DNA of 50,828 nt from Nanobdellota archaeon (GTDB lineage: Archaea > Nanobdellota > Nanobdellia > Pacearchaeales > GW2011-AR1). A program made the translations under genes and the position numbers. Of this stretch, positions 1-50,828 are shown in pieces; within the stretch, counting starts at the first letter, position 1, and each line of letters opens with the position of its first letter. Below the pieces are notes generated by a model, which saw only the letters and a program-made list of their open reading frames with translations, was not told the DNA's origin and made no database searches. The stretch spans positions 1-50,828 of the forward strand of contig DAOWGX010000003.1 of assembly GCA_030641715.1 (NCBI GenBank), in the 5' to 3' direction.

Positions 1-116
1 GGTACAGCGTGCCCCGACGAATAAGAAAGATAAATCTGTTAGGGTACAGCGTGCCCCGACGAATAAGAAAGATAAATCTGTTAGGGTACAGCGTGCCCCG
101 ACGAATAAAAATAAAT
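1..116. repeat. Tandem direct repeat: 42-bp unit, two perfect copies (1-42, 43-84) and a partial third (85-~116). The window begins inside the array.
   Basis: Unit ggtacagcgtgccccgacgaataagaaagataaatctgttag is read twice verbatim. The third copy is identical for 24 nt and then diverges. The core tgccccgacgaat recurs in diverged form at 3644-3700. Confidence 0.95.
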
Positions 117-1198
117 TGGCGAGAGTATTTTTTATCTTAGGTCGAAACCCCGAACTCTCTCGCGCAGAAGTCTTGGCATATATGCGAGCCAGAGACAGGC
201 TATATAAGGAAATATTATTTGAAGAAAATCTTTTAGTTTTAGAAACCAACGAAGACGAAAAATTCGACATTCAAGAATTTGGTGGAATAATAAAACTCGG
301 AAAGGTAGTTTTCGAAGGTACCGAAGAAGAGTTCATAACATACCTCCAAAAAAATGAGATTATTCCTTCAGACAAATTTTCTTACGCAGTTTTTGGAAAT
401 CTCGATCCCGAACTATTAAAAGAAAAATTCAAATCAGAAAATAAAAAAGCAACACTTAAACACGGGAGAAGACGAATTAAATTTCAAAATGGACAAAAAC
501 AAGAACTCCCAAAAGCAGACTTTAACATTTTATATCATCGGCATCAAAACAAAGTATACTTAGGGACAGCGATTCAAAATTACGATTATTATCCTGTAAA
601 AGAACGCGATATGGACAAGCCTATCCGACGAGAACACCTCGCAATCTCCCCAAGACTTTCAAAAATCCTGATAAATTTATCAGAAGCAAAACCTCACGAT
701 TTACTTTTAGATCCTTTTTGTGGTATTGGTGGAATTCTCCAAGAAGCACTTCTCAAGAACATAAACGCCTACGGTATATACAAAGACAAGCAAGCAATAA
801 GCGGTGCTGAAGAGAATTTAAAATGGCTTACTGAAAAATACCAAATTAAAACAAAGTATACCTTAGAAAATCTAGATTCGAGAAAAGCACCAGATTTACA
901 ATTCAAAGCAATCGCTACAGAAACACCTCTCGGAAAAGTTCTAAAAAGGAAGTCAAATGACAACGAAGCAAAACACACAATACAAAATTTCGAAGCTTAT
1001 ATTATCCCGATCCTTACAAGAATAAAGAAGATCAAAAGACCAAATGCAAAAATAGCAATAACGTTTCCAGCAATAAGAACATTCAGAGTAGACACTCAAA
1101 AAATAGCCGACAAAACGGGACTAAAAATTATTCTAAATCCCCTCGTTGAATCGAGACCCGATCAATTTATTTCGAGAGATTTTGTAGTTTTTCAATAA
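116..1198 (+). CDS. SAM-dependent methyltransferase-like protein (Trm14/Trm11/UPF0020-type RNA N2-guanine methylase fold), divergent
   Basis: 360-aa ORF with a TTG start. SAM motif I 'LLDPFCGIGGILQEA' is present. At the position of motif IV (D/N)PPY the sequence reads 'ETPL'. Confidence 0.6.
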   Translation: MARVFFILGRNPELSRAEVLAYMRARDRLYKEILFEENLLVLETNEDEKFDIQEFGGIIKLGKVVFEGTEEEFITYLQKNEIIPSDKFSYAVFGNLDPELLKEKFKSENKKATLKHGRRRIKFQNGQKQELPKADFNILYHRHQNKVYLGTAIQNYDYYPVKERDMDKPIRREHLAISPRLSKILINLSEAKPHDLLLDPFCGIGGILQEALLKNINAYGIYKDKQAISGAEENLKWLTEKYQIKTKYTLENLDSRKAPDLQFKAIATETPLGKVLKRKSNDNEAKHTIQNFEAYIIPILTRIKKIKRPNAKIAITFPAIRTFRVDTQKIADKTGLKIILNPLVESRPDQFISRDFVVFQ

Positions 1199-1263
1199 AC
1201 CTTTAATTTCATGTACTAACTTACAAGTAACAACATACAGAAAGGTTTATAAAGTATAAATTA

Positions 1264-1743
1264 ATGACTTCTTTCATGGAAAAACATATTTCAAACGGAA
1301 TAAGTCCGGAATACGATTCAGGAAATAATTGGAATACCTCTTCGAGTTATAGTAATCCTCAAGAAGGTATTCAAAATAATTTCGAATCAGTAGGAAAGGC
1401 AAAATTGGATTCTCTAAAAGAAATTGTAATCGAGATTGAAAAATTAATAAAGGAAAGAGATACTCTCAGCGAAAACTTTATCAATGAAGGAGAAAAAATG
1501 AAAAGAGATATAAAAAATTTCCTCTTAGAAAACTCGCCAAAAGGCGAGGATGATTCCGAATTCGCAAGAGAACGATCCGATTTAAGAAAAAAACAAATCG
1601 AAATTTCTGAACTCCAACTTAATGAAAAAGTAGGATGTTGGAGAGACATAGCACTTCTAAAAAAAGAATTAAGAGATCAAACTAAAGAGTTAAATGAAAA
1701 ATCGAGTCGTGCAGAAATGCTTAAGGATATACTTGATGAATAA
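1264..1743 (+). CDS. Hypothetical coiled-coil protein
   Basis: 159-aa ORF. The C-terminal two thirds are charged with heptad-like E/K/L content. It sits between the methylase-like and ATPase genes on the same strand. Confidence 0.55.
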   Translation: MTSFMEKHISNGISPEYDSGNNWNTSSSYSNPQEGIQNNFESVGKAKLDSLKEIVIEIEKLIKERDTLSENFINEGEKMKRDIKNFLLENSPKGEDDSEFARERSDLRKKQIEISELQLNEKVGCWRDIALLKKELRDQTKELNEKSSRAEMLKDILDE

Positions 1744-1759
1744 TTAAAGGATTTTTAAT

Positions 1760-3661
1760 ATGATACAAACAAGACCATTATCAGTAGAAGAAATTTGCAA
1801 CAGTCTCAGACCTGTCTTCGGAAAAAAAATCGACGACATTTACTTCCAATATTCTACCGCAGAAGGAAGAGAAGAACGGGAAGAAATAGCACATATTCTT
1901 AATGCACTTTATCAAAAGAACCTGAATCAACTATTAGATAAAGGTGTTTTATTGGAGCCTCCGAGAGAAGAATTCATCGACGGAGATTACACTCTAGCTA
2001 CTGTAAGCTATGCAAAAAGACAACTATTTCCATTTAAATTAAGGGAGAAAGATTGGCCCAGACATATTTGTATTACTGGAATGTCAGGCTCGGGGAAAAC
2101 TACCTTAGCATTTCACCTAATTGAATCCCTTAATCAACACAACAAGCCATTTTTAATCTTTGACTGGAAAAAATCTTTCAGACCCCTGATTTCCATGGAT
2201 AATTCACTTATGATTTTTACCGTCGGTGATGAGAAAGTTGCTAATCTATTCAAGACAAATATCAATCAACCACCGAAGGGAGTTTCTCCAAAAGAATGGA
2301 TAAACGTTTTGTCAGACTTGTTAGTTGAAAGTTTCTCGGTGTCATTCGGTGTCCATAAGGTTCTTTTAGAAACCTTGGATGAAGCATTCAAAGAATGGGG
2401 AATCTACAACGGTTCAGAAAATTATCCTACCTGGAATCATATCAAATGGAGACTTGAAGAAAAACTTGAAAAAACTCAAGGGAGAGAAGGTGGATGGCTT
2501 GAATCCGCACTTCGAATTGCAACCGTTTTGACTTTTGGAGAATTCGGGAGGACCTTAAACTATAAGGGAAAAAACAGTATTTCCGTCGAAGATTTATTAA
2601 AAAGCAAGGTTATCATGGAACTTAACACTCTCGGGAACATTGAAAAAAAATTCTTCTGTGAATTCATTCTTACATATATTTACAAAATGAAAAAAGCTCG
2701 GCAAAATGACATAAGCCAAAAATTTGATCATGCAATTTTAGTCGACGAAGCACATAACATCTTCCTAAAAAAATCTACAAATTTTTCAAACGAATCGGTG
2801 ACAGACATGATCTATCGAGAGATGCGAGAATACGGCACGAGTCTTATCTGTTTAGATCAACACATTTCAAAAATTTCAGATACAGTAAAAGGAAACAGCG
2901 CATGTCATATTGCGTTCCAACAGCAGTTACCCGCGGACATTTGGGACATAAGTGCCTTGATGCAACTCGGGGAAAAGAAACATTACTTTTCTCAGTTACC
3001 TGTGGGAAGTGCCATCGTAAAGCTTTCCGAAAGATACAATCATCCCTTTTTGGTCGAAGTGCCTTACGCCGAAATTAGGAACCAGAGAACAACGGACGAG
3101 AACATCAAAAGTAGAATGCAAGCAATGCTGATGAATCATGACTTTGAAAAAAAGGTTGATCCGGAATTTAACGACGCTATTCAAAACCCTGCCTCAAATG
3201 TAATTAAAAAAGACACCCAAGAGCTTACAAAAGTGCAGGAGGTATTGTACAACTTTGTAAAAGAATATTTAGGGCAGGGAGTAGAACTAAGAGAGATAGA
3301 AAAGATTTTAGAACAAAGTAAAATACAGGGAAGTTACACTAGTCAAGATATTATAACTGTAATCAATAAAGCATTTAGAAACCCTGTAGTAGTAACATTT
3401 AAAAAGAATAAATCACCAGAAAATAACATATCAGATTTAACATCTGAACAGCAAGTCTTTATAAAATTCTTGCAACAAAATCCGGATCATACCTTGAGTA
3501 CAGTCGAGGTATACCGACAAATCGGACTCTCCGCAAGAAAAGGAACAAAGATTAAAAAAGAATTGCAAGAGAGAGGATTAATAAAAATCGAAGAAATCAA
3601 ATATGAAAAAGGATGGAAAAAATTAATCCGTCTTAATCATAGTATGCCCCGCCGAATCTAA
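1760..3661 (+). CDS. HerA/FtsK-superfamily (DUF87-like) P-loop ATPase with C-terminal winged-helix domains
   Basis: 633 aa. Walker A is 'GMSGSGKTT' and Walker B is 'ILVDEAHNIF'; 'LICLDQH' and 'IAFQQ' are typical of HerA/VirB4-like ATPases. The C-terminus ('LSTVEVYRQIGLSARKGTKIKKELQERGLIK') looks like a wHTH. The last 7 codons are encoded by the flanking repeat. Confidence 0.75.
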   Translation: MIQTRPLSVEEICNSLRPVFGKKIDDIYFQYSTAEGREEREEIAHILNALYQKNLNQLLDKGVLLEPPREEFIDGDYTLATVSYAKRQLFPFKLREKDWPRHICITGMSGSGKTTLAFHLIESLNQHNKPFLIFDWKKSFRPLISMDNSLMIFTVGDEKVANLFKTNINQPPKGVSPKEWINVLSDLLVESFSVSFGVHKVLLETLDEAFKEWGIYNGSENYPTWNHIKWRLEEKLEKTQGREGGWLESALRIATVLTFGEFGRTLNYKGKNSISVEDLLKSKVIMELNTLGNIEKKFFCEFILTYIYKMKKARQNDISQKFDHAILVDEAHNIFLKKSTNFSNESVTDMIYREMREYGTSLICLDQHISKISDTVKGNSACHIAFQQQLPADIWDISALMQLGEKKHYFSQLPVGSAIVKLSERYNHPFLVEVPYAEIRNQRTTDENIKSRMQAMLMNHDFEKKVDPEFNDAIQNPASNVIKKDTQELTKVQEVLYNFVKEYLGQGVELREIEKILEQSKIQGSYTSQDIITVINKAFRNPVVVTFKKNKSPENNISDLTSEQQVFIKFLQQNPDHTLSTVEVYRQIGLSARKGTKIKKELQERGLIKIEEIKYEKGWKKLIRLNHSMPRRI

Positions 3662-3730
3662 CTAAAATTATTTGGTAGGGTATAGCATGCCCCGCCCAAT
3701 TTAAAGATATTTGGTAGGGTATTAAATCAT
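3637..3730. repeat. Tandem repeat related to the 1-116 array (units 3637-3678 and 3679-3717, partial third from 3718)
   Basis: Unit ggtatagcatgccccgcccaatttaaagatatttggtag. The core atgccccgcc(g/c)aat matches the left-flank core gtgccccgacgaat, in the same orientation. Confidence 0.85.
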
Positions 3731-4013
3731 ATTCACACATCAAAACAAAACACATCCACAAACAAATTTCCCATAAGAAATCCATTGACAACAATTCAGA
3801 ACTCAAAATCTGAATTCCTCGACTCACCAGAAACAACGTGGAAAAACAAAAAGAAATACCTCGTGAAAAACTAAAAATTTCGCGGAATAGGTGGTTTCTA
3901 AAGAAAAATTCTATAGAAGTTATTATGTCACAACTATCAAAATTTCCGGAATATCTAATTAAAGGTATTTCACAACTTGTATTCTAGATGGAATACGTAA
4001 AAAGGAGGGTAAA

Positions 4014-4871
4014 ATGAATATAACCATTCAAAGACTTGGACATGCTATCAAAGACGGGGATGTAAATATAGTTCTCAACTATATAAAACAAGGGGGAGAC
4101 CTTGAAAGTAAAACCCCAAATAACAGCTGGACGCCACTTTTTCTTGCGGGTTTATATAGAAAAGATTTCATAGGACTACTTCTCCTGAATAACGGAGCCA
4201 ACCCCTTAGCTGCACACACCCATGACCGTAAGGAAAAAATCTATCCTATACATTTTGCTTCTGACGATAGAACCCCAATCTTACTAAGTCAATTATTAAG
4301 AGATATGAAATTAACTGAAAAAGTAAAATATGACCTCTTAGAATCAACTCTTGATAATGGCATTCTTGAATCAGCAAAGATCCTATTACTCACAGGATTA
4401 GAAATGAATGATAAATTATGGGAAGTTGCAAACGAAGAGGGAAATAAATGCAGTTATAACTTTAATACAGAGCTCTTTGTTGCCGAATTAAAAAACCTTC
4501 TTGATAAACTGAAGTCTGAAGAAGTACGAAAACGGGAGCGTGCATATTATAAATTCGATATTAAAGAAGTTGTGAGTGAAGTTTTAGAATGTTTGTCTCC
4601 AGGTCTGAATTCTAAAAATTACATCGCGTCGAGACTAATTGAAGAAGTACGGAACGACTTTCGAGAACTCGCTAAAGAGGAAGCCCTCGCACCGGTAGAG
4701 TTGATTCACAAATTGGCTGGAAGAGGAGATTCATGCGCACTTAAAAAATGCCTTGAACAGCCTAAGTTCGATGAGTCAACATTGGCACGCGCTTTATCTT
4801 ATGGTATGCAAGAAAAACACGAGGATGTGGTGAAAGTGCTTCTCGATTACGGCGCCAATCCTAATATCTGA
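4014..4871 (+). CDS. Ankyrin-repeat protein
   Basis: 285 aa with SD aaggaggg upstream. Ankyrin-like repeats include 'GGDLESKTPNNSWTPLFLAGLYRKDFIGLLLLNNGANPLA' and 'HEDVVKVLLDYGANPNI'. Confidence 0.7.
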   Translation: MNITIQRLGHAIKDGDVNIVLNYIKQGGDLESKTPNNSWTPLFLAGLYRKDFIGLLLLNNGANPLAAHTHDRKEKIYPIHFASDDRTPILLSQLLRDMKLTEKVKYDLLESTLDNGILESAKILLLTGLEMNDKLWEVANEEGNKCSYNFNTELFVAELKNLLDKLKSEEVRKRERAYYKFDIKEVVSEVLECLSPGLNSKNYIASRLIEEVRNDFRELAKEEALAPVELIHKLAGRGDSCALKKCLEQPKFDESTLARALSYGMQEKHEDVVKVLLDYGANPNI

Positions 4872-4917
4872 AATAGGTAAAAACTACAATTAGCAGATTC
4901 TAAACAAGGAGAAAACC

Positions 4918-5199
4918 ATGGAAAAAACCAGTGTTTCGAATAGAGTTACAAATTCCACCAAAATTCCCTACATAATCATAAATATCTTAGGCGGACTTGC
5001 AGTTTCCTTCCTTTGCATTATGGGATCATATGCACAACTGAGAATTATAAGGTCATATGCAGAAGCAGGATTAATAGAAATGATTTCTCCATTAAGTTTC
5101 ATAGGAGTCCTATTTTTCCCAATCATTGGTTTGTGCTCTCTTACGTTTGTAATACTAAATCTCAAAGAGAAAATAGAGATAGAAAATAAGGCAGAGTAA
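4918..5199 (+). CDS. Small membrane protein (2-3 TM)
   Basis: 93 aa with SD aaggag 6 nt upstream and hydrophobic segments. Confidence 0.55.
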   Translation: MEKTSVSNRVTNSTKIPYIIINILGGLAVSFLCIMGSYAQLRIIRSYAEAGLIEMISPLSFIGVLFFPIIGLCSLTFVILNLKEKIEIENKAE

Positions 5200-5234
5200 T
5201 TAATTAATTAATCAACTTAGATAAAAGGAGAACT

Positions 5235-5474
5235 ATGTCAAAAAGAGATTTAAGACTTGCACTTGTTAGAGTTTGGGACCTCGGATCAACAAAATTAAGA
5301 CATCTAAAAAAAGAGAAAGATTTCAAAATAATTAAGGAATTATTTGGAAATGAGTTCAAAGCGAATGAAAAAGTATTAAGAGCACTTTACAATAAAGGTT
5401 TGAAAAAGAGATACAAAGGAAGTTCTGCACTCAACAAGGATGTAGGAACAGCATTAAAGAAATACAAGCATTGA
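5235..5474 (+). CDS. Small basic hypothetical protein
   Basis: 79 aa, K/R-rich, with SD aaggag upstream. Confidence 0.5.
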   Translation: MSKRDLRLALVRVWDLGSTKLRHLKKEKDFKIIKELFGNEFKANEKVLRALYNKGLKKRYKGSSALNKDVGTALKKYKH

Positions 5475-5584
5475 GTAAAAGCTACATCGAATCTAATTCT
5501 TAGATTTAATGTACTAATATAAAAAAACCACAACACTTTCCCAAAAACACGATTAAAGAAAATATCCAAAGGAGACCAACAATT

Positions 5585-6940
5585 ATGAAAATAAAATCAA
5601 TTCTAAACCTATTCATAACCATCTTAATTCTATTCACATCACAACCAGCATTCGCCGACATCTTCGATAACTTTAACGACGGTGTTATCGACACCCACAA
5701 ATGGGACCTCTGGGAATATTGGACAGATGGAGGCGATATAAGAACAGCAGCCCCCGTCTACGAAGCAAACGGTTCACTGAACATCGATTACCCTCCCAGT
5801 TCCTCGTGGGGTGGCTTGCGTTCAAAAGCTATCTTCGGCGGCGATTTCGATTTCAGAACAGAATGGAAAAATTGGCAGTTTGATGGAGTTCCCAACACTT
5901 ATGAAAATTATGTAGCACAAATTGGCATCGACGTTCAACATCATGATTCGACAGGGAGCGACTCTACCAACATTTTCCGAGGCTGGACGTCCACTTTCCC
6001 CGAAGGATACCACGACGTATACATGAGTTATGCCTATGTAGACAACGCTTGGCATTCAGGTACAGGCAACCTTACCACACAAGACGACACCTCGGGATAC
6101 TTCGGTATAGAAAGAATAGGTTCCACAATCAACACCTATTACTCGGACACAAATCATCAAAGTTATGACCGCTGGGAATTACTCCACCAAGTAAATAATG
6201 CCTCCACCGAACCAGTCAAATTGAAATTAGCAGCCTACACCGGCGACAACACAAATTCCTTTCATGCAGAGTGGGACAATGTCGAGGTTGAGGCCGATAG
6301 GGAAGTTGATATCGATTTTTGGAATGTAGGGAAAAGGGTAGTTGAGTGGGCAGACCGCTTTAAAACAAGTATTGATCTACTGTCTGCATTAAAGCAAGCA
6401 TCAGGACGTCCCTTGGGTATTCCTTTGCCTTCTATGTTTATCCCAGCAGATCTATTACTAATAGATGCACTAAAATCAGACCCTTTTTTAATTTATCAAT
6501 ATCCAGAATTTTTTGAAGGAAATTCTCCCACCCTAGGATATATATCTTTTTCTCCAGTAGACCTTCAAGTAACCAACCCACTAGGAAATTCTATAGGAAA
6601 AACTCATAATGATTTTTCTAATGCCTTATACTTTGAAGGAGACTTCTGGAATACAGGTATAACAAATGATATGGTTTTATTTTGGGACTCTCTTTATGGT
6701 GATTATGAAATTAATATTATTCCAGAAATAGGAGCCCAACCATTAGATACCTTTTCTCTATTAGCATTTGATGATACTACAAGACAGAAATACGTTTCAA
6801 CATTGGCTTTTGGAGAAGAGATAACAAATCAAGATATAAAAAATTTTGATTACAACACAATTCCCGAGCCATCATCTTTATTATTACTAAGTCTTGGTGT
6901 ATCATTTCTTTTTAGTAGGGGACGCCGAAAAATAAACTAG
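5585..6940 (+). CDS. Secreted lectin/LamG-like protein with a PEP-CTERM-type C-terminal sorting signal
   Basis: 451 aa with SD aaggag. N-terminal signal peptide 'ILILFTSQPAFA'. 'DNFNDGVIDTHKWD' is typical of ConA/LamG-like domains. The C-terminus 'IPEPSSLLLLSLGVSFLFSRGRRKIN' reads as PEP + TM + basic cluster. Confidence 0.7.
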   Translation: MKIKSILNLFITILILFTSQPAFADIFDNFNDGVIDTHKWDLWEYWTDGGDIRTAAPVYEANGSLNIDYPPSSSWGGLRSKAIFGGDFDFRTEWKNWQFDGVPNTYENYVAQIGIDVQHHDSTGSDSTNIFRGWTSTFPEGYHDVYMSYAYVDNAWHSGTGNLTTQDDTSGYFGIERIGSTINTYYSDTNHQSYDRWELLHQVNNASTEPVKLKLAAYTGDNTNSFHAEWDNVEVEADREVDIDFWNVGKRVVEWADRFKTSIDLLSALKQASGRPLGIPLPSMFIPADLLLIDALKSDPFLIYQYPEFFEGNSPTLGYISFSPVDLQVTNPLGNSIGKTHNDFSNALYFEGDFWNTGITNDMVLFWDSLYGDYEINIIPEIGAQPLDTFSLLAFDDTTRQKYVSTLAFGEEITNQDIKNFDYNTIPEPSSLLLLSLGVSFLFSRGRRKIN

Positions 6941-6969
6941 AATACTTACTTTTGATAAACAAAAGGCAA

Positions 6970-7413
6970 TTATTGTTTTAAAGACTTCTTAGCAAAATAT
7001 TGCCTTTTGTTTATCAGAAAGAAGATAACAAAAAGAAGATACAACAAAAATATTATCGAATACAAATTCACCGTGTAACCAGTGTACGCCAATTTAAATG
7101 AATTAACAAACACATTAAAAGTCTTAATTCCGGTTGTAACAATTAATAAATCTCGGGCAACACCACTCAAATTCAAGACACCAATCCCCCCTATCAATTC
7201 CAAAATCCCATATATTATGTACGTGTAAGAGAATGTATATATAAAATCTATGTTGCCAATCCACCCTAAAGGTAGATTCCCTGTTTTCACAGCAACAAAA
7301 GCGGACAAGAGATAAAAAAATCCAACTAACAATTGTAATACCGCAACTATAATTATCATCCTCCCGAAAAGAACAAGACCTTTATTCTTCGGTGCATTTT
7401 GTTTTCTTGACAT
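6970..7413 (-). CDS. Polytopic membrane protein
   Basis: 147 aa with about 4 hydrophobic helices. It is the only minus-strand ORF in the island. It has no SD; an A/T box lies about 28 nt upstream. Confidence 0.6.
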   Translation of the reverse strand: MSRKQNAPKNKGLVLFGRMIIIVAVLQLLVGFFYLLSAFVAVKTGNLPLGWIGNIDFIYTFSYTYIIYGILELIGGIGVLNLSGVARDLLIVTTGIKTFNVFVNSFKLAYTGYTVNLYSIIFLLYLLFVIFFLINKRQYFAKKSLKQ

Positions 7414-7500
7414 AGATTATAAACAATAAAAGTGGTATAAGTATATTTCGGTATCACAAAAAAACCAACAAAAGCAGTAAACACACAAAGGGAGAAAACC

Positions 7501-7815
7501 ATGGAAAAAATAAATGTCCAAGAAATGCCCAGAGAAACAGAAACCCCTATTGAACAGACCAATGAAATAGGCTCTCTTTCTACAAAAACTCTCAAGGAGA
7601 TCAAAAAAATCTGTTATGAGTTTCCACTTTACTCAGAGATTAGAAAAAAAGCCCTTGAAAAATGGCTCGACAAAGCAGAAACCTCCGAGGAAGTTAAAAA
7701 AATCCGCCATGTATCCCTGCCAGGTTCACGTATTGAAAATATATCAACTCCCCATGGTTCTGCTTTTCCCAATAGCATATTTGTTCCTGGCATCAACAGC
7801 AATCTCTTTCCGTGA
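7501..7815 (+). CDS. Hypothetical protein whose 3' part overlaps the next ORF in another frame
   Basis: 104 aa with SD agggag upstream. The charged N-terminal half looks coding; the C-terminal 35 aa are doubtful. Confidence 0.45.
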   Translation: MEKINVQEMPRETETPIEQTNEIGSLSTKTLKEIKKICYEFPLYSEIRKKALEKWLDKAETSEEVKKIRHVSLPGSRIENISTPHGSAFPNSIFVPGINSNLFP

Positions 7816-8062
7816 ATGGAAAGAAAGACGTTTCATTAGTTGGAAAAAGTTTCCAGACGAGGGAATAATCATCAGCCTGATTACAGGATTGTTAGCCAGT
7901 CTACTTATAGCCATAGTTCTAATCACGATTCTGACCATAGTTTTTTGTTTGGCTCTCGCCCAGACTTGGATAACTAATTGTTTTGTTCTCGGCTTAAGTC
8001 TCGGCTTAATTATTAGCCTAAGCTTCTCTCTCATCTGGGGAATCCGAAAAGAGTTCAAATAA
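7754..8062 (+). CDS. Membrane protein (3-4 TM); start uncertain (the ORF is open from 7616)
   Basis: The frame-2 ORF is strongly hydrophobic from 'MVLLFPIAYLFLASTAISF' onward. There is no SD at 7754, and it may be joined to 7501 by a frameshift. Confidence 0.4.
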   Translation: MVLLFPIAYLFLASTAISFREWKERRFISWKKFPDEGIIISLITGLLASLLIAIVLITILTIVFCLALAQTWITNCFVLGLSLGLIISLSFSLIWGIRKEFK

Positions 8063-8102
8063 AAATCATTAAGAAAATCATCATCATAAAAGGAGGTTCA
8101 AA

Positions 8103-8336
8103 TTGAAAAAACCCTATACTAAAAAAGTAAATTTTATCTTTTCCGTCGTATCCAGAACATTCGTATTCTGTCTATGTTGTTACCTCATATTCGATTTCTG
8201 CACCGCAGAATCAAACTTTTTCGGAAGAGTCATCCTGTATTACTTGCTGTTCGTACTTGCCCTTTACCTACTGAGAGCAATCAGCCACGAAACCTATTTA
8301 TCTCAACAAAAGAGAATTCACAGCGAGTATACCTAA
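8103..8336 (+). CDS. Small membrane protein
   Basis: 77 aa, TTG start, SD aaggagg 5 nt upstream, two hydrophobic helices. Confidence 0.5.
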   Translation: MKKPYTKKVNFIFSVVSRTFVFCLCCYLIFDFCTAESNFFGRVILYYLLFVLALYLLRAISHETYLSQQKRIHSEYT

Positions 8337-8366
8337 TAAAAACCTAACAAAAAAAGGATTAAAACA

Positions 8367-8972
8367 ATGAGAAAAACATTAATCATAACACTAATCACCC
8401 TCGCAATTTTCTCCCTCGCCGTAACAAACGCAATCTCCTCAGAAACATCAGAATCAGAAAACCTAACCAAAGCAAAATCAGAAGCTCTGGAGAAACGAGA
8501 AACCACCCTCCAGCAGGAAGTAGAAGACATAAATAAGCTGATGAAAGAAATCAGCGAAGATGGAATTGCTGCTGGATTAGAAATGAGAACCCTCGTGCAG
8601 AGTATGGAAAAATTCCAGAAAGACAAAAAGAAGTTTGATAAAGAATTAAAAGTATACAACACCACAACAGAAACAGATTTAGGAGAAAATTTTCACAAAG
8701 CTTTGCAAAGCTACTCGACTCAACATCCAACTAATTGCCGAGATAGCAAAGGAGAAATGAAATTACTATTTGCCGAGGAGTGTGGCAAAGACGTAAGAAT
8801 TGATCCTGCTCCAAGAAGAATACTCCTTTTAGTCCTTTCAATTCTTTTTATAATGATAGGTGTTGCGTTGATTCCTTTTTTAGGAAAAGTAACGAACGGT
8901 AAAGATTTTACTATTATACTCTTAATCGCACTCGGGTTGATAGCACTGGGAATGTTCTTTATCTGTTTGTAA
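8367..8972 (+). CDS. Secreted/anchored coiled-coil protein
   Basis: 201 aa with a signal peptide 'LITLAIFSLAVTNA', a charged coiled-coil middle and two C-terminal TM helices. Confidence 0.6.
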   Translation: MRKTLIITLITLAIFSLAVTNAISSETSESENLTKAKSEALEKRETTLQQEVEDINKLMKEISEDGIAAGLEMRTLVQSMEKFQKDKKKFDKELKVYNTTTETDLGENFHKALQSYSTQHPTNCRDSKGEMKLLFAEECGKDVRIDPAPRRILLLVLSILFIMIGVALIPFLGKVTNGKDFTIILLIALGLIALGMFFICL

Positions 8973-8981
8973 TAATAATTC

Positions 8982-9019
8982 AAAAAAAGCCCATTAGCAA
9001 ATCCCCTAATGGGCTTTTT
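8982..9019 (+). terminator. Intrinsic-type terminator hairpin
   Basis: Stem gcccattag (8989-8997) pairs with ctaatgggc (9006-9014), followed by T5 and preceded by A7. It lies 10 nt after the stop of 8367..8972. Confidence 0.6.
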
Positions 9020-9074
9020 CTCCCCAAAACTCTCAACATAACTCGACAAAAAATAAAAAGAAAGGAGGCAACGG

Positions 9075-9779
9075 ATGCAAAGTCTTAGACCTTTAGAAAG
9101 CATAATGAGAAAAGAGAACGACCTGAAAAAATTCGTTATAAAATATGTTAAAAAACATCTCAAGGAAATAGTCCCCGTTGTCCTTACCACCAGCATCTTC
9201 CTAATCCTCTACGGGCTCCACAACACAGGCTTTGAAACAACCATCACCAAAATCTTAACCCCTATCTTCAACATGGTATCTTTCGTTTTCAGCCAACCCT
9301 TCCTTACCTTGCCTCTAAAATGGATACCCCTTGCACTCGCAATATTCATCATGGGATTCGTCGCGTTAGCCCTAATACTCTGGCCCTACATCCTCGTCGG
9401 AATATCGTTCATGGCACTAATCGCGAAAACTCTTTGGAACAAAACAAAAGAAAGAAAAAGGGTTGTAAAAATAATCTGGATTCTCTTCTTTGTATACATC
9501 TTCACACTTTGGTTTGCCATGGCGAACAACACCGCGAACTGGTTGCCGGGCAAGAGCCAAACAGAATACGTTCTCTACGAAAAATGCAACCCTTGGGCAG
9601 AAAAATACACTCCCGATGCAGCAAAAAAAGTGGCAGGATTACAAGTCATCAAATACGTAGAAACAGAATACGGTCTTGCCATAACCCTCGACGCCGCAAG
9701 AAAACAAAACAACTTGTGGAGTGCGGTTAAGGTAGTATGGGGTGGGGCGAAGATTTTCTTTATGAAAGGACTCTTGTAA
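9075..9779 (+). CDS. Polytopic membrane protein
   Basis: 234 aa, SD aaggagg upstream, at least 5 hydrophobic helices. Confidence 0.6.
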   Translation: MQSLRPLESIMRKENDLKKFVIKYVKKHLKEIVPVVLTTSIFLILYGLHNTGFETTITKILTPIFNMVSFVFSQPFLTLPLKWIPLALAIFIMGFVALALILWPYILVGISFMALIAKTLWNKTKERKRVVKIIWILFFVYIFTLWFAMANNTANWLPGKSQTEYVLYEKCNPWAEKYTPDAAKKVAGLQVIKYVETEYGLAITLDAARKQNNLWSAVKVVWGGAKIFFMKGLL

Positions 9780-9881
9780 AAAACGGTGTCCCAGGCAAAA
9801 CATCCCGATTCCCACAACAGCGGATACCATTTTTTTAAGATAGCAATTAGGCGAAATTTCCTAAATAAGAAAGGGACAACC

Positions 9882-10205
9882 ATGAAAAAAATTCTATGGA
9901 TAACAACTCTATTTTTATTCATTACCGTTTCAAGTGCGTTAGGAATCAGTGGTATATGTCCATTTTTATCCATAAGGTGTTTAAAACGGTCGAACGTAAG
10001 ATGGATTTATGGCCATGTAACAGATAAAAAAGAATGTTGCGCGGATGGATGTTTAGAGATTATCAAAAATAATTCCAACCGGTTAATAAAGGATAATCAA
10101 TATTGTATATTAGTTGAGCAGAACGGCGGAACCGTAGTCTTATATGTCCGTACCAACAGATATACACCGATAGAAATAATGAAACAGATTTTTTGTGATG
10201 AGTAA
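9882..10205 (+). CDS. Small secreted cysteine-rich protein
   Basis: Internal ATG of ORF 9786..10205 gives 'MKKILWITTLFLFITVSSALG' (signal peptide), preceded by aaggga. The mature part has 7 Cys. Confidence 0.5.
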   Translation: MKKILWITTLFLFITVSSALGISGICPFLSIRCLKRSNVRWIYGHVTDKKECCADGCLEIIKNNSNRLIKDNQYCILVEQNGGTVVLYVRTNRYTPIEIMKQIFCDE

Positions 10206-10258
10206 TTTTAGATTCAGCAATCGTTTTAAAAAATATTTACAAAACAAAGGAGAAAGAC

Positions 10259-10684
10259 ATGGGCAGATTTCTTAAAGGTTTAATGTTAGTATGGGGATTA
10301 TCTGTAATTGCTGCCAGTATAATCTGTATGGTTACACTAGTGTATTCCGTTATGAACGGCGATGCAAATCTCCATGGCAGAAGTTACTTCAATCAGAACC
10401 TTGTGATTCTACTCTTCTTCGGTTCATTATTCTATTCCGTAATCAGCGTACTTTTTATCTTCGGTAACGAGCGCATGAAAGAAGATGATAAAGAAAAGAG
10501 GGAGATATTCAATAAATCTAAACCTCTTGAACCTCTTGGAAGATGTCTTAATGAAAAAGAATTTCAAGAATTCAAGGAGTTGAAAGGAAAGCACCCAAGG
10601 TTCAGGCAGATAGTGAATCATTTAAACTCTTGCTCTGCGTGTATAGAAAAACAGAGGGCATACTTGGAATGTCATGAAGTTTAG
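10259..10684 (+). CDS. Membrane protein with a C-terminal Cys/His cluster
   Basis: 141 aa, SD aaggag, two N-terminal TM helices, C-terminal 'CSACIEKQRAYLECH'. Confidence 0.55.
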   Translation: MGRFLKGLMLVWGLSVIAASIICMVTLVYSVMNGDANLHGRSYFNQNLVILLFFGSLFYSVISVLFIFGNERMKEDDKEKREIFNKSKPLEPLGRCLNEKEFQEFKELKGKHPRFRQIVNHLNSCSACIEKQRAYLECHEV

Positions 10685-10727
10685 CAAAGTTATATTTTTA
10701 TGAAGCATTAAAGAAAGGAGGTTCTCA

Positions 10728-11255
10728 GTGATTAACTTTTTCAACGAACTAATAACAAGAAACAATTTCTGGCACATCCCATTCGTCCTTTTATTCTGGG
10801 GCGGATTTCTCAGCTTCATCCTATGGTTTACTCACGCATTATCACAATTCGTAGAATCCAAGATGAAGAAAAAATACGGCACAATATGGTTGCCCGTAAT
10901 CGCATGGAATGGTGTATGCAGGTTTTTTTCCAAACCAAAAAAATGGAAAAAGAAACAAATAATCATAATCGGACTATTCCTATTCATATTCCTCTTACAA
11001 CATTTTGGCTACAAAGCAGATGCAGGAAGAGGATTTTATCAAGGATGCGAGCAAGTGAAAAAAGTTCTAACGCTACAGGTCGCATTAGAACACATGTATC
11101 AAAAAGCCCAAACATCCGAAAAGAAAGTATGGTGGGAAAATCCTGTCAAATTACTTTTGAAAACAGCCAGAATAGCGGGGACAGTCAAGGACGGCGCCGA
11201 AGCAATAAACACGATAAAAGACGCAAAAGAATCTGTAGAAAATTTTGTTAATTAA
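10728..11255 (+). CDS. Membrane protein
   Basis: 175 aa, GTG start, SD aaggagg 6 nt upstream, three hydrophobic helices. Confidence 0.55.
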   Translation: MINFFNELITRNNFWHIPFVLLFWGGFLSFILWFTHALSQFVESKMKKKYGTIWLPVIAWNGVCRFFSKPKKWKKKQIIIIGLFLFIFLLQHFGYKADAGRGFYQGCEQVKKVLTLQVALEHMYQKAQTSEKKVWWENPVKLLLKTARIAGTVKDGAEAINTIKDAKESVENFVN

Positions 11256-11318
11256 ATAGTATCCTAAAACTAGTGGACATATTAAAAGAAAGAAACCAAA
11301 TCTAACGAAAGGCCGACA

Positions 11319-11636
11319 ATGTATGAAGATGAACAAGAAAAGGATGAACAAAAAAAAGTTGTAAAAACGCTCGCCGAAAAAACGAAACGTCTAGCAAGAA
11401 AAACAAAGACCGAATCTAAAAATATTAACAAAAGGAGGTTTAATAATAACATAAAACGAAAAAAGATTCGTCGTTGCGAGAGGGAAATATCAAAAGGGAA
11501 AAATTCACATCCAGCACATCCAAAGAACAACAAGAAAGTCAAAGATCTTGAAAAAAAGATAAAAAAGCATAAAAAAAGCATGAAGAGAGAATACAAAGAA
11601 GAGAGAATACAAAAATTTAGAAAGAAAGAAGCATAA
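11319..11636 (+). CDS. Extremely Lys/Arg-rich small protein
   Basis: 105 aa, predominantly K/R/E, with a weak SD gaaagg. An opposite-strand ORF (11282..11596) is the low-complexity mirror. Confidence 0.4.
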   Translation: MYEDEQEKDEQKKVVKTLAEKTKRLARKTKTESKNINKRRFNNNIKRKKIRRCEREISKGKNSHPAHPKNNKKVKDLEKKIKKHKKSMKREYKEERIQKFRKKEA

Positions 11637-11809
11637 TTTTAAAAATACCGTAACGCAGAAGGAGCTCTTAGCATTCCTTGATGATACTTATCTCGAAGAG
11701 TCTTTCCGCACCTTAAACATCGTATCGATAAAGAAAGGAGGTAATCGATACAACAAACGTAAGAGTAAAAACAACACAACAATTAATTATTAGACAAAAG
11801 GAGTATGTA

Positions 11810-12646
11810 ATGAAAAAGTTTATTTCAATCTTAGTAGTTAGTTTCATGGTTTTTTGCGTAGGTGGAAATTCTTATGCAGGTAACAATAATGAGAATACCT
11901 CCGTCGCGATAGCAGAAGGCGGGAAAGCGGAAGCAGTTGCGAGCCCGATCAATACCAACGAAGCACAGGGTGGGGAAGCGAAAGCAAAATCTAATTCCCA
12001 AGCAAATGCAGAAGCACTCGCAGGATCCTCATCCAGTTCCGGAGCAATGGCACTGGGAAATCAGGAAGTTGGCGGACAAAATGTTGAAATCTCTAAAGAA
12101 GAGAAAGTATACAGTTCCGTACTTAACGTTGCAACACAACAAGGAAAAGACGAGGCCGGCATCAATACTCCTTTTGGGGGACTCATTGATTCCAATCCTT
12201 CAGTAGACGCAAAACTCGAAAAGAAAGGCATCGTTGTAGGTGGTTACGAAGACAGGGGATTACTTGGTGGGAATAAAGATCAGGGCAAAATTGAAGCTGC
12301 AAGAGATATGCAAGCATTCAATTCAGATCTTCGAATAAAAACCGGCCGTGCCACACTCGGTGTTCTTCCAGGAACCGGGAACAGAATTGTCGATTCCCTT
12401 CTTGGAACAAAATCAGTTTGGCCAACTTCAAATTCTCAAGCCAAGGCAGTTAAATCACTCAAGAAAATTAATAATTTAGCGAGTGAAATCCTTGAAATGG
12501 AATTTAAGTTAGAAGATGTATCGAAAGAAGCAAAGATCGCTCAGCTGAACAAGAAAATTGCTGGGAAGAAGAAATCTTTGAAAAAGGAAGAAAGGCGTTT
12601 CAAATTATACAACGAGCAAAGCAAAAGAGTCATTGATATAAGATAA
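11810..12646 (+). CDS. Secreted protein with a C-terminal coiled coil
   Basis: 278 aa, SD aaggag, signal peptide 'ILVVSFMVFCVGGNSYA', an A/G/S/N-rich N-terminal half and a K/E-rich C-terminus. Confidence 0.6.
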   Translation: MKKFISILVVSFMVFCVGGNSYAGNNNENTSVAIAEGGKAEAVASPINTNEAQGGEAKAKSNSQANAEALAGSSSSSGAMALGNQEVGGQNVEISKEEKVYSSVLNVATQQGKDEAGINTPFGGLIDSNPSVDAKLEKKGIVVGGYEDRGLLGGNKDQGKIEAARDMQAFNSDLRIKTGRATLGVLPGTGNRIVDSLLGTKSVWPTSNSQAKAVKSLKKINNLASEILEMEFKLEDVSKEAKIAQLNKKIAGKKKSLKKEERRFKLYNEQSKRVIDIR

Positions 12647-12665
12647 GACTCTTTAAAACGCCGTA

Positions 12666-12732
12666 AAATTTGCCGTTCCCGAAAAGTATACACAACAAGA
12701 ACCCACAACCCAAAGTAGGGAACGGCAAATTT
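12666..12732. other. Perfect 15-bp inverted repeat with a 37-nt spacer
   Basis: aaatttgccgttccc (12666-12680) pairs with gggaacggcaaattt (12718-12732). It lies just downstream of 11810..12646. Confidence 0.8.
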
Positions 12733-12768
12733 ATTTAACCTCTAACTCAATTAAAAAGGAGACGTATT

Positions 12769-13035
12769 GTGAAACAAAATAAAAAACACTTTATGAATAC
12801 AAAGAACGAAACTATTATTTGCGGTATCATCGGCACCATCATCTTTTGTTATATGATAACGATTCCAAGAACGGTTACAGGATCAAACATAACTCTCATT
12901 AATTACCCTGTTGTTAAGTATATGATTCTCTTCGCTACCTCAATTATAGCCCTGTTCTCCGTGGCCATGTTCATAACAGCCTATCTATGCCACAAAATAC
13001 TTAATGATCCTGACAGGGATTGGATAGATCCATAA
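12769..13035 (+). CDS. Small membrane protein
   Basis: 88 aa, GTG start, SD aaggag, two TM helices. Confidence 0.5.
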   Translation: MKQNKKHFMNTKNETIICGIIGTIIFCYMITIPRTVTGSNITLINYPVVKYMILFATSIIALFSVAMFITAYLCHKILNDPDRDWIDP

Positions 13036-13103
13036 AGAAGGTTACAGAAAACGCAATTTAATTTTACAATAATATTTAATTATTAAACGAAAAAGGAGAT
13101 ATA

Positions 13104-13451
13104 ATGAATAAAATTAACATGGAAAAAACGGCAAAAATAACTTGCATTCCTTTAGGAAAAATTAAGGAAGTTTGTGGTCCCTCCCCAGAAATCTTTTCTT
13201 CCAGAAGAAAACTCGACGAAGCAAAAACTATTCGGGGAATAAACCTCCTTCTTCAATATCATCCAAATATCCACGATGAGGCTATGAGGAAACTTAAGAT
13301 AACAAACTGTAGAAAAATTCTCGACAAATGTGAAAAGATTCGCGACGAAGGAAAGATCATCAAAGGACTTATCGACGCATCAAGAATAGCTCCTGACGAT
13401 TCAGATATCAAAGGAGAAATAATCAGAAAACTCGTAGAAATTTTATCCTAA
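13104..13451 (+). CDS. Hypothetical soluble protein
   Basis: 115 aa with SD aaggag 5 nt upstream. Confidence 0.5.
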   Translation: MNKINMEKTAKITCIPLGKIKEVCGPSPEIFSSRRKLDEAKTIRGINLLLQYHPNIHDEAMRKLKITNCRKILDKCEKIRDEGKIIKGLIDASRIAPDDSDIKGEIIRKLVEILS

Positions 13452-13508
13452 AAAGCAATTTCATTGAACATTAATATCAAGAATGCTATATAAAGAAAGG
13501 AGAAGATT

Positions 13509-13874
13509 ATGTTTACAAAAGTTCACCAATTTGAGAAGAAGATTATTCCCAAAGTATTTCTTGTTAAACATTGTGGGATAATCTACGAAGCAAAAACTTC
13601 ACAGCTTGAGACGGCAAGTTCTGAAGGGTTAATATTAGGTATGGTTAGTATTATGCGCAATGGCGACGAAATATTTAAGTCAGGGTTTGTTGTCAGAGTG
13701 GATGAAGATGAAGAAAAATATCTTCACAAGATAATAAAAGTTATTCCACCCCATGTCAATCTAGAACTAAACCCTGTAGGGATATTTAAGTGTCTCCAAA
13801 AAGCATTCAACCATTACAAACCCTTAGCAATCGAAATGGGAAAACTCTATAAAAAAGCAATAAAAAGGAGATGA
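13509..13874 (+). CDS. Hypothetical soluble protein
   Basis: 121 aa with SD aaggag upstream. Confidence 0.5.
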   Translation: MFTKVHQFEKKIIPKVFLVKHCGIIYEAKTSQLETASSEGLILGMVSIMRNGDEIFKSGFVVRVDEDEEKYLHKIIKVIPPHVNLELNPVGIFKCLQKAFNHYKPLAIEMGKLYKKAIKRR

Positions 13875-13877
13875 AAA

Positions 13878-14114
13878 ATGTATACATTCCTCACTAAATT
13901 ATTTTTAATTTTTTCTGCCGGGATAACCTTAGGACTATCTTTGGAAGCTACATGTCTAAACATTGATGATCGTATCTCCCGTATAATTTCAGCAAAAAAA
14001 GGAGTTAAAAATTACAAAACGAAATCACATGTCTATCCTTGGAATTGGGTAGCAGGTTATTGGGCAATATTTTTCACATTGTGTGCGTTAATTAATTTTT
14101 CTAATTACCTTTAA
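13878..14114 (+). CDS. Small membrane protein
   Basis: 78 aa. The SD aaggag is embedded in the last codons of the upstream ORF. Two TM helices. Confidence 0.5.
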   Translation: MYTFLTKLFLIFSAGITLGLSLEATCLNIDDRISRIISAKKGVKNYKTKSHVYPWNWVAGYWAIFFTLCALINFSNYL

Positions 14115-14147
14115 GGTGCTAATATTATTACATAGAAAAGTTGATAA

Positions 14148-14195
14148 GTTGGAATTGGGAGACAGTCAGCGGATAGCCCAATTCCAACATTTTTT
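14148..14195 (+). terminator. Intrinsic-type terminator hairpin
   Basis: gttggaattggg (14148-14159) pairs with cccaattccaac (14177-14188), followed by a T6 run. Confidence 0.65.
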
Positions 14196-14229
14196 GAAAA
14201 ATAACCATATTAAAAAAGAGAGGTATTAA

Positions 14230-14361
14230 ATGCAAAAAAGAAAAGGAAAAAGAGACACGCAATATTTTCGAAAGACCAAATCAACCATCAACAAATACAC
14301 AACTCTCAGCTCAAAAACACCTTGCAACAATCACCGGCGTCCTACGCATAACAATCATTAA
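14230..14361 (+). CDS. Possible 43-aa very basic micro-ORF
   Basis: Preceded by gagagg. Translation is MQKRKGKRDTQYFRKTK... It overlaps the first copy of a 20-bp direct repeat and falls below the ORF-track length cut-off. Confidence 0.25.
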   Translation: MQKRKGKRDTQYFRKTKSTINKYTTLSSKTPCNNHRRPTHNNH

Positions 14362-14436
14362 CACCTTACACAATAAATCTCAAAGCTCAGTTCTTTCTCG
14401 CAATATTTTCGAAAGACAAATTAAAAGGAGGAGAAA

Positions 14437-14937
14437 ATGAGGACATGGATTAAAATTTGTTTAGTTATGTTTGTGCTAATCAGTTGTATTTCGATTCGGA
14501 AATATATTTCTATGCCAAAAGAAGTAACAACACCTATAAAAAATGAAATTGAGCAGGCAATCAAAGTCAAATCAACCGACAATGTAATAGAAAAAAGTAA
14601 GGGTTTTGGTTTGGGTGTGGGTGTGGGAGCTCCTCAGATTGTTTGCGATTCAACAGAGCAGTTTGTCAGTTTGGTTCCTAAAGGAGGAAGAATTTTTACC
14701 TCATTAAAACTGGAAGGAACGCTTCTTAAAAAGACTTACCTTTCTTTCATAGCAGATAGGGCGGGGGTAATTATTTATGAAGATGAATATTCTTATTCTG
14801 AAAAAGGATATGTTTATGAAGTAACAAATTATGATTGGCAAGAAGTTGTTCTTAGAAAAAAAGTAGATGAGTTACTTGTAATGATCTTTGTTTATGGATT
14901 ATTGATATTTCTTGTATTTGTAGTTGTAGGTTTGTAG
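14437..14937 (+). CDS. Secreted/lipoprotein-like protein with a C-terminal TM anchor
   Basis: 166 aa, SD aaggaggag, N-terminal 'CLVMFVLISCIS', C-terminal 'MIFVYGLLIFLVFVVVGL'. Confidence 0.6.
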   Translation: MRTWIKICLVMFVLISCISIRKYISMPKEVTTPIKNEIEQAIKVKSTDNVIEKSKGFGLGVGVGAPQIVCDSTEQFVSLVPKGGRIFTSLKLEGTLLKKTYLSFIADRAGVIIYEDEYSYSEKGYVYEVTNYDWQEVVLRKKVDELLVMIFVYGLLIFLVFVVVGL

Positions 14938-15013
14938 TTGTAGGGATATTTTTTTCGCATTCTTAAATCTCAGAAAACCAAATCACCTTCCAAACCATAA
15001 AAAGGAGGAGAAA

Positions 15014-15346
15014 ATGCCACACTTCGATAACGACGAGCCCATCGAGCATAAGATAAAAAAATTAATAAAAAAATTAGGCAATTATTATGTGGATTCGTTT
15101 TGTGAAACAGTATCTGAAATCGCTAAAGAATCCGGGAATGCAACACCTTCTAGTTTAGCAAGCTTGAGCATTAGGCTAAAAAAGAGGGGTGGAAATTTGA
15201 AGATAGGGCAACTTGAATATGGCAGTCTTTTCGATGTTATGTTAATCCTAACATTCCTGATTGAACCAAGGACTACTAAAAATCCTCCCAAAACTATCAC
15301 ATACACCACCCCGAGGAAATTTCTGAAGAAAATAAAACTGAAATAA
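15014..15346 (+). CDS. Hypothetical protein, tandem paralog A
   Basis: 110 aa with SD aaggaggag. It shares 'M(P/R)HFD', 'FC(E/K)TV', 'LKIGQL' and 'P(R/K)T..NP.K.IT(Y/F)TTP..F..KI' with 15377..15745. Confidence 0.6.
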   Translation: MPHFDNDEPIEHKIKKLIKKLGNYYVDSFCETVSEIAKESGNATPSSLASLSIRLKKRGGNLKIGQLEYGSLFDVMLILTFLIEPRTTKNPPKTITYTTPRKFLKKIKLK

Positions 15347-15376
15347 GATAAGACGAAAAAAGAAAGGAAGTAAAAA

Positions 15377-15745
15377 ATGCGTCATTTTGACGAGGTCATT
15401 CAGCTTCAAGAAGAGAGATTCATCGAAGAATTAAAGGACTCGGACCCCACAGTAGATAAGTTCTGTAAAACTGTATTCATAATCGTTGGAAAATCCAGAA
15501 GAAGATATGCAAAAAGAAGCGGTTATGTACGGCGGAGTATTCCGATTATTTTTCAGATTGCCGCCCAGTTAAGAGATATAAATAGGGACTTAAAGATAGG
15601 GCAACTTACATCAGGTAGTGAAGGTTACCTTAAATTTAAATGGCTGATAACTTCCCTGATTACACCAAAGACCGTCGATAATCCTATCAAAGAAATTACA
15701 TTCACGACACCCGAAGAATTCATGGATAAAATAAGAGAAGGGTAA
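15377..15745 (+). CDS. Hypothetical protein, tandem paralog B
   Basis: 122 aa with SD aaggaag. Paralog of 15014..15346. Confidence 0.6.
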   Translation: MRHFDEVIQLQEERFIEELKDSDPTVDKFCKTVFIIVGKSRRRYAKRSGYVRRSIPIIFQIAAQLRDINRDLKIGQLTSGSEGYLKFKWLITSLITPKTVDNPIKEITFTTPEEFMDKIREG

Positions 15746-15750
15746 AAGAC

Positions 15751-15789
15751 AAAAAAAAGGACTTTCATTAATTTGAAAGTCCTTTTTTT
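15751..15789. terminator. Bidirectional intrinsic-type terminator hairpin
   Basis: A8, then ggactttca (15759-15767), a ttaatt loop, tgaaagtcc (15774-15782), then T7. Confidence 0.65.
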
Positions 15790-15825
15790 AGCCCAACATA
15801 TTTACAAAAAGAAAGAGGTGAACTA

Positions 15826-16140
15826 ATGAGGGAGTTTCTAGATTCTTTATTTAAAAGTATACAAGGGCTATTCACAAGTACAGATTTCATCAGTAGTCTT
15901 GCATTGGGTGCGTTACTCCTCACGATTGTTTTGCTTGTAATTGGAAACAAGCCGATATTCAAAAATAAAGTATTAGAAATAGCAAAAAGAATCTCATGGA
16001 TAATTATGTTTTGTGTAGGCCAAATTATCGAAGTTCTAGTAGTTGCAATAGTGTTTCTTGTAGTGGCAGTTGTTTTCATCCTAATGATTGCATGTATAGG
16101 ACTTGCTATTTTGTTTCTTATTCATATTCCTCCATGTTAA
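15826..16140 (+). CDS. Small membrane protein
   Basis: 104 aa, SD agaggtga, three hydrophobic helices. It is flanked by two related hairpin elements. Confidence 0.5.
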   Translation: MREFLDSLFKSIQGLFTSTDFISSLALGALLLTIVLLVIGNKPIFKNKVLEIAKRISWIIMFCVGQIIEVLVVAIVFLVVAVVFILMIACIGLAILFLIHIPPC

Positions 16141-16158
16141 CTCCCCAATAGAAGAACC

Positions 16159-16200
16159 AAAAAAAAGGACCTCTTCATTAATTTGAACGTCATTTTTTTT
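16159..16200. terminator. Degenerate copy of the 15751-15789 hairpin with a T-run
   Basis: aaaaaaaaggacctcttcattaatttgaacgtcatttttttt is about 85% identical to the 15751 element, with an imperfect stem. Confidence 0.45.
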
Positions 16201-16284
16201 GGTCTAACCTATACACTATAATATCCTATATTGCAATATATATCTTAAGATACAACCTCAACCAATGAAAAACACACAACAACA

Positions 16285-16294
16285 TTTATATATT
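16285..16294 (+). promoter_or_regulatory. Putative archaeal TATA box for ppsA (leaderless)
   Basis: tttatatatt is centred about 25 nt upstream of ATG 16314, with no SD. Confidence 0.5.
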
Positions 16295-16313
16295 CTACCC
16301 TCCAAATAACTTC

Positions 16314-18782
16314 ATGGGTGACAAATACATCGAATGGCTTTCAAATATTCATAAAAAAGATATAAAGCTTACCGGTGGAAAAGGTGCGAATCTCGGAGAA
16401 ATGTTCAACTCAAAATTCCCCGTCCCCCAAGCATTCGTCATAACCACCGACGCATTTCACCAGTTCATAAAAGAAACAAAAATAAAAGACCAAATCAGAG
16501 AAATTCTAAACAAGATTAACGTCGACGACACAGATGACTTAGCAAAAAAAGCAGAAGAAATCCGAACTATTATCATCAACCAGGAAATGCCCGAAATTCT
16601 AAAAAACGAAATCCTCGAAGCATACGACCACTTCAATGTAGACTTAGATGGACTCGGAGGTTCACCGGGAGCATTAGCAATCTTAAAATCATCGCGAGAG
16701 CCTGTTTTCGTTTCAGTCAGAAGTTCAGCGACGGCAGAAGACCTCGGAGACGCAAGTTTCGCAGGGCAGCAAGACTCCTTCATCAACGTCAAAGGAAACC
16801 CAGAACTAATCGAAAAAGTAAAACGATGTTTCGCCTCGATATTCACCGCACGTTCATTATACTACCGTAAGAAAAAAGGTTTTGATGATTTGGTCGGTAT
16901 CGCGGCGGTCGTTCAAAAGATGATAAACTCATGCAAGTCGGGAGTGATGTTTTCAAAAAATCCGGTAAAAAACAACGAAGAAATTTTAATCGAAGCAGTA
17001 TTCGGTCAAGGCGAGGGAATCGTCTCCGGAAAAATCAAGCCAGATCAATACACCGTCACAAGAGACTTAGAGATCACCGAAGAAAAACTTTCAGATAAAA
17101 AATTAGCAATCATCAGAACTTCTGGAGGACAGACAAAAACAATCCAGCTAACACCCGAGAAATCCAACCAGCGAGTCTTAAAAACTTACGAAATAAAACA
17201 ACTCGCAGAATACGCAATCAAATTAGAGAATCATTACAAAAAACCACAAGACATCGAGTTCGCAATCGAGGATGAAGACATCTACATATTGCAAACCAGA
17301 CCAATCACGACGCTGAAGGAAAAGAAAACCGACGATGTGGAACTAGATGGACAAGTTTTAACCGAAGGATTAGCAGCGTCGCCAGGAGTTGCTTCTGGAA
17401 TCGTAAAGATAATTCACTCGATGGACGACCTTGGAAAAATCAAGCAAGGAGATATTCTAGTAACAACGATGACAAATCCGGACATGGTCGTAACAATGGA
17501 AAAAGCCGCCGCAATCGTAACATCCGAGGGAGGAGTAACCGCACACGCGGCAATCATCTCACGAGAAATGGGAATCCCCGCAGTAGTCGGAACCGAAGAC
17601 TGTTTAGACAAACTAAAAGATGGAGACGAAATCACCGTCGATGGTTCGAACGGAAAAGTTTTCGCAGGTAGAGCCGAAAATAAAAAAGTAGAAATCTTGC
17701 CTATTGTTGAAACGAAAACAAAAATAAAAGTTCTAGTTGATTTACCTCAATTCGCAGAGCGGGCAGCAAAAACCAAGGCTTACGGAATTGGATTAGTCCG
17801 ACTTGAAGGGTTAATCACAACAGGAGGAAAACATCCTTTAGCTTACGAGAGAGAAAACAAGCTCGACGAATATCAAGCAATGTTGAAAGAAGGTTTGCAT
17901 AAAATCGCAGATACTTTTATAGGAAAACCAATCTGGGTTCGGTCTTCAGATATCCGTAGCGACGAATACTCAAACCTCGAAGGGGCACCGAAGGAAATCG
18001 AAAGAAATCCCATGCTCGGAGACCACGGAATAAGATTTTCCCTAAAACATCCCGGAATTTTCAAAGCAGAACTCGGAGCGATAAAAGAACTCGTCGATAA
18101 AGGTCATAAATTCGGAGTAATGTTCCCGCAAATAATCTCGGTTGAAGAAGTAAAACAAGCAAGAAAGATATTCAACGAAATGCAAATTGACAATGTCCAG
18201 TTCGGAGTAATGATTGAAACACCTGCCGCCGCAATTTTAATCAAAGATATCTGCAAAGAAGGTATCGATTTCATCTCGTTCGGAACAAACGACTTAACAC
18301 AATTCACCTTAGCAATCGACAGAGGAAACGAAGAAGTCCAAGATATTTACGACGAAACAAACTGGGCAGTTCTAAAACAAATCTCGAGGGTTATAAGAGA
18401 ATGTAAAAGTCAGGGGGTCGAAACTTCAATCTGTGGACAAGCCGGCTCGAACAAAAAAATGGTAGAGTTCCTAGTCAAACAAGGAATTGATTCAATCTCC
18501 GTCAATGCAGATGTAGCGAAAGAAATTTCAGAGTTAGTGAAAAAACTTGAAGACGAAAAAACTGGTGAACGAAAAGATGAAGCGACAGCTTCACAATCTC
18601 TAAAAGAAGAACCTTCAATAGAGCCCGTCGACAACAAAGAATCTATCAAAGAAGAACTTCAGGAAAGGGAGACTTTAGAACAAGAACGAATCGAAGAGAT
18701 GAAAAATCCGGAACCCCTAATAGAGAATCTTACAGAAGAATCCTCAGAAGACAAATCAAAAAAAGAAGATATTTTTAACTAA
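16314..18782 (+). CDS. ppsA: Phosphoenolpyruvate synthase (pyruvate, water dikinase) with an acidic C-terminal extension
   Basis: 822 aa. N-terminal ATP-grasp 'LTGGKGANLGEM', phosphohistidine swivel 'GGVTAHAAIISREMGIPAVVG' and PEP-utilising C-terminal 'FISFGTNDLTQ'. Confidence 0.9.
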   Translation: MGDKYIEWLSNIHKKDIKLTGGKGANLGEMFNSKFPVPQAFVITTDAFHQFIKETKIKDQIREILNKINVDDTDDLAKKAEEIRTIIINQEMPEILKNEILEAYDHFNVDLDGLGGSPGALAILKSSREPVFVSVRSSATAEDLGDASFAGQQDSFINVKGNPELIEKVKRCFASIFTARSLYYRKKKGFDDLVGIAAVVQKMINSCKSGVMFSKNPVKNNEEILIEAVFGQGEGIVSGKIKPDQYTVTRDLEITEEKLSDKKLAIIRTSGGQTKTIQLTPEKSNQRVLKTYEIKQLAEYAIKLENHYKKPQDIEFAIEDEDIYILQTRPITTLKEKKTDDVELDGQVLTEGLAASPGVASGIVKIIHSMDDLGKIKQGDILVTTMTNPDMVVTMEKAAAIVTSEGGVTAHAAIISREMGIPAVVGTEDCLDKLKDGDEITVDGSNGKVFAGRAENKKVEILPIVETKTKIKVLVDLPQFAERAAKTKAYGIGLVRLEGLITTGGKHPLAYERENKLDEYQAMLKEGLHKIADTFIGKPIWVRSSDIRSDEYSNLEGAPKEIERNPMLGDHGIRFSLKHPGIFKAELGAIKELVDKGHKFGVMFPQIISVEEVKQARKIFNEMQIDNVQFGVMIETPAAAILIKDICKEGIDFISFGTNDLTQFTLAIDRGNEEVQDIYDETNWAVLKQISRVIRECKSQGVETSICGQAGSNKKMVEFLVKQGIDSISVNADVAKEISELVKKLEDEKTGERKDEATASQSLKEEPSIEPVDNKESIKEELQERETLEQERIEEMKNPEPLIENLTEESSEDKSKKEDIFN

Positions 18783-18813
18783 CATAATAGTAGAGAGAAC
18801 TATTTAATAAAGA

Positions 18814-19665
18814 TTAAATTATAGGAACGTCTTTATCCACATTAATCAACCTATCAACCAACCTCGCCATCTCCCCCAAAAAAGAATCTGCCTTCCTAAA
18901 CCAATCGTCGAGCTCCCTTCCCTTAATCAAATTCAATTTCCCATGAACAATCTCTTTCGCAACAGAATGAATCTCCGAATAATAACTCACATATTTTTTA
19001 TTTAACATTTTAGTCTTAACAAAAGTCTTAGTCAAAATCTCGGGGATAGCCTCTGGAGAAGAAGGCATAACATTCCTAGCAATCAAAGCTGCATGCGCCG
19101 AATCAACCATCGTCCAATAGAGCCCGTCGACAACTGCCAACATAGACTGCTTAGCCCGGGTCATATGCCCTGGTGCCCTTTGCAAAAGCGTGTAAATCGA
19201 CTCAGGAGTAGAACGAATCTTTCCTTCCTTCAACAAAATTCTCAACGGATTAAAAAACCCGCCGAAATCAATCAACGCATCACCATACCTCAAAATATTA
19301 ATCACAACAGGATCACCTCGCATCAAATCCTCCCACCACGTCGACAACTTCACCGAATTAATATGCAACGACTTCCGATAAGGATTCGCCTTAATCAACT
19401 TTCCAAGCTCCTCACGATACCACGCAATCAACTCCGCATCCCACCGCACCCCAACATCATCGATAATAATTATAACATCAATATCCGAATCAGGAACAGA
19501 CACCCTCTTCGCCGACGACCCAAAAAGAACAACTGACTTAATCATCTGGTCAAATTTCTCATAAACCTTCATCGCAAAATCCGCCGCAATCTCACGCTCA
19601 CCCGCAATCAAAAGCGTCGACGCCTTCTCAAGAGACTTCCTAGCCACCTTCTTTTTATCAACCAT
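18814..19665 (-). CDS. Fused nucleotidyltransferase (Pol-beta fold) with a HEPN-like helical domain
   Basis: 283 aa. 'VVLFGSSAKRVSVPDSDIDVIIIIDD' is the GS...DxD signature. The C-terminal helical half ('AVVDGLYWTMVDSAHAALIARN') is HEPN-like. A TATA-like ttttataaaatat lies about 26 nt upstream. Confidence 0.65.
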   Translation of the reverse strand: MVDKKKVARKSLEKASTLLIAGEREIAADFAMKVYEKFDQMIKSVVLFGSSAKRVSVPDSDIDVIIIIDDVGVRWDAELIAWYREELGKLIKANPYRKSLHINSVKLSTWWEDLMRGDPVVINILRYGDALIDFGGFFNPLRILLKEGKIRSTPESIYTLLQRAPGHMTRAKQSMLAVVDGLYWTMVDSAHAALIARNVMPSSPEAIPEILTKTFVKTKMLNKKYVSYYSEIHSVAKEIVHGKLNLIKGRELDDWFRKADSFLGEMARLVDRLINVDKDVPII

Positions 19666-19729
19666 CTTCTAAAATTAACAGTAATTATATTTTATAAAAC
19701 CTCCCCCTTCCCCCTGTTCCCAATTCCCC

Positions 19730-19797
19730 GCAAAATAAAATTTTAGGTTCAGGTGTCCAACAAAGTTGGACGGAACCGTTAAAAAATTTTATTTTGC
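19730..19797. other. Extended composite stem-loop (about 27 bp paired)
   Basis: gcaaaataaaatttt (19730-19744) pairs with aaaattttattttgc (19783-19797). This encloses ggttc/gaacc and gtccaac-aaa-gttggac (19755-19771). Confidence 0.8.
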
Positions 19798-19805
19798 CTT
19801 AAATA

Positions 19806-19880
19806 AGATATCTAAAATTCATTTTTCATTTGGTTTTTGTTGCACAAAATACCTTGTGTGAAAAGTGAATTTTAGATATC
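19806..19880. other. Second long stem-loop (about 22-bp stem, 30-nt loop)
   Basis: gatatctaaaattca (19807-19821) pairs with tgaattttagatatc (19866-19880), extended by ttttca/tgaaaa. The single T/G position is a wobble pair only in a plus-strand RNA. Confidence 0.8.
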
Positions 19881-19900
19881 GCAAAATAAGGAAGGTACAG

Positions 19901-19922
19901 CGAGGAAACCTTCGGTTTCCCG
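19901..19922 (-). terminator. GC-rich hairpin directly after the stop of 19924..21819
   Basis: ggaaacc-ttc-ggtttcc (19904-19920), with a T-rich tract following on the minus strand. Confidence 0.5.
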
Positions 19923-19923
19923 C

Positions 19924-21819
19924 TTAGGCCATCGGCGTCCCGCCAAACCGCGACTGATCCCCTGGCATCTGCCCGCCCAAATCTATCGGCATTGTCGTGA
20001 AACCCGAACCATACATCGAGTGATGCTGTTGAGGATTCAAAGTCCCATATCCTCCAAAATAAGAACCTTGCATTTCCGCTATCTGATTCCAAGAAGGACC
20101 CGCACTCATCCCGTAAATCGGCGAGCCGAACGCAGCCATCGACAATCCATGAGGTGACTTCTTAAAATGCTGAACAAAACCACCAGCCTCGACAATCTTC
20201 CTCATCTCACCAAGACGCCCGGTCTTCTCCAACTGCTCCATGATTTTCTTAAACGGAACATTCCCCATCCCTGGTGCCAAATGCGAATCCGCAAAACCAA
20301 AATTATCCGTCAAATGAACATGCTTAACCATCGTCTTGTCCTCGGTAATCTTCCTCGTCTCCGCAAGAACATCCTCATCAGTAAAACCTTTCTTCTTAAT
20401 CATATTCAAATGCCCAACATCCCAAGTAACACCTAACTGCTTCTCCGCAATCTCCCGAGCTTCCGACTTACCCAAACCCTTCTCGGCAATCAACTGTTTA
20501 ACAAAATTATCCCGTGAATCCTCAACTAATTCCTTCATTTTTTTCGCCGAAGAGAAAGCCGTCCCAGGCATAAAATTCTCGATTGCAATAATAGGGGCAT
20601 TCCCCCCGAACTCCTCATAAGACCTCATAGCCAAATTCCCAAAAGTCTCAGCCGACTTATCCATCGCAAAACCCTCCGTTTCCCGAAAAATCTTAGGCGC
20701 CCCATATCTTTTATCATAAACCAACTTCCCATTCTTCTCAATTTCTCTTTGCATCGTAATATGCTGCAACCTTCCAAAAGATTCCTCAAAAACCTTTTTC
20801 TTTATCAGAGGATTCATAACCGCATTACTTGGCAACCTTTTTATCACATCAGAATATTCATTAGCAAGGTTCTTCAACTCTTTTTTCTGCACATCAGAGC
20901 CATACTTATACGCCTTGTGAAAAGATTCGGTAAACTTCAGCTTAAGATCCTCAAGAAAAATATCCGCTTTTCGCATCTTAAAATAATCTTCTCTTTGATT
21001 AGATTCAAAATCTGGGAGCCTTTTTCCACTAGCCATATCAAAAACCTCTTCCTTCTCATTTATAACTGCATTCCCGTACACTTCCTTCAACGATTCCGCA
21101 GATTTCCCAATAATATCATTAACCTCCTTATTAGACTTTGCTAAATCAATCATCTTATTATCCCACTCACTCTCATTTGCCGAAGCCAATCGTGTTTCGG
21201 GGGTAAACACCTGGCCTTTCCCCTCGTTCGCCTCAAAAGAACCCGGAGAATCAGGACGAAATCTATATTCCCTTTCAAGCGGAACCATCTGCTTCGTCTC
21301 ACAATTAATCGCAAAATTCCTTTCAACCTCAAATCTCTCATCATCTTTCCCTGGTCGAAACTCAGGACCTGGTGCCCCTGCAGACCCATGAAAAACAATC
21401 GGAACATTCCCGTTCGGATCCAAAACATGCGCTTTCTCAATAGCATCAAACATTCGTCGTTCATTATCTTCTCGTGTAAAATTCCCTCCCCACCCCTTGT
21501 CATCAAAACCCGCAGGGTCGAGCAACGGTCCATGAACCGACGGCTTAACACCGGAAAGCCTCATCAGAGCCCGCATCTCCTTAAAATGTTCTTGAGGAAT
21601 AGCCTCGGTGACCTCCGGCATAAGTAACGAAACCTCAAACGCCTTCACGCCCTGCTTCAACGCATTAACAGTTTCTCCGAGCTGGTTCGCAGTCTGAGGA
21701 GAACCGGGGAAACCAAGTCCCGTCGCACTCATTTGATAACCCATGAAATTTCCATAATCAGGACTAAGCGAAGAAGAACCTCCTTCATAAAACGACTCCG
21801 TACCAATATAATTATCCAC
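19924..21819 (-). CDS. Xylose-isomerase-like (AP endonuclease 2 family) TIM-barrel protein with a large insertion and low-complexity termini
   Basis: 631 aa, GTG start with aggtga SD. Barrel motifs are 'AFEVSL', 'SVHGP', 'IVFHGS', 'IIAIEN', 'WDVGHLN', 'HVHLTDN...DSHLAPGMGNVPF' and 'IVEAGG'. A ~230-aa charged insert lies between them. The C-terminal tail is G/S/M/Y/Q-rich. Confidence 0.5.
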   Translation of the reverse strand: MDNYIGTESFYEGGSSSLSPDYGNFMGYQMSATGLGFPGSPQTANQLGETVNALKQGVKAFEVSLLMPEVTEAIPQEHFKEMRALMRLSGVKPSVHGPLLDPAGFDDKGWGGNFTREDNERRMFDAIEKAHVLDPNGNVPIVFHGSAGAPGPEFRPGKDDERFEVERNFAINCETKQMVPLEREYRFRPDSPGSFEANEGKGQVFTPETRLASANESEWDNKMIDLAKSNKEVNDIIGKSAESLKEVYGNAVINEKEEVFDMASGKRLPDFESNQREDYFKMRKADIFLEDLKLKFTESFHKAYKYGSDVQKKELKNLANEYSDVIKRLPSNAVMNPLIKKKVFEESFGRLQHITMQREIEKNGKLVYDKRYGAPKIFRETEGFAMDKSAETFGNLAMRSYEEFGGNAPIIAIENFMPGTAFSSAKKMKELVEDSRDNFVKQLIAEKGLGKSEAREIAEKQLGVTWDVGHLNMIKKKGFTDEDVLAETRKITEDKTMVKHVHLTDNFGFADSHLAPGMGNVPFKKIMEQLEKTGRLGEMRKIVEAGGFVQHFKKSPHGLSMAAFGSPIYGMSAGPSWNQIAEMQGSYFGGYGTLNPQQHHSMYGSGFTTMPIDLGGQMPGDQSRFGGTPMA

Positions 21820-21865
21820 AATATTTCACCTATAAATATTAGAATTTATGATTATTTAAAATCTG

Positions 21866-22417
21866 CTATCTCCGATATTTCCTATCGTCCTTTTTACTTT
21901 TCCGAGAATTCTCACCGCCCCGCTCAAATTCTTTTCGCAATCCAACAAGCTCTAACTTCGACAAATCAGCTTGACGAACATCACCTTGATTAGATACCAT
22001 TCCCGCCGGGGAATCGTAAAGTTTTCCACCCACTACCTTCGTCTCAAAACGACGTTCTCCCGAATACAAATCCTTCTCCTGTCCGTCGCCATTATAAAAA
22101 TCACTCCCATACCCATTCTCCCGTTTATCATCAACCCTATTATAAATTTCATCTTCCTTCGCCCTCTCGTGTTTCTCCTCCCACTCATTCAACGGCTCGT
22201 CGACCAAAGACATTTCTAAATTCGCACCCTTCCAAGAACTTTCCACATTTGCCGTCGTCAATCCAATATCCCCAATAAAAAAATCACTCACCTCGTTAAA
22301 ATCTTCCCCCTCTTCCAAAACTTCCTCAATCTCATCTTCCGAAACCTCCTCCCCAACCTCTTCCTCCGAGTTCTTAGATTCTAGTTCTGAAACCTCGTCT
22401 AAACCCTCTTCGGCCAT
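21866..22417 (-). CDS. Highly acidic hypothetical protein
   Basis: 183 aa. The N-terminal ~50 aa are almost entirely E/D/S/V, and the C-terminus is basic. Confidence 0.55.
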   Translation of the reverse strand: MAEEGLDEVSELESKNSEEEVGEEVSEDEIEEVLEEGEDFNEVSDFFIGDIGLTTANVESSWKGANLEMSLVDEPLNEWEEKHERAKEDEIYNRVDDKRENGYGSDFYNGDGQEKDLYSGERRFETKVVGGKLYDSPAGMVSNQGDVRQADLSKLELVGLRKEFERGGENSRKSKKDDRKYRR

Positions 22418-22443
22418 ATCTCAAAAAGAAAAATAAACTTTAA

Positions 22444-23940
22444 CTAACTTCCGCTCTGTCCCTTAAACACATCTCCCAACTTAACACGAGGTTCTTTCGC
22501 CATACTCTCATCAACCTTATCAAAACCTTCATTGGGAGCAGAAGCCATCCCATGCGCCTTCTTATAAATATCATAAACAGCGTACAACGTAGCTCCCGCC
22601 GCATTCGCAGCCTCGGCACGAACAGCCTTCTCCACAAAATTATCTTTTTTAATATCTTTCACCCCTCCAATAATTTTCTTCTCACCCTTCTTCGTATTTT
22701 CTCCAGTCTTAAACAACCCAAACAATGCCGCAAACGGATTAATATCATCGACATCCTTCACTATTTCCTCTTTCACCCTTTTCTTTTCCTCGTCGCCCTT
22801 CAAGAAATAATCCAAATCTTCCTTCAATTCCTCAAGTGCCCCCCCCGCAACATCCGCTGAAAAAGCCAGGCTATCACTAACATCATCGTTATCCAACTCT
22901 TTTCTAACCAAACCCAATTCCTCGTCATTCAAAGCGTAAGAATCAAAAGTCATATCAATCCGACCTCCCATCGCAAAACCGTAATCTCCCTTTTGCGTCA
23001 TCCTCTGCGAAACATGCCCCCGATACTTCAACCCAATCACAATACACTGATTATAATTTCGCTTCAAGTTATAGTCCTTAAACTTCCCCGGAACACCAAC
23101 CTTCTTCTTTCCAAACAATTGCAACTCAAACATCGACGTGGAAAACGCATTAACCAACGCCGCGTTCTTCTCAAAACCTTCCTGTTTCAAATTCTCAGCT
23201 GCCTTCAAATAAGGTTTCATCCAAGCCGAATACAATTTAATCGTCTCAACTTGCGACTTCAAATAATTCTTCTCGATACGAAACCTCTTCCGCAGTTCCT
23301 TCTCGGAATAATCAATCCACTTCAAAAACTCGCTCATCCTCGGAATCAAAATTCTCATAACCTGTTCATTAATAATCCCCCCGCCATACTCTCCTTCCTT
23401 GTCATTCATCTTCTTCAAATCCTCCACCGAGTTGGCCACCATAAAAGCCTCCCTTATCGTCGTGAAACCCATCTCTGCCGCCATCTGATGAATCGAACCA
23501 CGTCCTTTCTTCAAATCAACATTATCTAACCAAATCTGTTTCAACGCCAACATCCCAGCCTCCTTCTTTACATTATCACTCGCCCAAGCATCGTCATAAT
23601 GTGCCAACCTCATCTCGAACTCCTTCAAATCATAAATCAAATTCAAAACAGATTTAACAACCTGATTCAACCCGCCAAGAATTTTCATTCCCTCCTCTTG
23701 CATCTTCGTAGCCTTCATACTAATCTCCGAAAATTGCCCCGACCCCGGACTCGCCGTAAAATTATCAATCAACTTTTCCATATCCCACCCCATATCTTGA
23801 ATAAAATCCAGCAACCAATAATAGATGGGCTCCAGTTGTGCTTGCTGAGAATCGAAAGTTATTTTATAAGAAGACACAGTCCGATTCCATTTTTTAGGAA
23901 CAATTTTTTCAATCACATCTCTTATATCTCCCATAATCAT
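22444..23940 (-). CDS. Large uncharacterised protein, first gene of a 3-gene operon
   Basis: 498 aa and clearly coding, but I recognise no motif. The A/T box gaatatataaag (23954-23965) fits a leaderless start at the second ATG (23934) better than at 23940. Confidence 0.6.
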   Translation of the reverse strand: MIMGDIRDVIEKIVPKKWNRTVSSYKITFDSQQAQLEPIYYWLLDFIQDMGWDMEKLIDNFTASPGSGQFSEISMKATKMQEEGMKILGGLNQVVKSVLNLIYDLKEFEMRLAHYDDAWASDNVKKEAGMLALKQIWLDNVDLKKGRGSIHQMAAEMGFTTIREAFMVANSVEDLKKMNDKEGEYGGGIINEQVMRILIPRMSEFLKWIDYSEKELRKRFRIEKNYLKSQVETIKLYSAWMKPYLKAAENLKQEGFEKNAALVNAFSTSMFELQLFGKKKVGVPGKFKDYNLKRNYNQCIVIGLKYRGHVSQRMTQKGDYGFAMGGRIDMTFDSYALNDEELGLVRKELDNDDVSDSLAFSADVAGGALEELKEDLDYFLKGDEEKKRVKEEIVKDVDDINPFAALFGLFKTGENTKKGEKKIIGGVKDIKKDNFVEKAVRAEAANAAGATLYAVYDIYKKAHGMASAPNEGFDKVDESMAKEPRVKLGDVFKGQSGS

Positions 23941-24004
23941 TTACTAGAATCAAGAATATATAAAGTTTAGCAAGACTTAAATAAACCCCCTTCTTATCAA
24001 GACC

Positions 24005-24403
24005 ATGATTTTCCGAAAGAAAAAAAGAATGATTGACATCCGAGAACTCCAAAAACGAGGTGTCGTGAGAATCCCAAAACAGAGCAGGGTAATACCAACA
24101 GATTCAAGCGGATTCGTAGAACTCGGAGCAACATCCAAACCAAAAATTTTAGAACAATCAACAGAACCTCAACCATCTTCAAAATCAGAATTCTTCAACT
24201 TCATAGGAAACACTCCTCCAACACCCTCGACAACTGAAACATTCGGAACAGAATCCGACGGTTACAATAAAAGAGAAGTCGACACAAAAATAACAGAACT
24301 CGATAACAAAATCTACAAACTCGAACAGCGAACAGAACTTCTCGAGAAAAAACTCGAAGTCAATCAACCCGCCAATTCCAGCGTCGGTGCCATGGGCTGG
24401 TAA
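24005..24403 (+). CDS. Small protein with a basic N-terminus and a C-terminal coiled coil
   Basis: 132 aa, divergent from 22444..23940. A/T box cttaaataaa lies about 25 nt upstream. 'ELDNKIYKLEQRTELLEKKLE' is a heptad pattern. Confidence 0.55.
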   Translation: MIFRKKKRMIDIRELQKRGVVRIPKQSRVIPTDSSGFVELGATSKPKILEQSTEPQPSSKSEFFNFIGNTPPTPSTTETFGTESDGYNKREVDTKITELDNKIYKLEQRTELLEKKLEVNQPANSSVGAMGW

Positions 24404-24409
24404 GCTCCC

Positions 24410-24421
24410 ATATATTTAAAA
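24410..24421 (+). promoter_or_regulatory. Putative TATA box for gltX (leaderless)
   Basis: atatatttaaaa is centred about 28 nt upstream of ATG 24444, with no SD. Confidence 0.45.
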
Positions 24422-24443
24422 CTCCCAATACCTTCTAATAAAC

Positions 24444-26165
24444 ATGACTATGATATCTAAAGAAGTGATTAAATCCCACGCTCTCGAAAATGCAATCAAA
24501 CACCAAGGCAAGGCGAATCAAGGTGCAGTCTTGGCAGGTCTCTTCGCAGAAGGATTAGAAAAATCAGAAATAAAAAATATTATACCGACAATCCAAAAAG
24601 TTCTCCAAGAAATAAATTCATTTTCTCTAGAAAAACAAAAAGAACATCTTTCCAAACTTGAATTTCAAGCAAGCAAGCGAAAGATTAGAGAAGGTTTACC
24701 AGAATTGCAAAACGCCGAAAAAGGAAAAGTCGTGATGCGATTCGCACCATTCCCCTCAGGTCCACTCCACATTGGAAATGCACGAACAATGATTCTCAAC
24801 GACGAATACGCAAAGATGTACGGTGGTAAACTAATCCTCGTCATGGATGACACAATCGGCTCAGAAGCAAAACCAATCCAATTAGAGGCTTATAAATTAA
24901 TAGAAGAAGGTGCAAAATGGCTCGGCGTCAGCTACGATAAAAAAATAATTTACAAATCAGATCGAATCGAAAAGTACTACGCATACGCGGAAGAACTGAT
25001 TAAAAAAGGCTACATGTATCTCTGCGACTGCAACAAAGACACAATGCACAACTTAAAGGCAAAAGGCGTTGCGTGTTCCTGCCGAGAATTTCCTCCCGAA
25101 CTCCACCTAAAAAGATGGAAAGAAATGTTCAAGGCAAAAGAAGGTTCAATGTGCGCCCGACTAAAAACCAACATGCAGGATCCCGACCCCGCATTCCGTG
25201 ATAGGGTCATGTTTCGAATTTCCGACAGACCTCATGCAAAACTAAAAAACAAATACAGAGTATATCCATTACTAGATTTCTCATGGGCAATCGACGACCA
25301 AGTCCTCGGCATTACGCACATTCTAAGGGGGATGGAACTGGCAATAGAAACAAGAGTAGAAAAATTTATCTGGGATATTTTCAAATGGAAACATCCCGAA
25401 GTTATTTATAACGGACATTTCGCAATCGAAGGAGTTAAGATATCAAAATCAAAAGGTACACAAGAAATTAAATCAGGAAAATATACCGGCTGGAACGATC
25501 CTCGAACATGGTCGCTGCAATCTCTCCGAGACAGAGGAATTACACCTGAAGCAATTCGTCAATTCATTTTAAGTACAGGTATTAAAAAAACAAATATTAC
25601 AGTCCCCATCAATGTCCTCTACACTCTAAACAAAAAAATGCTTAACGAAGTTTCGCGATACTTCTTTGTAGAAAATCCAATAAAAATAAAAATTAGAGGT
25701 TGCCCCGAGCTAACAGCTAAGCTCCCACTTCATCCAAACCAAAAAACAGGATACCGGACTTATCAAACAACACAAGAGTTCTTAATCTCTGGACAAGATG
25801 CGGAACTTATGGACGGCGGGAACTATAGATTAATGCACCTCCTAAACTTCAAAGTCGACAACGTCAAGAGACTCTTACCCTTAGAGTACTCATTCCTCTC
25901 AGAAGAGCCAGACAGCAACATTGCCCCAGATACTAAGGGGTACGCCGAGCGGAGAAGAACAAAATTCATCCACTGGCTTCCACATACAATGTATAATATC
26001 AAGGTAGAAGTAAGAATGCCCGATGGTTCTATCAAAGAAGGATTAGGAGAGGAAGAATTAGGAAAATTAAAAGTTGGGGAAGTTGTACAATTTGAAAGAT
26101 TCGGATTTGTTAGGTTATATAAGAAGGAGAAAGAGAAATTGGAATTTTGGTTTGCTCATAACTAA
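24444..26165 (+). CDS. gltX: Glutamyl-tRNA synthetase, archaeal/eukaryotic type
   Basis: 573 aa. HIGH region 'FAPFPSGPLHIGNAR', KMSKS-like 'KISKSKG', and 'WAIDDQVLGITHILRG'. Confidence 0.9.
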   Translation: MTMISKEVIKSHALENAIKHQGKANQGAVLAGLFAEGLEKSEIKNIIPTIQKVLQEINSFSLEKQKEHLSKLEFQASKRKIREGLPELQNAEKGKVVMRFAPFPSGPLHIGNARTMILNDEYAKMYGGKLILVMDDTIGSEAKPIQLEAYKLIEEGAKWLGVSYDKKIIYKSDRIEKYYAYAEELIKKGYMYLCDCNKDTMHNLKAKGVACSCREFPPELHLKRWKEMFKAKEGSMCARLKTNMQDPDPAFRDRVMFRISDRPHAKLKNKYRVYPLLDFSWAIDDQVLGITHILRGMELAIETRVEKFIWDIFKWKHPEVIYNGHFAIEGVKISKSKGTQEIKSGKYTGWNDPRTWSLQSLRDRGITPEAIRQFILSTGIKKTNITVPINVLYTLNKKMLNEVSRYFFVENPIKIKIRGCPELTAKLPLHPNQKTGYRTYQTTQEFLISGQDAELMDGGNYRLMHLLNFKVDNVKRLLPLEYSFLSEEPDSNIAPDTKGYAERRRTKFIHWLPHTMYNIKVEVRMPDGSIKEGLGEEELGKLKVGEVVQFERFGFVRLYKKEKEKLEFWFAHN

Positions 26166-26496
26166 TTTTATACTCTTCTTAATTAACTGAATATTATACC
26201 TAACAGGATATAAATAATTAAAGGCTATGATATTCTATCTTATAATATGGATAAAAACAAAGAGTCATCCTACAAATTAATGCATCAAGAAATCGCTTAT
26301 AAAAATGTGGAACGCAGTAACAATTACAAGGTAGGAGTTGCAGATAAATTCCTAATTAATAAGGTAGTTGATAAAGTATTTTTTGAGTTCAAAAAAATAT
26401 GGGAAGACCTCCAATGGGAGATTCTTCTGCCCACTTTATGTTAAAAAAATATTTAGAACTTTATCAAATTCGATATAAAATAAACTCTCCCCTATT

Positions 26497-26904
26497 CTAA
26501 TCCCTCTTTCCAAAAAAATTCCCACCCTTCCAAACCTCCCGAACCCTCTCCGCATCCGACTTCAACCCCTTCCCCCTCAAAACCATCGCCTCCCGCCCCT
26601 TCAAAATCGCATCGCAAACTTTCACATCCGACGGACACTCTTGCTCACAACCCTTACAAAGAGTACATTCAAAAACAACCTTATCCAAAATCTTTTCTGA
26701 CAAAATAATCGCCTTCCCCCTCGGAGAAACTTGTTCTTCCCTCAAAACTCTAAAAACCGGACAAAGACTTTTACACATCCCGCATTTAATACACGGCTCC
26801 AAGATTTCGACAACCTCTTCCATCAAATTGTTAGCCTCTATCTTATCCGCCTCGCTTACCTTATGTTTTCCCATCATACCCTCCAAAACATTTAACAATA
26901 TCAT
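26497..26904 (-). CDS. 2x[4Fe-4S] ferredoxin-type protein (GlcF/HdrC-like N-terminal module)
   Basis: 135 aa with 'CIKCGMCKSLCP' and 'CTLCKGCEQECP'. It overlaps the 3' end of the NYN gene. Confidence 0.7.
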   Translation of the reverse strand: MILLNVLEGMMGKHKVSEADKIEANNLMEEVVEILEPCIKCGMCKSLCPVFRVLREEQVSPRGKAIILSEKILDKVVFECTLCKGCEQECPSDVKVCDAILKGREAMVLRGKGLKSDAERVREVWKGGNFFGKRD

Positions 26905-27469
26905 CCTTCTTCAAAACCATATATCTAAATTCTCCTCCACGCAAATCCCTCGAATACCCTCGAGAAACAGAAACCGTAATAACTTCTCTCCCCTGGTTTT
27001 TAATCAATCTCATAGCAGGTAAAAAATCCGCATCCCCGGAAAATAAAATACAAACATCGCAAAAACCTTTAACAAGACACATATCAATCATATCAGAAGC
27101 AATCATTACATCAACACCCTTCTCGACCCAAATCTTCACACCCTTGTCACGAATCGCTTTCAACCGACAAGTATTCACAACAATTTCTTTTCTCTTCAAC
27201 CCAGCTAAGAAAACCATGTGCTTATAATAATTTTCCTCCCCGAGATCAATATGCGGAATAGAATTATAATATCTCACTCCCGATAACTCCAACCCAAAAT
27301 TATCACAAACAAGTTTGGATAACTTCCAAAAATCTAAAGCTCGGGGCTTTTTCACAATAGATTTCACATTATGATACCAATTATTACCATCAATAAAAAC
27401 TACTGCATTTCTTTTGCTATTTTTTAAAACCATTTTAGAAAAAGTAAAGCCCGGCATTCCTTTCGTCAT
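26861..27469 (-). CDS. NYN (LabA/DUF88-like) domain protein
   Basis: 202 aa with 'VVFIDGNNWYH' and 'ILFSGDADFLPAMRLIKNQGREV'. Confidence 0.7.
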   Translation of the reverse strand: MTKGMPGFTFSKMVLKNSKRNAVVFIDGNNWYHNVKSIVKKPRALDFWKLSKLVCDNFGLELSGVRYYNSIPHIDLGEENYYKHMVFLAGLKRKEIVVNTCRLKAIRDKGVKIWVEKGVDVMIASDMIDMCLVKGFCDVCILFSGDADFLPAMRLIKNQGREVITVSVSRGYSRDLRGGEFRYMVLKKDDIVKCFGGYDGKT

Positions 27470-27520
27470 ACCGGGGAAGTAATACCTATTTCAATCCCTC
27501 AATATATTTAAATCTTTCCA

Positions 27521-28165
27521 TTATAATTCTCCTCGAACTTCCTTATTTACTCTATCAAAAAACTCAACCATAAACTCATGTCTCCCCTCCGCAATTTTCT
27601 TACCCTCTCCTGTCAACATCTTCTCCTTAACTCGAACAAGTTTCGCAAAAAATTCCCTATAAGCCGAATCATCTTTCGAATAAGGTTTAGTATTTTCAAC
27701 ATCAACATCAGGATTATGAACAACAGCACCTATATGTCCTGCAAAGGAAGTCGCTCTTAAAATTCCGATTCCACCAATTCCATCCAATTTATCCGCATCA
27801 AACAAAACCTTAGCCTCTACCGATTCAGGGATTTTTTCATTTCTAAATCTATGAGTTTCAACACAATGGACAACCTTCACAATTTTATCATAAGGATAAC
27901 CCATCTCTCTTAAAATTTCCCAAGCCAACTCACCACCCCTTTCAGCATGACATATTTCTCCCCGAGACTCGTCCTGCTCTTTTCTCGCAACATCATGTAA
28001 TAACACTGCAACTTTTAAAATTTCTAAATCAGCCCCTTCTTTTTCCCCGATAGCCAAAGCCAAACTCAAAACCCTATCAGTATGACAAATATCATGACAC
28101 GGATTAATCCCCTCAAAATACGGCAAAACCTTCTCTCTTAATTTATCAAAAAATTCTTCCTCCAT
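27521..28165 (-). CDS. HD-domain metal-dependent phosphohydrolase
   Basis: 214 aa with 'HTDRV...LLHDVARK' and 'DADKLD'. Confidence 0.75.
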   Translation of the reverse strand: MEEEFFDKLREKVLPYFEGINPCHDICHTDRVLSLALAIGEKEGADLEILKVAVLLHDVARKEQDESRGEICHAERGGELAWEILREMGYPYDKIVKVVHCVETHRFRNEKIPESVEAKVLFDADKLDGIGGIGILRATSFAGHIGAVVHNPDVDVENTKPYSKDDSAYREFFAKLVRVKEKMLTGEGKKIAEGRHEFMVEFFDRVNKEVRGEL

Positions 28166-29283
28166 CAGATGACCTTCCCCACATTAAATTTGTTCAAGGG
28201 ATCCGTCCGCTTCTTGACATTAATCAAAATCTTTTTATCATTCATATCAACTAAATTAATTTTTAGTATACCGATCCCATACTCTCCAGAAATTTGTCCT
28301 CCAAGTTTTTTCACAAATTTCATCATTTCGGGAATATACTTTTCCTGATTACGATTAAAACACGGGTGCAAAATTCCAACACCAATATGCCCAAAAATAG
28401 GTATACCAACGCTCTCGAGCCAAGTTATCAACTTAACAAATCTATCAGTCATAATTTTAAGATCTTCAATTCTAACATGACTGCCCCCAACAACAAACGA
28501 GTAAATCCTATTTCTCATCTCCATCAACTCTTCATATTCCCTCCCTTTCAGCAAACCACTATTGTCTTCATATTCAACAATCAAATGATAATCTTCAATT
28601 AATCCCATCCCTACGGAAATCTTCTTATCCAAAAACTCAATCATCGAAACATTTAGATTCCTTTTCAAATCCCTCACAATGGAAACAACTTTCTCAGAAT
28701 TCTCAACCTTCATCAGCGAAGCTGTCCTTTTTTTCAACGGCAACAATTTCAAACAAACCCTAACAATAACACCTGTAATCCCCTCCATCCCTACATAGTC
28801 TGACAATTCAGTAACCCCTTTTCGATGCAAATTTCCATAACCATCGACGACATCAATCCATTTTATCCAATTAGAAATTTTCCCATACTTAACCATTCTA
28901 CTCCCCCCCACATCCGTCGCAATCATTCCTCCGACGGTACATACATTATGATTCAAAATATTAATTGGAAATTCTAAACCGTTCCTTGCGAGACATATTT
29001 GTAAATCATCAAGGATAACCCCTGCTCCTACTTCGATAGTTCTACGCTCTTTATCAAAACTACCAATCCCATTCAGCTTCGACAAATCCAGAACAACATC
29101 CAACCCATTCAACGGAATACAACCTCCTGCCAATCCAGTCCCAGCACCTCGTGGAACAATTCTTTGGGTCTTAGCAACAATACTCCGAACCTCCATCACA
29201 GTCTTTGGATGAACAACATCAAGAGCCCTACCGTTCAATTGTGAAGCATCGGTTTCATAAGCCTTCATCAAATCTTTCCTCAT
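28165..29283 (-). CDS. FAD-linked oxidase (GlcD / D-lactate dehydrogenase-like), short form
   Basis: 372 aa. 'VPRGAGTGLAGG' is the FAD-binding PCMH signature. Its start overlaps the upstream gene by 4 nt and its stop overlaps the next start by 1 nt. Confidence 0.75.
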   Translation of the reverse strand: MRKDLMKAYETDASQLNGRALDVVHPKTVMEVRSIVAKTQRIVPRGAGTGLAGGCIPLNGLDVVLDLSKLNGIGSFDKERRTIEVGAGVILDDLQICLARNGLEFPINILNHNVCTVGGMIATDVGGSRMVKYGKISNWIKWIDVVDGYGNLHRKGVTELSDYVGMEGITGVIVRVCLKLLPLKKRTASLMKVENSEKVVSIVRDLKRNLNVSMIEFLDKKISVGMGLIEDYHLIVEYEDNSGLLKGREYEELMEMRNRIYSFVVGGSHVRIEDLKIMTDRFVKLITWLESVGIPIFGHIGVGILHPCFNRNQEKYIPEMMKFVKKLGGQISGEYGIGILKINLVDMNDKKILINVKKRTDPLNKFNVGKVI

Positions 29284-30032
29284 CGTCCCAACCCCCTAAG
29301 TTTTCCAAGAACAAAAGTTGAAAACTCAACACTCTTTTCCGACGCTGATTTCAAATTCGCATAACAAAGACCACAAGGAGAAATTATCTTCGTCGCATTA
29401 GAAGAAATAGATTTAACTCTTTCCACCGCAACTTTCCTAGCAACATCTGGAAAATTCATACGAACCCCGCCACCGGCACCACAACAAAGTGCACTCTCTC
29501 GATTAAACCTCATCTCCGCAATTTTTCCACCAAGCAACTCAATCACTTTCCTAGGTTCATCATAAACTCCAGAATATCTCCCAAGATAACAAGGGTCATG
29601 ATAACTCACAAGTTCCTTTTCCTCGTCGGAACCTCGAAACCGAACCCCCCGTTTTTTCAAAGCCTCCAAAATCGTCACCGTTGCATGCTCAACCTCAATG
29701 TTCCAGTCTAACACCAGCTTCGGATAAATTTCTTTAAAAGCATGATAACACATCGGACAGTTCGTAATAATCTTCGTCACCGAATGTTTCTTAAACAAAT
29801 CAAAATTCTTCTTAGCCAACTTTCGCGCATCCTTCCGATAACCCGCATTCAAAACAGACAACCCGCAACAAAATTCCTCATCTGACAATAAAATATAATC
29901 AATCTTAAGTCGGTTAAAAATTTCTTTATAGTTTTCAAACTCCGTCGATAAAATTCCCTTCATTAAACATCCAGGATAATAAAGAACATTACTTCCAAGA
30001 CTTTTAATCCAATCCACCAATCCCATACTCAA
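29280..30032 (-). CDS. Cysteine-rich (CCG) domain protein, GlcF/HdrB/LutA-like
   Basis: 250 aa with two CCG modules: 'YYPGC...EEFCCGLS' and 'YHDPCYLGR...ALCCGAGGG'. Confidence 0.75.
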   Translation of the reverse strand: MSMGLVDWIKSLGSNVLYYPGCLMKGILSTEFENYKEIFNRLKIDYILLSDEEFCCGLSVLNAGYRKDARKLAKKNFDLFKKHSVTKIITNCPMCYHAFKEIYPKLVLDWNIEVEHATVTILEALKKRGVRFRGSDEEKELVSYHDPCYLGRYSGVYDEPRKVIELLGGKIAEMRFNRESALCCGAGGGVRMNFPDVARKVAVERVKSISSNATKIISPCGLCYANLKSASEKSVEFSTFVLGKLRGLGR

Positions 30033-30083
30033 ATAAACCCCCTCATCCTTATAAAAATATATGTAATAGATTTGACAATAGAC

Positions 30084-30353
30084 CTACTTCCAAGGTGCAT
30101 GTCCAAACTGTACGACCAAGTCAGCATCACTATTCGGCAAATCGCAAGCTCCGAAACAAGTGCCAAGCCAAATACTAATCTTCGCATCAGTTTCTGCTAC
30201 CAAGTAATCACTAATCGTTAAACCCCAAGGTTTCAATCCGTCGGGTAACTGCAACAAAACAGTTTTTGCTTTTTGCTTTTTTATTTCGGAAACAATCCTT
30301 TCCAACTCCAAATCATAACTCTTCCCCAAGTTTGCAATAGTATAATTCATCAT
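30084..30353 (-). pseudogene. dph2: Truncated diphthamide synthase Dph2 (N-terminal ~89 aa only)
   Basis: 'YDLELERIVSEIKKQKAKTVLLQLPDGLKPWGL...GTCFGACDL...ADLVVQFGHAPW' matches the Dph2 N-terminal domain. The ORF then stops, and the next 50 nt are the promoter region of the next gene. To my knowledge full-length archaeal Dph2 is about 330-340 aa. Confidence 0.6.
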
Positions 30354-30476
30354 AAAATAACTAAAAAATATAGATTTAAAAATCCTTCATTATCCACGAA
30401 TCATATAATAGATACTAATTCTCTAGTAGTAACCCCTAGAAAGACTTATAAATCTTAATCTTATTAAAAAATTACA

Positions 30477-31274
30477 ATGGCATTGAAATTACCCAAAGGG
30501 ATGGACGAACATTATGGGAGAAATGTTGACAAGATGCCCGAGCTACTAAAATCTGGTAGAGTCCCAATGTCTGTATCTGGAATTATGCAGACAAGATTAA
30601 GACAAGGAAATAAATTTCCTAATTTATGGAACAATTATTTTGATACCTCCGACTTAGTTATTTACCCAAAGAGAAATAATAAAGATATTTATATTCTATT
30701 AACAGTTGATAACCAAGAAAAGATAACTAAAAAAGGGAAAAAGGCCTTAGAACTTATCACTAATAATTATACATCAAATAATGGTTCCACTATTGAACAA
30801 GGTTTGATAAAAGTTCCAAGAAATAAGGTTACAACCGAAACCTATTTAACAAAAGACCAGGTGTTGAATGAACAAATCTGGAGAATCTTGGCAAGACATC
30901 CTGATGAGGTTCCTGCCGGTTTTGCGAAAGATAAAAAATTATTAGGAAAATATTTTGATGAAGTTGCATCAAGAACCAATAGTCTAAAGAACATGACTCT
31001 TTATCCTAGAAATTCTTCAGAAGATAAAACTATCTTAAGAATGTGGTGTATCTACGGAATTGAAAATATGTCTACCGCTAGTGGAAAAGAACCAATGGTC
31101 TCAAATTTTGGCCGTCTCATTGGAGATACCAAAGTTTCAAAGTTAGAAAAATCAGTTATGGACGCCTTATCTCAAAAAAAATCTTTTGAATATAAAGGAA
31201 CATTATACGTCCCAGTTCAAGATAAAAAAGAAAAAATTAATTCCCACCATTTTTCTTTATCCTCATTAAATTAA
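30477..31274 (+). CDS. Hypothetical protein
   Basis: 265 aa with A/T box cttataaat about 28 nt upstream. No motif recognised. Confidence 0.55.
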   Translation: MALKLPKGMDEHYGRNVDKMPELLKSGRVPMSVSGIMQTRLRQGNKFPNLWNNYFDTSDLVIYPKRNNKDIYILLTVDNQEKITKKGKKALELITNNYTSNNGSTIEQGLIKVPRNKVTTETYLTKDQVLNEQIWRILARHPDEVPAGFAKDKKLLGKYFDEVASRTNSLKNMTLYPRNSSEDKTILRMWCIYGIENMSTASGKEPMVSNFGRLIGDTKVSKLEKSVMDALSQKKSFEYKGTLYVPVQDKKEKINSHHFSLSSLN

Positions 31275-31282
31275 GAAAAAAT

Positions 31283-31786
31283 TTAAACAGTTAAAACCTC
31301 TTCAAGACTCTCAACTTTTTTCCTTGCAACCGATAATTTTTTCTGTTCTCTTAACAATCGATTAATTTGCTTCCTTTTCTCTGGTCTACCGAATCTTTTC
31401 CATTTATCTGCGATTTTTGGAAGTCTTTTATTATAAAGGTTTGGAAAACCCATTTCCTCCAATCCACTTTTTATTCCATCAATAACAATTTCAACAGTTC
31501 TATCCTTATAAACCTCATTTAACCTAGACATATCATATTCAGAAATTTTAATAAAATTATTTGAATCACATTTTGTGCATTGTTCAGGAGCTTTCTTTGT
31601 TTTATAATTGTCCCCCAAACAATCTCGCCCAACATTAATAGTATAGTCTCCCCCAGCAGAACCTATGGCCTTACAATTATTACAATAAACCATAGATAAC
31701 TGATTGTGAAAATTATTATCGTCCTTCAATAAATAAACCTTCATAGCATCCAGAACCTTCAAAACATGCAAGTTTTCTTTTCTCAT
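31283..31786 (-). CDS. Hypothetical zinc-ribbon protein
   Basis: 167 aa with 'CNNCKA...CTKCDS' and a basic C-terminal tail. Confidence 0.5.
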   Translation of the reverse strand: MRKENLHVLKVLDAMKVYLLKDDNNFHNQLSMVYCNNCKAIGSAGGDYTINVGRDCLGDNYKTKKAPEQCTKCDSNNFIKISEYDMSRLNEVYKDRTVEIVIDGIKSGLEEMGFPNLYNKRLPKIADKWKRFGRPEKRKQINRLLREQKKLSVARKKVESLEEVLTV

Positions 31787-31851
31787 TATCTAAGTTACAT
31801 TTTATAATATTTAAATACTGTTGTTCTCAAATCTACACTTCTAATCAAAAA

Positions 31852-31862
31852 CCTTTTAATCC
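31852..31862 (+). promoter_or_regulatory. Putative TATA box for aIF5B (leaderless)
   Basis: ccttttaatcc is centred about 25 nt upstream of ATG 31882. Confidence 0.45.
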
Positions 31863-31881
31863 CAATCATCCAATTCTTTTC

Positions 31882-33636
31882 ATGACAAAAATAAGATCTC
31901 CGATTGTGACAGTTTGTGGACACGTCGACCACGGAAAAACTAGTCTTTTGGATAAAATAAGGAAAACAAATGTACAAGAAAATGAAGCGGGAAACATAAC
32001 CCAAAAGATTTCCTTCACAAGAATAGACGCTTCCCTAATCAAAAAAAGGGCAAAACCAATATTAGAAAAATTCAAAATCCCCTTAGAAATCCCGGGCTTG
32101 CTTTTCATCGATACGCCGGGTCACGCGGCATTTACAAACTTACGGAAAAGAGGAGGTTCACTTGCTGACATCGCAGTCCTAGTAATCGACATCAACGACG
32201 GAATAAAACCCCAGACAGCCGAAGTCCTCAAAATCTTAAAAGCAAACAAAACCCCCTTCATCGTCGCATTAAATAAAATCGATAACATTTCCGGATGGCA
32301 AACTTCTAAATCACTTCTTTCCCTCGAGGCAACAGAAAATCAAGCCACAAATGTCAAACAAAATTTCGACGAAAAGTTCTATACCCTCATCGGTGCACTG
32401 CATTCTTACGGATTTAACGCAGACATGTACTCAAAGATAACAGACTTCACACAAAATCTCGCAATCATACCCTGCTCTGCAGAAACCGGCGAAGGAATCT
32501 CCGAGATATTAGCAATAATCACAGCCTTGTCACAAAAATTTCTAAAAGATAGAATAAAAACAAAAGAACAAGGGAAAGGAATCGTATTAGAAGTCAAAAA
32601 AAACAGAGCAATAAATTTTCTAGAATGTATCCTTTACGACGGCAAACTCTCAAACAAAGATGAAATCGCAATCGCCTCGATAGAAGACAGCCCAATCATT
32701 ACAAAAGTCCGAAACATCCAAGAGGCTCAAGGGCCCGCCCCAACCAATGTACCACTTAATAAAAAGTTCAAAACAGAAACCGAAGTCAAAGCAGCAACGG
32801 GAATCCGACTACAAATAATTTCAAAAGAAGAAATTCTCCCAGGAATGCCATTCCAAGTAATCAACAACAATCTTGAAGAAATAAAAAAAGAATTCGCTGA
32901 AGAAATATCTGAAGAAATAAAAACTGACAAAACAGGAATAGTAATCAAAGCGGATTCGTTAGGTTCCCTAGAAGCGTTGCTATTCTTGCTTAAACAAAAA
33001 CAAATCCAGGTAATTCAAGCAGGCATCGGACCGATAACAAAAAAAGATATCTACATGACAAACACCTTGCCAGACGAGAACAAAATTTTAATGGGATTCA
33101 ATGTTAACATAGCCGAAGACGCCAACGTCGACGAATTAAAAGAAATAAAAGTAATTACAGGTCCTATAATTTACAAACTAATTGAAAACTTCGAAAAGTG
33201 GAGGGAAAATAAATTAAAAGAACTCGAACGTCAAAAGCTTAACGATCTCCCCGCAGTCTCTAAAATAACAATTCTCGATTTCGTGTTCAGAAATTCGAAC
33301 CCCGCAGTTTTCGGAGTCCAAGTAAAGGGTGGTATACTTAGGAAAGGAGAACGTTTCATAAATAAAAACGACGAAAAAATAGGACAAATAAAAGAAATCC
33401 AGGAAGATAAAAACAATGTTCAAGAAGCAACAGAAGGAAAAGAAGTTGCAATTTCAATTCCTGGAGTAAATTTTGAGCGACAATTAAAAAAAGGCGAATC
33501 ACTTTACACGAACCTCTCCGAAACTGAATTCAGAAACTTCAAAAAACATAAAGACCTACTAACCTCCAACGAGAAATCTATTTTACAAGAAATAGCGACG
33601 ATAAAACGACGAAAAAATTCAACATGGGGAATTTAA
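31882..33636 (+). CDS. infB: Translation initiation factor aIF5B (IF-2 family GTPase)
   Basis: 584 aa with G1 'GHVDHGKTSLLD', 'DTPGH' and 'NKID'. The domain length is typical of aIF5B. Confidence 0.9.
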   Translation: MTKIRSPIVTVCGHVDHGKTSLLDKIRKTNVQENEAGNITQKISFTRIDASLIKKRAKPILEKFKIPLEIPGLLFIDTPGHAAFTNLRKRGGSLADIAVLVIDINDGIKPQTAEVLKILKANKTPFIVALNKIDNISGWQTSKSLLSLEATENQATNVKQNFDEKFYTLIGALHSYGFNADMYSKITDFTQNLAIIPCSAETGEGISEILAIITALSQKFLKDRIKTKEQGKGIVLEVKKNRAINFLECILYDGKLSNKDEIAIASIEDSPIITKVRNIQEAQGPAPTNVPLNKKFKTETEVKAATGIRLQIISKEEILPGMPFQVINNNLEEIKKEFAEEISEEIKTDKTGIVIKADSLGSLEALLFLLKQKQIQVIQAGIGPITKKDIYMTNTLPDENKILMGFNVNIAEDANVDELKEIKVITGPIIYKLIENFEKWRENKLKELERQKLNDLPAVSKITILDFVFRNSNPAVFGVQVKGGILRKGERFINKNDEKIGQIKEIQEDKNNVQEATEGKEVAISIPGVNFERQLKKGESLYTNLSETEFRNFKKHKDLLTSNEKSILQEIATIKRRKNSTWGI

Positions 33637-36284
33637 AACTGAAAGTTCCCAATAAAATCAAAAATTCCTTTTAATTTTTCAACGGTAACAATCTTTGAAT
33701 AAAATAAATAAAAAGCTATCCCTGAAAGAACAACAATCAAACCTAAAAATATTAAAAAGAACAACTTATGTCTATCTACGAAATCCTTAATCATAAAAAA
33801 CCCTTGCTGAAGATTTTCCCTACCCAGATAAGAAACTACAGCCATTATTGCCACAAAAACTCCTGCAATTAAGTAAATATAACTCCGAACAACCCACCCT
33901 AAAAAACTTGTAAATGTGCCAGACAAAAAGGACGAAACATCATCCCATAAATTCAAAGATCCGCCAACCAAGTTTTTCCCAAACTCAGACATCCTCTCGC
34001 CAAAATTAGAAAAGAAACTACTAAATTGCTCAACAGACAAAATTCCATAACCGAACAAGGCATAAATCAAACCTGCCAACAACATCATAACCAAGATTAC
34101 CAGAGTAATTATTTTTTGTTTATTAGATAAACCGCTCAAACGGTACGATAATCCACCAAAAAATTCTGTCAAACTTCCTCGTTTCAAATAAGCAGTCAAA
34201 ATTAACACTCCCCCTCCAATACAAGAAAGAATAGGAATATAATAACTCTTGATATAACTCCCGACCTTTAGAACAAAATCTCCCGTAATCTGCACGAAAT
34301 TCTGCAACCCTGATTTAACAGAATTAAGAATATCTCCGATTCCTTTGCTAATCTGCTCAACCGTAACAATTCCTGAATAAAACAAGTAAAAAACTATCCC
34401 TGAAAGAATAGTCAACCCTAACAATATCAAGAAAAATAATTTATGTCTAACCACAAAATCTTTGGTTTTATAGAATGTTTGCTGAAGATTATTCCGATTC
34501 AAATAAGCAGCCAAAATTAACACCACCCCCCCAATACAAGAAAGAATAGGAATACAATAATCTCTAACAAATTCCCCAACATTCAGAACGAAATCTCTTA
34601 CAACATTCACCATACTCCCCCATCCTGACCGAATAGAATCAGCAACATTCCCCATTCCCTCGCTGATTTGCCCAACCGTAACAATTCCTGAATAAAATAA
34701 CGCCCCCACGACACCACAACTTAAAACCAAAATTCCCAAAATTATAAGCGAAACCTTATGTTTCCCTACAACCTCTTTAAAATTTTCAAACTTTTCTACC
34801 CTTACCTTGATATTTTCAACCTTTTCATCCTCAACCCTTTTCTGCTCTCGCCATTCTTTAAATTTTTCAAATAAACTAGCTCTCTTCACAATAATCCCCA
34901 ATACCAATAAAACCACAAACCCGACAACTCCCGCCATCACCGGATAAAAATACTCATTCTGAGGAGACAGATAAAAGGGGATAGTTCTAGCAAAAGGTAC
35001 AATCCAACCAACGACACTTCTAAACCAACCGACAACACTATTCCATAACCCTTGTAAAAACGCTATCGTAAAAATCCCACTGTAAAACAAGAAACCAACA
35101 AGTCCCATAAGAAACGCCGCCACAAACAACACTCCGAGGAATTTTTTATGTTCAGAAACGAACGACACATTCCTAACCACCGGCTTTGTAACTACCTTAG
35201 GTTTCGCGACTTTCACATCGCTCTCAGATTTCCTTCTCTCGCTCAACAAGGACTTAATTCGCTGGATAACCCGATTCTTTTTACATAGAACAACTGCAAC
35301 TATCAAAAAAATCAAACTAACAATAGAACCCAGAGCATAATAAAAATAAGAACTAAATGGCGAAAGAATATCTACAAAAGATCGACCGACACCTTGAAAC
35401 GATATATACCCAATACGGTCTAAACAATATGCTAAAACTCCCAAAAGAGTGAATAATATAGATACACTAACTGTGACCTTGTGCTTCTTAACCCATCTCT
35501 CTTCCCTATTTATTCCTGCAATTATCTTTTTCCTCTCCATCCAAAATATAATAAAAAGCATAAAAAGTGCGAACCCAATCAGAACAGGAATAGCATACAA
35601 CTCAAAACCTTTCGCGGCCGTTTCAGCTACCCCGACTATCGACGCGACGCCACTTTCATCAACAGCAATCTCTACAGTTCTGTGTGTATTAGCAATATAA
35701 TCCCCATAAACTAACTGAACGAAAAAAGTGTAAACCCCTGAATCTATCGTCGTCGGCAAATATATCTTCGTCTTCTCCGTCTTCTCTTCAAAATTCCCAA
35801 TATAAATCGTATCGTGCCCAGAAGTCACCGCCTCGCCATCCTTCTCAATCCAAAAATGAACCTCGACATCCCCGCTGATATCTGCCATCCCCTTGAGAAA
35901 ATAAGTAAACTCAAACTCCGTGCCTAATTGAATAGGGGATTGGAAATCAATTATCTTGACATCGAACAATTTTACACACTGATGCATCCAGCACGTTTCC
36001 CCTACAGAAAGATTACAGTCAGCGTCGGAATAACAGCTATAATCATAACATACATATTTCAAACAATAGCGCTCTTCTCCGCAATCCTCGTCCTCCGAAC
36101 ACTGCCAACTCGACCCTCCTTCATCCGAAGAACCTCCGCTATCCGGTGCCGACACAGCCCCAACATTATAATCTCCCGCACTATACGCTCCCGAACCATA
36201 ACTTCCTGAAGAGATTAAAGGCACCGCTACTAACAAAATCATTAACCCTACAAACAAACTCGCACACTTCTTCTTTAATAACAT
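33633..36284 (-). CDS. Large polytopic membrane protein with a Cys-rich/Ig-like ectodomain and at least 6 internal TM-module repeats
   Basis: The ORF is open to 36314. The start is placed at ATG 36284 ('MLLKKKCASLFVGLMILLVAVPL'), which has a gaagga SD and lies 1 nt after the upstream stop. 'RHKLFFLI.LGL..SGI.FYLFYSGIVTVE' modules repeat. Confidence 0.7.
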   Translation of the reverse strand: MLLKKKCASLFVGLMILLVAVPLISSGSYGSGAYSAGDYNVGAVSAPDSGGSSDEGGSSWQCSEDEDCGEERYCLKYVCYDYSCYSDADCNLSVGETCWMHQCVKLFDVKIIDFQSPIQLGTEFEFTYFLKGMADISGDVEVHFWIEKDGEAVTSGHDTIYIGNFEEKTEKTKIYLPTTIDSGVYTFFVQLVYGDYIANTHRTVEIAVDESGVASIVGVAETAAKGFELYAIPVLIGFALFMLFIIFWMERKKIIAGINREERWVKKHKVTVSVSILFTLLGVLAYCLDRIGYISFQGVGRSFVDILSPFSSYFYYALGSIVSLIFLIVAVVLCKKNRVIQRIKSLLSERRKSESDVKVAKPKVVTKPVVRNVSFVSEHKKFLGVLFVAAFLMGLVGFLFYSGIFTIAFLQGLWNSVVGWFRSVVGWIVPFARTIPFYLSPQNEYFYPVMAGVVGFVVLLVLGIIVKRASLFEKFKEWREQKRVEDEKVENIKVRVEKFENFKEVVGKHKVSLIILGILVLSCGVVGALFYSGIVTVGQISEGMGNVADSIRSGWGSMVNVVRDFVLNVGEFVRDYCIPILSCIGGVVLILAAYLNRNNLQQTFYKTKDFVVRHKLFFLILLGLTILSGIVFYLFYSGIVTVEQISKGIGDILNSVKSGLQNFVQITGDFVLKVGSYIKSYYIPILSCIGGGVLILTAYLKRGSLTEFFGGLSYRLSGLSNKQKIITLVILVMMLLAGLIYALFGYGILSVEQFSSFFSNFGERMSEFGKNLVGGSLNLWDDVSSFLSGTFTSFLGWVVRSYIYLIAGVFVAIMAVVSYLGRENLQQGFFMIKDFVDRHKLFFLIFLGLIVVLSGIAFYLFYSKIVTVEKLKGIFDFIGNFQF

Positions 36285-36285
36285 C

Positions 36286-36543
36286 CTATTCCTTCTGCAA
36301 ACACTCAACCGCAATTAAATTTACAGTTTGGTTTTCAATATTTATCGGCACTTGCTGACATGTTACAGCTTGCTGAACCAACTGAACAATTGCCTGTTCA
36401 TATCCATACTGCGCGCCCTGCTGAAAAATCGTAAGCTGTTCTCTCTGTTGTGCTTCCGAATACTTATCAAAAACGATATACCCTACCGCTAACACCAAAC
36501 AAACAACCAAAATACCGACGACCACTAATCCATTTTGTTTCAT
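36286..36543 (-). CDS. Small N-terminally anchored protein
   Basis: 85 aa with strong SD aaggaggg, an N-terminal TM 'LVVVGILVVCLVLAVGYIVF' and a Q-rich ectodomain. Confidence 0.55.
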   Translation of the reverse strand: MKQNGLVVVGILVVCLVLAVGYIVFDKYSEAQQREQLTIFQQGAQYGYEQAIVQLVQQAVTCQQVPINIENQTVNLIAVECLQKE

Positions 36544-36614
36544 TTTTATTTCCCTCCTTTTATATTATTATCAATATGTCCTTTTAATACTTTTTATTCT
36601 ATCAACTCACCATT

Positions 36615-36962
36615 TTAATTAATTTTTTCTTTTTTTAAAATTTCTTCAATTTCTTTTTTTAATTCAGGGATATTTTCATTAACAACCTTCCATATAGTAT
36701 TTAAATCCACCCCAAAATAATGATGAATAATTTTATCTCTGGTTTTGGCAATATCGTTCCAGGGAATGATTGGATATTTTTTCATAAAAGAATCCGGAAT
36801 ATTTTTAACAGCCTCCCCAATTATTTCTAACTGTCTGACTACTGCACTTTGTTTCTCTTCATTATTTAAAAAATTCTCTTCAGAAACTCCCCCCATAAAA
36901 GAATCTATCCGTCTTATACTATCTGAAATATGCTTAACAAAAACGATTGCCTCCCTCTTCAT
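36615..36962 (-). CDS. HEPN (DUF86) toxin of an MNT/HEPN module
   Basis: 115 aa with 'RQLEIIGEA' and the Rx4H motif 'RDKIIH'. Its start overlaps the MNT stop (ATGA). Confidence 0.8.
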   Translation of the reverse strand: MKREAIVFVKHISDSIRRIDSFMGGVSEENFLNNEEKQSAVVRQLEIIGEAVKNIPDSFMKKYPIIPWNDIAKTRDKIIHHYFGVDLNTIWKVVNENIPELKKEIEEILKKEKIN

Positions 36963-37252
36963 ATTATCCTCACCTCCTCGGGTAAAATATATTCCTTAAG
37001 ATGAGGGTTAATCCCATTATAAGTTAATAAATCTACTTTAATTCCTAATCTTTTTTCAAGCTCACTCTCTAATCTAACCAAATCTAATAAACTTCCGTCA
37101 AATTCAATCAAAATATCCACATCACTGCTTTTTTTCTGCTCCCCTCTTGCATAACTGCCAAAGATACCCGCTCTAACTACCTTATTCTTCTTCAATATTT
37201 TTACAATTTTCTTTTTTATTTCCGCAATTTTTTCATTCATTTTCTTTTCCAT
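36959..37252 (-). CDS. Minimal nucleotidyltransferase (MNT) antitoxin
   Basis: 97 aa with 'GIFGSYARGEQKKSSDVDILIEF'. Confidence 0.8.
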   Translation of the reverse strand: MEKKMNEKIAEIKKKIVKILKKNKVVRAGIFGSYARGEQKKSSDVDILIEFDGSLLDLVRLESELEKRLGIKVDLLTYNGINPHLKEYILPEEVRII

Positions 37253-37270
37253 TTTTCCCAGTTCTAATCT

Positions 37271-38107
37271 CTAACTCGCCACCTTAATTAATTTTTTCTT
37301 TTTCTTCCTCTCCGAAACCGAAAGAAAATTATCCTCAGAAACTACCGGTCTGCCGATTTCCCTCTCAGCGTCGACCCTCGCCTTTCCCGCAACATTCCCA
37401 CCCCTTATAGCAGAATCCTTACATTCTTCAAATCCTTCAGAATCCTTATTTGTTGTAATCTCGGTTGTAACTTTTTCACCAAGCATCGAAAAAATCAATT
37501 CCAAGTCGGTCATGTGGTCTCGAAGATTCTCCCTCTCCAAACCCTTCAACTCACGATGCTCCCCAATCGAAACACCAAAAGTCGCCTTCGCAATCTCATC
37601 AGTCAGTATAGCATATTCCACATTCCCTCCAACCCCCCTATCCTTCCACTCATCCGTCAAATCCTGCCTAATCGCAATCCCCCTCAACCTCTTATCAATC
37701 CAACCCTTAGAATACCCTTTCTTCTCATAAAGCACCTTCATCCTCTCCTGAGCCAACTCCGGATTCTCAATCTCATCAATCCGCTCACTCCCAACCTGTG
37801 CCAGCCACAACTTAAACGGCTCCGCTTTCTTCGACGGAATCGATTGAATTATTCTAAAAATTCCTTTCTTGTTTGCACAATTAACTAATTGCTTACCTCC
37901 AGTAGTTTCAATAGAAAGGGTACGTACAAATTGTACCCATCCTTCACTCAGCAAATCATCCCTTTGTTTTAATTTTTGAATATACTGCTTAGGATCCTTA
38001 GAATCTGTCAAAGCAACTATCACATCTTCCAAAGCGAACCACCAGTCCCCCTCATGCCAAGCTCTCCGAATTTCCTTATTACCGAAAACAATTATTTTTT
38101 CATCCAT
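37271..38107 (-). CDS. Bro-N domain / DinD-like (DNA-damage-inducible protein D family) protein
   Basis: Start taken at the internal ATG 'MDEKIIVFGNKEIRRAWHEGDWWFALEDV' with a gggag SD. 'IQSIPSKKAEPFKLWLAQVGSERIDEIENPE' is typical of this family. Confidence 0.65.
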   Translation of the reverse strand: MDEKIIVFGNKEIRRAWHEGDWWFALEDVIVALTDSKDPKQYIQKLKQRDDLLSEGWVQFVRTLSIETTGGKQLVNCANKKGIFRIIQSIPSKKAEPFKLWLAQVGSERIDEIENPELAQERMKVLYEKKGYSKGWIDKRLRGIAIRQDLTDEWKDRGVGGNVEYAILTDEIAKATFGVSIGEHRELKGLERENLRDHMTDLELIFSMLGEKVTTEITTNKDSEGFEECKDSAIRGGNVAGKARVDAEREIGRPVVSEDNFLSVSERKKKKKLIKVAS

Positions 38108-38123
38108 CTTTTCTCCCAACAAC

Positions 38124-40244
38124 TTACCCGAACCAACCCCTAACCCCATCAACAACCTTCTCAAACCCAGAAACGAACCACTCCCGAATCTCCAACCCAG
38201 CGTCCCCAACATTCCTCACAATCTTCCCCGTTATCCCAACATCAACCTCATCCTCCTCCGCACCCTTATCCTTCTTCTCTTTATCTTCCTTCTTCTCCTT
38301 CTCCTCGTCCTCTGCTTTGCCCTCCAAAGGTACACTCGGTGCCTCCACATCATCAACCTCACTCTCATTTCCCTCTTCTACACTCTCATTCCCAACACCA
38401 ACAACATCCTCCAAAGAATCCTTCTTCTTAGGCTTCTTCCCCTTCACCGTCTCATTCACACTCTCATTCACAACAACCTCCTCCTCCAAAAGCACACTCT
38501 CAACCCCCAACCCCTTACACCAACTATAACTCCCATCCTTCTTGCACAACTCCTCCTCCAACATCGAAATCCTCTCGTCCTGTTCGCCAACCTTCCCAAA
38601 CAACTCCTTAACGCTCTCAATAACCATCGTCAGCGTCCCGCCAATATCCCTCGTCCACAAAACCTCCGCCTTCCCAACCTCCGTCCTAGAAACATCCAAC
38701 TCCTCCGCAACAAACGCCTCCTGCTCACTCTCGCTCAAACCCTCATCGACCTCAACGCTCTCCTTTACCTTAACCTTATACTCCTCCTCCCGATAGACGC
38801 TCTCATTATCCTCATCAACCCCGACCTTAACCCGCTTAGAACGTTTCTCCTCCTTCTCGACAACATAATGCTTACTCCTCAACTTAACAGGATAAGACTC
38901 GTGGTCAAGTTCCCCATCTATATTTTTAATTTCAGCAACCGCCTCCAAAGCCGACCCATCACTCTCATTCTCCCAAGCCGGAGTCAAATCATAATACGTC
39001 ACCGCATAAACATTATCCCAAGCCAAATTCGCCGTTCCCAAATCATAAGTCGTGTTTATCCCGGGGATAATACTCCCATTAACCTTTAACGACCCATTTC
39101 CAACACCAATAAAAGCATCCGTTTTATCATGCGTCAAACTCACCCACTGCGAGTTGTCCGTGTCGGGGTTAGTATCCGAATGGATGTAAAGCGTTGGGTT
39201 TGTTTGGAAGGGGTGGTCGTGGTCTTTCGCATTATTATTAGCATTTATAATAACTATTTGATTTCCAACAGCATCGTTAATAGCAAAAAGTTCTTGGTCG
39301 AATACTGGGTCAGAATTAATTATCAGACCAGTAATCGAACCATATTGAAATCTTACTGCACCTGTAGCTATAGAAAGGTCTAAATTCCCATTACCTATTT
39401 TAAGCTCACCGTTTCCCTGGTCATGATACATCTCAATATAATCGTTCGCCTGGGTAGCATCGCTGGAGTAGACTCGGAAGACTGGGTCTGCGGAGGTTGA
39501 GGTTGGGGAACGGTTTGCGTTTCCCATGTCGGCATTTTCCATTATGGATATATAACCAGAATATGCGGCACTTCCAACCTGTGTACCTATTTGAAAATTA
39601 TCGTTCCCTGTAGTTTGCCATAGCATTCTTATATCATTATTTCCACCCCATCTTACTTCAGCATTATCGTTGAATTTAGCTAATATATTCCCAAAAGAAA
39701 AACTACTAAGACCTGTATTGGATGATAAAGTGACCTGATTACTGTTACCTTCAAAATCCAACGTCAAGTCCTCATTATTCGTCCCCCCAATTCCCCCAAG
39801 CGTCAGCGTTCCCGTCGGTGAGAGGATGGAACTGTTTACGCTGATGTTTCCGTTGACGTCTAGGGTACTGTTTGGGGAACTCGTGCCGATTCCGACGTTG
39901 CCTCCATTAAAATAAGAATCTCCACTTCCCGTAATAAAAGATTTTATAACACCACTTTCATAAATATTTAATTCTCCTCCAGTATTATCTGCATCAAATA
40001 CAACTGCATTTGCCCCGCCATCATCCTCTCTAAGAAACCACCGCCCATTAACAACTCGGAAATCTCCATCTTTTACTGTTAAAGCTGATTCAGGCGTCGC
40101 AGTCCCAATCCCAACCCGTCCCGAACTCCCATTAACAAAAAACAAACTATCCCCATTAGAAGTAATATTAAAATTCTTAGCACTAATAAAAGGTGTTAAA
40201 ACTAATAACACGCACAATATCCAAACTACTTTCTTACCATCCAT
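38124..40244 (-). CDS. Secreted fibre-like surface protein (full length, 706 aa)
   Basis: Signal peptide 'VVWILCVLLVLTPFISA'. Repeated 'VGIGT..P...L.V.G' motifs. 'DLGTANLAWDNVYA' is reminiscent of a tail-fibre module. Long acidic C-terminal region. Paralog of 43474..44883. Confidence 0.65.
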   Translation of the reverse strand: MDGKKVVWILCVLLVLTPFISAKNFNITSNGDSLFFVNGSSGRVGIGTATPESALTVKDGDFRVVNGRWFLREDDGGANAVVFDADNTGGELNIYESGVIKSFITGSGDSYFNGGNVGIGTSSPNSTLDVNGNISVNSSILSPTGTLTLGGIGGTNNEDLTLDFEGNSNQVTLSSNTGLSSFSFGNILAKFNDNAEVRWGGNNDIRMLWQTTGNDNFQIGTQVGSAAYSGYISIMENADMGNANRSPTSTSADPVFRVYSSDATQANDYIEMYHDQGNGELKIGNGNLDLSIATGAVRFQYGSITGLIINSDPVFDQELFAINDAVGNQIVIINANNNAKDHDHPFQTNPTLYIHSDTNPDTDNSQWVSLTHDKTDAFIGVGNGSLKVNGSIIPGINTTYDLGTANLAWDNVYAVTYYDLTPAWENESDGSALEAVAEIKNIDGELDHESYPVKLRSKHYVVEKEEKRSKRVKVGVDEDNESVYREEEYKVKVKESVEVDEGLSESEQEAFVAEELDVSRTEVGKAEVLWTRDIGGTLTMVIESVKELFGKVGEQDERISMLEEELCKKDGSYSWCKGLGVESVLLEEEVVVNESVNETVKGKKPKKKDSLEDVVGVGNESVEEGNESEVDDVEAPSVPLEGKAEDEEKEKKEDKEKKDKGAEEDEVDVGITGKIVRNVGDAGLEIREWFVSGFEKVVDGVRGWFG

Positions 40245-40245
40245 T

Positions 40246-40713
40246 TTATTTTCCGACTAATTGACTTCGTATCTTATTTATTTTACTATCGTCTAATTTA
40301 AGAATAATGTCCCTTGACACCACAAAAAAACTATACGCCTCTCCCCAAACCATTTCCAAATCTTTTTTATTCACCATTTTATCAACATAATACTGGAGCG
40401 TATTTCTCACAGAAAAAGCCGTCTCTATTAATCTTACATCTTCTTCCCAATAAAAATCCATCAGAAACAACTTCATAAACTCAATTGAACAAGAATGTAT
40501 CTCACACTTAACTCCTATCTTCTGCATGACCGCATAAAGAGAATAATAAATTAAATAATAACCTGCAGAAATACTAAACACCGAATTCTTGTCCTTTTCC
40601 CTATCCATAGTCCCGAACGAATCCTCCGCCATCTTTAGATAACCTTTAGCCAACCGTTCATTCGGTTCCACCAAAACCATACCCTTTCTTAAACACCACT
40701 TCAACTTATCCAT
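40246..40713 (-). CDS. HEPN-like protein, non-canonical motif (module 3)
   Basis: 155 aa with 'AGYYLIYYSLYAVMQKIGVKCEIHSCSIEF' and 'VRNTLQYY'. It overlaps the NTase by 8 nt and has a gggggtg SD. Confidence 0.6.
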   Translation of the reverse strand: MDKLKWCLRKGMVLVEPNERLAKGYLKMAEDSFGTMDREKDKNSVFSISAGYYLIYYSLYAVMQKIGVKCEIHSCSIEFMKLFLMDFYWEEDVRLIETAFSVRNTLQYYVDKMVNKKDLEMVWGEAYSFFVVSRDIILKLDDSKINKIRSQLVGK

Positions 40714-41275
40714 TCAAAACACCCCCTATAAATTTATCATGCCCCTTCAACAACACATGTTCCTCCAAAATTTCCGCAATAAGAGGTGAACCTTTCCTTA
40801 AAGACTCTCCAAAATCCTCAGACGACAAAGCAAACACCTGAACATCATAACCGTACCGCCTCCCAATCTTTCTTACGCCCCGAGAATCAACATCCCCAAC
40901 AACCAAAAGGTCTAAATCGGAATGTTTCTTGTGTGTGCCCTTAGCATAACTCCCAAAAACACAAACAATATCTCCCCTAACAGCTTCAGAGAAATCAATT
41001 AATTTTTTATTTTTCTCTAAAAATTCAATCTTCCTATATAACTCAAACAAAATAATATAATCCTTAATCATCGGATTAACAAGATTCAGCGAATAATATC
41101 TCCTGTTTTTACTTAATCGAGATTTCAAAATTCCCATCCGTTCTAATTCAATCAAAGTCAACGCAACATTCTTCTGACTCAGACCAGTTTTCTCAACAAA
41201 ATCACTTGCATAGAGCTCCTTATCGTATCCCCTCAGGAATCCTCTTATCATCTTAAAATATTTATTTTGTAACAT
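40706..41275 (-). CDS. wHTH-fused nucleotidyltransferase (module 3)
   Basis: 189 aa with an N-terminal wHTH ('GLSQKNVALTLIELERMGILK') and 'VFGSYAKGTHKKHSDLDLLVVGD'. Confidence 0.7.
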   Translation of the reverse strand: MLQNKYFKMIRGFLRGYDKELYASDFVEKTGLSQKNVALTLIELERMGILKSRLSKNRRYYSLNLVNPMIKDYIILFELYRKIEFLEKNKKLIDFSEAVRGDIVCVFGSYAKGTHKKHSDLDLLVVGDVDSRGVRKIGRRYGYDVQVFALSSEDFGESLRKGSPLIAEILEEHVLLKGHDKFIGGVLNG

Positions 41276-41381
41276 TTTACTTAATCAAGTATTTTTTTAC
41301 TAACCATTTAAACCCATACCCTTTAAATTTATTTGTTTACTTAACTTAGATAAAAACCCCTCATCAATAAAAACAACCATC

Positions 41382-41597
41382 TTATCCATTACAACCCCCT
41401 AAAAAAAAGTCATCCAGCGACCCCGAAGAATCACTGGGGGACATATCAATATTAACATTAGTTCTATCTTCATAAATTTTTCCATTAACAAAAAACAAAC
41501 TATCCCCATTCGAAGTAACGTTAAAATTCTTAGCAAGACAAAAAGGCACAGCCAACAAAAACATACAGAAAATCAAAACCATTTTTTTACTTGCCAT
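41382..41597 (-). pseudogene. Truncated fibre-protein N-terminal cassette (71 aa), or a short secreted paralog
   Basis: 'MASKKMVLIFCMFLLAVPFCLAKNFNVTSNGDSLFFVNG' parallels the N-terminus of 38124..40244 and then ends as '...FLGGCNG*'. Confidence 0.5.
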
Positions 41598-42033
41598 CTT
41601 TTTTTACCCTATCCCTTATCTTCTCTATTTTAGAATCATCTAACATATTTAAAACTTCCTCACATTTTAAGACAAACTCTTTAATTCCCTGAAGATTATT
41701 TAATTCAGCCTTTGCACGACAATATTGCACTCGAATCCTCCTCTCCTTAAGCTCCTTCATAAACCTTACATCCTTCTCAGAAAAATCAAAGAACCCCATC
41801 AACTTAATAGTACAATCATGAATTTCAGACTTTATTCCGCATTTCATCAAAATAGCATAAACAGCGTCGTAACAAGCATAATACCCCGTAATAACTTTCC
41901 ATTTCCCCTCAGAGCTCATGCAAACCTTAAAACTATCATACGCATCCTCAAGATAAGACTCCGCCAAATGAGATTTCTTATCAATTAGACTAATCCCCTT
42001 GCTTTGCTTTAAACACCAGTTAATACCTACCAC
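41587..42033 (-). CDS. HEPN-like protein, non-canonical motif (module 2)
   Basis: The ORF is open to 42156. A GTG at 42033 with a ggggggtga SD aligns with the paralog N-termini ('INWCLKQ'). Also 'GYYACYDAVYAILMKCGIKSEIHDCTIKL' and 'RIRVQYC'. Confidence 0.55.
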   Translation of the reverse strand: MVGINWCLKQSKGISLIDKKSHLAESYLEDAYDSFKVCMSSEGKWKVITGYYACYDAVYAILMKCGIKSEIHDCTIKLMGFFDFSEKDVRFMKELKERRIRVQYCRAKAELNNLQGIKEFVLKCEEVLNMLDDSKIEKIRDRVKKDGK

Positions 42034-42646
42034 TCTCACCCCCCGAAAAAAGTTTAACAACCTTAAAAAAATCCCCGAATAAAATATGATTCTTACAAAT
42101 CTCCAAAAACAACGGCTCCTTTTTCTTAGACAAACTCTTAAACTCTTCAAAACCAAAATAATAAATATTAATATCCATAGGAGAAAGTTCCCTTAAAGCA
42201 TCAATTTCTTTTTTACTAGATTTTCCAAGGACAACCAAATCCAAATCAGAATTTTTTTTATATCTGCCCGAAGCATAAGAACCAAACAAAATAATTCCCT
42301 CACAGAATCTTAAAATTTTATTAATAATAATTCCCTGTTTTTTACAGTTAAGAATAAAATCGAGTGTCCTTTTATGTTCTGCAATTCCCAATAAAAGTTC
42401 AGAATTTGGGTTATCCAATTCCAGATAAAACTCCTTGTTCTTTCCAGCAACATTATACCTAACCAAATTAAATTCAGCTAATTTATTCAAAACTCTCGAC
42501 GCAGTCTGCTGGGAAATTTTAGTAGACCTTGAAATATCACTCGCAGTTAATTTTGCAGAATAATCACTACAAAAAGGCACAAGAATTTCTACCCATTTTT
42601 GGGTAATGTTACCCATTTTTGCAGCAATTATATTTTCCATTTTCAT
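42020..42646 (-). CDS. wHTH-fused nucleotidyltransferase (module 2)
   Basis: 208 aa with 'LFGSYASGRYKKNSDLDLVVLGK' and an N-terminal wHTH ('ISQQTASRVLNKLAEFNLV'). Confidence 0.7.
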   Translation of the reverse strand: MKMENIIAAKMGNITQKWVEILVPFCSDYSAKLTASDISRSTKISQQTASRVLNKLAEFNLVRYNVAGKNKEFYLELDNPNSELLLGIAEHKRTLDFILNCKKQGIIINKILRFCEGIILFGSYASGRYKKNSDLDLVVLGKSSKKEIDALRELSPMDINIYYFGFEEFKSLSKKKEPLFLEICKNHILFGDFFKVVKLFSGGESGRY

Positions 42647-42815
42647 ACAATTTTAACATTCTCATCTGAATCAACCCTCAAACCCCCGCCGTTTGATGTC
42701 ACATTAAATTTACTTAACTTAGACAAAAACCCCTCATCAATAAAAACAAAAGTCTTATCCATTACAACCTCCACATTCCGGACAAGCCCCTTTTCGCAAT
42801 CCCCCCATTTCATAA

Positions 42816-43316
42816 TCATTTTAACTTAAAACTCCCATAAAGTTTAATTCCATTAAGAACATTATTCAAAAGCTCTATATTAAGTTTACGAATATCAGAT
42901 TTGACAAACAACTGAATTTTATGCTTCAGTTTCTTTTCAAACTTTGACAAATCAATTTCTTTCCTCACAGAACTCTCAACAAACAAATCAATATCACTCT
43001 CTTTCACAGATTCCGCCTTCCTGATACTGCCAAAAAGAATAATACAAGAAGGATTCAAATTTACAATAAGTTCCTCCAAAAGCCCGGAAGAAACAATTTT
43101 TTCTGTAAAATAATTAGTTTTTTTAATCTTGAATAATAATGTATTTTCTGGCTGGTTCTCTTGAGTAATTAATTTCTGTTTCTTAAGAAAACTTAAATAT
43201 TTATGAATTGTCGCCTTCGGAATCTTTGCCAACTTAGCAAGTTTTCTCACAGTAAAATTCTCATCAGGAAACTCATAAAAAACTTCAAGTATCTTGTTCA
43301 TTACATCATGTTCCAT
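42816..43316 (-). CDS. Solo wHTH-fused nucleotidyltransferase (no HEPN partner)
   Basis: 166 aa with 'LFGSIRKAESVKESDIDLFVES' and wHTH 'TVRKLAKLAKIPKATIHKYLSFLKKQKLI'. It has its own A/T box tctatatatatgg about 25 nt upstream. Confidence 0.65.
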   Translation of the reverse strand: MEHDVMNKILEVFYEFPDENFTVRKLAKLAKIPKATIHKYLSFLKKQKLITQENQPENTLLFKIKKTNYFTEKIVSSGLLEELIVNLNPSCIILFGSIRKAESVKESDIDLFVESSVRKEIDLSKFEKKLKHKIQLFVKSDIRKLNIELLNNVLNGIKLYGSFKLK

Positions 43317-43473
43317 TTTAAAGACTTAAGTCCATATATATAGACTTACCCTATTTAATTCATCTAGGAAGTCCCTTTCCTTCCACCCCTCCAAAATTGT
43401 TTTTATCATTTCCATTTTAACCCAATTTTACACGATTTTCATACTATTCAAATTTAGCCGGTCTAATTTCACC

Positions 43474-44883
43474 TCAGCTTAAATCAATAACAATGTCGCC
43501 CCCTTGAACATTTAGTGCCGTTCCGCTTGTTGCATTTACATCCAACTTAGCATTAGGCGTCGTCGTCCCAATCCCCACATTCCCAACCGGCATCAACGCC
43601 AAATCCCCCTTCCCCGTCTCAATCCGCGCGTAATCCGTCGCGTTAATATAAGCCATACTTAACCATTCTGTGTTGTCATCGTCGGGGTTTGTGTCCGAAT
43701 GAATGTAGAGAGTTGGGTTTGTCTGGACATTGTGGTCGAAAGCTTTTGAAGCTACATTTGAATTTGCAATAATGATTTGGTTTCCGCCTAAATCGTGGGG
43801 GGCAATAACAAATTGCGTAAAAGTTGGGTGAAAAATAAATCTTCCGGCTAATAAAGCGTTGCTATTTTTGAATGATACAATATTATTTTTAGGTGTAATA
43901 AATAATCCACCTGAACCTGTTGTAATAACTCCATCATCCTGGTCATGATACATCTCAATATAATCGTTCGCCTGGGTAGCATCGCTGGAGTAGACTCGGA
44001 AGACTGGGTCTGCGGAGGTGGCGAGGGGGGAACGGTTTGCGTTTCCCATATCGTCTCTTTCCATCAAAGAAAGATAAGCACCTGTAGAAGTTCTAGTTCC
44101 CATCTGCATATTATCATTACCAGTAGTTTGATATCTCATTCTAAAGTCAGCACCATCACCAAATGTATATGTGCGTAGGTCAGGGAAAAGAACTTCTTGT
44201 ATGTCCATTCTTAAAACAGCAACATCTTGTGTCAATATATTTTGTGTTGCTGATGATTCAAAATCAAGGGCTATCGAATTATTATTCGTCCCCCCAGTTC
44301 CGCCAAGAGTCAGCGTTCCCGTCGGTGAGAGGATGGAACTGTTTACGTGGATGTTTCCTTGGACGTCTAGGGTTGCGTTTGGGGAGGTTGTCCCAATCCC
44401 AACCCTCCCTGTCCCCTCGTCAACAAACAAAGTATCCGTATTAACCGAAAAATTATTCGCTCCTAAGTCTACGTTTTGGGCTGCTCCGGTGTAGGGGATG
44501 TAAAGAGAAGAACCGTTCCAATTACCAAAAAAATTATCTGCTGTGATGTTATCCGTTACTTCTAAATTCCCAGTAATCTTCATTATTCCGTTCACTATAT
44601 TATCAATCATCTCACCGAAAGCGAAAGTTATTTTCTTCCCGAGAGTTAAATTCGTCGCATCCGAAATATCAGCATCAGTTATCGCCCCATCAACTATTTG
44701 CAAACCAGAAACTGTATCGTTCCTCAGCTCCCCGCTTTCATTATGCGACACATTCAGAAACTCATTCAAAACCGTTCCCCACGAACCGCTATCCCCTCCT
44801 ACCGTCGGTAACCGCTCCGCAGTTACCGCCGAAGCAACCAAAACCACAAAAAGCAACACAACTATTTTTTTTAAATTATTCAT
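43474..44883 (-). CDS. Secreted fibre-like surface protein (469 aa)
   Basis: Signal peptide 'VVLLFVVLVASAVTA' and 'VGIGTTSPNATLDVQGN' motifs. It shares near-identical nucleotide tracts with 38124..40244. Its start lies 1 nt after the HEPN stop. Confidence 0.65.
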   Translation of the reverse strand: MNNLKKIVVLLFVVLVASAVTAERLPTVGGDSGSWGTVLNEFLNVSHNESGELRNDTVSGLQIVDGAITDADISDATNLTLGKKITFAFGEMIDNIVNGIMKITGNLEVTDNITADNFFGNWNGSSLYIPYTGAAQNVDLGANNFSVNTDTLFVDEGTGRVGIGTTSPNATLDVQGNIHVNSSILSPTGTLTLGGTGGTNNNSIALDFESSATQNILTQDVAVLRMDIQEVLFPDLRTYTFGDGADFRMRYQTTGNDNMQMGTRTSTGAYLSLMERDDMGNANRSPLATSADPVFRVYSSDATQANDYIEMYHDQDDGVITTGSGGLFITPKNNIVSFKNSNALLAGRFIFHPTFTQFVIAPHDLGGNQIIIANSNVASKAFDHNVQTNPTLYIHSDTNPDDDNTEWLSMAYINATDYARIETGKGDLALMPVGNVGIGTTTPNAKLDVNATSGTALNVQGGDIVIDLS

Positions 44884-44884
44884 T

Positions 44885-45355
44885 TTACTTTCCCTTCAAT
44901 TTATCTATTTTATCACGAAAATCTTTAATATCTTCATCTGTCAAACTTTCAACAATTTCTCTAAAATCCAGATAAAAATTCTTAACTTTAAGATAAAACC
45001 CGGACAGTTTTTCTTTTTGACCAGTTTTAAGATAATACTGAGAATCAATTCTACCTTTCTTAAAAGAAACTATCTCCCCTATAAAACCCTTATTCAATAA
45101 CTCTTTCACAAGCTCAATTGAACAATCGTGATTTTCTGACTTAACCCCTATTCTCTGCAAAAAAGAATACAGCGAATAATAAGCACAATAATAAATTCTG
45201 ACAGACGCCCAAACAAAATCATTTTCCTCAATAAGATCTTTAATCTTAGATAAAGTTTTCTCCGCCTCGCCAAGATAAGACAATGCAATCTCCTCATTAG
45301 GTTCAACCACCTTCAACCCCTTCCTTATCGAAAAACACCAATTTATTCTATCCAT
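44885..45355 (-). CDS. HEPN-like protein, non-canonical motif (module 1)
   Basis: 156 aa with 'IYYCAYYSLYSFLQRIGVKSENHDCSIEL' and 'RIDSQYY'. It overlaps the NTase by 13 nt. Confidence 0.6.
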   Translation of the reverse strand: MDRINWCFSIRKGLKVVEPNEEIALSYLGEAEKTLSKIKDLIEENDFVWASVRIYYCAYYSLYSFLQRIGVKSENHDCSIELVKELLNKGFIGEIVSFKKGRIDSQYYLKTGQKEKLSGFYLKVKNFYLDFREIVESLTDEDIKDFRDKIDKLKGK

Positions 45356-45888
45356 TCTATGTTCGTAAAATAATCTCCCCCATTTACAATAATATGATTA
45401 TCCATTACCTCTTTAATTAATGTTTCCTTTTTCCCCAACGCAAACTCAAACTGATTTTTCGTCAGACAAATTGAATGAATCTTCACAGGACACAAATGTT
45501 CCGGAATTTTTCTGGATGACAAAATCAGTATATCAATATCGCTATTTTTATTAAAACTTTTTTTAGCATAACTTCCAAAAATTAAACAAGGAATATTATT
45601 CTTGACAAAATAACTAAAAAATTCCCTGAATCGAGGATTAGCTTTAATAAAAAACTGTGCTTTTCTAAGTTCAATTATCCTTGCCAAATACAAAGTTTCA
45701 AGATTTCTCTTAAAAAAATAATATGTATTTTTTCCTTCTTTCTTTTTCTCAATAAAATTAGAATAATCCTTCAGTACTTGTTGAGTTCCTCCAATACTCA
45801 CCCCGGACTTTTCAGACAACTCTCTAAAAAAAACAGGTCTCCCTAACCGGTTCATCAATTCCAATACTCTGTATTCGTTTAAGTTCAT
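45343..45888 (-). CDS. wHTH-fused nucleotidyltransferase (module 1)
   Basis: 181 aa with 'IFGSYAKKSFNKNSDIDILILSS' and wHTH 'FRELSEKSGVSIGGTQQVLKD'. Confidence 0.7.
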   Translation of the reverse strand: MNLNEYRVLELMNRLGRPVFFRELSEKSGVSIGGTQQVLKDYSNFIEKKKEGKNTYYFFKRNLETLYLARIIELRKAQFFIKANPRFREFFSYFVKNNIPCLIFGSYAKKSFNKNSDIDILILSSRKIPEHLCPVKIHSICLTKNQFEFALGKKETLIKEVMDNHIIVNGGDYFTNIEWIE

Positions 45889-45904
45889 TTGTATTCGTTT
45901 AAGT

Positions 45905-46267
45905 TCATTCTATTTTATATCCTACCTTTATACTTCCATCCGAATCAATTATTAAAATTCCGCCACTTAAAGTAATATAAAAATCCCCATTAATCTGCAA
46001 CTTACTACCAGAACTTCCTGTCTCTTTATCAGCAAACAAAGAATCCATGTTGACCAAAAAAATATTCGAACCCAAAACCACATCAGACCTCAATCCCCCG
46101 CTTTCATTATGAGACACATTCAAAAACTCATTCAACACCGTCCCCCACGAACCACTGTCCCCTCCCACCGCCGGTAACCGCTCCGCGGTTACCGCCGAAA
46201 CAACTAAGATAAATAATAAAAAACAACACACAAAAACACCAATTTTCCGTTTCACCCTCGTTACCAT
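45905..46267 (-). pseudogene. Truncated fibre-protein N-terminal cassette (120 aa), or a short secreted paralog
   Basis: 'VVSAVTAERLPAVGGDSGSWGTVLNEFLNVSHNESGGLRSD' is about 90% nt-identical to the 5' end of 43474..44883. A/T box ctttaataac lies about 27 nt upstream, so this is probably the operon head. Confidence 0.5.
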
Positions 46268-46360
46268 ATAAGACTACAATAATGAAAGTTATTAAAGCTT
46301 TCGCGTTACTAACGACAAAGAGCTCATCCCCCTAAAATTCCAATCTAAAATCTCCAAAAG

Positions 46361-46370
46361 CCTTTTAAAC
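46361..46370 (+). promoter_or_regulatory. Putative TATA box for rps6e (leaderless)
   Basis: cttttaaacc is centred about 26 nt upstream of ATG 46391. Confidence 0.45.
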
Positions 46371-46390
46371 CCAAATCCTTACCCCCTACT

Positions 46391-46825
46391 ATGACATTCA
46401 AAATAAACGTATCCCACAACGGAAAAACGTACAAAGTCGAGACTGAAGACGAAAAATTAGTCGGTAGTTCAATCGGCGACAAAATCAAAGGCGGGGAAAT
46501 ATCCGAAAACTTAGCAGATTACGAAATCAAAATAACAGGAACATCCGACAAAGCAGGATTCACCGGAATGGCAAACATTGACGGACCAAACCTCCACAAA
46601 GTCCTGCTCGATTACGGAAAAGGTATGCATAAAAAACCAAAAGGGGAGAAAAAACTTAGTAGAAAACCGAAAGGACTAAGATTAAGAAAAACCGTCCGGG
46701 GAAACGAAATCTCCCTCGCAACAGTTCAGATTAACACAAAAGTTTTAAAAGAAGGTTCCAAAAAGTTTGAGACACTTTTTGAAAAAACAGAAACACCTGA
46801 GGAAAATAAAACTCCAGAAAATTAA
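46391..46825 (+). CDS. rps6e: 30S ribosomal protein S6e
   Basis: 144 aa with 'GYEIKITGTSDKAGF' and 'GLRLRKTVRGNEIS', which fit the S6e pattern. Confidence 0.85.
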   Translation: MTFKINVSHNGKTYKVETEDEKLVGSSIGDKIKGGEISENLADYEIKITGTSDKAGFTGMANIDGPNLHKVLLDYGKGMHKKPKGEKKLSRKPKGLRLRKTVRGNEISLATVQINTKVLKEGSKKFETLFEKTETPEENKTPEN

Positions 46826-46844
46826 TTTCTTAGATATTAGAAAA

Positions 46845-46853
46845 TCTTATAAG
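46845..46853 (+). promoter_or_regulatory. Putative TATA box for cysS (leaderless)
   Basis: tcttataag is centred about 26 nt upstream of ATG 46875. Confidence 0.45.
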
Positions 46854-46874
46854 CAAGGGAGACTCACCTAATAC

Positions 46875-48206
46875 ATGACCTTCAAAATCTACAACACCCT
46901 GTCAAAAAAACTGGAAAACTTCAAACCCATAGAAAAAGAAAAAGTAAAAATTTATGTTTGCGGACCAACAGTGAATGACGTGCCGCACCTAGGGCACGCA
47001 AGACAGCAGATAACATTCGATATACTACGAAAATACTTGGAATTCTGCGGGAACGATGTAACATTCGTATCAAATATCACTGACCTCGACGACAAAATAA
47101 TCAACAAAGCCAAAGAATTAAAGACTGATATTAAAAACCTTACCGAAAAAAACCTAAAAGCACACACAGAAGATTATGAAAAAATCGGAGTCCGAAAACC
47201 GGACATCCAGCCCAAAGCCACAGAATATATTAAAGAGATGATTGATTTAGTAAAAAAATTAGAAGAAGAAAAATACGCCTATCTGATAAATAACGACGGC
47301 ATTTACTTCGACATCTCAAAATTTAAGGATTATGGGAAACTCTCCGGACAAAAAATAAAAGACCTAAAAGCCGGAGCAAGAATAAAAATCAAGGACAAAA
47401 AAAGGAACAAAGAAGATTTCGTCCTATGGAAATTTTCCAAAGTCGGAGAACCAAAATGGAAAAGCCCTTGGGGAGAAGGTCGCCCGGGATGGCATATCGA
47501 ATGTTCTGCGATGTCTGCAAATATTTTAGGACTGCCATTAGATATCCACGGGGGCGGACAGGATTTAATTTTCCCCCACCACGAAGACGAAATCGCCCAG
47601 TCCGAAGCTGCTTACGGAAAAAAACTATCAAACTACTGGATGCACAACGGGATGGTAAATATAGATAATATCAAAATGAGCAAAAGCCTAGGAAACTTCA
47701 AAACTATCAAAGACATCTTAACAAAATATTCCGGAGAAATAATCAGATATTTCGTTATCTCAGGACACTACAGAAAACCTCTCGATTTCTCAAAAGAAAC
47801 ATTAGAAAACATAAAAAATTCCTATAACCGACTCAAAAACATCACCTCTAAATTAAAAGACGACAAAAAAATTAATAAAAATTACATCAACAAATTCAAG
47901 GAAGCGATGGACGATGATTTAAACACTCCAAAAGCTCTATCAGTTATATGGCAATTATTGAGAAATACCGACGCTAATGGAAAATACCAAACAATCAAAA
48001 AAATCGACACCGTTTTAGGACTCAACCTGCTAAAAAAAGAAAACGTTTCAATTCCAAGAGATATCCAAAAATTAGCACTCGAAAGAGAAAAAAGCAGAAA
48101 ACAAAAAGACTTTGAAAAATCTGACAAAATTAGAAAAGACATCGAAAAAAGAGGGTACATTATCGACGATACCCCTAACGGACCTAAAATAAGTTTCAAA
48201 ACTTAG
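46875..48206 (+). CDS. cysS: Cysteinyl-tRNA synthetase
   Basis: 443 aa with HIGH 'CGPTVNDVPHLGHAR', 'GRPGWHIECSAM' and KMSKS 'KMSKSLGN'. Confidence 0.9.
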   Translation: MTFKIYNTLSKKLENFKPIEKEKVKIYVCGPTVNDVPHLGHARQQITFDILRKYLEFCGNDVTFVSNITDLDDKIINKAKELKTDIKNLTEKNLKAHTEDYEKIGVRKPDIQPKATEYIKEMIDLVKKLEEEKYAYLINNDGIYFDISKFKDYGKLSGQKIKDLKAGARIKIKDKKRNKEDFVLWKFSKVGEPKWKSPWGEGRPGWHIECSAMSANILGLPLDIHGGGQDLIFPHHEDEIAQSEAAYGKKLSNYWMHNGMVNIDNIKMSKSLGNFKTIKDILTKYSGEIIRYFVISGHYRKPLDFSKETLENIKNSYNRLKNITSKLKDDKKINKNYINKFKEAMDDDLNTPKALSVIWQLLRNTDANGKYQTIKKIDTVLGLNLLKKENVSIPRDIQKLALEREKSRKQKDFEKSDKIRKDIEKRGYIIDDTPNGPKISFKT

Positions 48207-48260
48207 ACCTCCAACGATAGACATAACAATCTTTAAAAACTATCGAAGATATAATACACA

Positions 48261-48926
48261 ATGGAGGTAGCAAACATTATTAGTGGTATCTCAGAGATTT
48301 TTTCCAAGGATGGAAATCTAATCCCGACATTAATATTCTTCACCGCAGTAATCGTCAGTTACTCAATCTTCGTCTACTACTTCTACAGATACCTCGCAAA
48401 AAAAAATCTAATCGAACTAAACTTCGAACAATACAATCAATATAGCAACCCGGCTCTCGTAAAATTTTTCGCAGTAGTTTTCTACATAGCAGAGTACATT
48501 ATCCTCCTCCCAATCCTAACCTCCTTTTGGTTTACAACCTTCGCAATCTTAATTCTCGTCCTATCAGAAGGAATCCCCGCAGCAGGAATCCTTTTAATTT
48601 CAGCCGCACTCGTCGCATCAGTAAGAATCACATCATACATCAGCGAAAACCTCTCCAAAGATCTCGCAAAAATGCTCCCATTCACACTTCTCGCAATTGC
48701 CATAACAAAACCAAGCTTTTTCACGATTGGCAATCTAGTCTTAAGGGTTCAAGAAATTCCATTACTATTCTCCAACCTCATGTACTACCTCCTATTCATC
48801 GTAGCCGTCGAATTAGTCATGCGAACAACAGAATTCCTCCAATACTTATTTTCCCATGGCGAAGAATCCGCAGAAGAGACAATAGAAAAAACAGAATCCG
48901 AAGAAACAGAAGCCGATGCAGAATAA
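48261..48926 (+). CDS. Polytopic membrane protein with an acidic C-terminal tail
   Basis: 221 aa, about 6 hydrophobic helices, A/T box ctttaaaaac about 26 nt upstream. Confidence 0.6.
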   Translation: MEVANIISGISEIFSKDGNLIPTLIFFTAVIVSYSIFVYYFYRYLAKKNLIELNFEQYNQYSNPALVKFFAVVFYIAEYIILLPILTSFWFTTFAILILVLSEGIPAAGILLISAALVASVRITSYISENLSKDLAKMLPFTLLAIAITKPSFFTIGNLVLRVQEIPLLFSNLMYYLLFIVAVELVMRTTEFLQYLFSHGEESAEETIEKTESEETEADAE

Positions 48927-48957
48927 ACAAAACTCACCTGGGATATTTTTTAAGAAG

Positions 48958-48968
48958 TCTTAAAAACC
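48958..48968 (+). promoter_or_regulatory. Putative TATA box for aIF2-gamma (leaderless)
   Basis: tcttaaaaacc is centred about 25 nt upstream of ATG 48988. Confidence 0.45.
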
Positions 48969-48987
48969 CACTTTCTTACATAAATTC

Positions 48988-50214
48988 ATGACAGAAAAAA
49001 TCGAAATCTCAAAACTCGACACAATAAATATCGGAATAGTCGGACATATAGACCACGGAAAAACGACACTTCTCCAAAAACTTTCAGGTAAATGGGCTGA
49101 CACACATTCCGAAGAATTAAAACGAGGAATCACAATCAAGCTCGGATATGCAGACGCAATTATTTATGACAGCGAAGGAAAATTAACAACCAACAGAAAC
49201 TCAAAAGGAAAACCAATTCGTTACATAACTTTCGTCGACGCGCCAGGACACGAAATGCTCATGGCAACAATGCTCTCCGGAGCCGCAATCATGGACGCCG
49301 CAATTCTCGTCGTCGCAGCAAACGAAGGAATCAAACCTCAAACACAAGAACACCTCGTCGCACTAAAAGCAAAAAAAATAAAAAAAGTTATCATCGTTCA
49401 AAACAAAATCGACCTTGTCTCAAAAGAACGCGCCCTAAAAAATCACGAAGATATCAAAAACTTTGTCAAAGGAACAATCGCCGAGGACGCACCAATAATC
49501 CCTATTTCCGCACAACAAGAAGTAAACCTCGATAAAGTCTTGGAAGAATTATGTAAAATCAAAATTGCCGAACAACTACTAAAAGAAAAACCCTTATTTT
49601 TAGTAGCCCGAAGTTTTGATATAAACTTGCCTCGAACCAAAATAAAAGACCTTCACGGAGGAGTTCTTGGAGGAGCACTAAAAAAAGGAGTCCTAAAAAT
49701 AGGAGATATAATCGAAATCAAACCCGGATATTCTTACAAAAAAAACATTCCTGCAAACCGCAATTCGGAATATCAATACAAAACCGTTCAATCAAAAATC
49801 GTATCAATGCAAAAAGGAGAATATCCGATAACCAAAGCAACTCCTGGTGGAAGTCTAGCGATAGAAACTGAACTCGATCCGAGCCTGACAAAAGCAGACG
49901 CACTTTCAGGAAGTGTGGCATCTCTTCAAGACAACCTCCCAGAAATAACTGAAAAAATCACCATAAAGTTCACACTCTTCAAAGAAGTTTTCGGAACAGG
50001 AAAACACGAACCAGTTCAAAATTTAAAAACTCCCGAAACATTAATGTTAAGCTTAAACACCTCAACCACCGTCGGTCAGCTAATTAAAATCAATAAAGAC
50101 GAAGCAGAACTAACCCTAAAAATTCCGATAGTCCCGCTAAAAGGAGAATCAATCGGAATCGCAAGGAACTTCAACAATCACTGGCGACTCATCGGTTTTG
50201 GAGAGATTTGCTGA
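48988..50214 (+). CDS. eif2g: Translation initiation factor aIF2 gamma subunit
   Basis: 408 aa with 'NIGIVGHIDHGKTTL', 'RGITIKLGYA', 'DAPGHE' and 'QNKIDL'. Confidence 0.9.
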   Translation: MTEKIEISKLDTINIGIVGHIDHGKTTLLQKLSGKWADTHSEELKRGITIKLGYADAIIYDSEGKLTTNRNSKGKPIRYITFVDAPGHEMLMATMLSGAAIMDAAILVVAANEGIKPQTQEHLVALKAKKIKKVIIVQNKIDLVSKERALKNHEDIKNFVKGTIAEDAPIIPISAQQEVNLDKVLEELCKIKIAEQLLKEKPLFLVARSFDINLPRTKIKDLHGGVLGGALKKGVLKIGDIIEIKPGYSYKKNIPANRNSEYQYKTVQSKIVSMQKGEYPITKATPGGSLAIETELDPSLTKADALSGSVASLQDNLPEITEKITIKFTLFKEVFGTGKHEPVQNLKTPETLMLSLNTSTTVGQLIKINKDEAELTLKIPIVPLKGESIGIARNFNNHWRLIGFGEIC

Positions 50215-50313
50215 CTTTAACAAATGAGTAAATTTTGAAGTTAGGAGATTGAGCAGAAATCTGTTGATTTCAACAAATAGATAAAATCTGAAATTAACTG
50301 ATTGAGCAGAAAT
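50211..50313. repeat. Degenerate tandem direct repeat (50 + 53 nt)
   Basis: ctgactttaacaaatgagtaaattttgaagttaggagattgagcagaaat / ctgttgatttcaacaaatagataaaatctgaaattaactgattgagcagaaat. The first unit contains the aIF2-gamma stop codon. Confidence 0.75.
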
Positions 50314-50410
50314 TATTTAATTTAAAAAATTATTTAATTAAATAAAACCGCCGAATCAGCAACAATCTATTCAGAAAAGTATTTAACCAAATAAATTATA
50401 CAACAAGACT

Positions 50411-50674
50411 ATGTTAACATTATTTATCAATTATATAACTGCCATTGCATTTGTTGCATTAACATTAGACATAATTTTTCAGATATCTCATGTTATCAAA
50501 AGAAAATCCTCAAGAGATATCTCGATAAGTGGATGTCTAGTCCGATCAACCGCAATCATAATATTCGGAATAAAGTTCCTTCTAATTAATGATCCTTGGC
50601 TGATTATTGGACAGAGTGTTTTTGGCGTTCTCTTTTTAACATATTTTATTCTTGTGTTATCATACAGAAAGTAA
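50411..50674 (+). CDS. 3-TM PQ-loop / SemiSWEET-like small membrane protein (tentative)
   Basis: 87 aa with three hydrophobic helices. 'IFQISHVIKRKSSRDISISG' resembles the PQ-loop signature (PQ..K..K.KS..G.S), with FQ in place of PQ. Confidence 0.4.
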   Translation: MLTLFINYITAIAFVALTLDIIFQISHVIKRKSSRDISISGCLVRSTAIIIFGIKFLLINDPWLIIGQSVFGVLFLTYFILVLSYRK

Positions 50675-50759
50675 CCTACCTTTTAAAATAGTGTGCAATC
50701 AGGTGACATATGTCACTAGTACCGAAAATTAGTTCGCGCGTAAATTTGACTAATTTACA

Positions 50760-50828
50760 TGGAAAAAAATGAAATTAGAAAAATATTTTTTAAACTTAAA
50801 CTTAAAGGACATTCATACAATCAATGCA
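50760..50828 (+). CDS. Partial ORF running off the window end
   Basis: 'MEKNEIRKIFFKLKLKGHSYNQC...' is only 23 codons. It could be the start of an HTH protein. Confidence 0.25.

Follow-up and report, generated by a model that had tools for sequence, protein, structure and literature searches.

A probable accessory-gene hotspot of small Shine-Dalgarno-led genes between a HerA-family ATPase gene and ppsA in a Pacearchaeota-like DPANN archaeon

In genomes of the Sulfolobus/Haloferax type, genes that stand alone or first in an operon are leaderless, and those inside an operon are led by a Shine-Dalgarno (SD) motif. Integrons have reportedly been described in archaea by Ghaly et al. in 2022. Flexible islands, including archaeal 'dark-matter islands' (Makarova et al., PMC6393860) and the Haloquadratum cell-wall island (PMC4535781), are among the systems closest to the locus analyzed here; only 0.1% of archaeal dark islands have more than ten genes (PMC6393860). 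The window, the whole 50,828-nt stretch of DNA under analysis, comes from a Pacearchaeota-like DPANN archaeon. In it, a block of about 12.6 kb fills the 12.65-kb gap between a HerA-family ATPase gene and ppsA, and we consider it reasonably probable that this block is what one lineage carries in a hypervariable accessory-gene hotspot found throughout a clade of small symbionts, the Pacearchaeota/Woesearchaeota-like DPANN archaea. Overall, the locus reads as a resident hotspot and not as one element that arrived lately or has decayed.

The address of the hotspot is fixed, 3′ of an operon encoding a coiled-coil protein and the ATPase and 5′ of ppsA. In the window (features on the plus strand unless stated otherwise), a tandem array of a 42-nt unit, GGTACAGCGTGCCCCGACGAATAAGAAAGATAAATCTGTTAG (1–126), exceeds the window edge and continues upstream in the source contig, with an N gap inside. 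An RMKL/UPF0020-type methyltransferase gene (116–1198), identified by Pfam and NCBIfam, is a conserved left-flank gene that is syntenic in relatives. The small coiled-coil protein (1276–1743) is the partner of the ATPase in every case, and its gene has a promoter of the leaderless type (AAGGTTTATAAA, ~33 nt 5′ of the ATG at 1276). The ATPase itself (1760–3661), with a wHTH-like C-terminal region, is the conserved 5′ anchor; it matches DUF87/HerA in Pfam, HerA in the PDB and, weakly, CedD/HerA in NCBIfam, and has 80 orthologous loci with identities of 47–81%. A right-hand tandem repeat (2 × 43 nt, 3639–3724) is an insertion that lengthens the ATPase by the residues HSMPRRI; relative L112 has one copy. 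On the far side, a canonical BRE/TATA element, AACATTTATATA at 16281 (−33), precedes leaderless ppsA (16314–18782), and Pfam confirms ppsA, gltX, aIF5B/infB, rpS6e, cysS and eIF2-gamma.

The original prediction had the island start immediately behind the right-hand repeat, but a conserved box and a structured element of ~190 nt (3727–3975) intervene. The bipartite box, TCATATTCACA (3727–3737) with ATCCACA (3754–3760), lies directly 3′ of the ATPase stop codon in relatives; no canonical BRE/TATA was found at 3727–3760, and the box may serve as a non-canonical promoter or mark a processing site. The RNA-like element (3787–3975), also conserved, has four hairpins (H1 3793–3816, H2 3853–3898, H3 3913–3937 and H4 3948–3971) with GGAAUAC-type motifs at 3853, 3884 and 3948; another such motif is at 3990. 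The z-score of the fold is −3.25. A single copy stands behind the ATPase in 28 loci according to nhmmer, and a covariance model yielded 16 matches. Of the cells in an alignment fitted to this structural model, 91% are paired, against 71.5% after shuffling; in the same alignment, double changes occur at 33 of 39 pairs. The element has no Rfam match and is neither a tRNA nor a tmRNA. The first SD-led open reading frame (ORF) lies 19–64 nt 3′ of it in 12 of 18 loci, and box and element together precede the array in the subclade with ATPase identities of ~60% or more. We propose that this so far undescribed element is the array's 5′ leader.

The block is filled by coding-strand ORFs separated by spacers of 30–120 nt. 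As predicted, recognizable domains are scarce: searches of Pfam, PHROGs and NCBIfam found ankyrin repeats and a PEP-CTERM tail alone. The forecast of about 15 secreted or membrane ORFs also agrees with our count, at least one hydrophobic segment being present in 15 of 23. At the entry side, an ankyrin-repeat protein of 285 aa (4014–4871, GGAGG at −5) is followed by a 93-aa protein with two transmembrane (TM) segments (4918–5199) and a 79-aa basic protein (5235–5474), both with an AGGAG SD. A laterally exchanged two-gene module of 1.84 kb (5569–7412) encodes a secreted beta-rich PEP-CTERM protein (5585–6940) and, convergent to it on the minus strand, a 147-aa TM protein (6970–7413). The former had been called a LamG/PEP-CTERM protein; the PEP-CTERM tail stands, but LamG is unverified, with only a sub-threshold DUF1583_C match, and the AF2 model (pLDDT 37) was too poor for use. 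A 104-aa ORF (7501–7815, GGAG) overlaps the gene of a TM protein (7754–8062, no SD, start at 7616 possible) whose family, in four loci, is among the few that recur. Next are a 77-aa protein with two TM segments (8103–8336, GGAGG, TTG start), a 201-aa protein that combines a signal peptide and a coiled coil with TM segments at its C terminus (8367–8972, AGGA motif), and a terminator-like 16-bp palindrome between A and T runs (8982–9021).

Toward ppsA, the block continues with a 234-aa multi-TM protein (9075–9779, GGAGG) that has just two homologue clusters among 1.84 billion representative proteins, a 107-aa secreted protein (9882–10205, only a weak purine-rich motif), a 141-aa protein with two TM segments (10259–10684, AGGAG), a 175-aa TM protein (10728–11255, GGAGG, GTG start), a 105-aa very basic protein (39% K+R; 11319–11636, no clear SD) and a 278-aa secreted protein (11810–12646, AGGAG), whose sole match among 5.8 billion protein clusters was itself. 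Behind a perfect inverted repeat (15-bp arms, 37-nt spacer; 12666–12732), AGGAG precedes an 88-aa protein with two TM segments (12769–13035), soluble proteins of 115 aa (13104–13451) and 121 aa (13509–13874), and a 78-aa membrane or secreted protein (13878–14114) encoded 3 nt behind the preceding gene. A 166-aa protein (14437–14937, GGAGG), which has a signal peptide as well as a C-terminal anchor, has homologues adjoining ppsA in L114 (67%) and L001 (42%); another, at 57%, lies in the hotspot of L112. A paralogous pair of 110 aa (15014–15346) and 122 aa (15377–15745) has a fused homologue in L001. A terminator-like 16-bp perfect palindrome followed by T7 (15752–15789) has a related copy at 16160–16200, behind the last island gene, which encodes a 104-aa TM protein (15826–16140, GAGG). 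The stem-loop terminators anticipated for several ORFs are partly recovered: the island contains four long palindromes and seven intergenic T5–8 runs, but there is no overall enrichment of hairpin-plus-T terminators (13 vs 9.5 ± 3.2 in shuffles). If the seven T runs terminate transcription, internal promoters would be required, of a kind that the core promoter matrix (PWM) misses.

The translation signals of the island are distinct from those of the core. An AAGGAG-type motif 4–10 nt before the start, as had been claimed, is present in 19 of 23 island ORFs vs 4 of 38 core genes (Fisher p = 1.8e-8); SD is scored here as a sequence motif, the host 16S 3′ end lying outside the window. GGAGG, AGGAG, GGAG or GAGG ends 4–10 nt before 17 of the 22 plus-strand ORFs between 4014 and 16140; ORFs 8367 and 15377 have AGGA only, and plus-strand ORFs 7754, 9882 and 11319 have no SD, nor does the sole minus-strand gene. 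The four core SD motifs (from 16314 onward), plus four G-runs, are every one operon-internal. The view of the core as leaderless and without SD holds for operon-first genes, 12 of 20 of which have a BRE/TATA 12-mer (consensus AAGxxTTTAAATA) starting exactly at −33 from the ATG, but not for tightly coupled internal cistrons, which use SD. The core PWM, for which this window alone was the training set, gave two marginal intergenic matches in the island, and sigma-70-type promoters are not enriched there (44 vs 41 ± 7).

The same split is seen across 68 non-redundant loci: a promoter at −38 to −28 is present for 28% of ORFs outside the hotspot vs 4% of hotspot plus-strand ORFs, and an SD for 19% vs 50%. 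Outside the hotspot in relatives, 42% of ORFs with a same-strand upstream gene ≤20 nt away have an SD, and 5–11% at other spacings; inside it, the figure is 47–62% at spacings of 21–150 nt. SD-led small genes are uncommon in the rest of the clade's loci. These signals, described as bacterial in style, do not call for a bacterial source, since the host's own tightly coupled internal cistrons carry the same SD; with hotspot ORFs lacking the core BRE/TATA at −33, expression from leadered or polycistronic transcripts is a better explanation of SD use than bacterial origin.

A check for foreign composition was negative; the island is not compositionally foreign. Its GC content is 0.369 vs 0.381 in core plus-strand genes, and its fourfold sites have the host's strong A+C-rich plus-strand bias, mirrored in the single minus-strand gene. 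The dN/dS values of island genes are 0.21–0.30 (0.21–0.25 for the module at 5569–7412) vs 0.05–0.07 for the ATPase and ppsA, and the island ORFs are real genes under relaxed purifying selection. Relative to L112, dS is 0.72 for an island TM gene and 1.49 for the ATPase of the same pair. Relative to L114, the 166-aa gene (0.77) resembles ppsA (0.69), which suggests vertical descent.

In relatives, the gap between the ATPase gene and ppsA is 0.77–8.9 kb or >10 kb, and the block is present, absent or different, consistent with an accessory, surface-oriented island as foreseen. ORFs in relatives were called heuristically throughout (first ATG, greedy overlap removal). For 16 loci with a defined gap, TM-bearing ORFs make up 52% in the hotspot vs 13% outside, and mean ORF length is 127 aa vs 288 aa. 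Hotspot ORFs fall into 315 clusters, 292 of them singletons, and ~20 of 125 hotspot ORFs have a Pfam match of any kind; in loci without ppsA the hotspot was taken as the 10 kb 3′ of the ATPase, where some core genes may be counted in. Searches of libraries of 5.8 billion and 1.84 billion proteins found little or nothing resembling the island proteins. Hotspot genes are short and, with few exceptions, lie on the ATPase strand; most encode membrane or secreted proteins, and nearly all are confined to one lineage. Content is mosaic, with a few backbone genes that close relatives have in common at very uneven divergence, and with lineage-specific blocks, here about 7501–14114. At least one module (5569–7412) has been swapped laterally with an integrase-bearing mobile element: it is 77% identical to L110 and 72% to L028 between unrelated flanks, and its neighbors in L028 are a XerA-like integrase, RadC, DUF2958, SpoVG and a distant copy of the coiled-coil and ATPase pair. 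The suggestion of a laterally acquired island applies to this module, not to the island as one recent acquisition, given its host-like composition and the lack of an integrase or att site.

How such a hotspot could acquire its architecture may be outlined as follows. Transcription of its genes would start at the upstream operon or in the leader region, perhaps also at weak internal AT-rich boxes, and would yield RNAs that are leadered or polycistronic; T-tracts would split the island into at most ~8 transcription units. With no promoter at −33, each cistron would need an SD site. Expression would then be limited to inserted or newly arisen ORFs that are both co-oriented and SD-equipped, which would account for an architecture that looks uniformly 'bacterial'. 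Judging by TM and signal features, ankyrin repeats and the PEP-CTERM tail, the most likely role of the products is in cell-surface remodeling or host-cell contact.

That the block is a degraded provirus, plasmid or ICE integrated beside the ATPase gene, its integrase and replication genes since lost, we regard as unlikely. Its 22 co-oriented small ORFans do look like the genomes of archaeal viruses or plasmids, the LamG-like/TM module stands again beside the XerA-like integrase of L028, tandem repeats mark the left border, and the contigs of the closest MAGs break in this region. However, no integrase, replication or capsid gene, att site, tRNA, viral family or PHROGs match was found for the island, the border sequences have no copy at the distal end, and neither the ATPase nor the leader element was found in IMG/VR. 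Dozens of relatives hold unrelated content at the same address without integrases, fourfold-site composition equals the host's, and the dS of the 166-aa gene suggests vertical descent. Recent acquisition from bacteria, with SD motifs and hairpin-plus-T terminators as retained donor signals, is very improbable. Bacterial genes are documented in DPANN archaea (PMC8204110), PEP-CTERM is a sorting signal typical of bacteria, and relatives' hotspots include families of bacterial type: sigma-70 in L001, L043, L090 and L112, and single weak matches to CsrA, SutA-RBD, FHA and DUF333. Against this reading stand the host's composition and neutral-site strand bias, unenriched sigma-70-type promoters, the SD of the host's coupled cistrons, the few Pfam matches and the absence of any homologue, bacterial or other, for most island proteins.

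Two further readings concern what the ORFs are, and we give each a slimmer chance still. They might be fast-evolving membrane parts of an apparatus for DNA transfer or secretion, Ced/T4SS-like and powered by the neighboring HerA/VirB4-like ATPase, behind which the array always lies on the same strand; the ATPase weakly matches CedD, TraC and VirB4, and many small products with two TM segments resemble pilins or VirB2/3. Yet these matches fall far under family cut-offs, HerA provides the closest solved structures, hotspots have no conserved gene in common, and gaps of 0.77–1.8 kb in some relatives hold one to four ORFs with no common membrane protein. Alternatively, many ORFs could be frames that are young, born de novo or without function, in an A/C-rich spacer that is transcribed and acts as a 'gene nursery', as their extreme ORFan content, short domain-free sequences and A/C-rich neutral plus strand might suggest. 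Strong, correctly spaced SD motifs before 17–19 of 22 plus-strand ORFs, coherent TM and signal architecture, dN/dS of 0.21–0.30 wherever a homologue exists, and dense coding-strand filling all argue against it.

As a resident hotspot, the locus shares traits with several known systems. Like chromosomal integron cassette arrays, it has small co-oriented ORFs without promoters, most of them of unknown function and each with a ribosome-binding site, a conserved upstream platform, and folded hairpins of conserved structure; unlike them, it has no IntI or other recombinase gene within ±10 kb and no repeated cassette-boundary sequence was found in it, and most spacers (30–70 nt) are too short for attC. 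It resembles tRNA/ncRNA-associated islands and ICEs in starting right behind a structured RNA-like element and in having one module in common with an integrase-bearing contig, but it has no integrase, its element is neither tRNA nor tmRNA, and no duplicated 3′ fragment of the element lies at the far end.

With Thermococcales VARTIG (PMC8416519) and polymorphic toxin-like loci it shares a conserved upstream gene, unique downstream gene combinations, inter-lineage recombination and a proposed role in cell-cell recognition or conflict; its anchor is a HerA-family ATPase and not a large Ig-domain protein, and neither a hypervariable C-terminal domain nor a toxin or immunity signature was found. 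Dark-matter islands offer the same fixed address between conserved genes, strain- or lineage-specific content, many small uncharacterized membrane or surface proteins and some mobile-element exchange. With 22–23 consecutive dark genes, this locus belongs to their rare tail, and it differs in content that is almost wholly non-recurrent over 68 loci, strict co-orientation with the HerA-like ATPase upstream, the conserved structured element found at its entry, and translation signals of another class than those of the core. The core genes, with BRE/TATA at −33 and SD concentrated at spacings ≤20 nt, follow the Sulfolobus/Haloferax-type rule, whereas the hotspot uses SD at spacings of 21 to >150 nt and also for the first gene after the leader; SD dependence here marks a whole gene class and not operon position alone.

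Between a HerA-like ATPase gene (1760-3661, plus strand) and ppsA (16314-18782, plus strand) lies an island of about 12.6 kb with 23 ORFs, 22 on the plus strand and one (6970-7413) on the minus strand. Using tblastn with the window proteins, we found that relatives keep the order MTase, small coiled-coil protein, HerA-like ATPase, gap and ppsA. The gap, 12.65 kb in the window, measures 0.77, 1.5, 1.8, 2.0, 3.0, 3.6, 4.3, 4.5, 6.8, 7.3, 8.9 or >10 kb in the relatives. The ATPase alignment comprises 80 metagenomic loci with 47-81% identity, some on contigs of 0.3-1 Mb; none of these 80 loci matched an island protein (E ≤ 1e-4), and among the genome loci only L001 and L006 did. The block is not a fixed part of these genomes: the flanks are conserved, the length is variable and the content is unrelated between loci. 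We refer to this region as the hotspot and to the housekeeping genes from 16314 onward as the core. Both island junctions are reproduced in independent assemblies, so that a chimeric assembly is unlikely: in the relative L112 (ATPase 87% identical) the ATPase is followed by the leader element described below and then by the hotspot, and in L114 and L001 a gene of the same family as the 166-aa gene 14437-14937 stands directly before ppsA.

The window belongs to a 72.5-kb metagenomic scaffold (ENA ERZ23498475, ZHAN22-2 scaffold_132; sample SAMN18200493) of a DPANN archaeon. Its ppsA shares 94% and 92% identity with genes from 'Candidatus Pacearchaeota' and Nanoarchaeota MAGs and 75-80% with those of several MAGs labelled Woesearchaeota, and the core genes gltX, aIF5B, rpS6e, cysS and eIF2-gamma were identified with Pfam. 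Four large core-region ORFs of 469-893 aa (22444-23940, 33633-36314, 38124-40244 and 43474-44883, all minus strand) have no Pfam match at E ≤ 1e-5; at least the first is well conserved, its homologues in relatives being 67-81% identical. In the closest MAGs (L001, L002 and L003) the contigs stop in or shortly before the hotspot region, from 3.2 kb upstream of ppsA to within ppsA, a pattern that strain heterogeneity in the hotspot, by breaking assemblies, would produce.

The island had been set apart from a leaderless core by its translation signals. We listed the ORFs and read each upstream region, counting as an SD a motif ending 4-10 nt before the start. Seventeen of the 22 plus-strand island ORFs carry GGAGG, AGGAG, GGAG or GAGG and two more carry AGGA; the other three and the single minus-strand gene have no SD. 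The core, originally described as lacking SDs, has few rather than none (4/38; Fisher p = 1.8e-8 against the island), and all four are tightly coupled internal cistrons. The TATA-like box reported for core genes was recovered by a Gibbs-type search on 20 operon-first core genes as a BRE/TATA 12-mer, AAGxxTTTAAATA, whose start lies exactly at -33 from the ATG in 12 of them, the arrangement of leaderless genes. A PWM scan for this promoter gave only two marginal intergenic matches in the 12.6-kb island (10232 and 13071) and cleanly recovered that of ppsA (16281). The hairpin+T terminators noted earlier fared less well: there is no overall enrichment (13 vs 9.5 ± 3.2), but four long palindromes and seven intergenic T5-8 runs do exist.

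Two island spacers have features of their own. In the 173-nt spacer that precedes 11810, an orphan AAAGGAGGTAATCGATA (11728-11751) consists of a perfect SD followed by ATA in place of ATG, possibly the relic of a decayed gene start. The 322-nt spacer 14115-14436 contains a 27-nt direct repeat (14258-14284 and 14399-14425, CGCAATATTTTCGAAAGAC...) and a very basic 43-aa ORF (14230-14361) with a GAGAGG motif upstream, which may be the remnant of a duplicated gene start.

The same division between gene classes is seen in the relatives. In the 16 loci where the gap is defined, its ORFs are shorter than other ORFs (127 vs 288 aa), more often contain TM segments (52% vs 13%) and are more often SD-led (38% vs 9%). 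Outside the hotspot, 42% of ORFs have an SD when a same-strand gene lies ≤20 nt upstream and 5-11% otherwise; inside it, the proportion is 47-62% at spacings of 21-150 nt. Every run of at least three consecutive SD-led ORFs starts at or downstream of the coiled-coil/ATPase pair, on the same strand as the pair. Across 68 non-redundant loci, a core-type promoter is found at -38 to -28 in 28% of outside ORFs vs 4% of hotspot plus-strand ORFs, and an SD in 19% vs 50%. The 341 hotspot plus-strand ORFs of these loci fall into 315 clusters, 292 of them singletons, and about 20 of 125 SD-led hotspot ORFs from relatives have a Pfam match. Bacterial-type families among the relatives' hotspot ORFs include Sigma70_r2/r4, PEP-CTERM, FHA and DUF333, with CsrA and SutA matching weakly. 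Sigma-70 family genes (regions 2, 3 and 4) occur in the ATPase-ppsA hotspots of four relatives (L001, 2-514; L043, 3166-4089; L090, 16154-17086; L112, 5575-6159), and in L112 the Sigma70_r4 gene comes first after the leader. Sigma-70 in DPANN, along with the idea of bacterial hosts, has been reported previously (PMC8204110).

At fourfold sites the plus strand of the whole window has about 47% A, 25% C, 9% G and 19% T regardless of coding strand: core plus-strand genes have A.47, C.25, G.09 and T.19, core minus-strand genes are their mirror image, and the single minus-strand island gene mirrors the bias as well. Plus-strand island genes (A.38, C.23, G.11, T.28) lean in the same direction as those of the core. 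Because this strand-specific mutational bias is extreme, codon usage differs more by strand (rms RSCU difference 0.94) than between island and core plus-strand genes (0.39), and GC content is 0.369 in the island vs 0.381 in core plus-strand genes. Codon usage, neutral sites and GC content thus do not bear out an island of foreign composition. Since the island shares the direction of the host's bias, it has resided in such a genome or came from one. Within the stretch of the contig that was examined, the skew does not switch. Genes 14437-16140, the last four of the island, do not have the C>G fourfold skew of the remaining plus strand, at a small number of sites (~190), possibly because they arrived more recently or were inverted.

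Relatives share a box immediately behind the ATPase stop codon, made up of TCAYAYTCACA, about 20 nt and ATCCACA. In the window this box (3727-3760) is displaced by an insertion of two 43-nt repeats that also lengthens the ATPase. The repeats belong to a minisatellite of 42-43-nt units (core AGCRTGCCCCGMC) found at 1-126 and 3639-3724 of the window and at 4260-4525 of L029, the source contig that reaches left of the window. At least five copies, with an assembly N-gap, lie upstream of the MTase gene, and the two at the ATPase 3' end are fused to the gene and add the residues HSMPRRI; L112 has one copy of the unit and more distant relatives have none. A ketoacyl-synthase gene (L029 2892-4151, minus strand) lies directly left of the window and is inserted, together with the left repeat array, between rpL10e and the MTase gene. 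These two genes adjoin in locus L008 and in L112, so the site looks like a second insertion point. We rejected a replication origin at the repeat arrays, across which the fourfold-site skew does not switch, and also the 43-nt repeat as an att site; it is a local insertion or minisatellite, missing in most relatives and with no copy at the distal border.

The box is followed by an element of about 190 nt (3787-3975) that folds into four hairpins, H1-H4 (z = -3.25). By nhmmer, the element is present in 28 loci, in one copy each that invariably separates the HerA-like ATPase from the variable array; box and leader occur together in the window (3727-3975), L006, L030-L043, L054-L065 and L112. In relatives with an ATPase of less than about 60% identity, the element was not detected. 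A covariance model built from the single window copy finds 16 copies. In the covariance-model alignment the paired share of cells is 91.3%, compared with 71.5% in shuffles (0/500 reach this value) and ≤50% in slid controls, and 33 of 39 pairs have changes on both sides; as the alignment is fitted to the model, these figures lean towards structure. From locus to locus the sequences of H1 and of the inner H2 stem change visibly while complementarity is kept. With RNAalifold on a plain MAFFT alignment only H4 was recovered, because the variable hairpins misalign there. Thus, the element is predicted to be a structured RNA with compensatory changes, on an alignment fitted to the model. An ORF at 3838-3987 was rejected as a gene, because spacing differs between relatives by amounts not divisible by 3 and the stems show covariation, which indicates RNA rather than protein.

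The leader has four to five GGAAUAC-type motifs, of which the last closely precedes the first SD. The distance from H4 to the start of the first SD-led ORF is 19-64 nt in 12 of 18 loci, with no T-run between, and we found no canonical promoter between the ATPase stop and the element. We read the element as a structured 5' leader of the array, or as a processing or regulatory element of it; it may alternatively be an independent sRNA. GGAATA motifs as an island-wide signal were rejected, as they are not concentrated in its spacers; the three copies at 1296-1338 lie inside a coding region. Rfam 15 gave no match in the window at the gathering score and noise only at E ≤ 10 in 3600-4100, and full-text literature searches returned no description of the hotspot or its leader element.

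The secreted or membrane character ascribed to the island products holds, with hydrophobic segments in 15 of 23, as does the near absence of recognisable domains, limited to Ank repeats and a PEP-CTERM tail. The product of 5585-6940 (plus strand) ends in a PEP motif, a TM helix and a basic tail, and the motif is invariant in six homologues. With PF07589 at 23.1 bits (cut-off 20.7) and TIGR02595 at 21 (cut-off 16), it is predicted from its C-terminal motif to be a PEP-CTERM, exosortase-type substrate. A LamG/ConA-like fold is putative for this protein, called LamG-like below: the only profile match, DUF1583_C, scores 20.2 bits, under the cut-off of 22.9, a PDB sequence search gave no match, and the AF2 model (pLDDT 37), all-beta over residues 59-241, is too poor for fold identification. 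Homologues are few: five for the PEP-CTERM protein, two for 14437-14937, two for 9075-9779 (among 1.84 billion representatives) and none for 11810-12646 (among 5.8 billion clusters).

A module of 1.84 kb (5569-7412), comprising the PEP-CTERM gene and the convergent TM gene 6970-7413, shares 77% nucleotide identity with locus L110 and 72% with L028, with unrelated flanks. L028 (Logan SRR29092999, 12.8 kb) encodes a XerA-like integrase, RadC, DUF2958, SpoVG, DUF3825 and SD-led small genes, in addition to the LamG-like/TM module and a distant coiled-coil + HerA-ATPase pair (27-31% identity), and is a putative DPANN mobile element. The shared module is direct evidence of exchange with it. Sharing is mosaic and divergence incongruent even between close relatives. 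To L112, identity is 87% for the ATPase, 71% for the TM protein, 57% for the 166-aa protein and 37% for the LamG-like protein, which is 68-71% identical in L028 and L110; the window block ~7501-14114 is missing from L112. For the 166-aa gene vs ppsA, identities are 42% vs 94% in L001 and 67% vs 92% in L114. dN/dS is 0.21-0.30 in island genes and 0.05-0.07 in the ATPase and ppsA. At 0.72, dS of the TM gene against L112 is half the ATPase value (1.49), in line with recombination; against L114, the 166-aa gene and ppsA have matching dS (0.77 and 0.69), in keeping with vertical descent combined with rapid evolution of the protein.

The original prediction offered a laterally acquired surface island or a degraded integrated element. 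The former stands in that the locus is accessory and surface-oriented with some lateral input, but it is neither compositionally foreign nor a decayed element. Decay of a provirus, plasmid or ICE is not supported: we found neither hallmark genes nor att sites nor viral relatives. Pfam, PHROGs and NCBIfam searches of the island were negative for integrase or recombinase, replication and structural hallmark genes; the L028 integrase, used as a tblastn query, was negative in all hotspot loci; there is no tRNA gene, and neither the border repeat nor the leader sequence recurs at the distal end. A provirus in particular was rejected on the negative PHROGs result for the island and because IMG/VR yielded neither the ATPase nor the LamG-like protein nor the RNA element; the 90 matches to the H4 pattern there were due to chance, with no covariance-model match among the 80 loci listed.

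Individual bacterial-type genes do enter such hotspots, but recent import of the whole block from bacteria is contradicted by its composition and lack of homologues. The adjacent ATPase could suggest a Ced/T4SS-like DNA-transfer machine; against this, its CedD score is 59.9 bits vs a cut-off of 600, its best PDB relatives are HerA, and no membrane protein (CedA/VirB2/3/6-type partner) is conserved across hotspots. The SDs and the dN/dS values contradict a pure 'gene nursery'. The 'bacterial' signals of the island would follow instead from how the hotspot is expressed. In the simplest reading, hotspot genes would be expressed from leadered or polycistronic transcripts and would for that reason need SD sites, as the host's own internal cistrons do.

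We also consider, as a speculative and rather unlikely extension, that the ATPase operon, the post-stop box and the GGAAUAC four-hairpin leader might form a dedicated platform that captures promoter-less genes of foreign, recombined or de novo origin for expression as SD-led cistrons, giving an integron-like function with no recognisable integrase and a renewable surface and effector supply. If so, Pacearchaeota and Woesearchaeota would gain regulated, quickly renewable surface or effector proteins for hosts, possibly bacterial, from a repertoire that includes bacterial-type regulators such as sigma-70.

DPANN archaea rely on physical contact with host cells; to our knowledge, almost nothing is known about the genes that mediate this contact or about their renewal in such reduced genomes. 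The locus, downstream of the HerA-like ATPase and upstream of ppsA, provides a precise, clade-wide address of surface and secreted protein turnover. In these genomes, accessory genes can be told from core genes by a simple rule, an SD with no BRE/TATA at -33, which can help annotation and the choice of candidate symbiosis factors, and the conserved four-hairpin leader with its GGAAUAC repeats offers a testable regulatory handle. A further caution is that expression signals of an archaeon may be 'bacterial-looking' without being of bacterial origin.

Among known systems, an integron cassette array was rejected, as no recombinase (IntI) lies within ±10 kb in any ATPase locus. In integrons an attC hairpin of about 57-141 nt follows each cassette, whereas island spacers are mostly 30-70 nt, SD included, and unlike an attC series the island palindromes number only four and are mutually unrelated save one pair. 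Flexible genomic islands, or hypervariable hotspots, are defined by variable content and length between conserved flanks, and by synteny both the window locus and those of its relatives have this organization. The locus is thus a variation on the known flexible-island theme, in which the HerA-ATPase anchor, the conserved structured leader and the gene-class-wide split between SD-led and leaderless genes are unusual.

Follow-up and report, generated by a model that had tools for sequence, protein, structure and literature searches.

DPANN archaea rely on attachment to host cells, and to our knowledge the proteins by which they recognize these hosts are largely unknown. The locus studied here carries two tail-fibre-like genes of such an archaeon and raises the question of how paralogues that differ over most of their length come to share exact stretches of DNA. 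The window, that is, the whole stretch of DNA that was analysed (50,828 nt), is one contig belonging to a Pacearchaeota-like MAG of 731 kb (84%-complete, GC 36.5%), which has a cold seep as its source. The two genes, S706 and S469, lie 4.5 kb apart in direct orientation within a lineage-specific island flanked by aIF5B and rpS6e, in which fibre genes alternate with wHTH-nucleotidyltransferase/HEPN pairs:

38124..40244, minus strand: S706, 706-aa tail-fibre-like protein, predicted secreted (ORF; signal peptide, GIGT module, core module, acidic GC-rich C-terminal tail)
40246..41275, minus strand: wHTH-nucleotidyltransferase (40706-41275) and HEPN-like protein (40246-40713), by Pfam
41587..43316, minus strand: further units, MNT166 (42816-43316), MNT208 (42020-42646) and HEPN189 (41587-42156)
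43474..44883, minus strand: S469, 469-aa tail-fibre-like paralogue, predicted secreted (ORF)
44885..45888, minus strand: wHTH-nucleotidyltransferase (45343-45888) and HEPN (44885-45355), by Pfam NTP_transf_2 and HEPN

One pair lies directly upstream of S706 (40246..41275) and another directly upstream of S469 (44885..45888), each with a gap of 1 nt, and the MNT and HEPN genes adjoining S706 share only 28-37% protein identity with those adjoining S469; the HEPN-like protein at 40246-40713 is 35% identical in amino acids to HEPN156. The position beside rpS6e also holds the fibre island in a second genome, a syntenic relative, where the orthologues of MNT208 and HEPN189 sit as a pair between Fibre1 and Fibre2. 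A prophage origin of the whole island was rejected, since the window carries neither tRNA nor integrase and the second genome uses the same chromosomal position. A Bro-N gene and a weak tape-measure-like match leave room for a possible viral contribution.

An earlier note on this DNA had called the genes fibres, and several comparisons back that call. S706 matches the PHROG tail-fibre family phrog_9942 (E 5e-7), the PHROG tail-fibre families matched have E values from 5e-7 to 3e-5, the fold matches of S469 in BFVD (AF2 monomer model, pLDDT 70.8) include many phage tail fibres with a best E of 1.5e-7, and homologues of the core are found on phage-like contigs with ERF and SU10 portal/MCP genes. 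The N-termini of both S706 and S469 are hydrophobic, signal-like segments in sequence. Neither protein could be assigned to a family of Pfam or NCBIfam, and a PDB fold search for the fibre gave no significant match, the core module with tract 1 (see below) being without a solved structural match. A profile of the family matched the Bdellovibrio MAT fibre 8OND (Bd2133) at E 1.2e-6, in an alignment limited to about 90 positions of the profile, and the four PDB matches ranking behind it were MAT proteins too; as judged from this profile, the Bdellovibrio MAT fibres are the nearest solved relatives.

Aligning S706 and S469 gave the following exact matches:

39416..39497 (S706) = 43938..44019 (S469), minus strand: tract 1, 82 nt, encoding ...TSADPVFRVYSSDATQANDYIEMYHDQ
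39505..39527 (S706) = 44027..44049 (S469), minus strand: tract 1b, 23 nt, encoding MGNANRSP
39774-39789 (S706) = 44281-44296 (S469): further match, 16 nt
39802..39840 (S706) = 44309..44347 (S469), minus strand: tract 2, 39 nt, encoding VNSSILSPTGTLT

The 81-nt identity previously reported at 39417-39497 and 43939-44019 is therefore real and one nucleotide longer, the 22 identical nucleotides said to follow it are 23 and come after a 7-nt patch with 5 mismatches that alters two residues, and the match of 39802-39840 to 44309-44347 is exact over its 39 nt, as had been claimed. The offset between the genes is 4522 at the first tract and 4507 at the later one, so the variable segment between them differs in length by 15 nt. 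As the same note had stated, the flanks are far more diverged than the tracts: the cores share 54% amino acid identity and 63% nucleotide identity over 279 aligned codons, and identity in 45-nt sliding windows along the alignment ranges from 29% to 100%, a mosaic rather than the uniform identity that would have spoken against recombination. When the aligned columns were shuffled 20,000 times, no run reached 82. Tract 1 has a GC content of 52%, against 36.5% in the genome.

Synonymous sites tell how old the two genes are and how recent their tracts. Among the degenerate codons that encode the same amino acid in S706 and S469, 43 of 149 differ synonymously, all of them outside two runs of 26 and 22 same-amino-acid codons that show zero synonymous change; tract 1 accounts for 0 of 26 and tract 2 lies within the run of 22. 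By permutation, the longest run has P = 0.002 and the two runs jointly 1e-5, statistics that come from this one gene pair. Outside the runs 43 of 101 same-amino-acid codons (about 43%) differ, and the flanks, at 33-55%, are near saturation. This equals or exceeds the divergence between orthologues of rpS6e and cysS in two species (0.36-0.44 of same-amino-acid codons), so that S706 and S469 are old and not recent duplicates. A recent duplication followed by fast protein divergence is thus ruled out, and the significant synonymous deficit in the identical tracts supports the recombination that had been proposed for the mosaic.

The peptide itself does not force the DNA of the tract, since six other gene copies, viral or metagenomic, encode this motif and yet differ at around half of these codons (9-11 of 17-20 same-amino-acid codons). 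Likewise, the three modules of the relative differ from the tract and from one another at 5-7 of about 24 same-amino-acid codons, and in a second conserved block of S706 and S469, which serves as an internal control (QTNPTLYIHSDTNPD...), 6 of 19 codons differ synonymously. The tract is 100% identical within this genome and 84-91% identical to the relative's three modules, which are only 85-89% alike among themselves; homogenisation is therefore not general in the lineage. Between genomes, synonymous change in the tract amounts to 21-29% of same-amino-acid codons, compared with 36-44% in the housekeeping orthologues, and exact 39-44-nt pieces of the tract occur in other, more abundant genomes of sister samples, so part of the identity possibly stems from constraint, or from an exchange with some pool outside this genome.

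Identical tracts, a deficit of change at synonymous sites, flanks of old age and mosaicism, all directly observed, together with the presence of RadA (a Rad51/RadA family match on contig C28, E 2.6e-96), lead us to consider it likely that the tracts arose by recent short-tract gene conversion, through general homologous recombination between old paralogues. S706 and S469 would be long-separated members of a cell-encoded, secreted, phage-tail-fibre-like adhesin family, between which short stretches were recently copied, or into both of which they were copied from a third closely related copy. From the sequences we infer non-reciprocal homologous recombination as the mechanism, with the RadA-dependent machinery of the cell itself as the most likely agent. 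As outgroups, the relative's modules (rel_F2 91%, rel_F1 84-89% identical to the tract) give values that do not separate donor from recipient; the transfer may have run either way, and any adaptive role in host recognition would be putative. The converted stretches fall on two framework motifs that are the most conserved in the core, VNSSILSPTGTLTLGG and MGNANRSP..TSADPVFRVYSSDATQANDYIEMYHDQ. Only these motifs may be similar enough in nucleotides to start and resolve a heteroduplex, so that homogenisation would reinforce itself there, and the hypervariable segments between them would remain distinct.

Could the tracts instead be a product of the assembly, or have reached both genes from elsewhere? 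The source is a short-read metagenome assembly, in which two similar regions might have been collapsed or chimerised, and the Logan contigs of X1 leave 44360-44399 uncovered at 95% or more and show 4 differences over 44027-44269. However, unitigs of X1 from an independent k=31 assembly connect each of the unique flanks to the tract with zero mismatches (38703-39445, 39488-39831 and 43596-43967), and an exact 67-nt unitig covers the tract itself (39423-39489). A collapse would moreover be unable to make identity in two distinct contexts, and since a single linear contig carries the two copies in direct order, separated by unique genes, an alternative path through the assembly graph would produce a deletion, not a swap. 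We therefore regard an artefact as extremely unlikely. Certain contig joints (e.g. 39207 to 43938) were considered as deletions at this locus and rejected, having short sides and an unknown middle and deriving from other homologues. It is improbable, in turn, that an external donor (for instance a related species, a co-resident strain or a virus with a homologous fibre) gave the same block to both genes independently, with no copying between S706 and S469 and with the blocks serving as community-wide crossover anchors for cassette exchange. In favour of such a donor are the core homologues on the phage-like contigs and the other genomes of X2 and X3, which share exact 39-44-mers of the tract in samples where this organism reaches only 2-3x depth. 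A 3067-nt X1 contig, absent from the MAG, is 98.4% identical over 44027-44269 and turns to unlike sequence exactly at the conserved block (44027..44049, tract 1b), and in tract 2 an exact match of 40 nt joins C17_559 to Fibre1 of the relative. Against this stands the k-mer depth of the 67-nt unitig in X1, 14.9 compared with 9.4-11.9 in single-copy flanks, which corresponds to about this genome's two copies and little more; two separate imports of the same three blocks are also less parsimonious than one intragenomic event. A summed depth of roughly 20-fold over tract 1 in X1 over-counts, as Logan unitigs overlap by k-1 bases, and the per-unitig depths (14.9-38 over the tract, 9.4-11.9 in the flanks) do not bear out roughly 20 extra copies. 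A donor from outside would still imply recombination and would depart from gene conversion within the genome only in the origin of the copied block.

Purifying selection on the nucleotides, through codon choice for translational accuracy or an embedded cis element, would need no recombination at all. The tracts are indeed GC3-rich (0.57-0.67) with many C-ending NNY codons in a genome of 36.5% GC, and their synonymous divergence is lower between genomes too. Nevertheless, their codons are mixed (GAT, TAT, CAT and ATT beside GAC and TAC), the codons used are not the same in the relative's modules, in L028 and in the viral homologues, and if each codon differed at a rate of 0.25, the minimum among the comparisons between genomes, finding 0 of 26 changed would have a probability of about 6e-4. 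An RNA element was discarded as well, for the tract folds no better than its shuffles (z = +1.1; 176 of 200 shuffles fold as well). Selection of this kind thus seems quite improbable as the cause. The remaining proposal is programmed variation, in which an expressed fibre is rewritten from silent or truncated cassettes (as in pilE/pilS, vls or VSG), or by a retroelement or an invertase. The array does hold conserved blocks that flank variable segments and three truncated fibre ORFs, which had been suggested as donor cassettes:

45905..46267, minus strand: F120, 120-aa ORF, apparent internal-deletion remnant with a Fibre1-type 5' end and a Fibre1-type C-terminal tail
41382..41597, minus strand: F71, 71-aa 5' fragment of an S706-type fibre (89% nucleotide identity over 65 nt)
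42643..42819, minus strand: F58, chimeric 58-aa ORF joining an NYN N-terminal fragment to an ancestral Fibre1 C-terminal tail

The content of these ORFs does not fit that role. They have their own ATG starts and lack both the variable core and either converted tract; what they carry are N-terminal signal-peptide ends and, in two of them, the C-terminal tail of the ancestral fibre. They match the full genes at no more than 83-89%, and the figure for F120 does not exceed the identity of either sequence to its orthologue in the other genome. The similarity of the 5' ends, put at roughly 90% before, exists and is weaker: 83% for 44696-44841 against 46062-46207 (84.6% over 143 nt by blastn), where the 5' end of F120 meets that of S469 (83-85%), and 89% for 40129-40193 against 41482-41546. 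F71 departs from S706 precisely where the GIGT module would start, the tail of F120, GGILIIDSDGSIKVG, has its counterpart in the relative's NGGSLVVDSDGNIKIGI (L017 4196-4255 matches 45965-45908 at 78%), and F58, upstream of MNT208, takes the syntenic place of the end of Fibre1 (1079 aa) in the relative. All three look like scars of rearrangement. A diversity-generating retroelement was rejected, there being no reverse transcriptase (RVT_1) in the 84%-complete genome and mismatches that involve all four bases rather than being adenine-specific, and so was an invertase or shufflon (Gin/Cin/Rci), with repeats at the locus that are all direct, not inverted, and no resolvase, invertase or serine recombinase found; the sole tyrosine recombinase (Xer-like) lies on a different contig, C25. 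The Logan contigs of four runs, which drop rare variants, hold no alternative junctions of this genome. A programmed switch built on silent cassettes is accordingly not supported, and programmed variation of any kind is very unlikely; the exchange that these alignments demonstrate appears to be one between the two full-length genes, S706 and S469.

Gene conversion between these two genes would be one part of a wider reshuffling of the family. Along S469 the best nucleotide partner shifts from rel_F1/F120 to S706 and then to C17_559/P0005. C17_559 and C4_584 are 87% identical over their first 219 nt and their downstream genes are 80% identical, while their bodies are unrelated, a fibre core in one and a right-handed beta-helix (Beta_helix domain) in the other. 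The same conserved blocks on which conversion falls could be the crossover anchors of this broader module shuffling. A more far-reaching picture, which we consider rather doubtful when all its parts are taken jointly, is that of a community-wide exchange of DPANN fibres: episymbionts, and possibly their viruses, would trade those variable segments of MAT-like fibre genes that serve host recognition, the anchors would stay compatible through gene conversion within each genome, and the fibre units would be accompanied and stabilised by the wHTH-nucleotidyltransferase/HEPN pairs. If true, it would be an archaeal counterpart of phage host-range variation and of Bdellovibrio prey recognition.

A literature search on gene conversion or tail-fibre-like proteins in Pacearchaeota found nothing, and the family of S706 and S469 offers concrete candidates for host-recognition proteins in this group. 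It would evolve by module exchange and short-tract gene conversion, in a hypervariable island beside core translation genes, and the locus gives a testable picture of how candidate recognition proteins diversify. Gene conversion among surface-protein paralogues is well known as a familiar route for reshuffling host-recognition proteins, so that the finding carries an established principle over to a new group and is itself no new principle.

Among known systems, diversity-generating retroelements occur in DPANN/CPR organisms and, as here, involve surface or adhesion proteins of small-genome episymbionts and repeated near-identical stretches; apart from the missing reverse transcriptase and the absence of adenine-specific mismatches, the present tracts differ from them in lying mid-gene in a conserved framework and not in a C-terminal variable region. 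Neisseria pilE/pilS and Borrelia vlsE, the gene-conversion systems of antigenic variation, share with our locus short non-reciprocal transfers among related surface-protein sequences and conserved blocks that bound variable ones. Unlike them, it has no architecture of expression site and silent cassettes, its truncated copies consist of 5' ends that have start codons and lack variable segments, and what is transferred is conserved and not variable sequence. Phage tail-fibre genes (T-even, lambdoid) evolve as mosaics by homologous recombination at conserved linker blocks. Their likeness to the present genes lies in short conserved blocks that alternate with unrelated variable segments, in a best partner that changes along the gene and in core homologues that sit in phage-like contigs, although the partners here are two chromosomal genes of one cell and not co-infecting phage genomes.

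The closest comparison is with the mosaic adhesive trimer (MAT) fibres of Bdellovibrio bacteriovorus, Bd2133, Bd1334 and Bd3182 (PDB 8OND, 8OML, 8OJN; PMC10769870). The archaeal (DPANN) genes differ from these in their host and in being interleaved with nucleotidyltransferase/HEPN pairs, and trimer, surface location and binding are only putative here; near-identical nucleotide tracts between paralogues, present in S706 and S469, do not appear in the passages of the MAT account considered here (PMC10769870). Both systems nevertheless consist of cell-encoded tail-fibre-like proteins, predicted here to be secreted, in organisms that must attach to other cells, and a Nanoarchaeia member of the family carries a Peptidase_S74 domain, like the S74 subgroup of MAT. 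Both are also families of several paralogues in which shafts are conserved and tips are exchanged: according to that account, Bd2133 and Bd1334 are 75% identical over the fibre region and then have different C-termini (PMC10769870), and C17_559 and C4_584 likewise combine a conserved N-terminal part with an exchanged distal domain.

Two genes for tail-fibre-like proteins, S706 and S469, have DNA identity in common far beyond chance. Both stand in a fibre array in the region between aIF5B and rpS6e (33.6-46.4 kb). The features are given below, those of the array in minus-strand order from 46267 (MNT, wHTH-nucleotidyltransferase; numbers are lengths in aa).

46391-46825, rpS6e
45905-46267, minus strand, F120, truncated fibre ORF, followed by MNT181 and HEPN156
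43474-44883, minus strand, S469, 469 aa, followed by MNT166
42643-42819, minus strand, F58, truncated fibre ORF, followed by MNT208 and HEPN189
41382-41597, minus strand, F71, truncated fibre ORF, with a NYN fragment, followed by MNT189 and HEPN155
38124-40244, minus strand, S706, 706 aa
37271-38212, Bro-N protein, followed by a minimal MNT/HEPN pair
31882-33636, aIF5B
C17:10274-11953, C17_559, paralogue of 559 aa on another contig of this genome
C4:18413-20167, C4_584, paralogue of 584 aa on another contig of this genome

As an earlier note had claimed, with 81 and 22 nt for the first two lengths, the two minus-strand genes carry exact runs of 82 nt (39416-39497 and 43938-44019, tract 1), 23 nt (39505-39527 and 44027-44049) and 39 nt (39802-39840 and 44309-44347, tract 2), to which we add one of 16 nt (39774-39789 and 44281-44296). 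Elsewhere, across the 279 codons of the core that can be aligned, nucleotide identity is 63%, and it runs from 29% to 100% across sliding 45-nt windows, bearing out the mosaic, non-uniform pattern described in that note. Tract 1 is 100% identical within the genome and 84-91% identical between genomes, with flanks at 46-65%.

We compared the 149 aligned codons that specify the same degenerate amino acid in S706 and S469. Of these, 43 differ synonymously, all of them outside two runs, one of 26 codons (S706 aa 250-276) and the other of 22 (aa 123-147); by shuffling, the longest run has P = 0.002 and the pair jointly 1e-5. Outside both runs about 43% of same-amino-acid codons differ, which excludes that the genes were duplicated recently and their proteins then evolved fast. 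Since this is as high as in orthologous rpS6e and cysS between this genome and that of a syntenic relative, L017 (0.36-0.44), S706 and S469 are old. Between the two units, the neighbouring MNT and HEPN proteins are just 28-37% identical. The tract DNA is not dictated by the peptide. Six other viral or metagenomic copies of the motif DPV(F/L)RVYSSDAT.A.DYIEMYHDQ differ from S706/S469 at 9-11 of 17-20 same-amino-acid codons, the tract 1 motif in L017's three modules differs from ours and mutually at 5-7 of about 24 codons, and in the next conserved block of S706/S469 (QTNPTLYIHSDTNPD...) 6 of 19 such codons differ synonymously.

We consider it probable that general homologous recombination has brought about short-tract gene conversion between S706 and S469, old paralogues within a mosaic tail-fibre-like adhesin family of this DPANN archaeon, a family resembling the mosaic adhesive trimer (MAT) fibres of Bdellovibrio. 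RadA is present in the genome. Conversion would be limited to conserved framework motifs of the fibre genes, and crossovers in a wider exchange of modules may be anchored at the same motifs.

Several other explanations were rejected. Against a DGR, no reverse transcriptase is found in the genome (84% complete), and the mismatches are not adenine-specific; an invertase or shufflon is opposed by the direct orientation of the repeats, the lack of any detected serine recombinase and the location of the sole Xer-like tyrosine recombinase on another contig. Against an RNA element, the tract folds no better than shuffles. Assembly artefact is contradicted by an independent assembly, in which unitigs extend with zero mismatches from either unique flank into the tract; both copies lie in direct order on one path, and therefore a deletion is the only other way to solve the graph. 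The contigs of metagenome run X1 do not match a part of S469 (44027-44399) exactly, so there may be some strain heterogeneity.

The earlier note suggested recombination with silent or truncated cassettes, a view that is not supported: the truncated ORFs are not stores of variable sequence, and a programmed system is unsupported. F120 joins a 5' end and a C-terminal tail, both of the type of L017 Fibre1; F58 carries the other Fibre1 tail, syntenic with the end of L017 Fibre1 upstream of MNT208, and F71 ends exactly at the expected start of the GIGT module. All three appear to be scars, left by deletions and by fibre-MNT-HEPN units having been inserted or duplicated. The 5'-end matches, put at about 90% in that note, are real and weaker, at 83-85% over about 145 nt for S469 and F120 (44696-44841 and 46062-46207) and 89% over 65 nt for S706 and F71 (40129-40193 and 41482-41546). 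S469 nt 61-150 is 90% identical to F120 and also to L017 Fibre1, and the N-terminal regions of these three are about equally diverged (synonymous difference 0.30-0.36 in alignable parts), hence there is no sign of recent exchange there. A 64-nt element at 41336-41399 and 42709-42772 (92% identical), within the stretches 41300-41399 and 42643-42819, corresponds to the N-terminus of a NYN-domain protein (MDK..VFIDEGFLSKLSK) with a full paralogue at C4:24329-24910; in F58 it is joined in frame to the C-terminal tail of ancestral Fibre1.

Conserved blocks are unusually well kept at the DNA level outside this genome too. Between genomes only 21-29% of same-amino-acid codons differ in tract 1, and C17_559 and L017 Fibre1 have a 40-nt exact run in common in tract 2; in L028, a metagenomic copy that is further removed, synonymous changes are present as expected. 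Depths were taken per Logan unitig (k = 31), because unitigs overlap and summed depths over-count; a 20-fold excess over the tract was an artefact of such summing. Depth over the exact centre of tract 1 is 14.9, against 9.4-11.9 in the flanks, which is roughly two copies in this genome. At 39465-39517 unitig depth is 26-38 in X1 and 12-27 in runs X2 and X3, where this organism reaches only 2-3x, and exact 39-44-mers are therefore common to other genomes. The tracts are GC-rich (52-56%, GC3 0.57-0.67), and the genome and the variable segments between tracts have 36% GC; this fits GC-biased conversion, codon selection and a foreign origin sustained by exchange alike. GC content within the window peaks (GC3 0.6-0.73) in the C-terminal third of S706 (38124-38800), an acidic, lysine/glutamate-rich, low-complexity tail to which none of the compared paralogues and homologues has detectable nucleotide similarity.

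Mosaicism is also seen outside the tracts. Along S469 the partner with the best nucleotide match shifts, from L017 Fibre1 and F120 (aa 1-80) to S706 (aa 161-200 and 281-310) and then C17_559 and the homologue P0005 (aa 401-440), with no partner detected for the stretches between. C17_559 and C4_584 are 87% identical over their first 219 nt (about 75 residues) and have unrelated bodies, a fibre core and a right-handed beta-helix, the latter resembling a tailspike. They belong to a second pair of fibre loci (C17:10274-12926 and C4:17466-20167), in which the genes downstream encode membrane-anchored proteins of 314 and 323 aa, 80% identical. A 3067-nt X1 contig outside this MAG matches the 'variable' segment of S469 (44027-44269) at 98.4%, and its sequence becomes dissimilar exactly where the conserved block of 23 nt lies; the same cassette therefore has different neighbours within the community.

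The window is an entire contig of a 731-kb genome (30 contigs, 84% complete) from a cold-seep metagenome, with archaeal rpS6e, aIF5B and cysS. Besides the fibre array and the Bro-N gene, the 12.7-kb lineage-specific island between aIF5B and rpS6e (33633-46390) contains the minimal MNT/HEPN pair, two small ORFs and the gene for a membrane protein of 893 aa. Only 1.3-3.6 kb, without fibre genes, separates aIF5B from rpS6e in five other genomes of the genus. L017 (Pacearchaeota MAG, JAGLLG010000033) has, in the same place, cysS, rpS6e, Fibre1 (1079 aa, two core modules), MNT207, HEPN151 and Fibre2 (>625 aa). Neither tRNA nor integrase marks the island borders, and a tRNA search of the whole window found none. 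A full-length match of the Bro-N protein to phrog_15286 (E 9e-83) and a weak resemblance of the membrane protein (33633-36314) to tape-measure proteins (E 8e-8) hint at a viral contribution to the island. Small duplications also occur: an exact 20-bp tandem one across the F120 stop and MNT181 start (45870-45909, family D15), and two tandem 53-nt units, 74% identical, from the 3' end of ORF 48988-50214 (50202-50307, family D9).

The main value of these genes lies in candidate host-recognition proteins of Pacearchaeota and in how such proteins diversify. From their sequence, S706 and S469 have hydrophobic signal-like segments at the N-terminus; they match nothing in Pfam or NCBIfam and, weakly, PHROG tail-fibre families. 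Their nearest named relatives are in Pacearchaeota and Nanoarchaeia MAGs. Core-module homologues occur on phage-like contigs with ERF and SU10 portal/MCP genes and, in other DPANN genomes, in ordinary chromosomal neighbourhoods without HEPN/MNT genes. On three metagenomic phage-like contigs (L013, L015, L016) a gene of conserved size (118-120 aa), which might encode a fibre assembly factor, directly follows the fibre homologue; no such gene directly follows S706 or S469. An AlphaFold model of S469 (pLDDT 70.8) gave nothing significant against a PDB fold library; in BFVD, the structures that match it best are those of phage tail fibres (E 1.5e-7). With the family profile, all five PDB matches at E <= 1 are Bdellovibrio MAT fibre proteins, a group dealt with in PMC10769870, and the best of them is Bd2133/8OND (E 1.2e-6).
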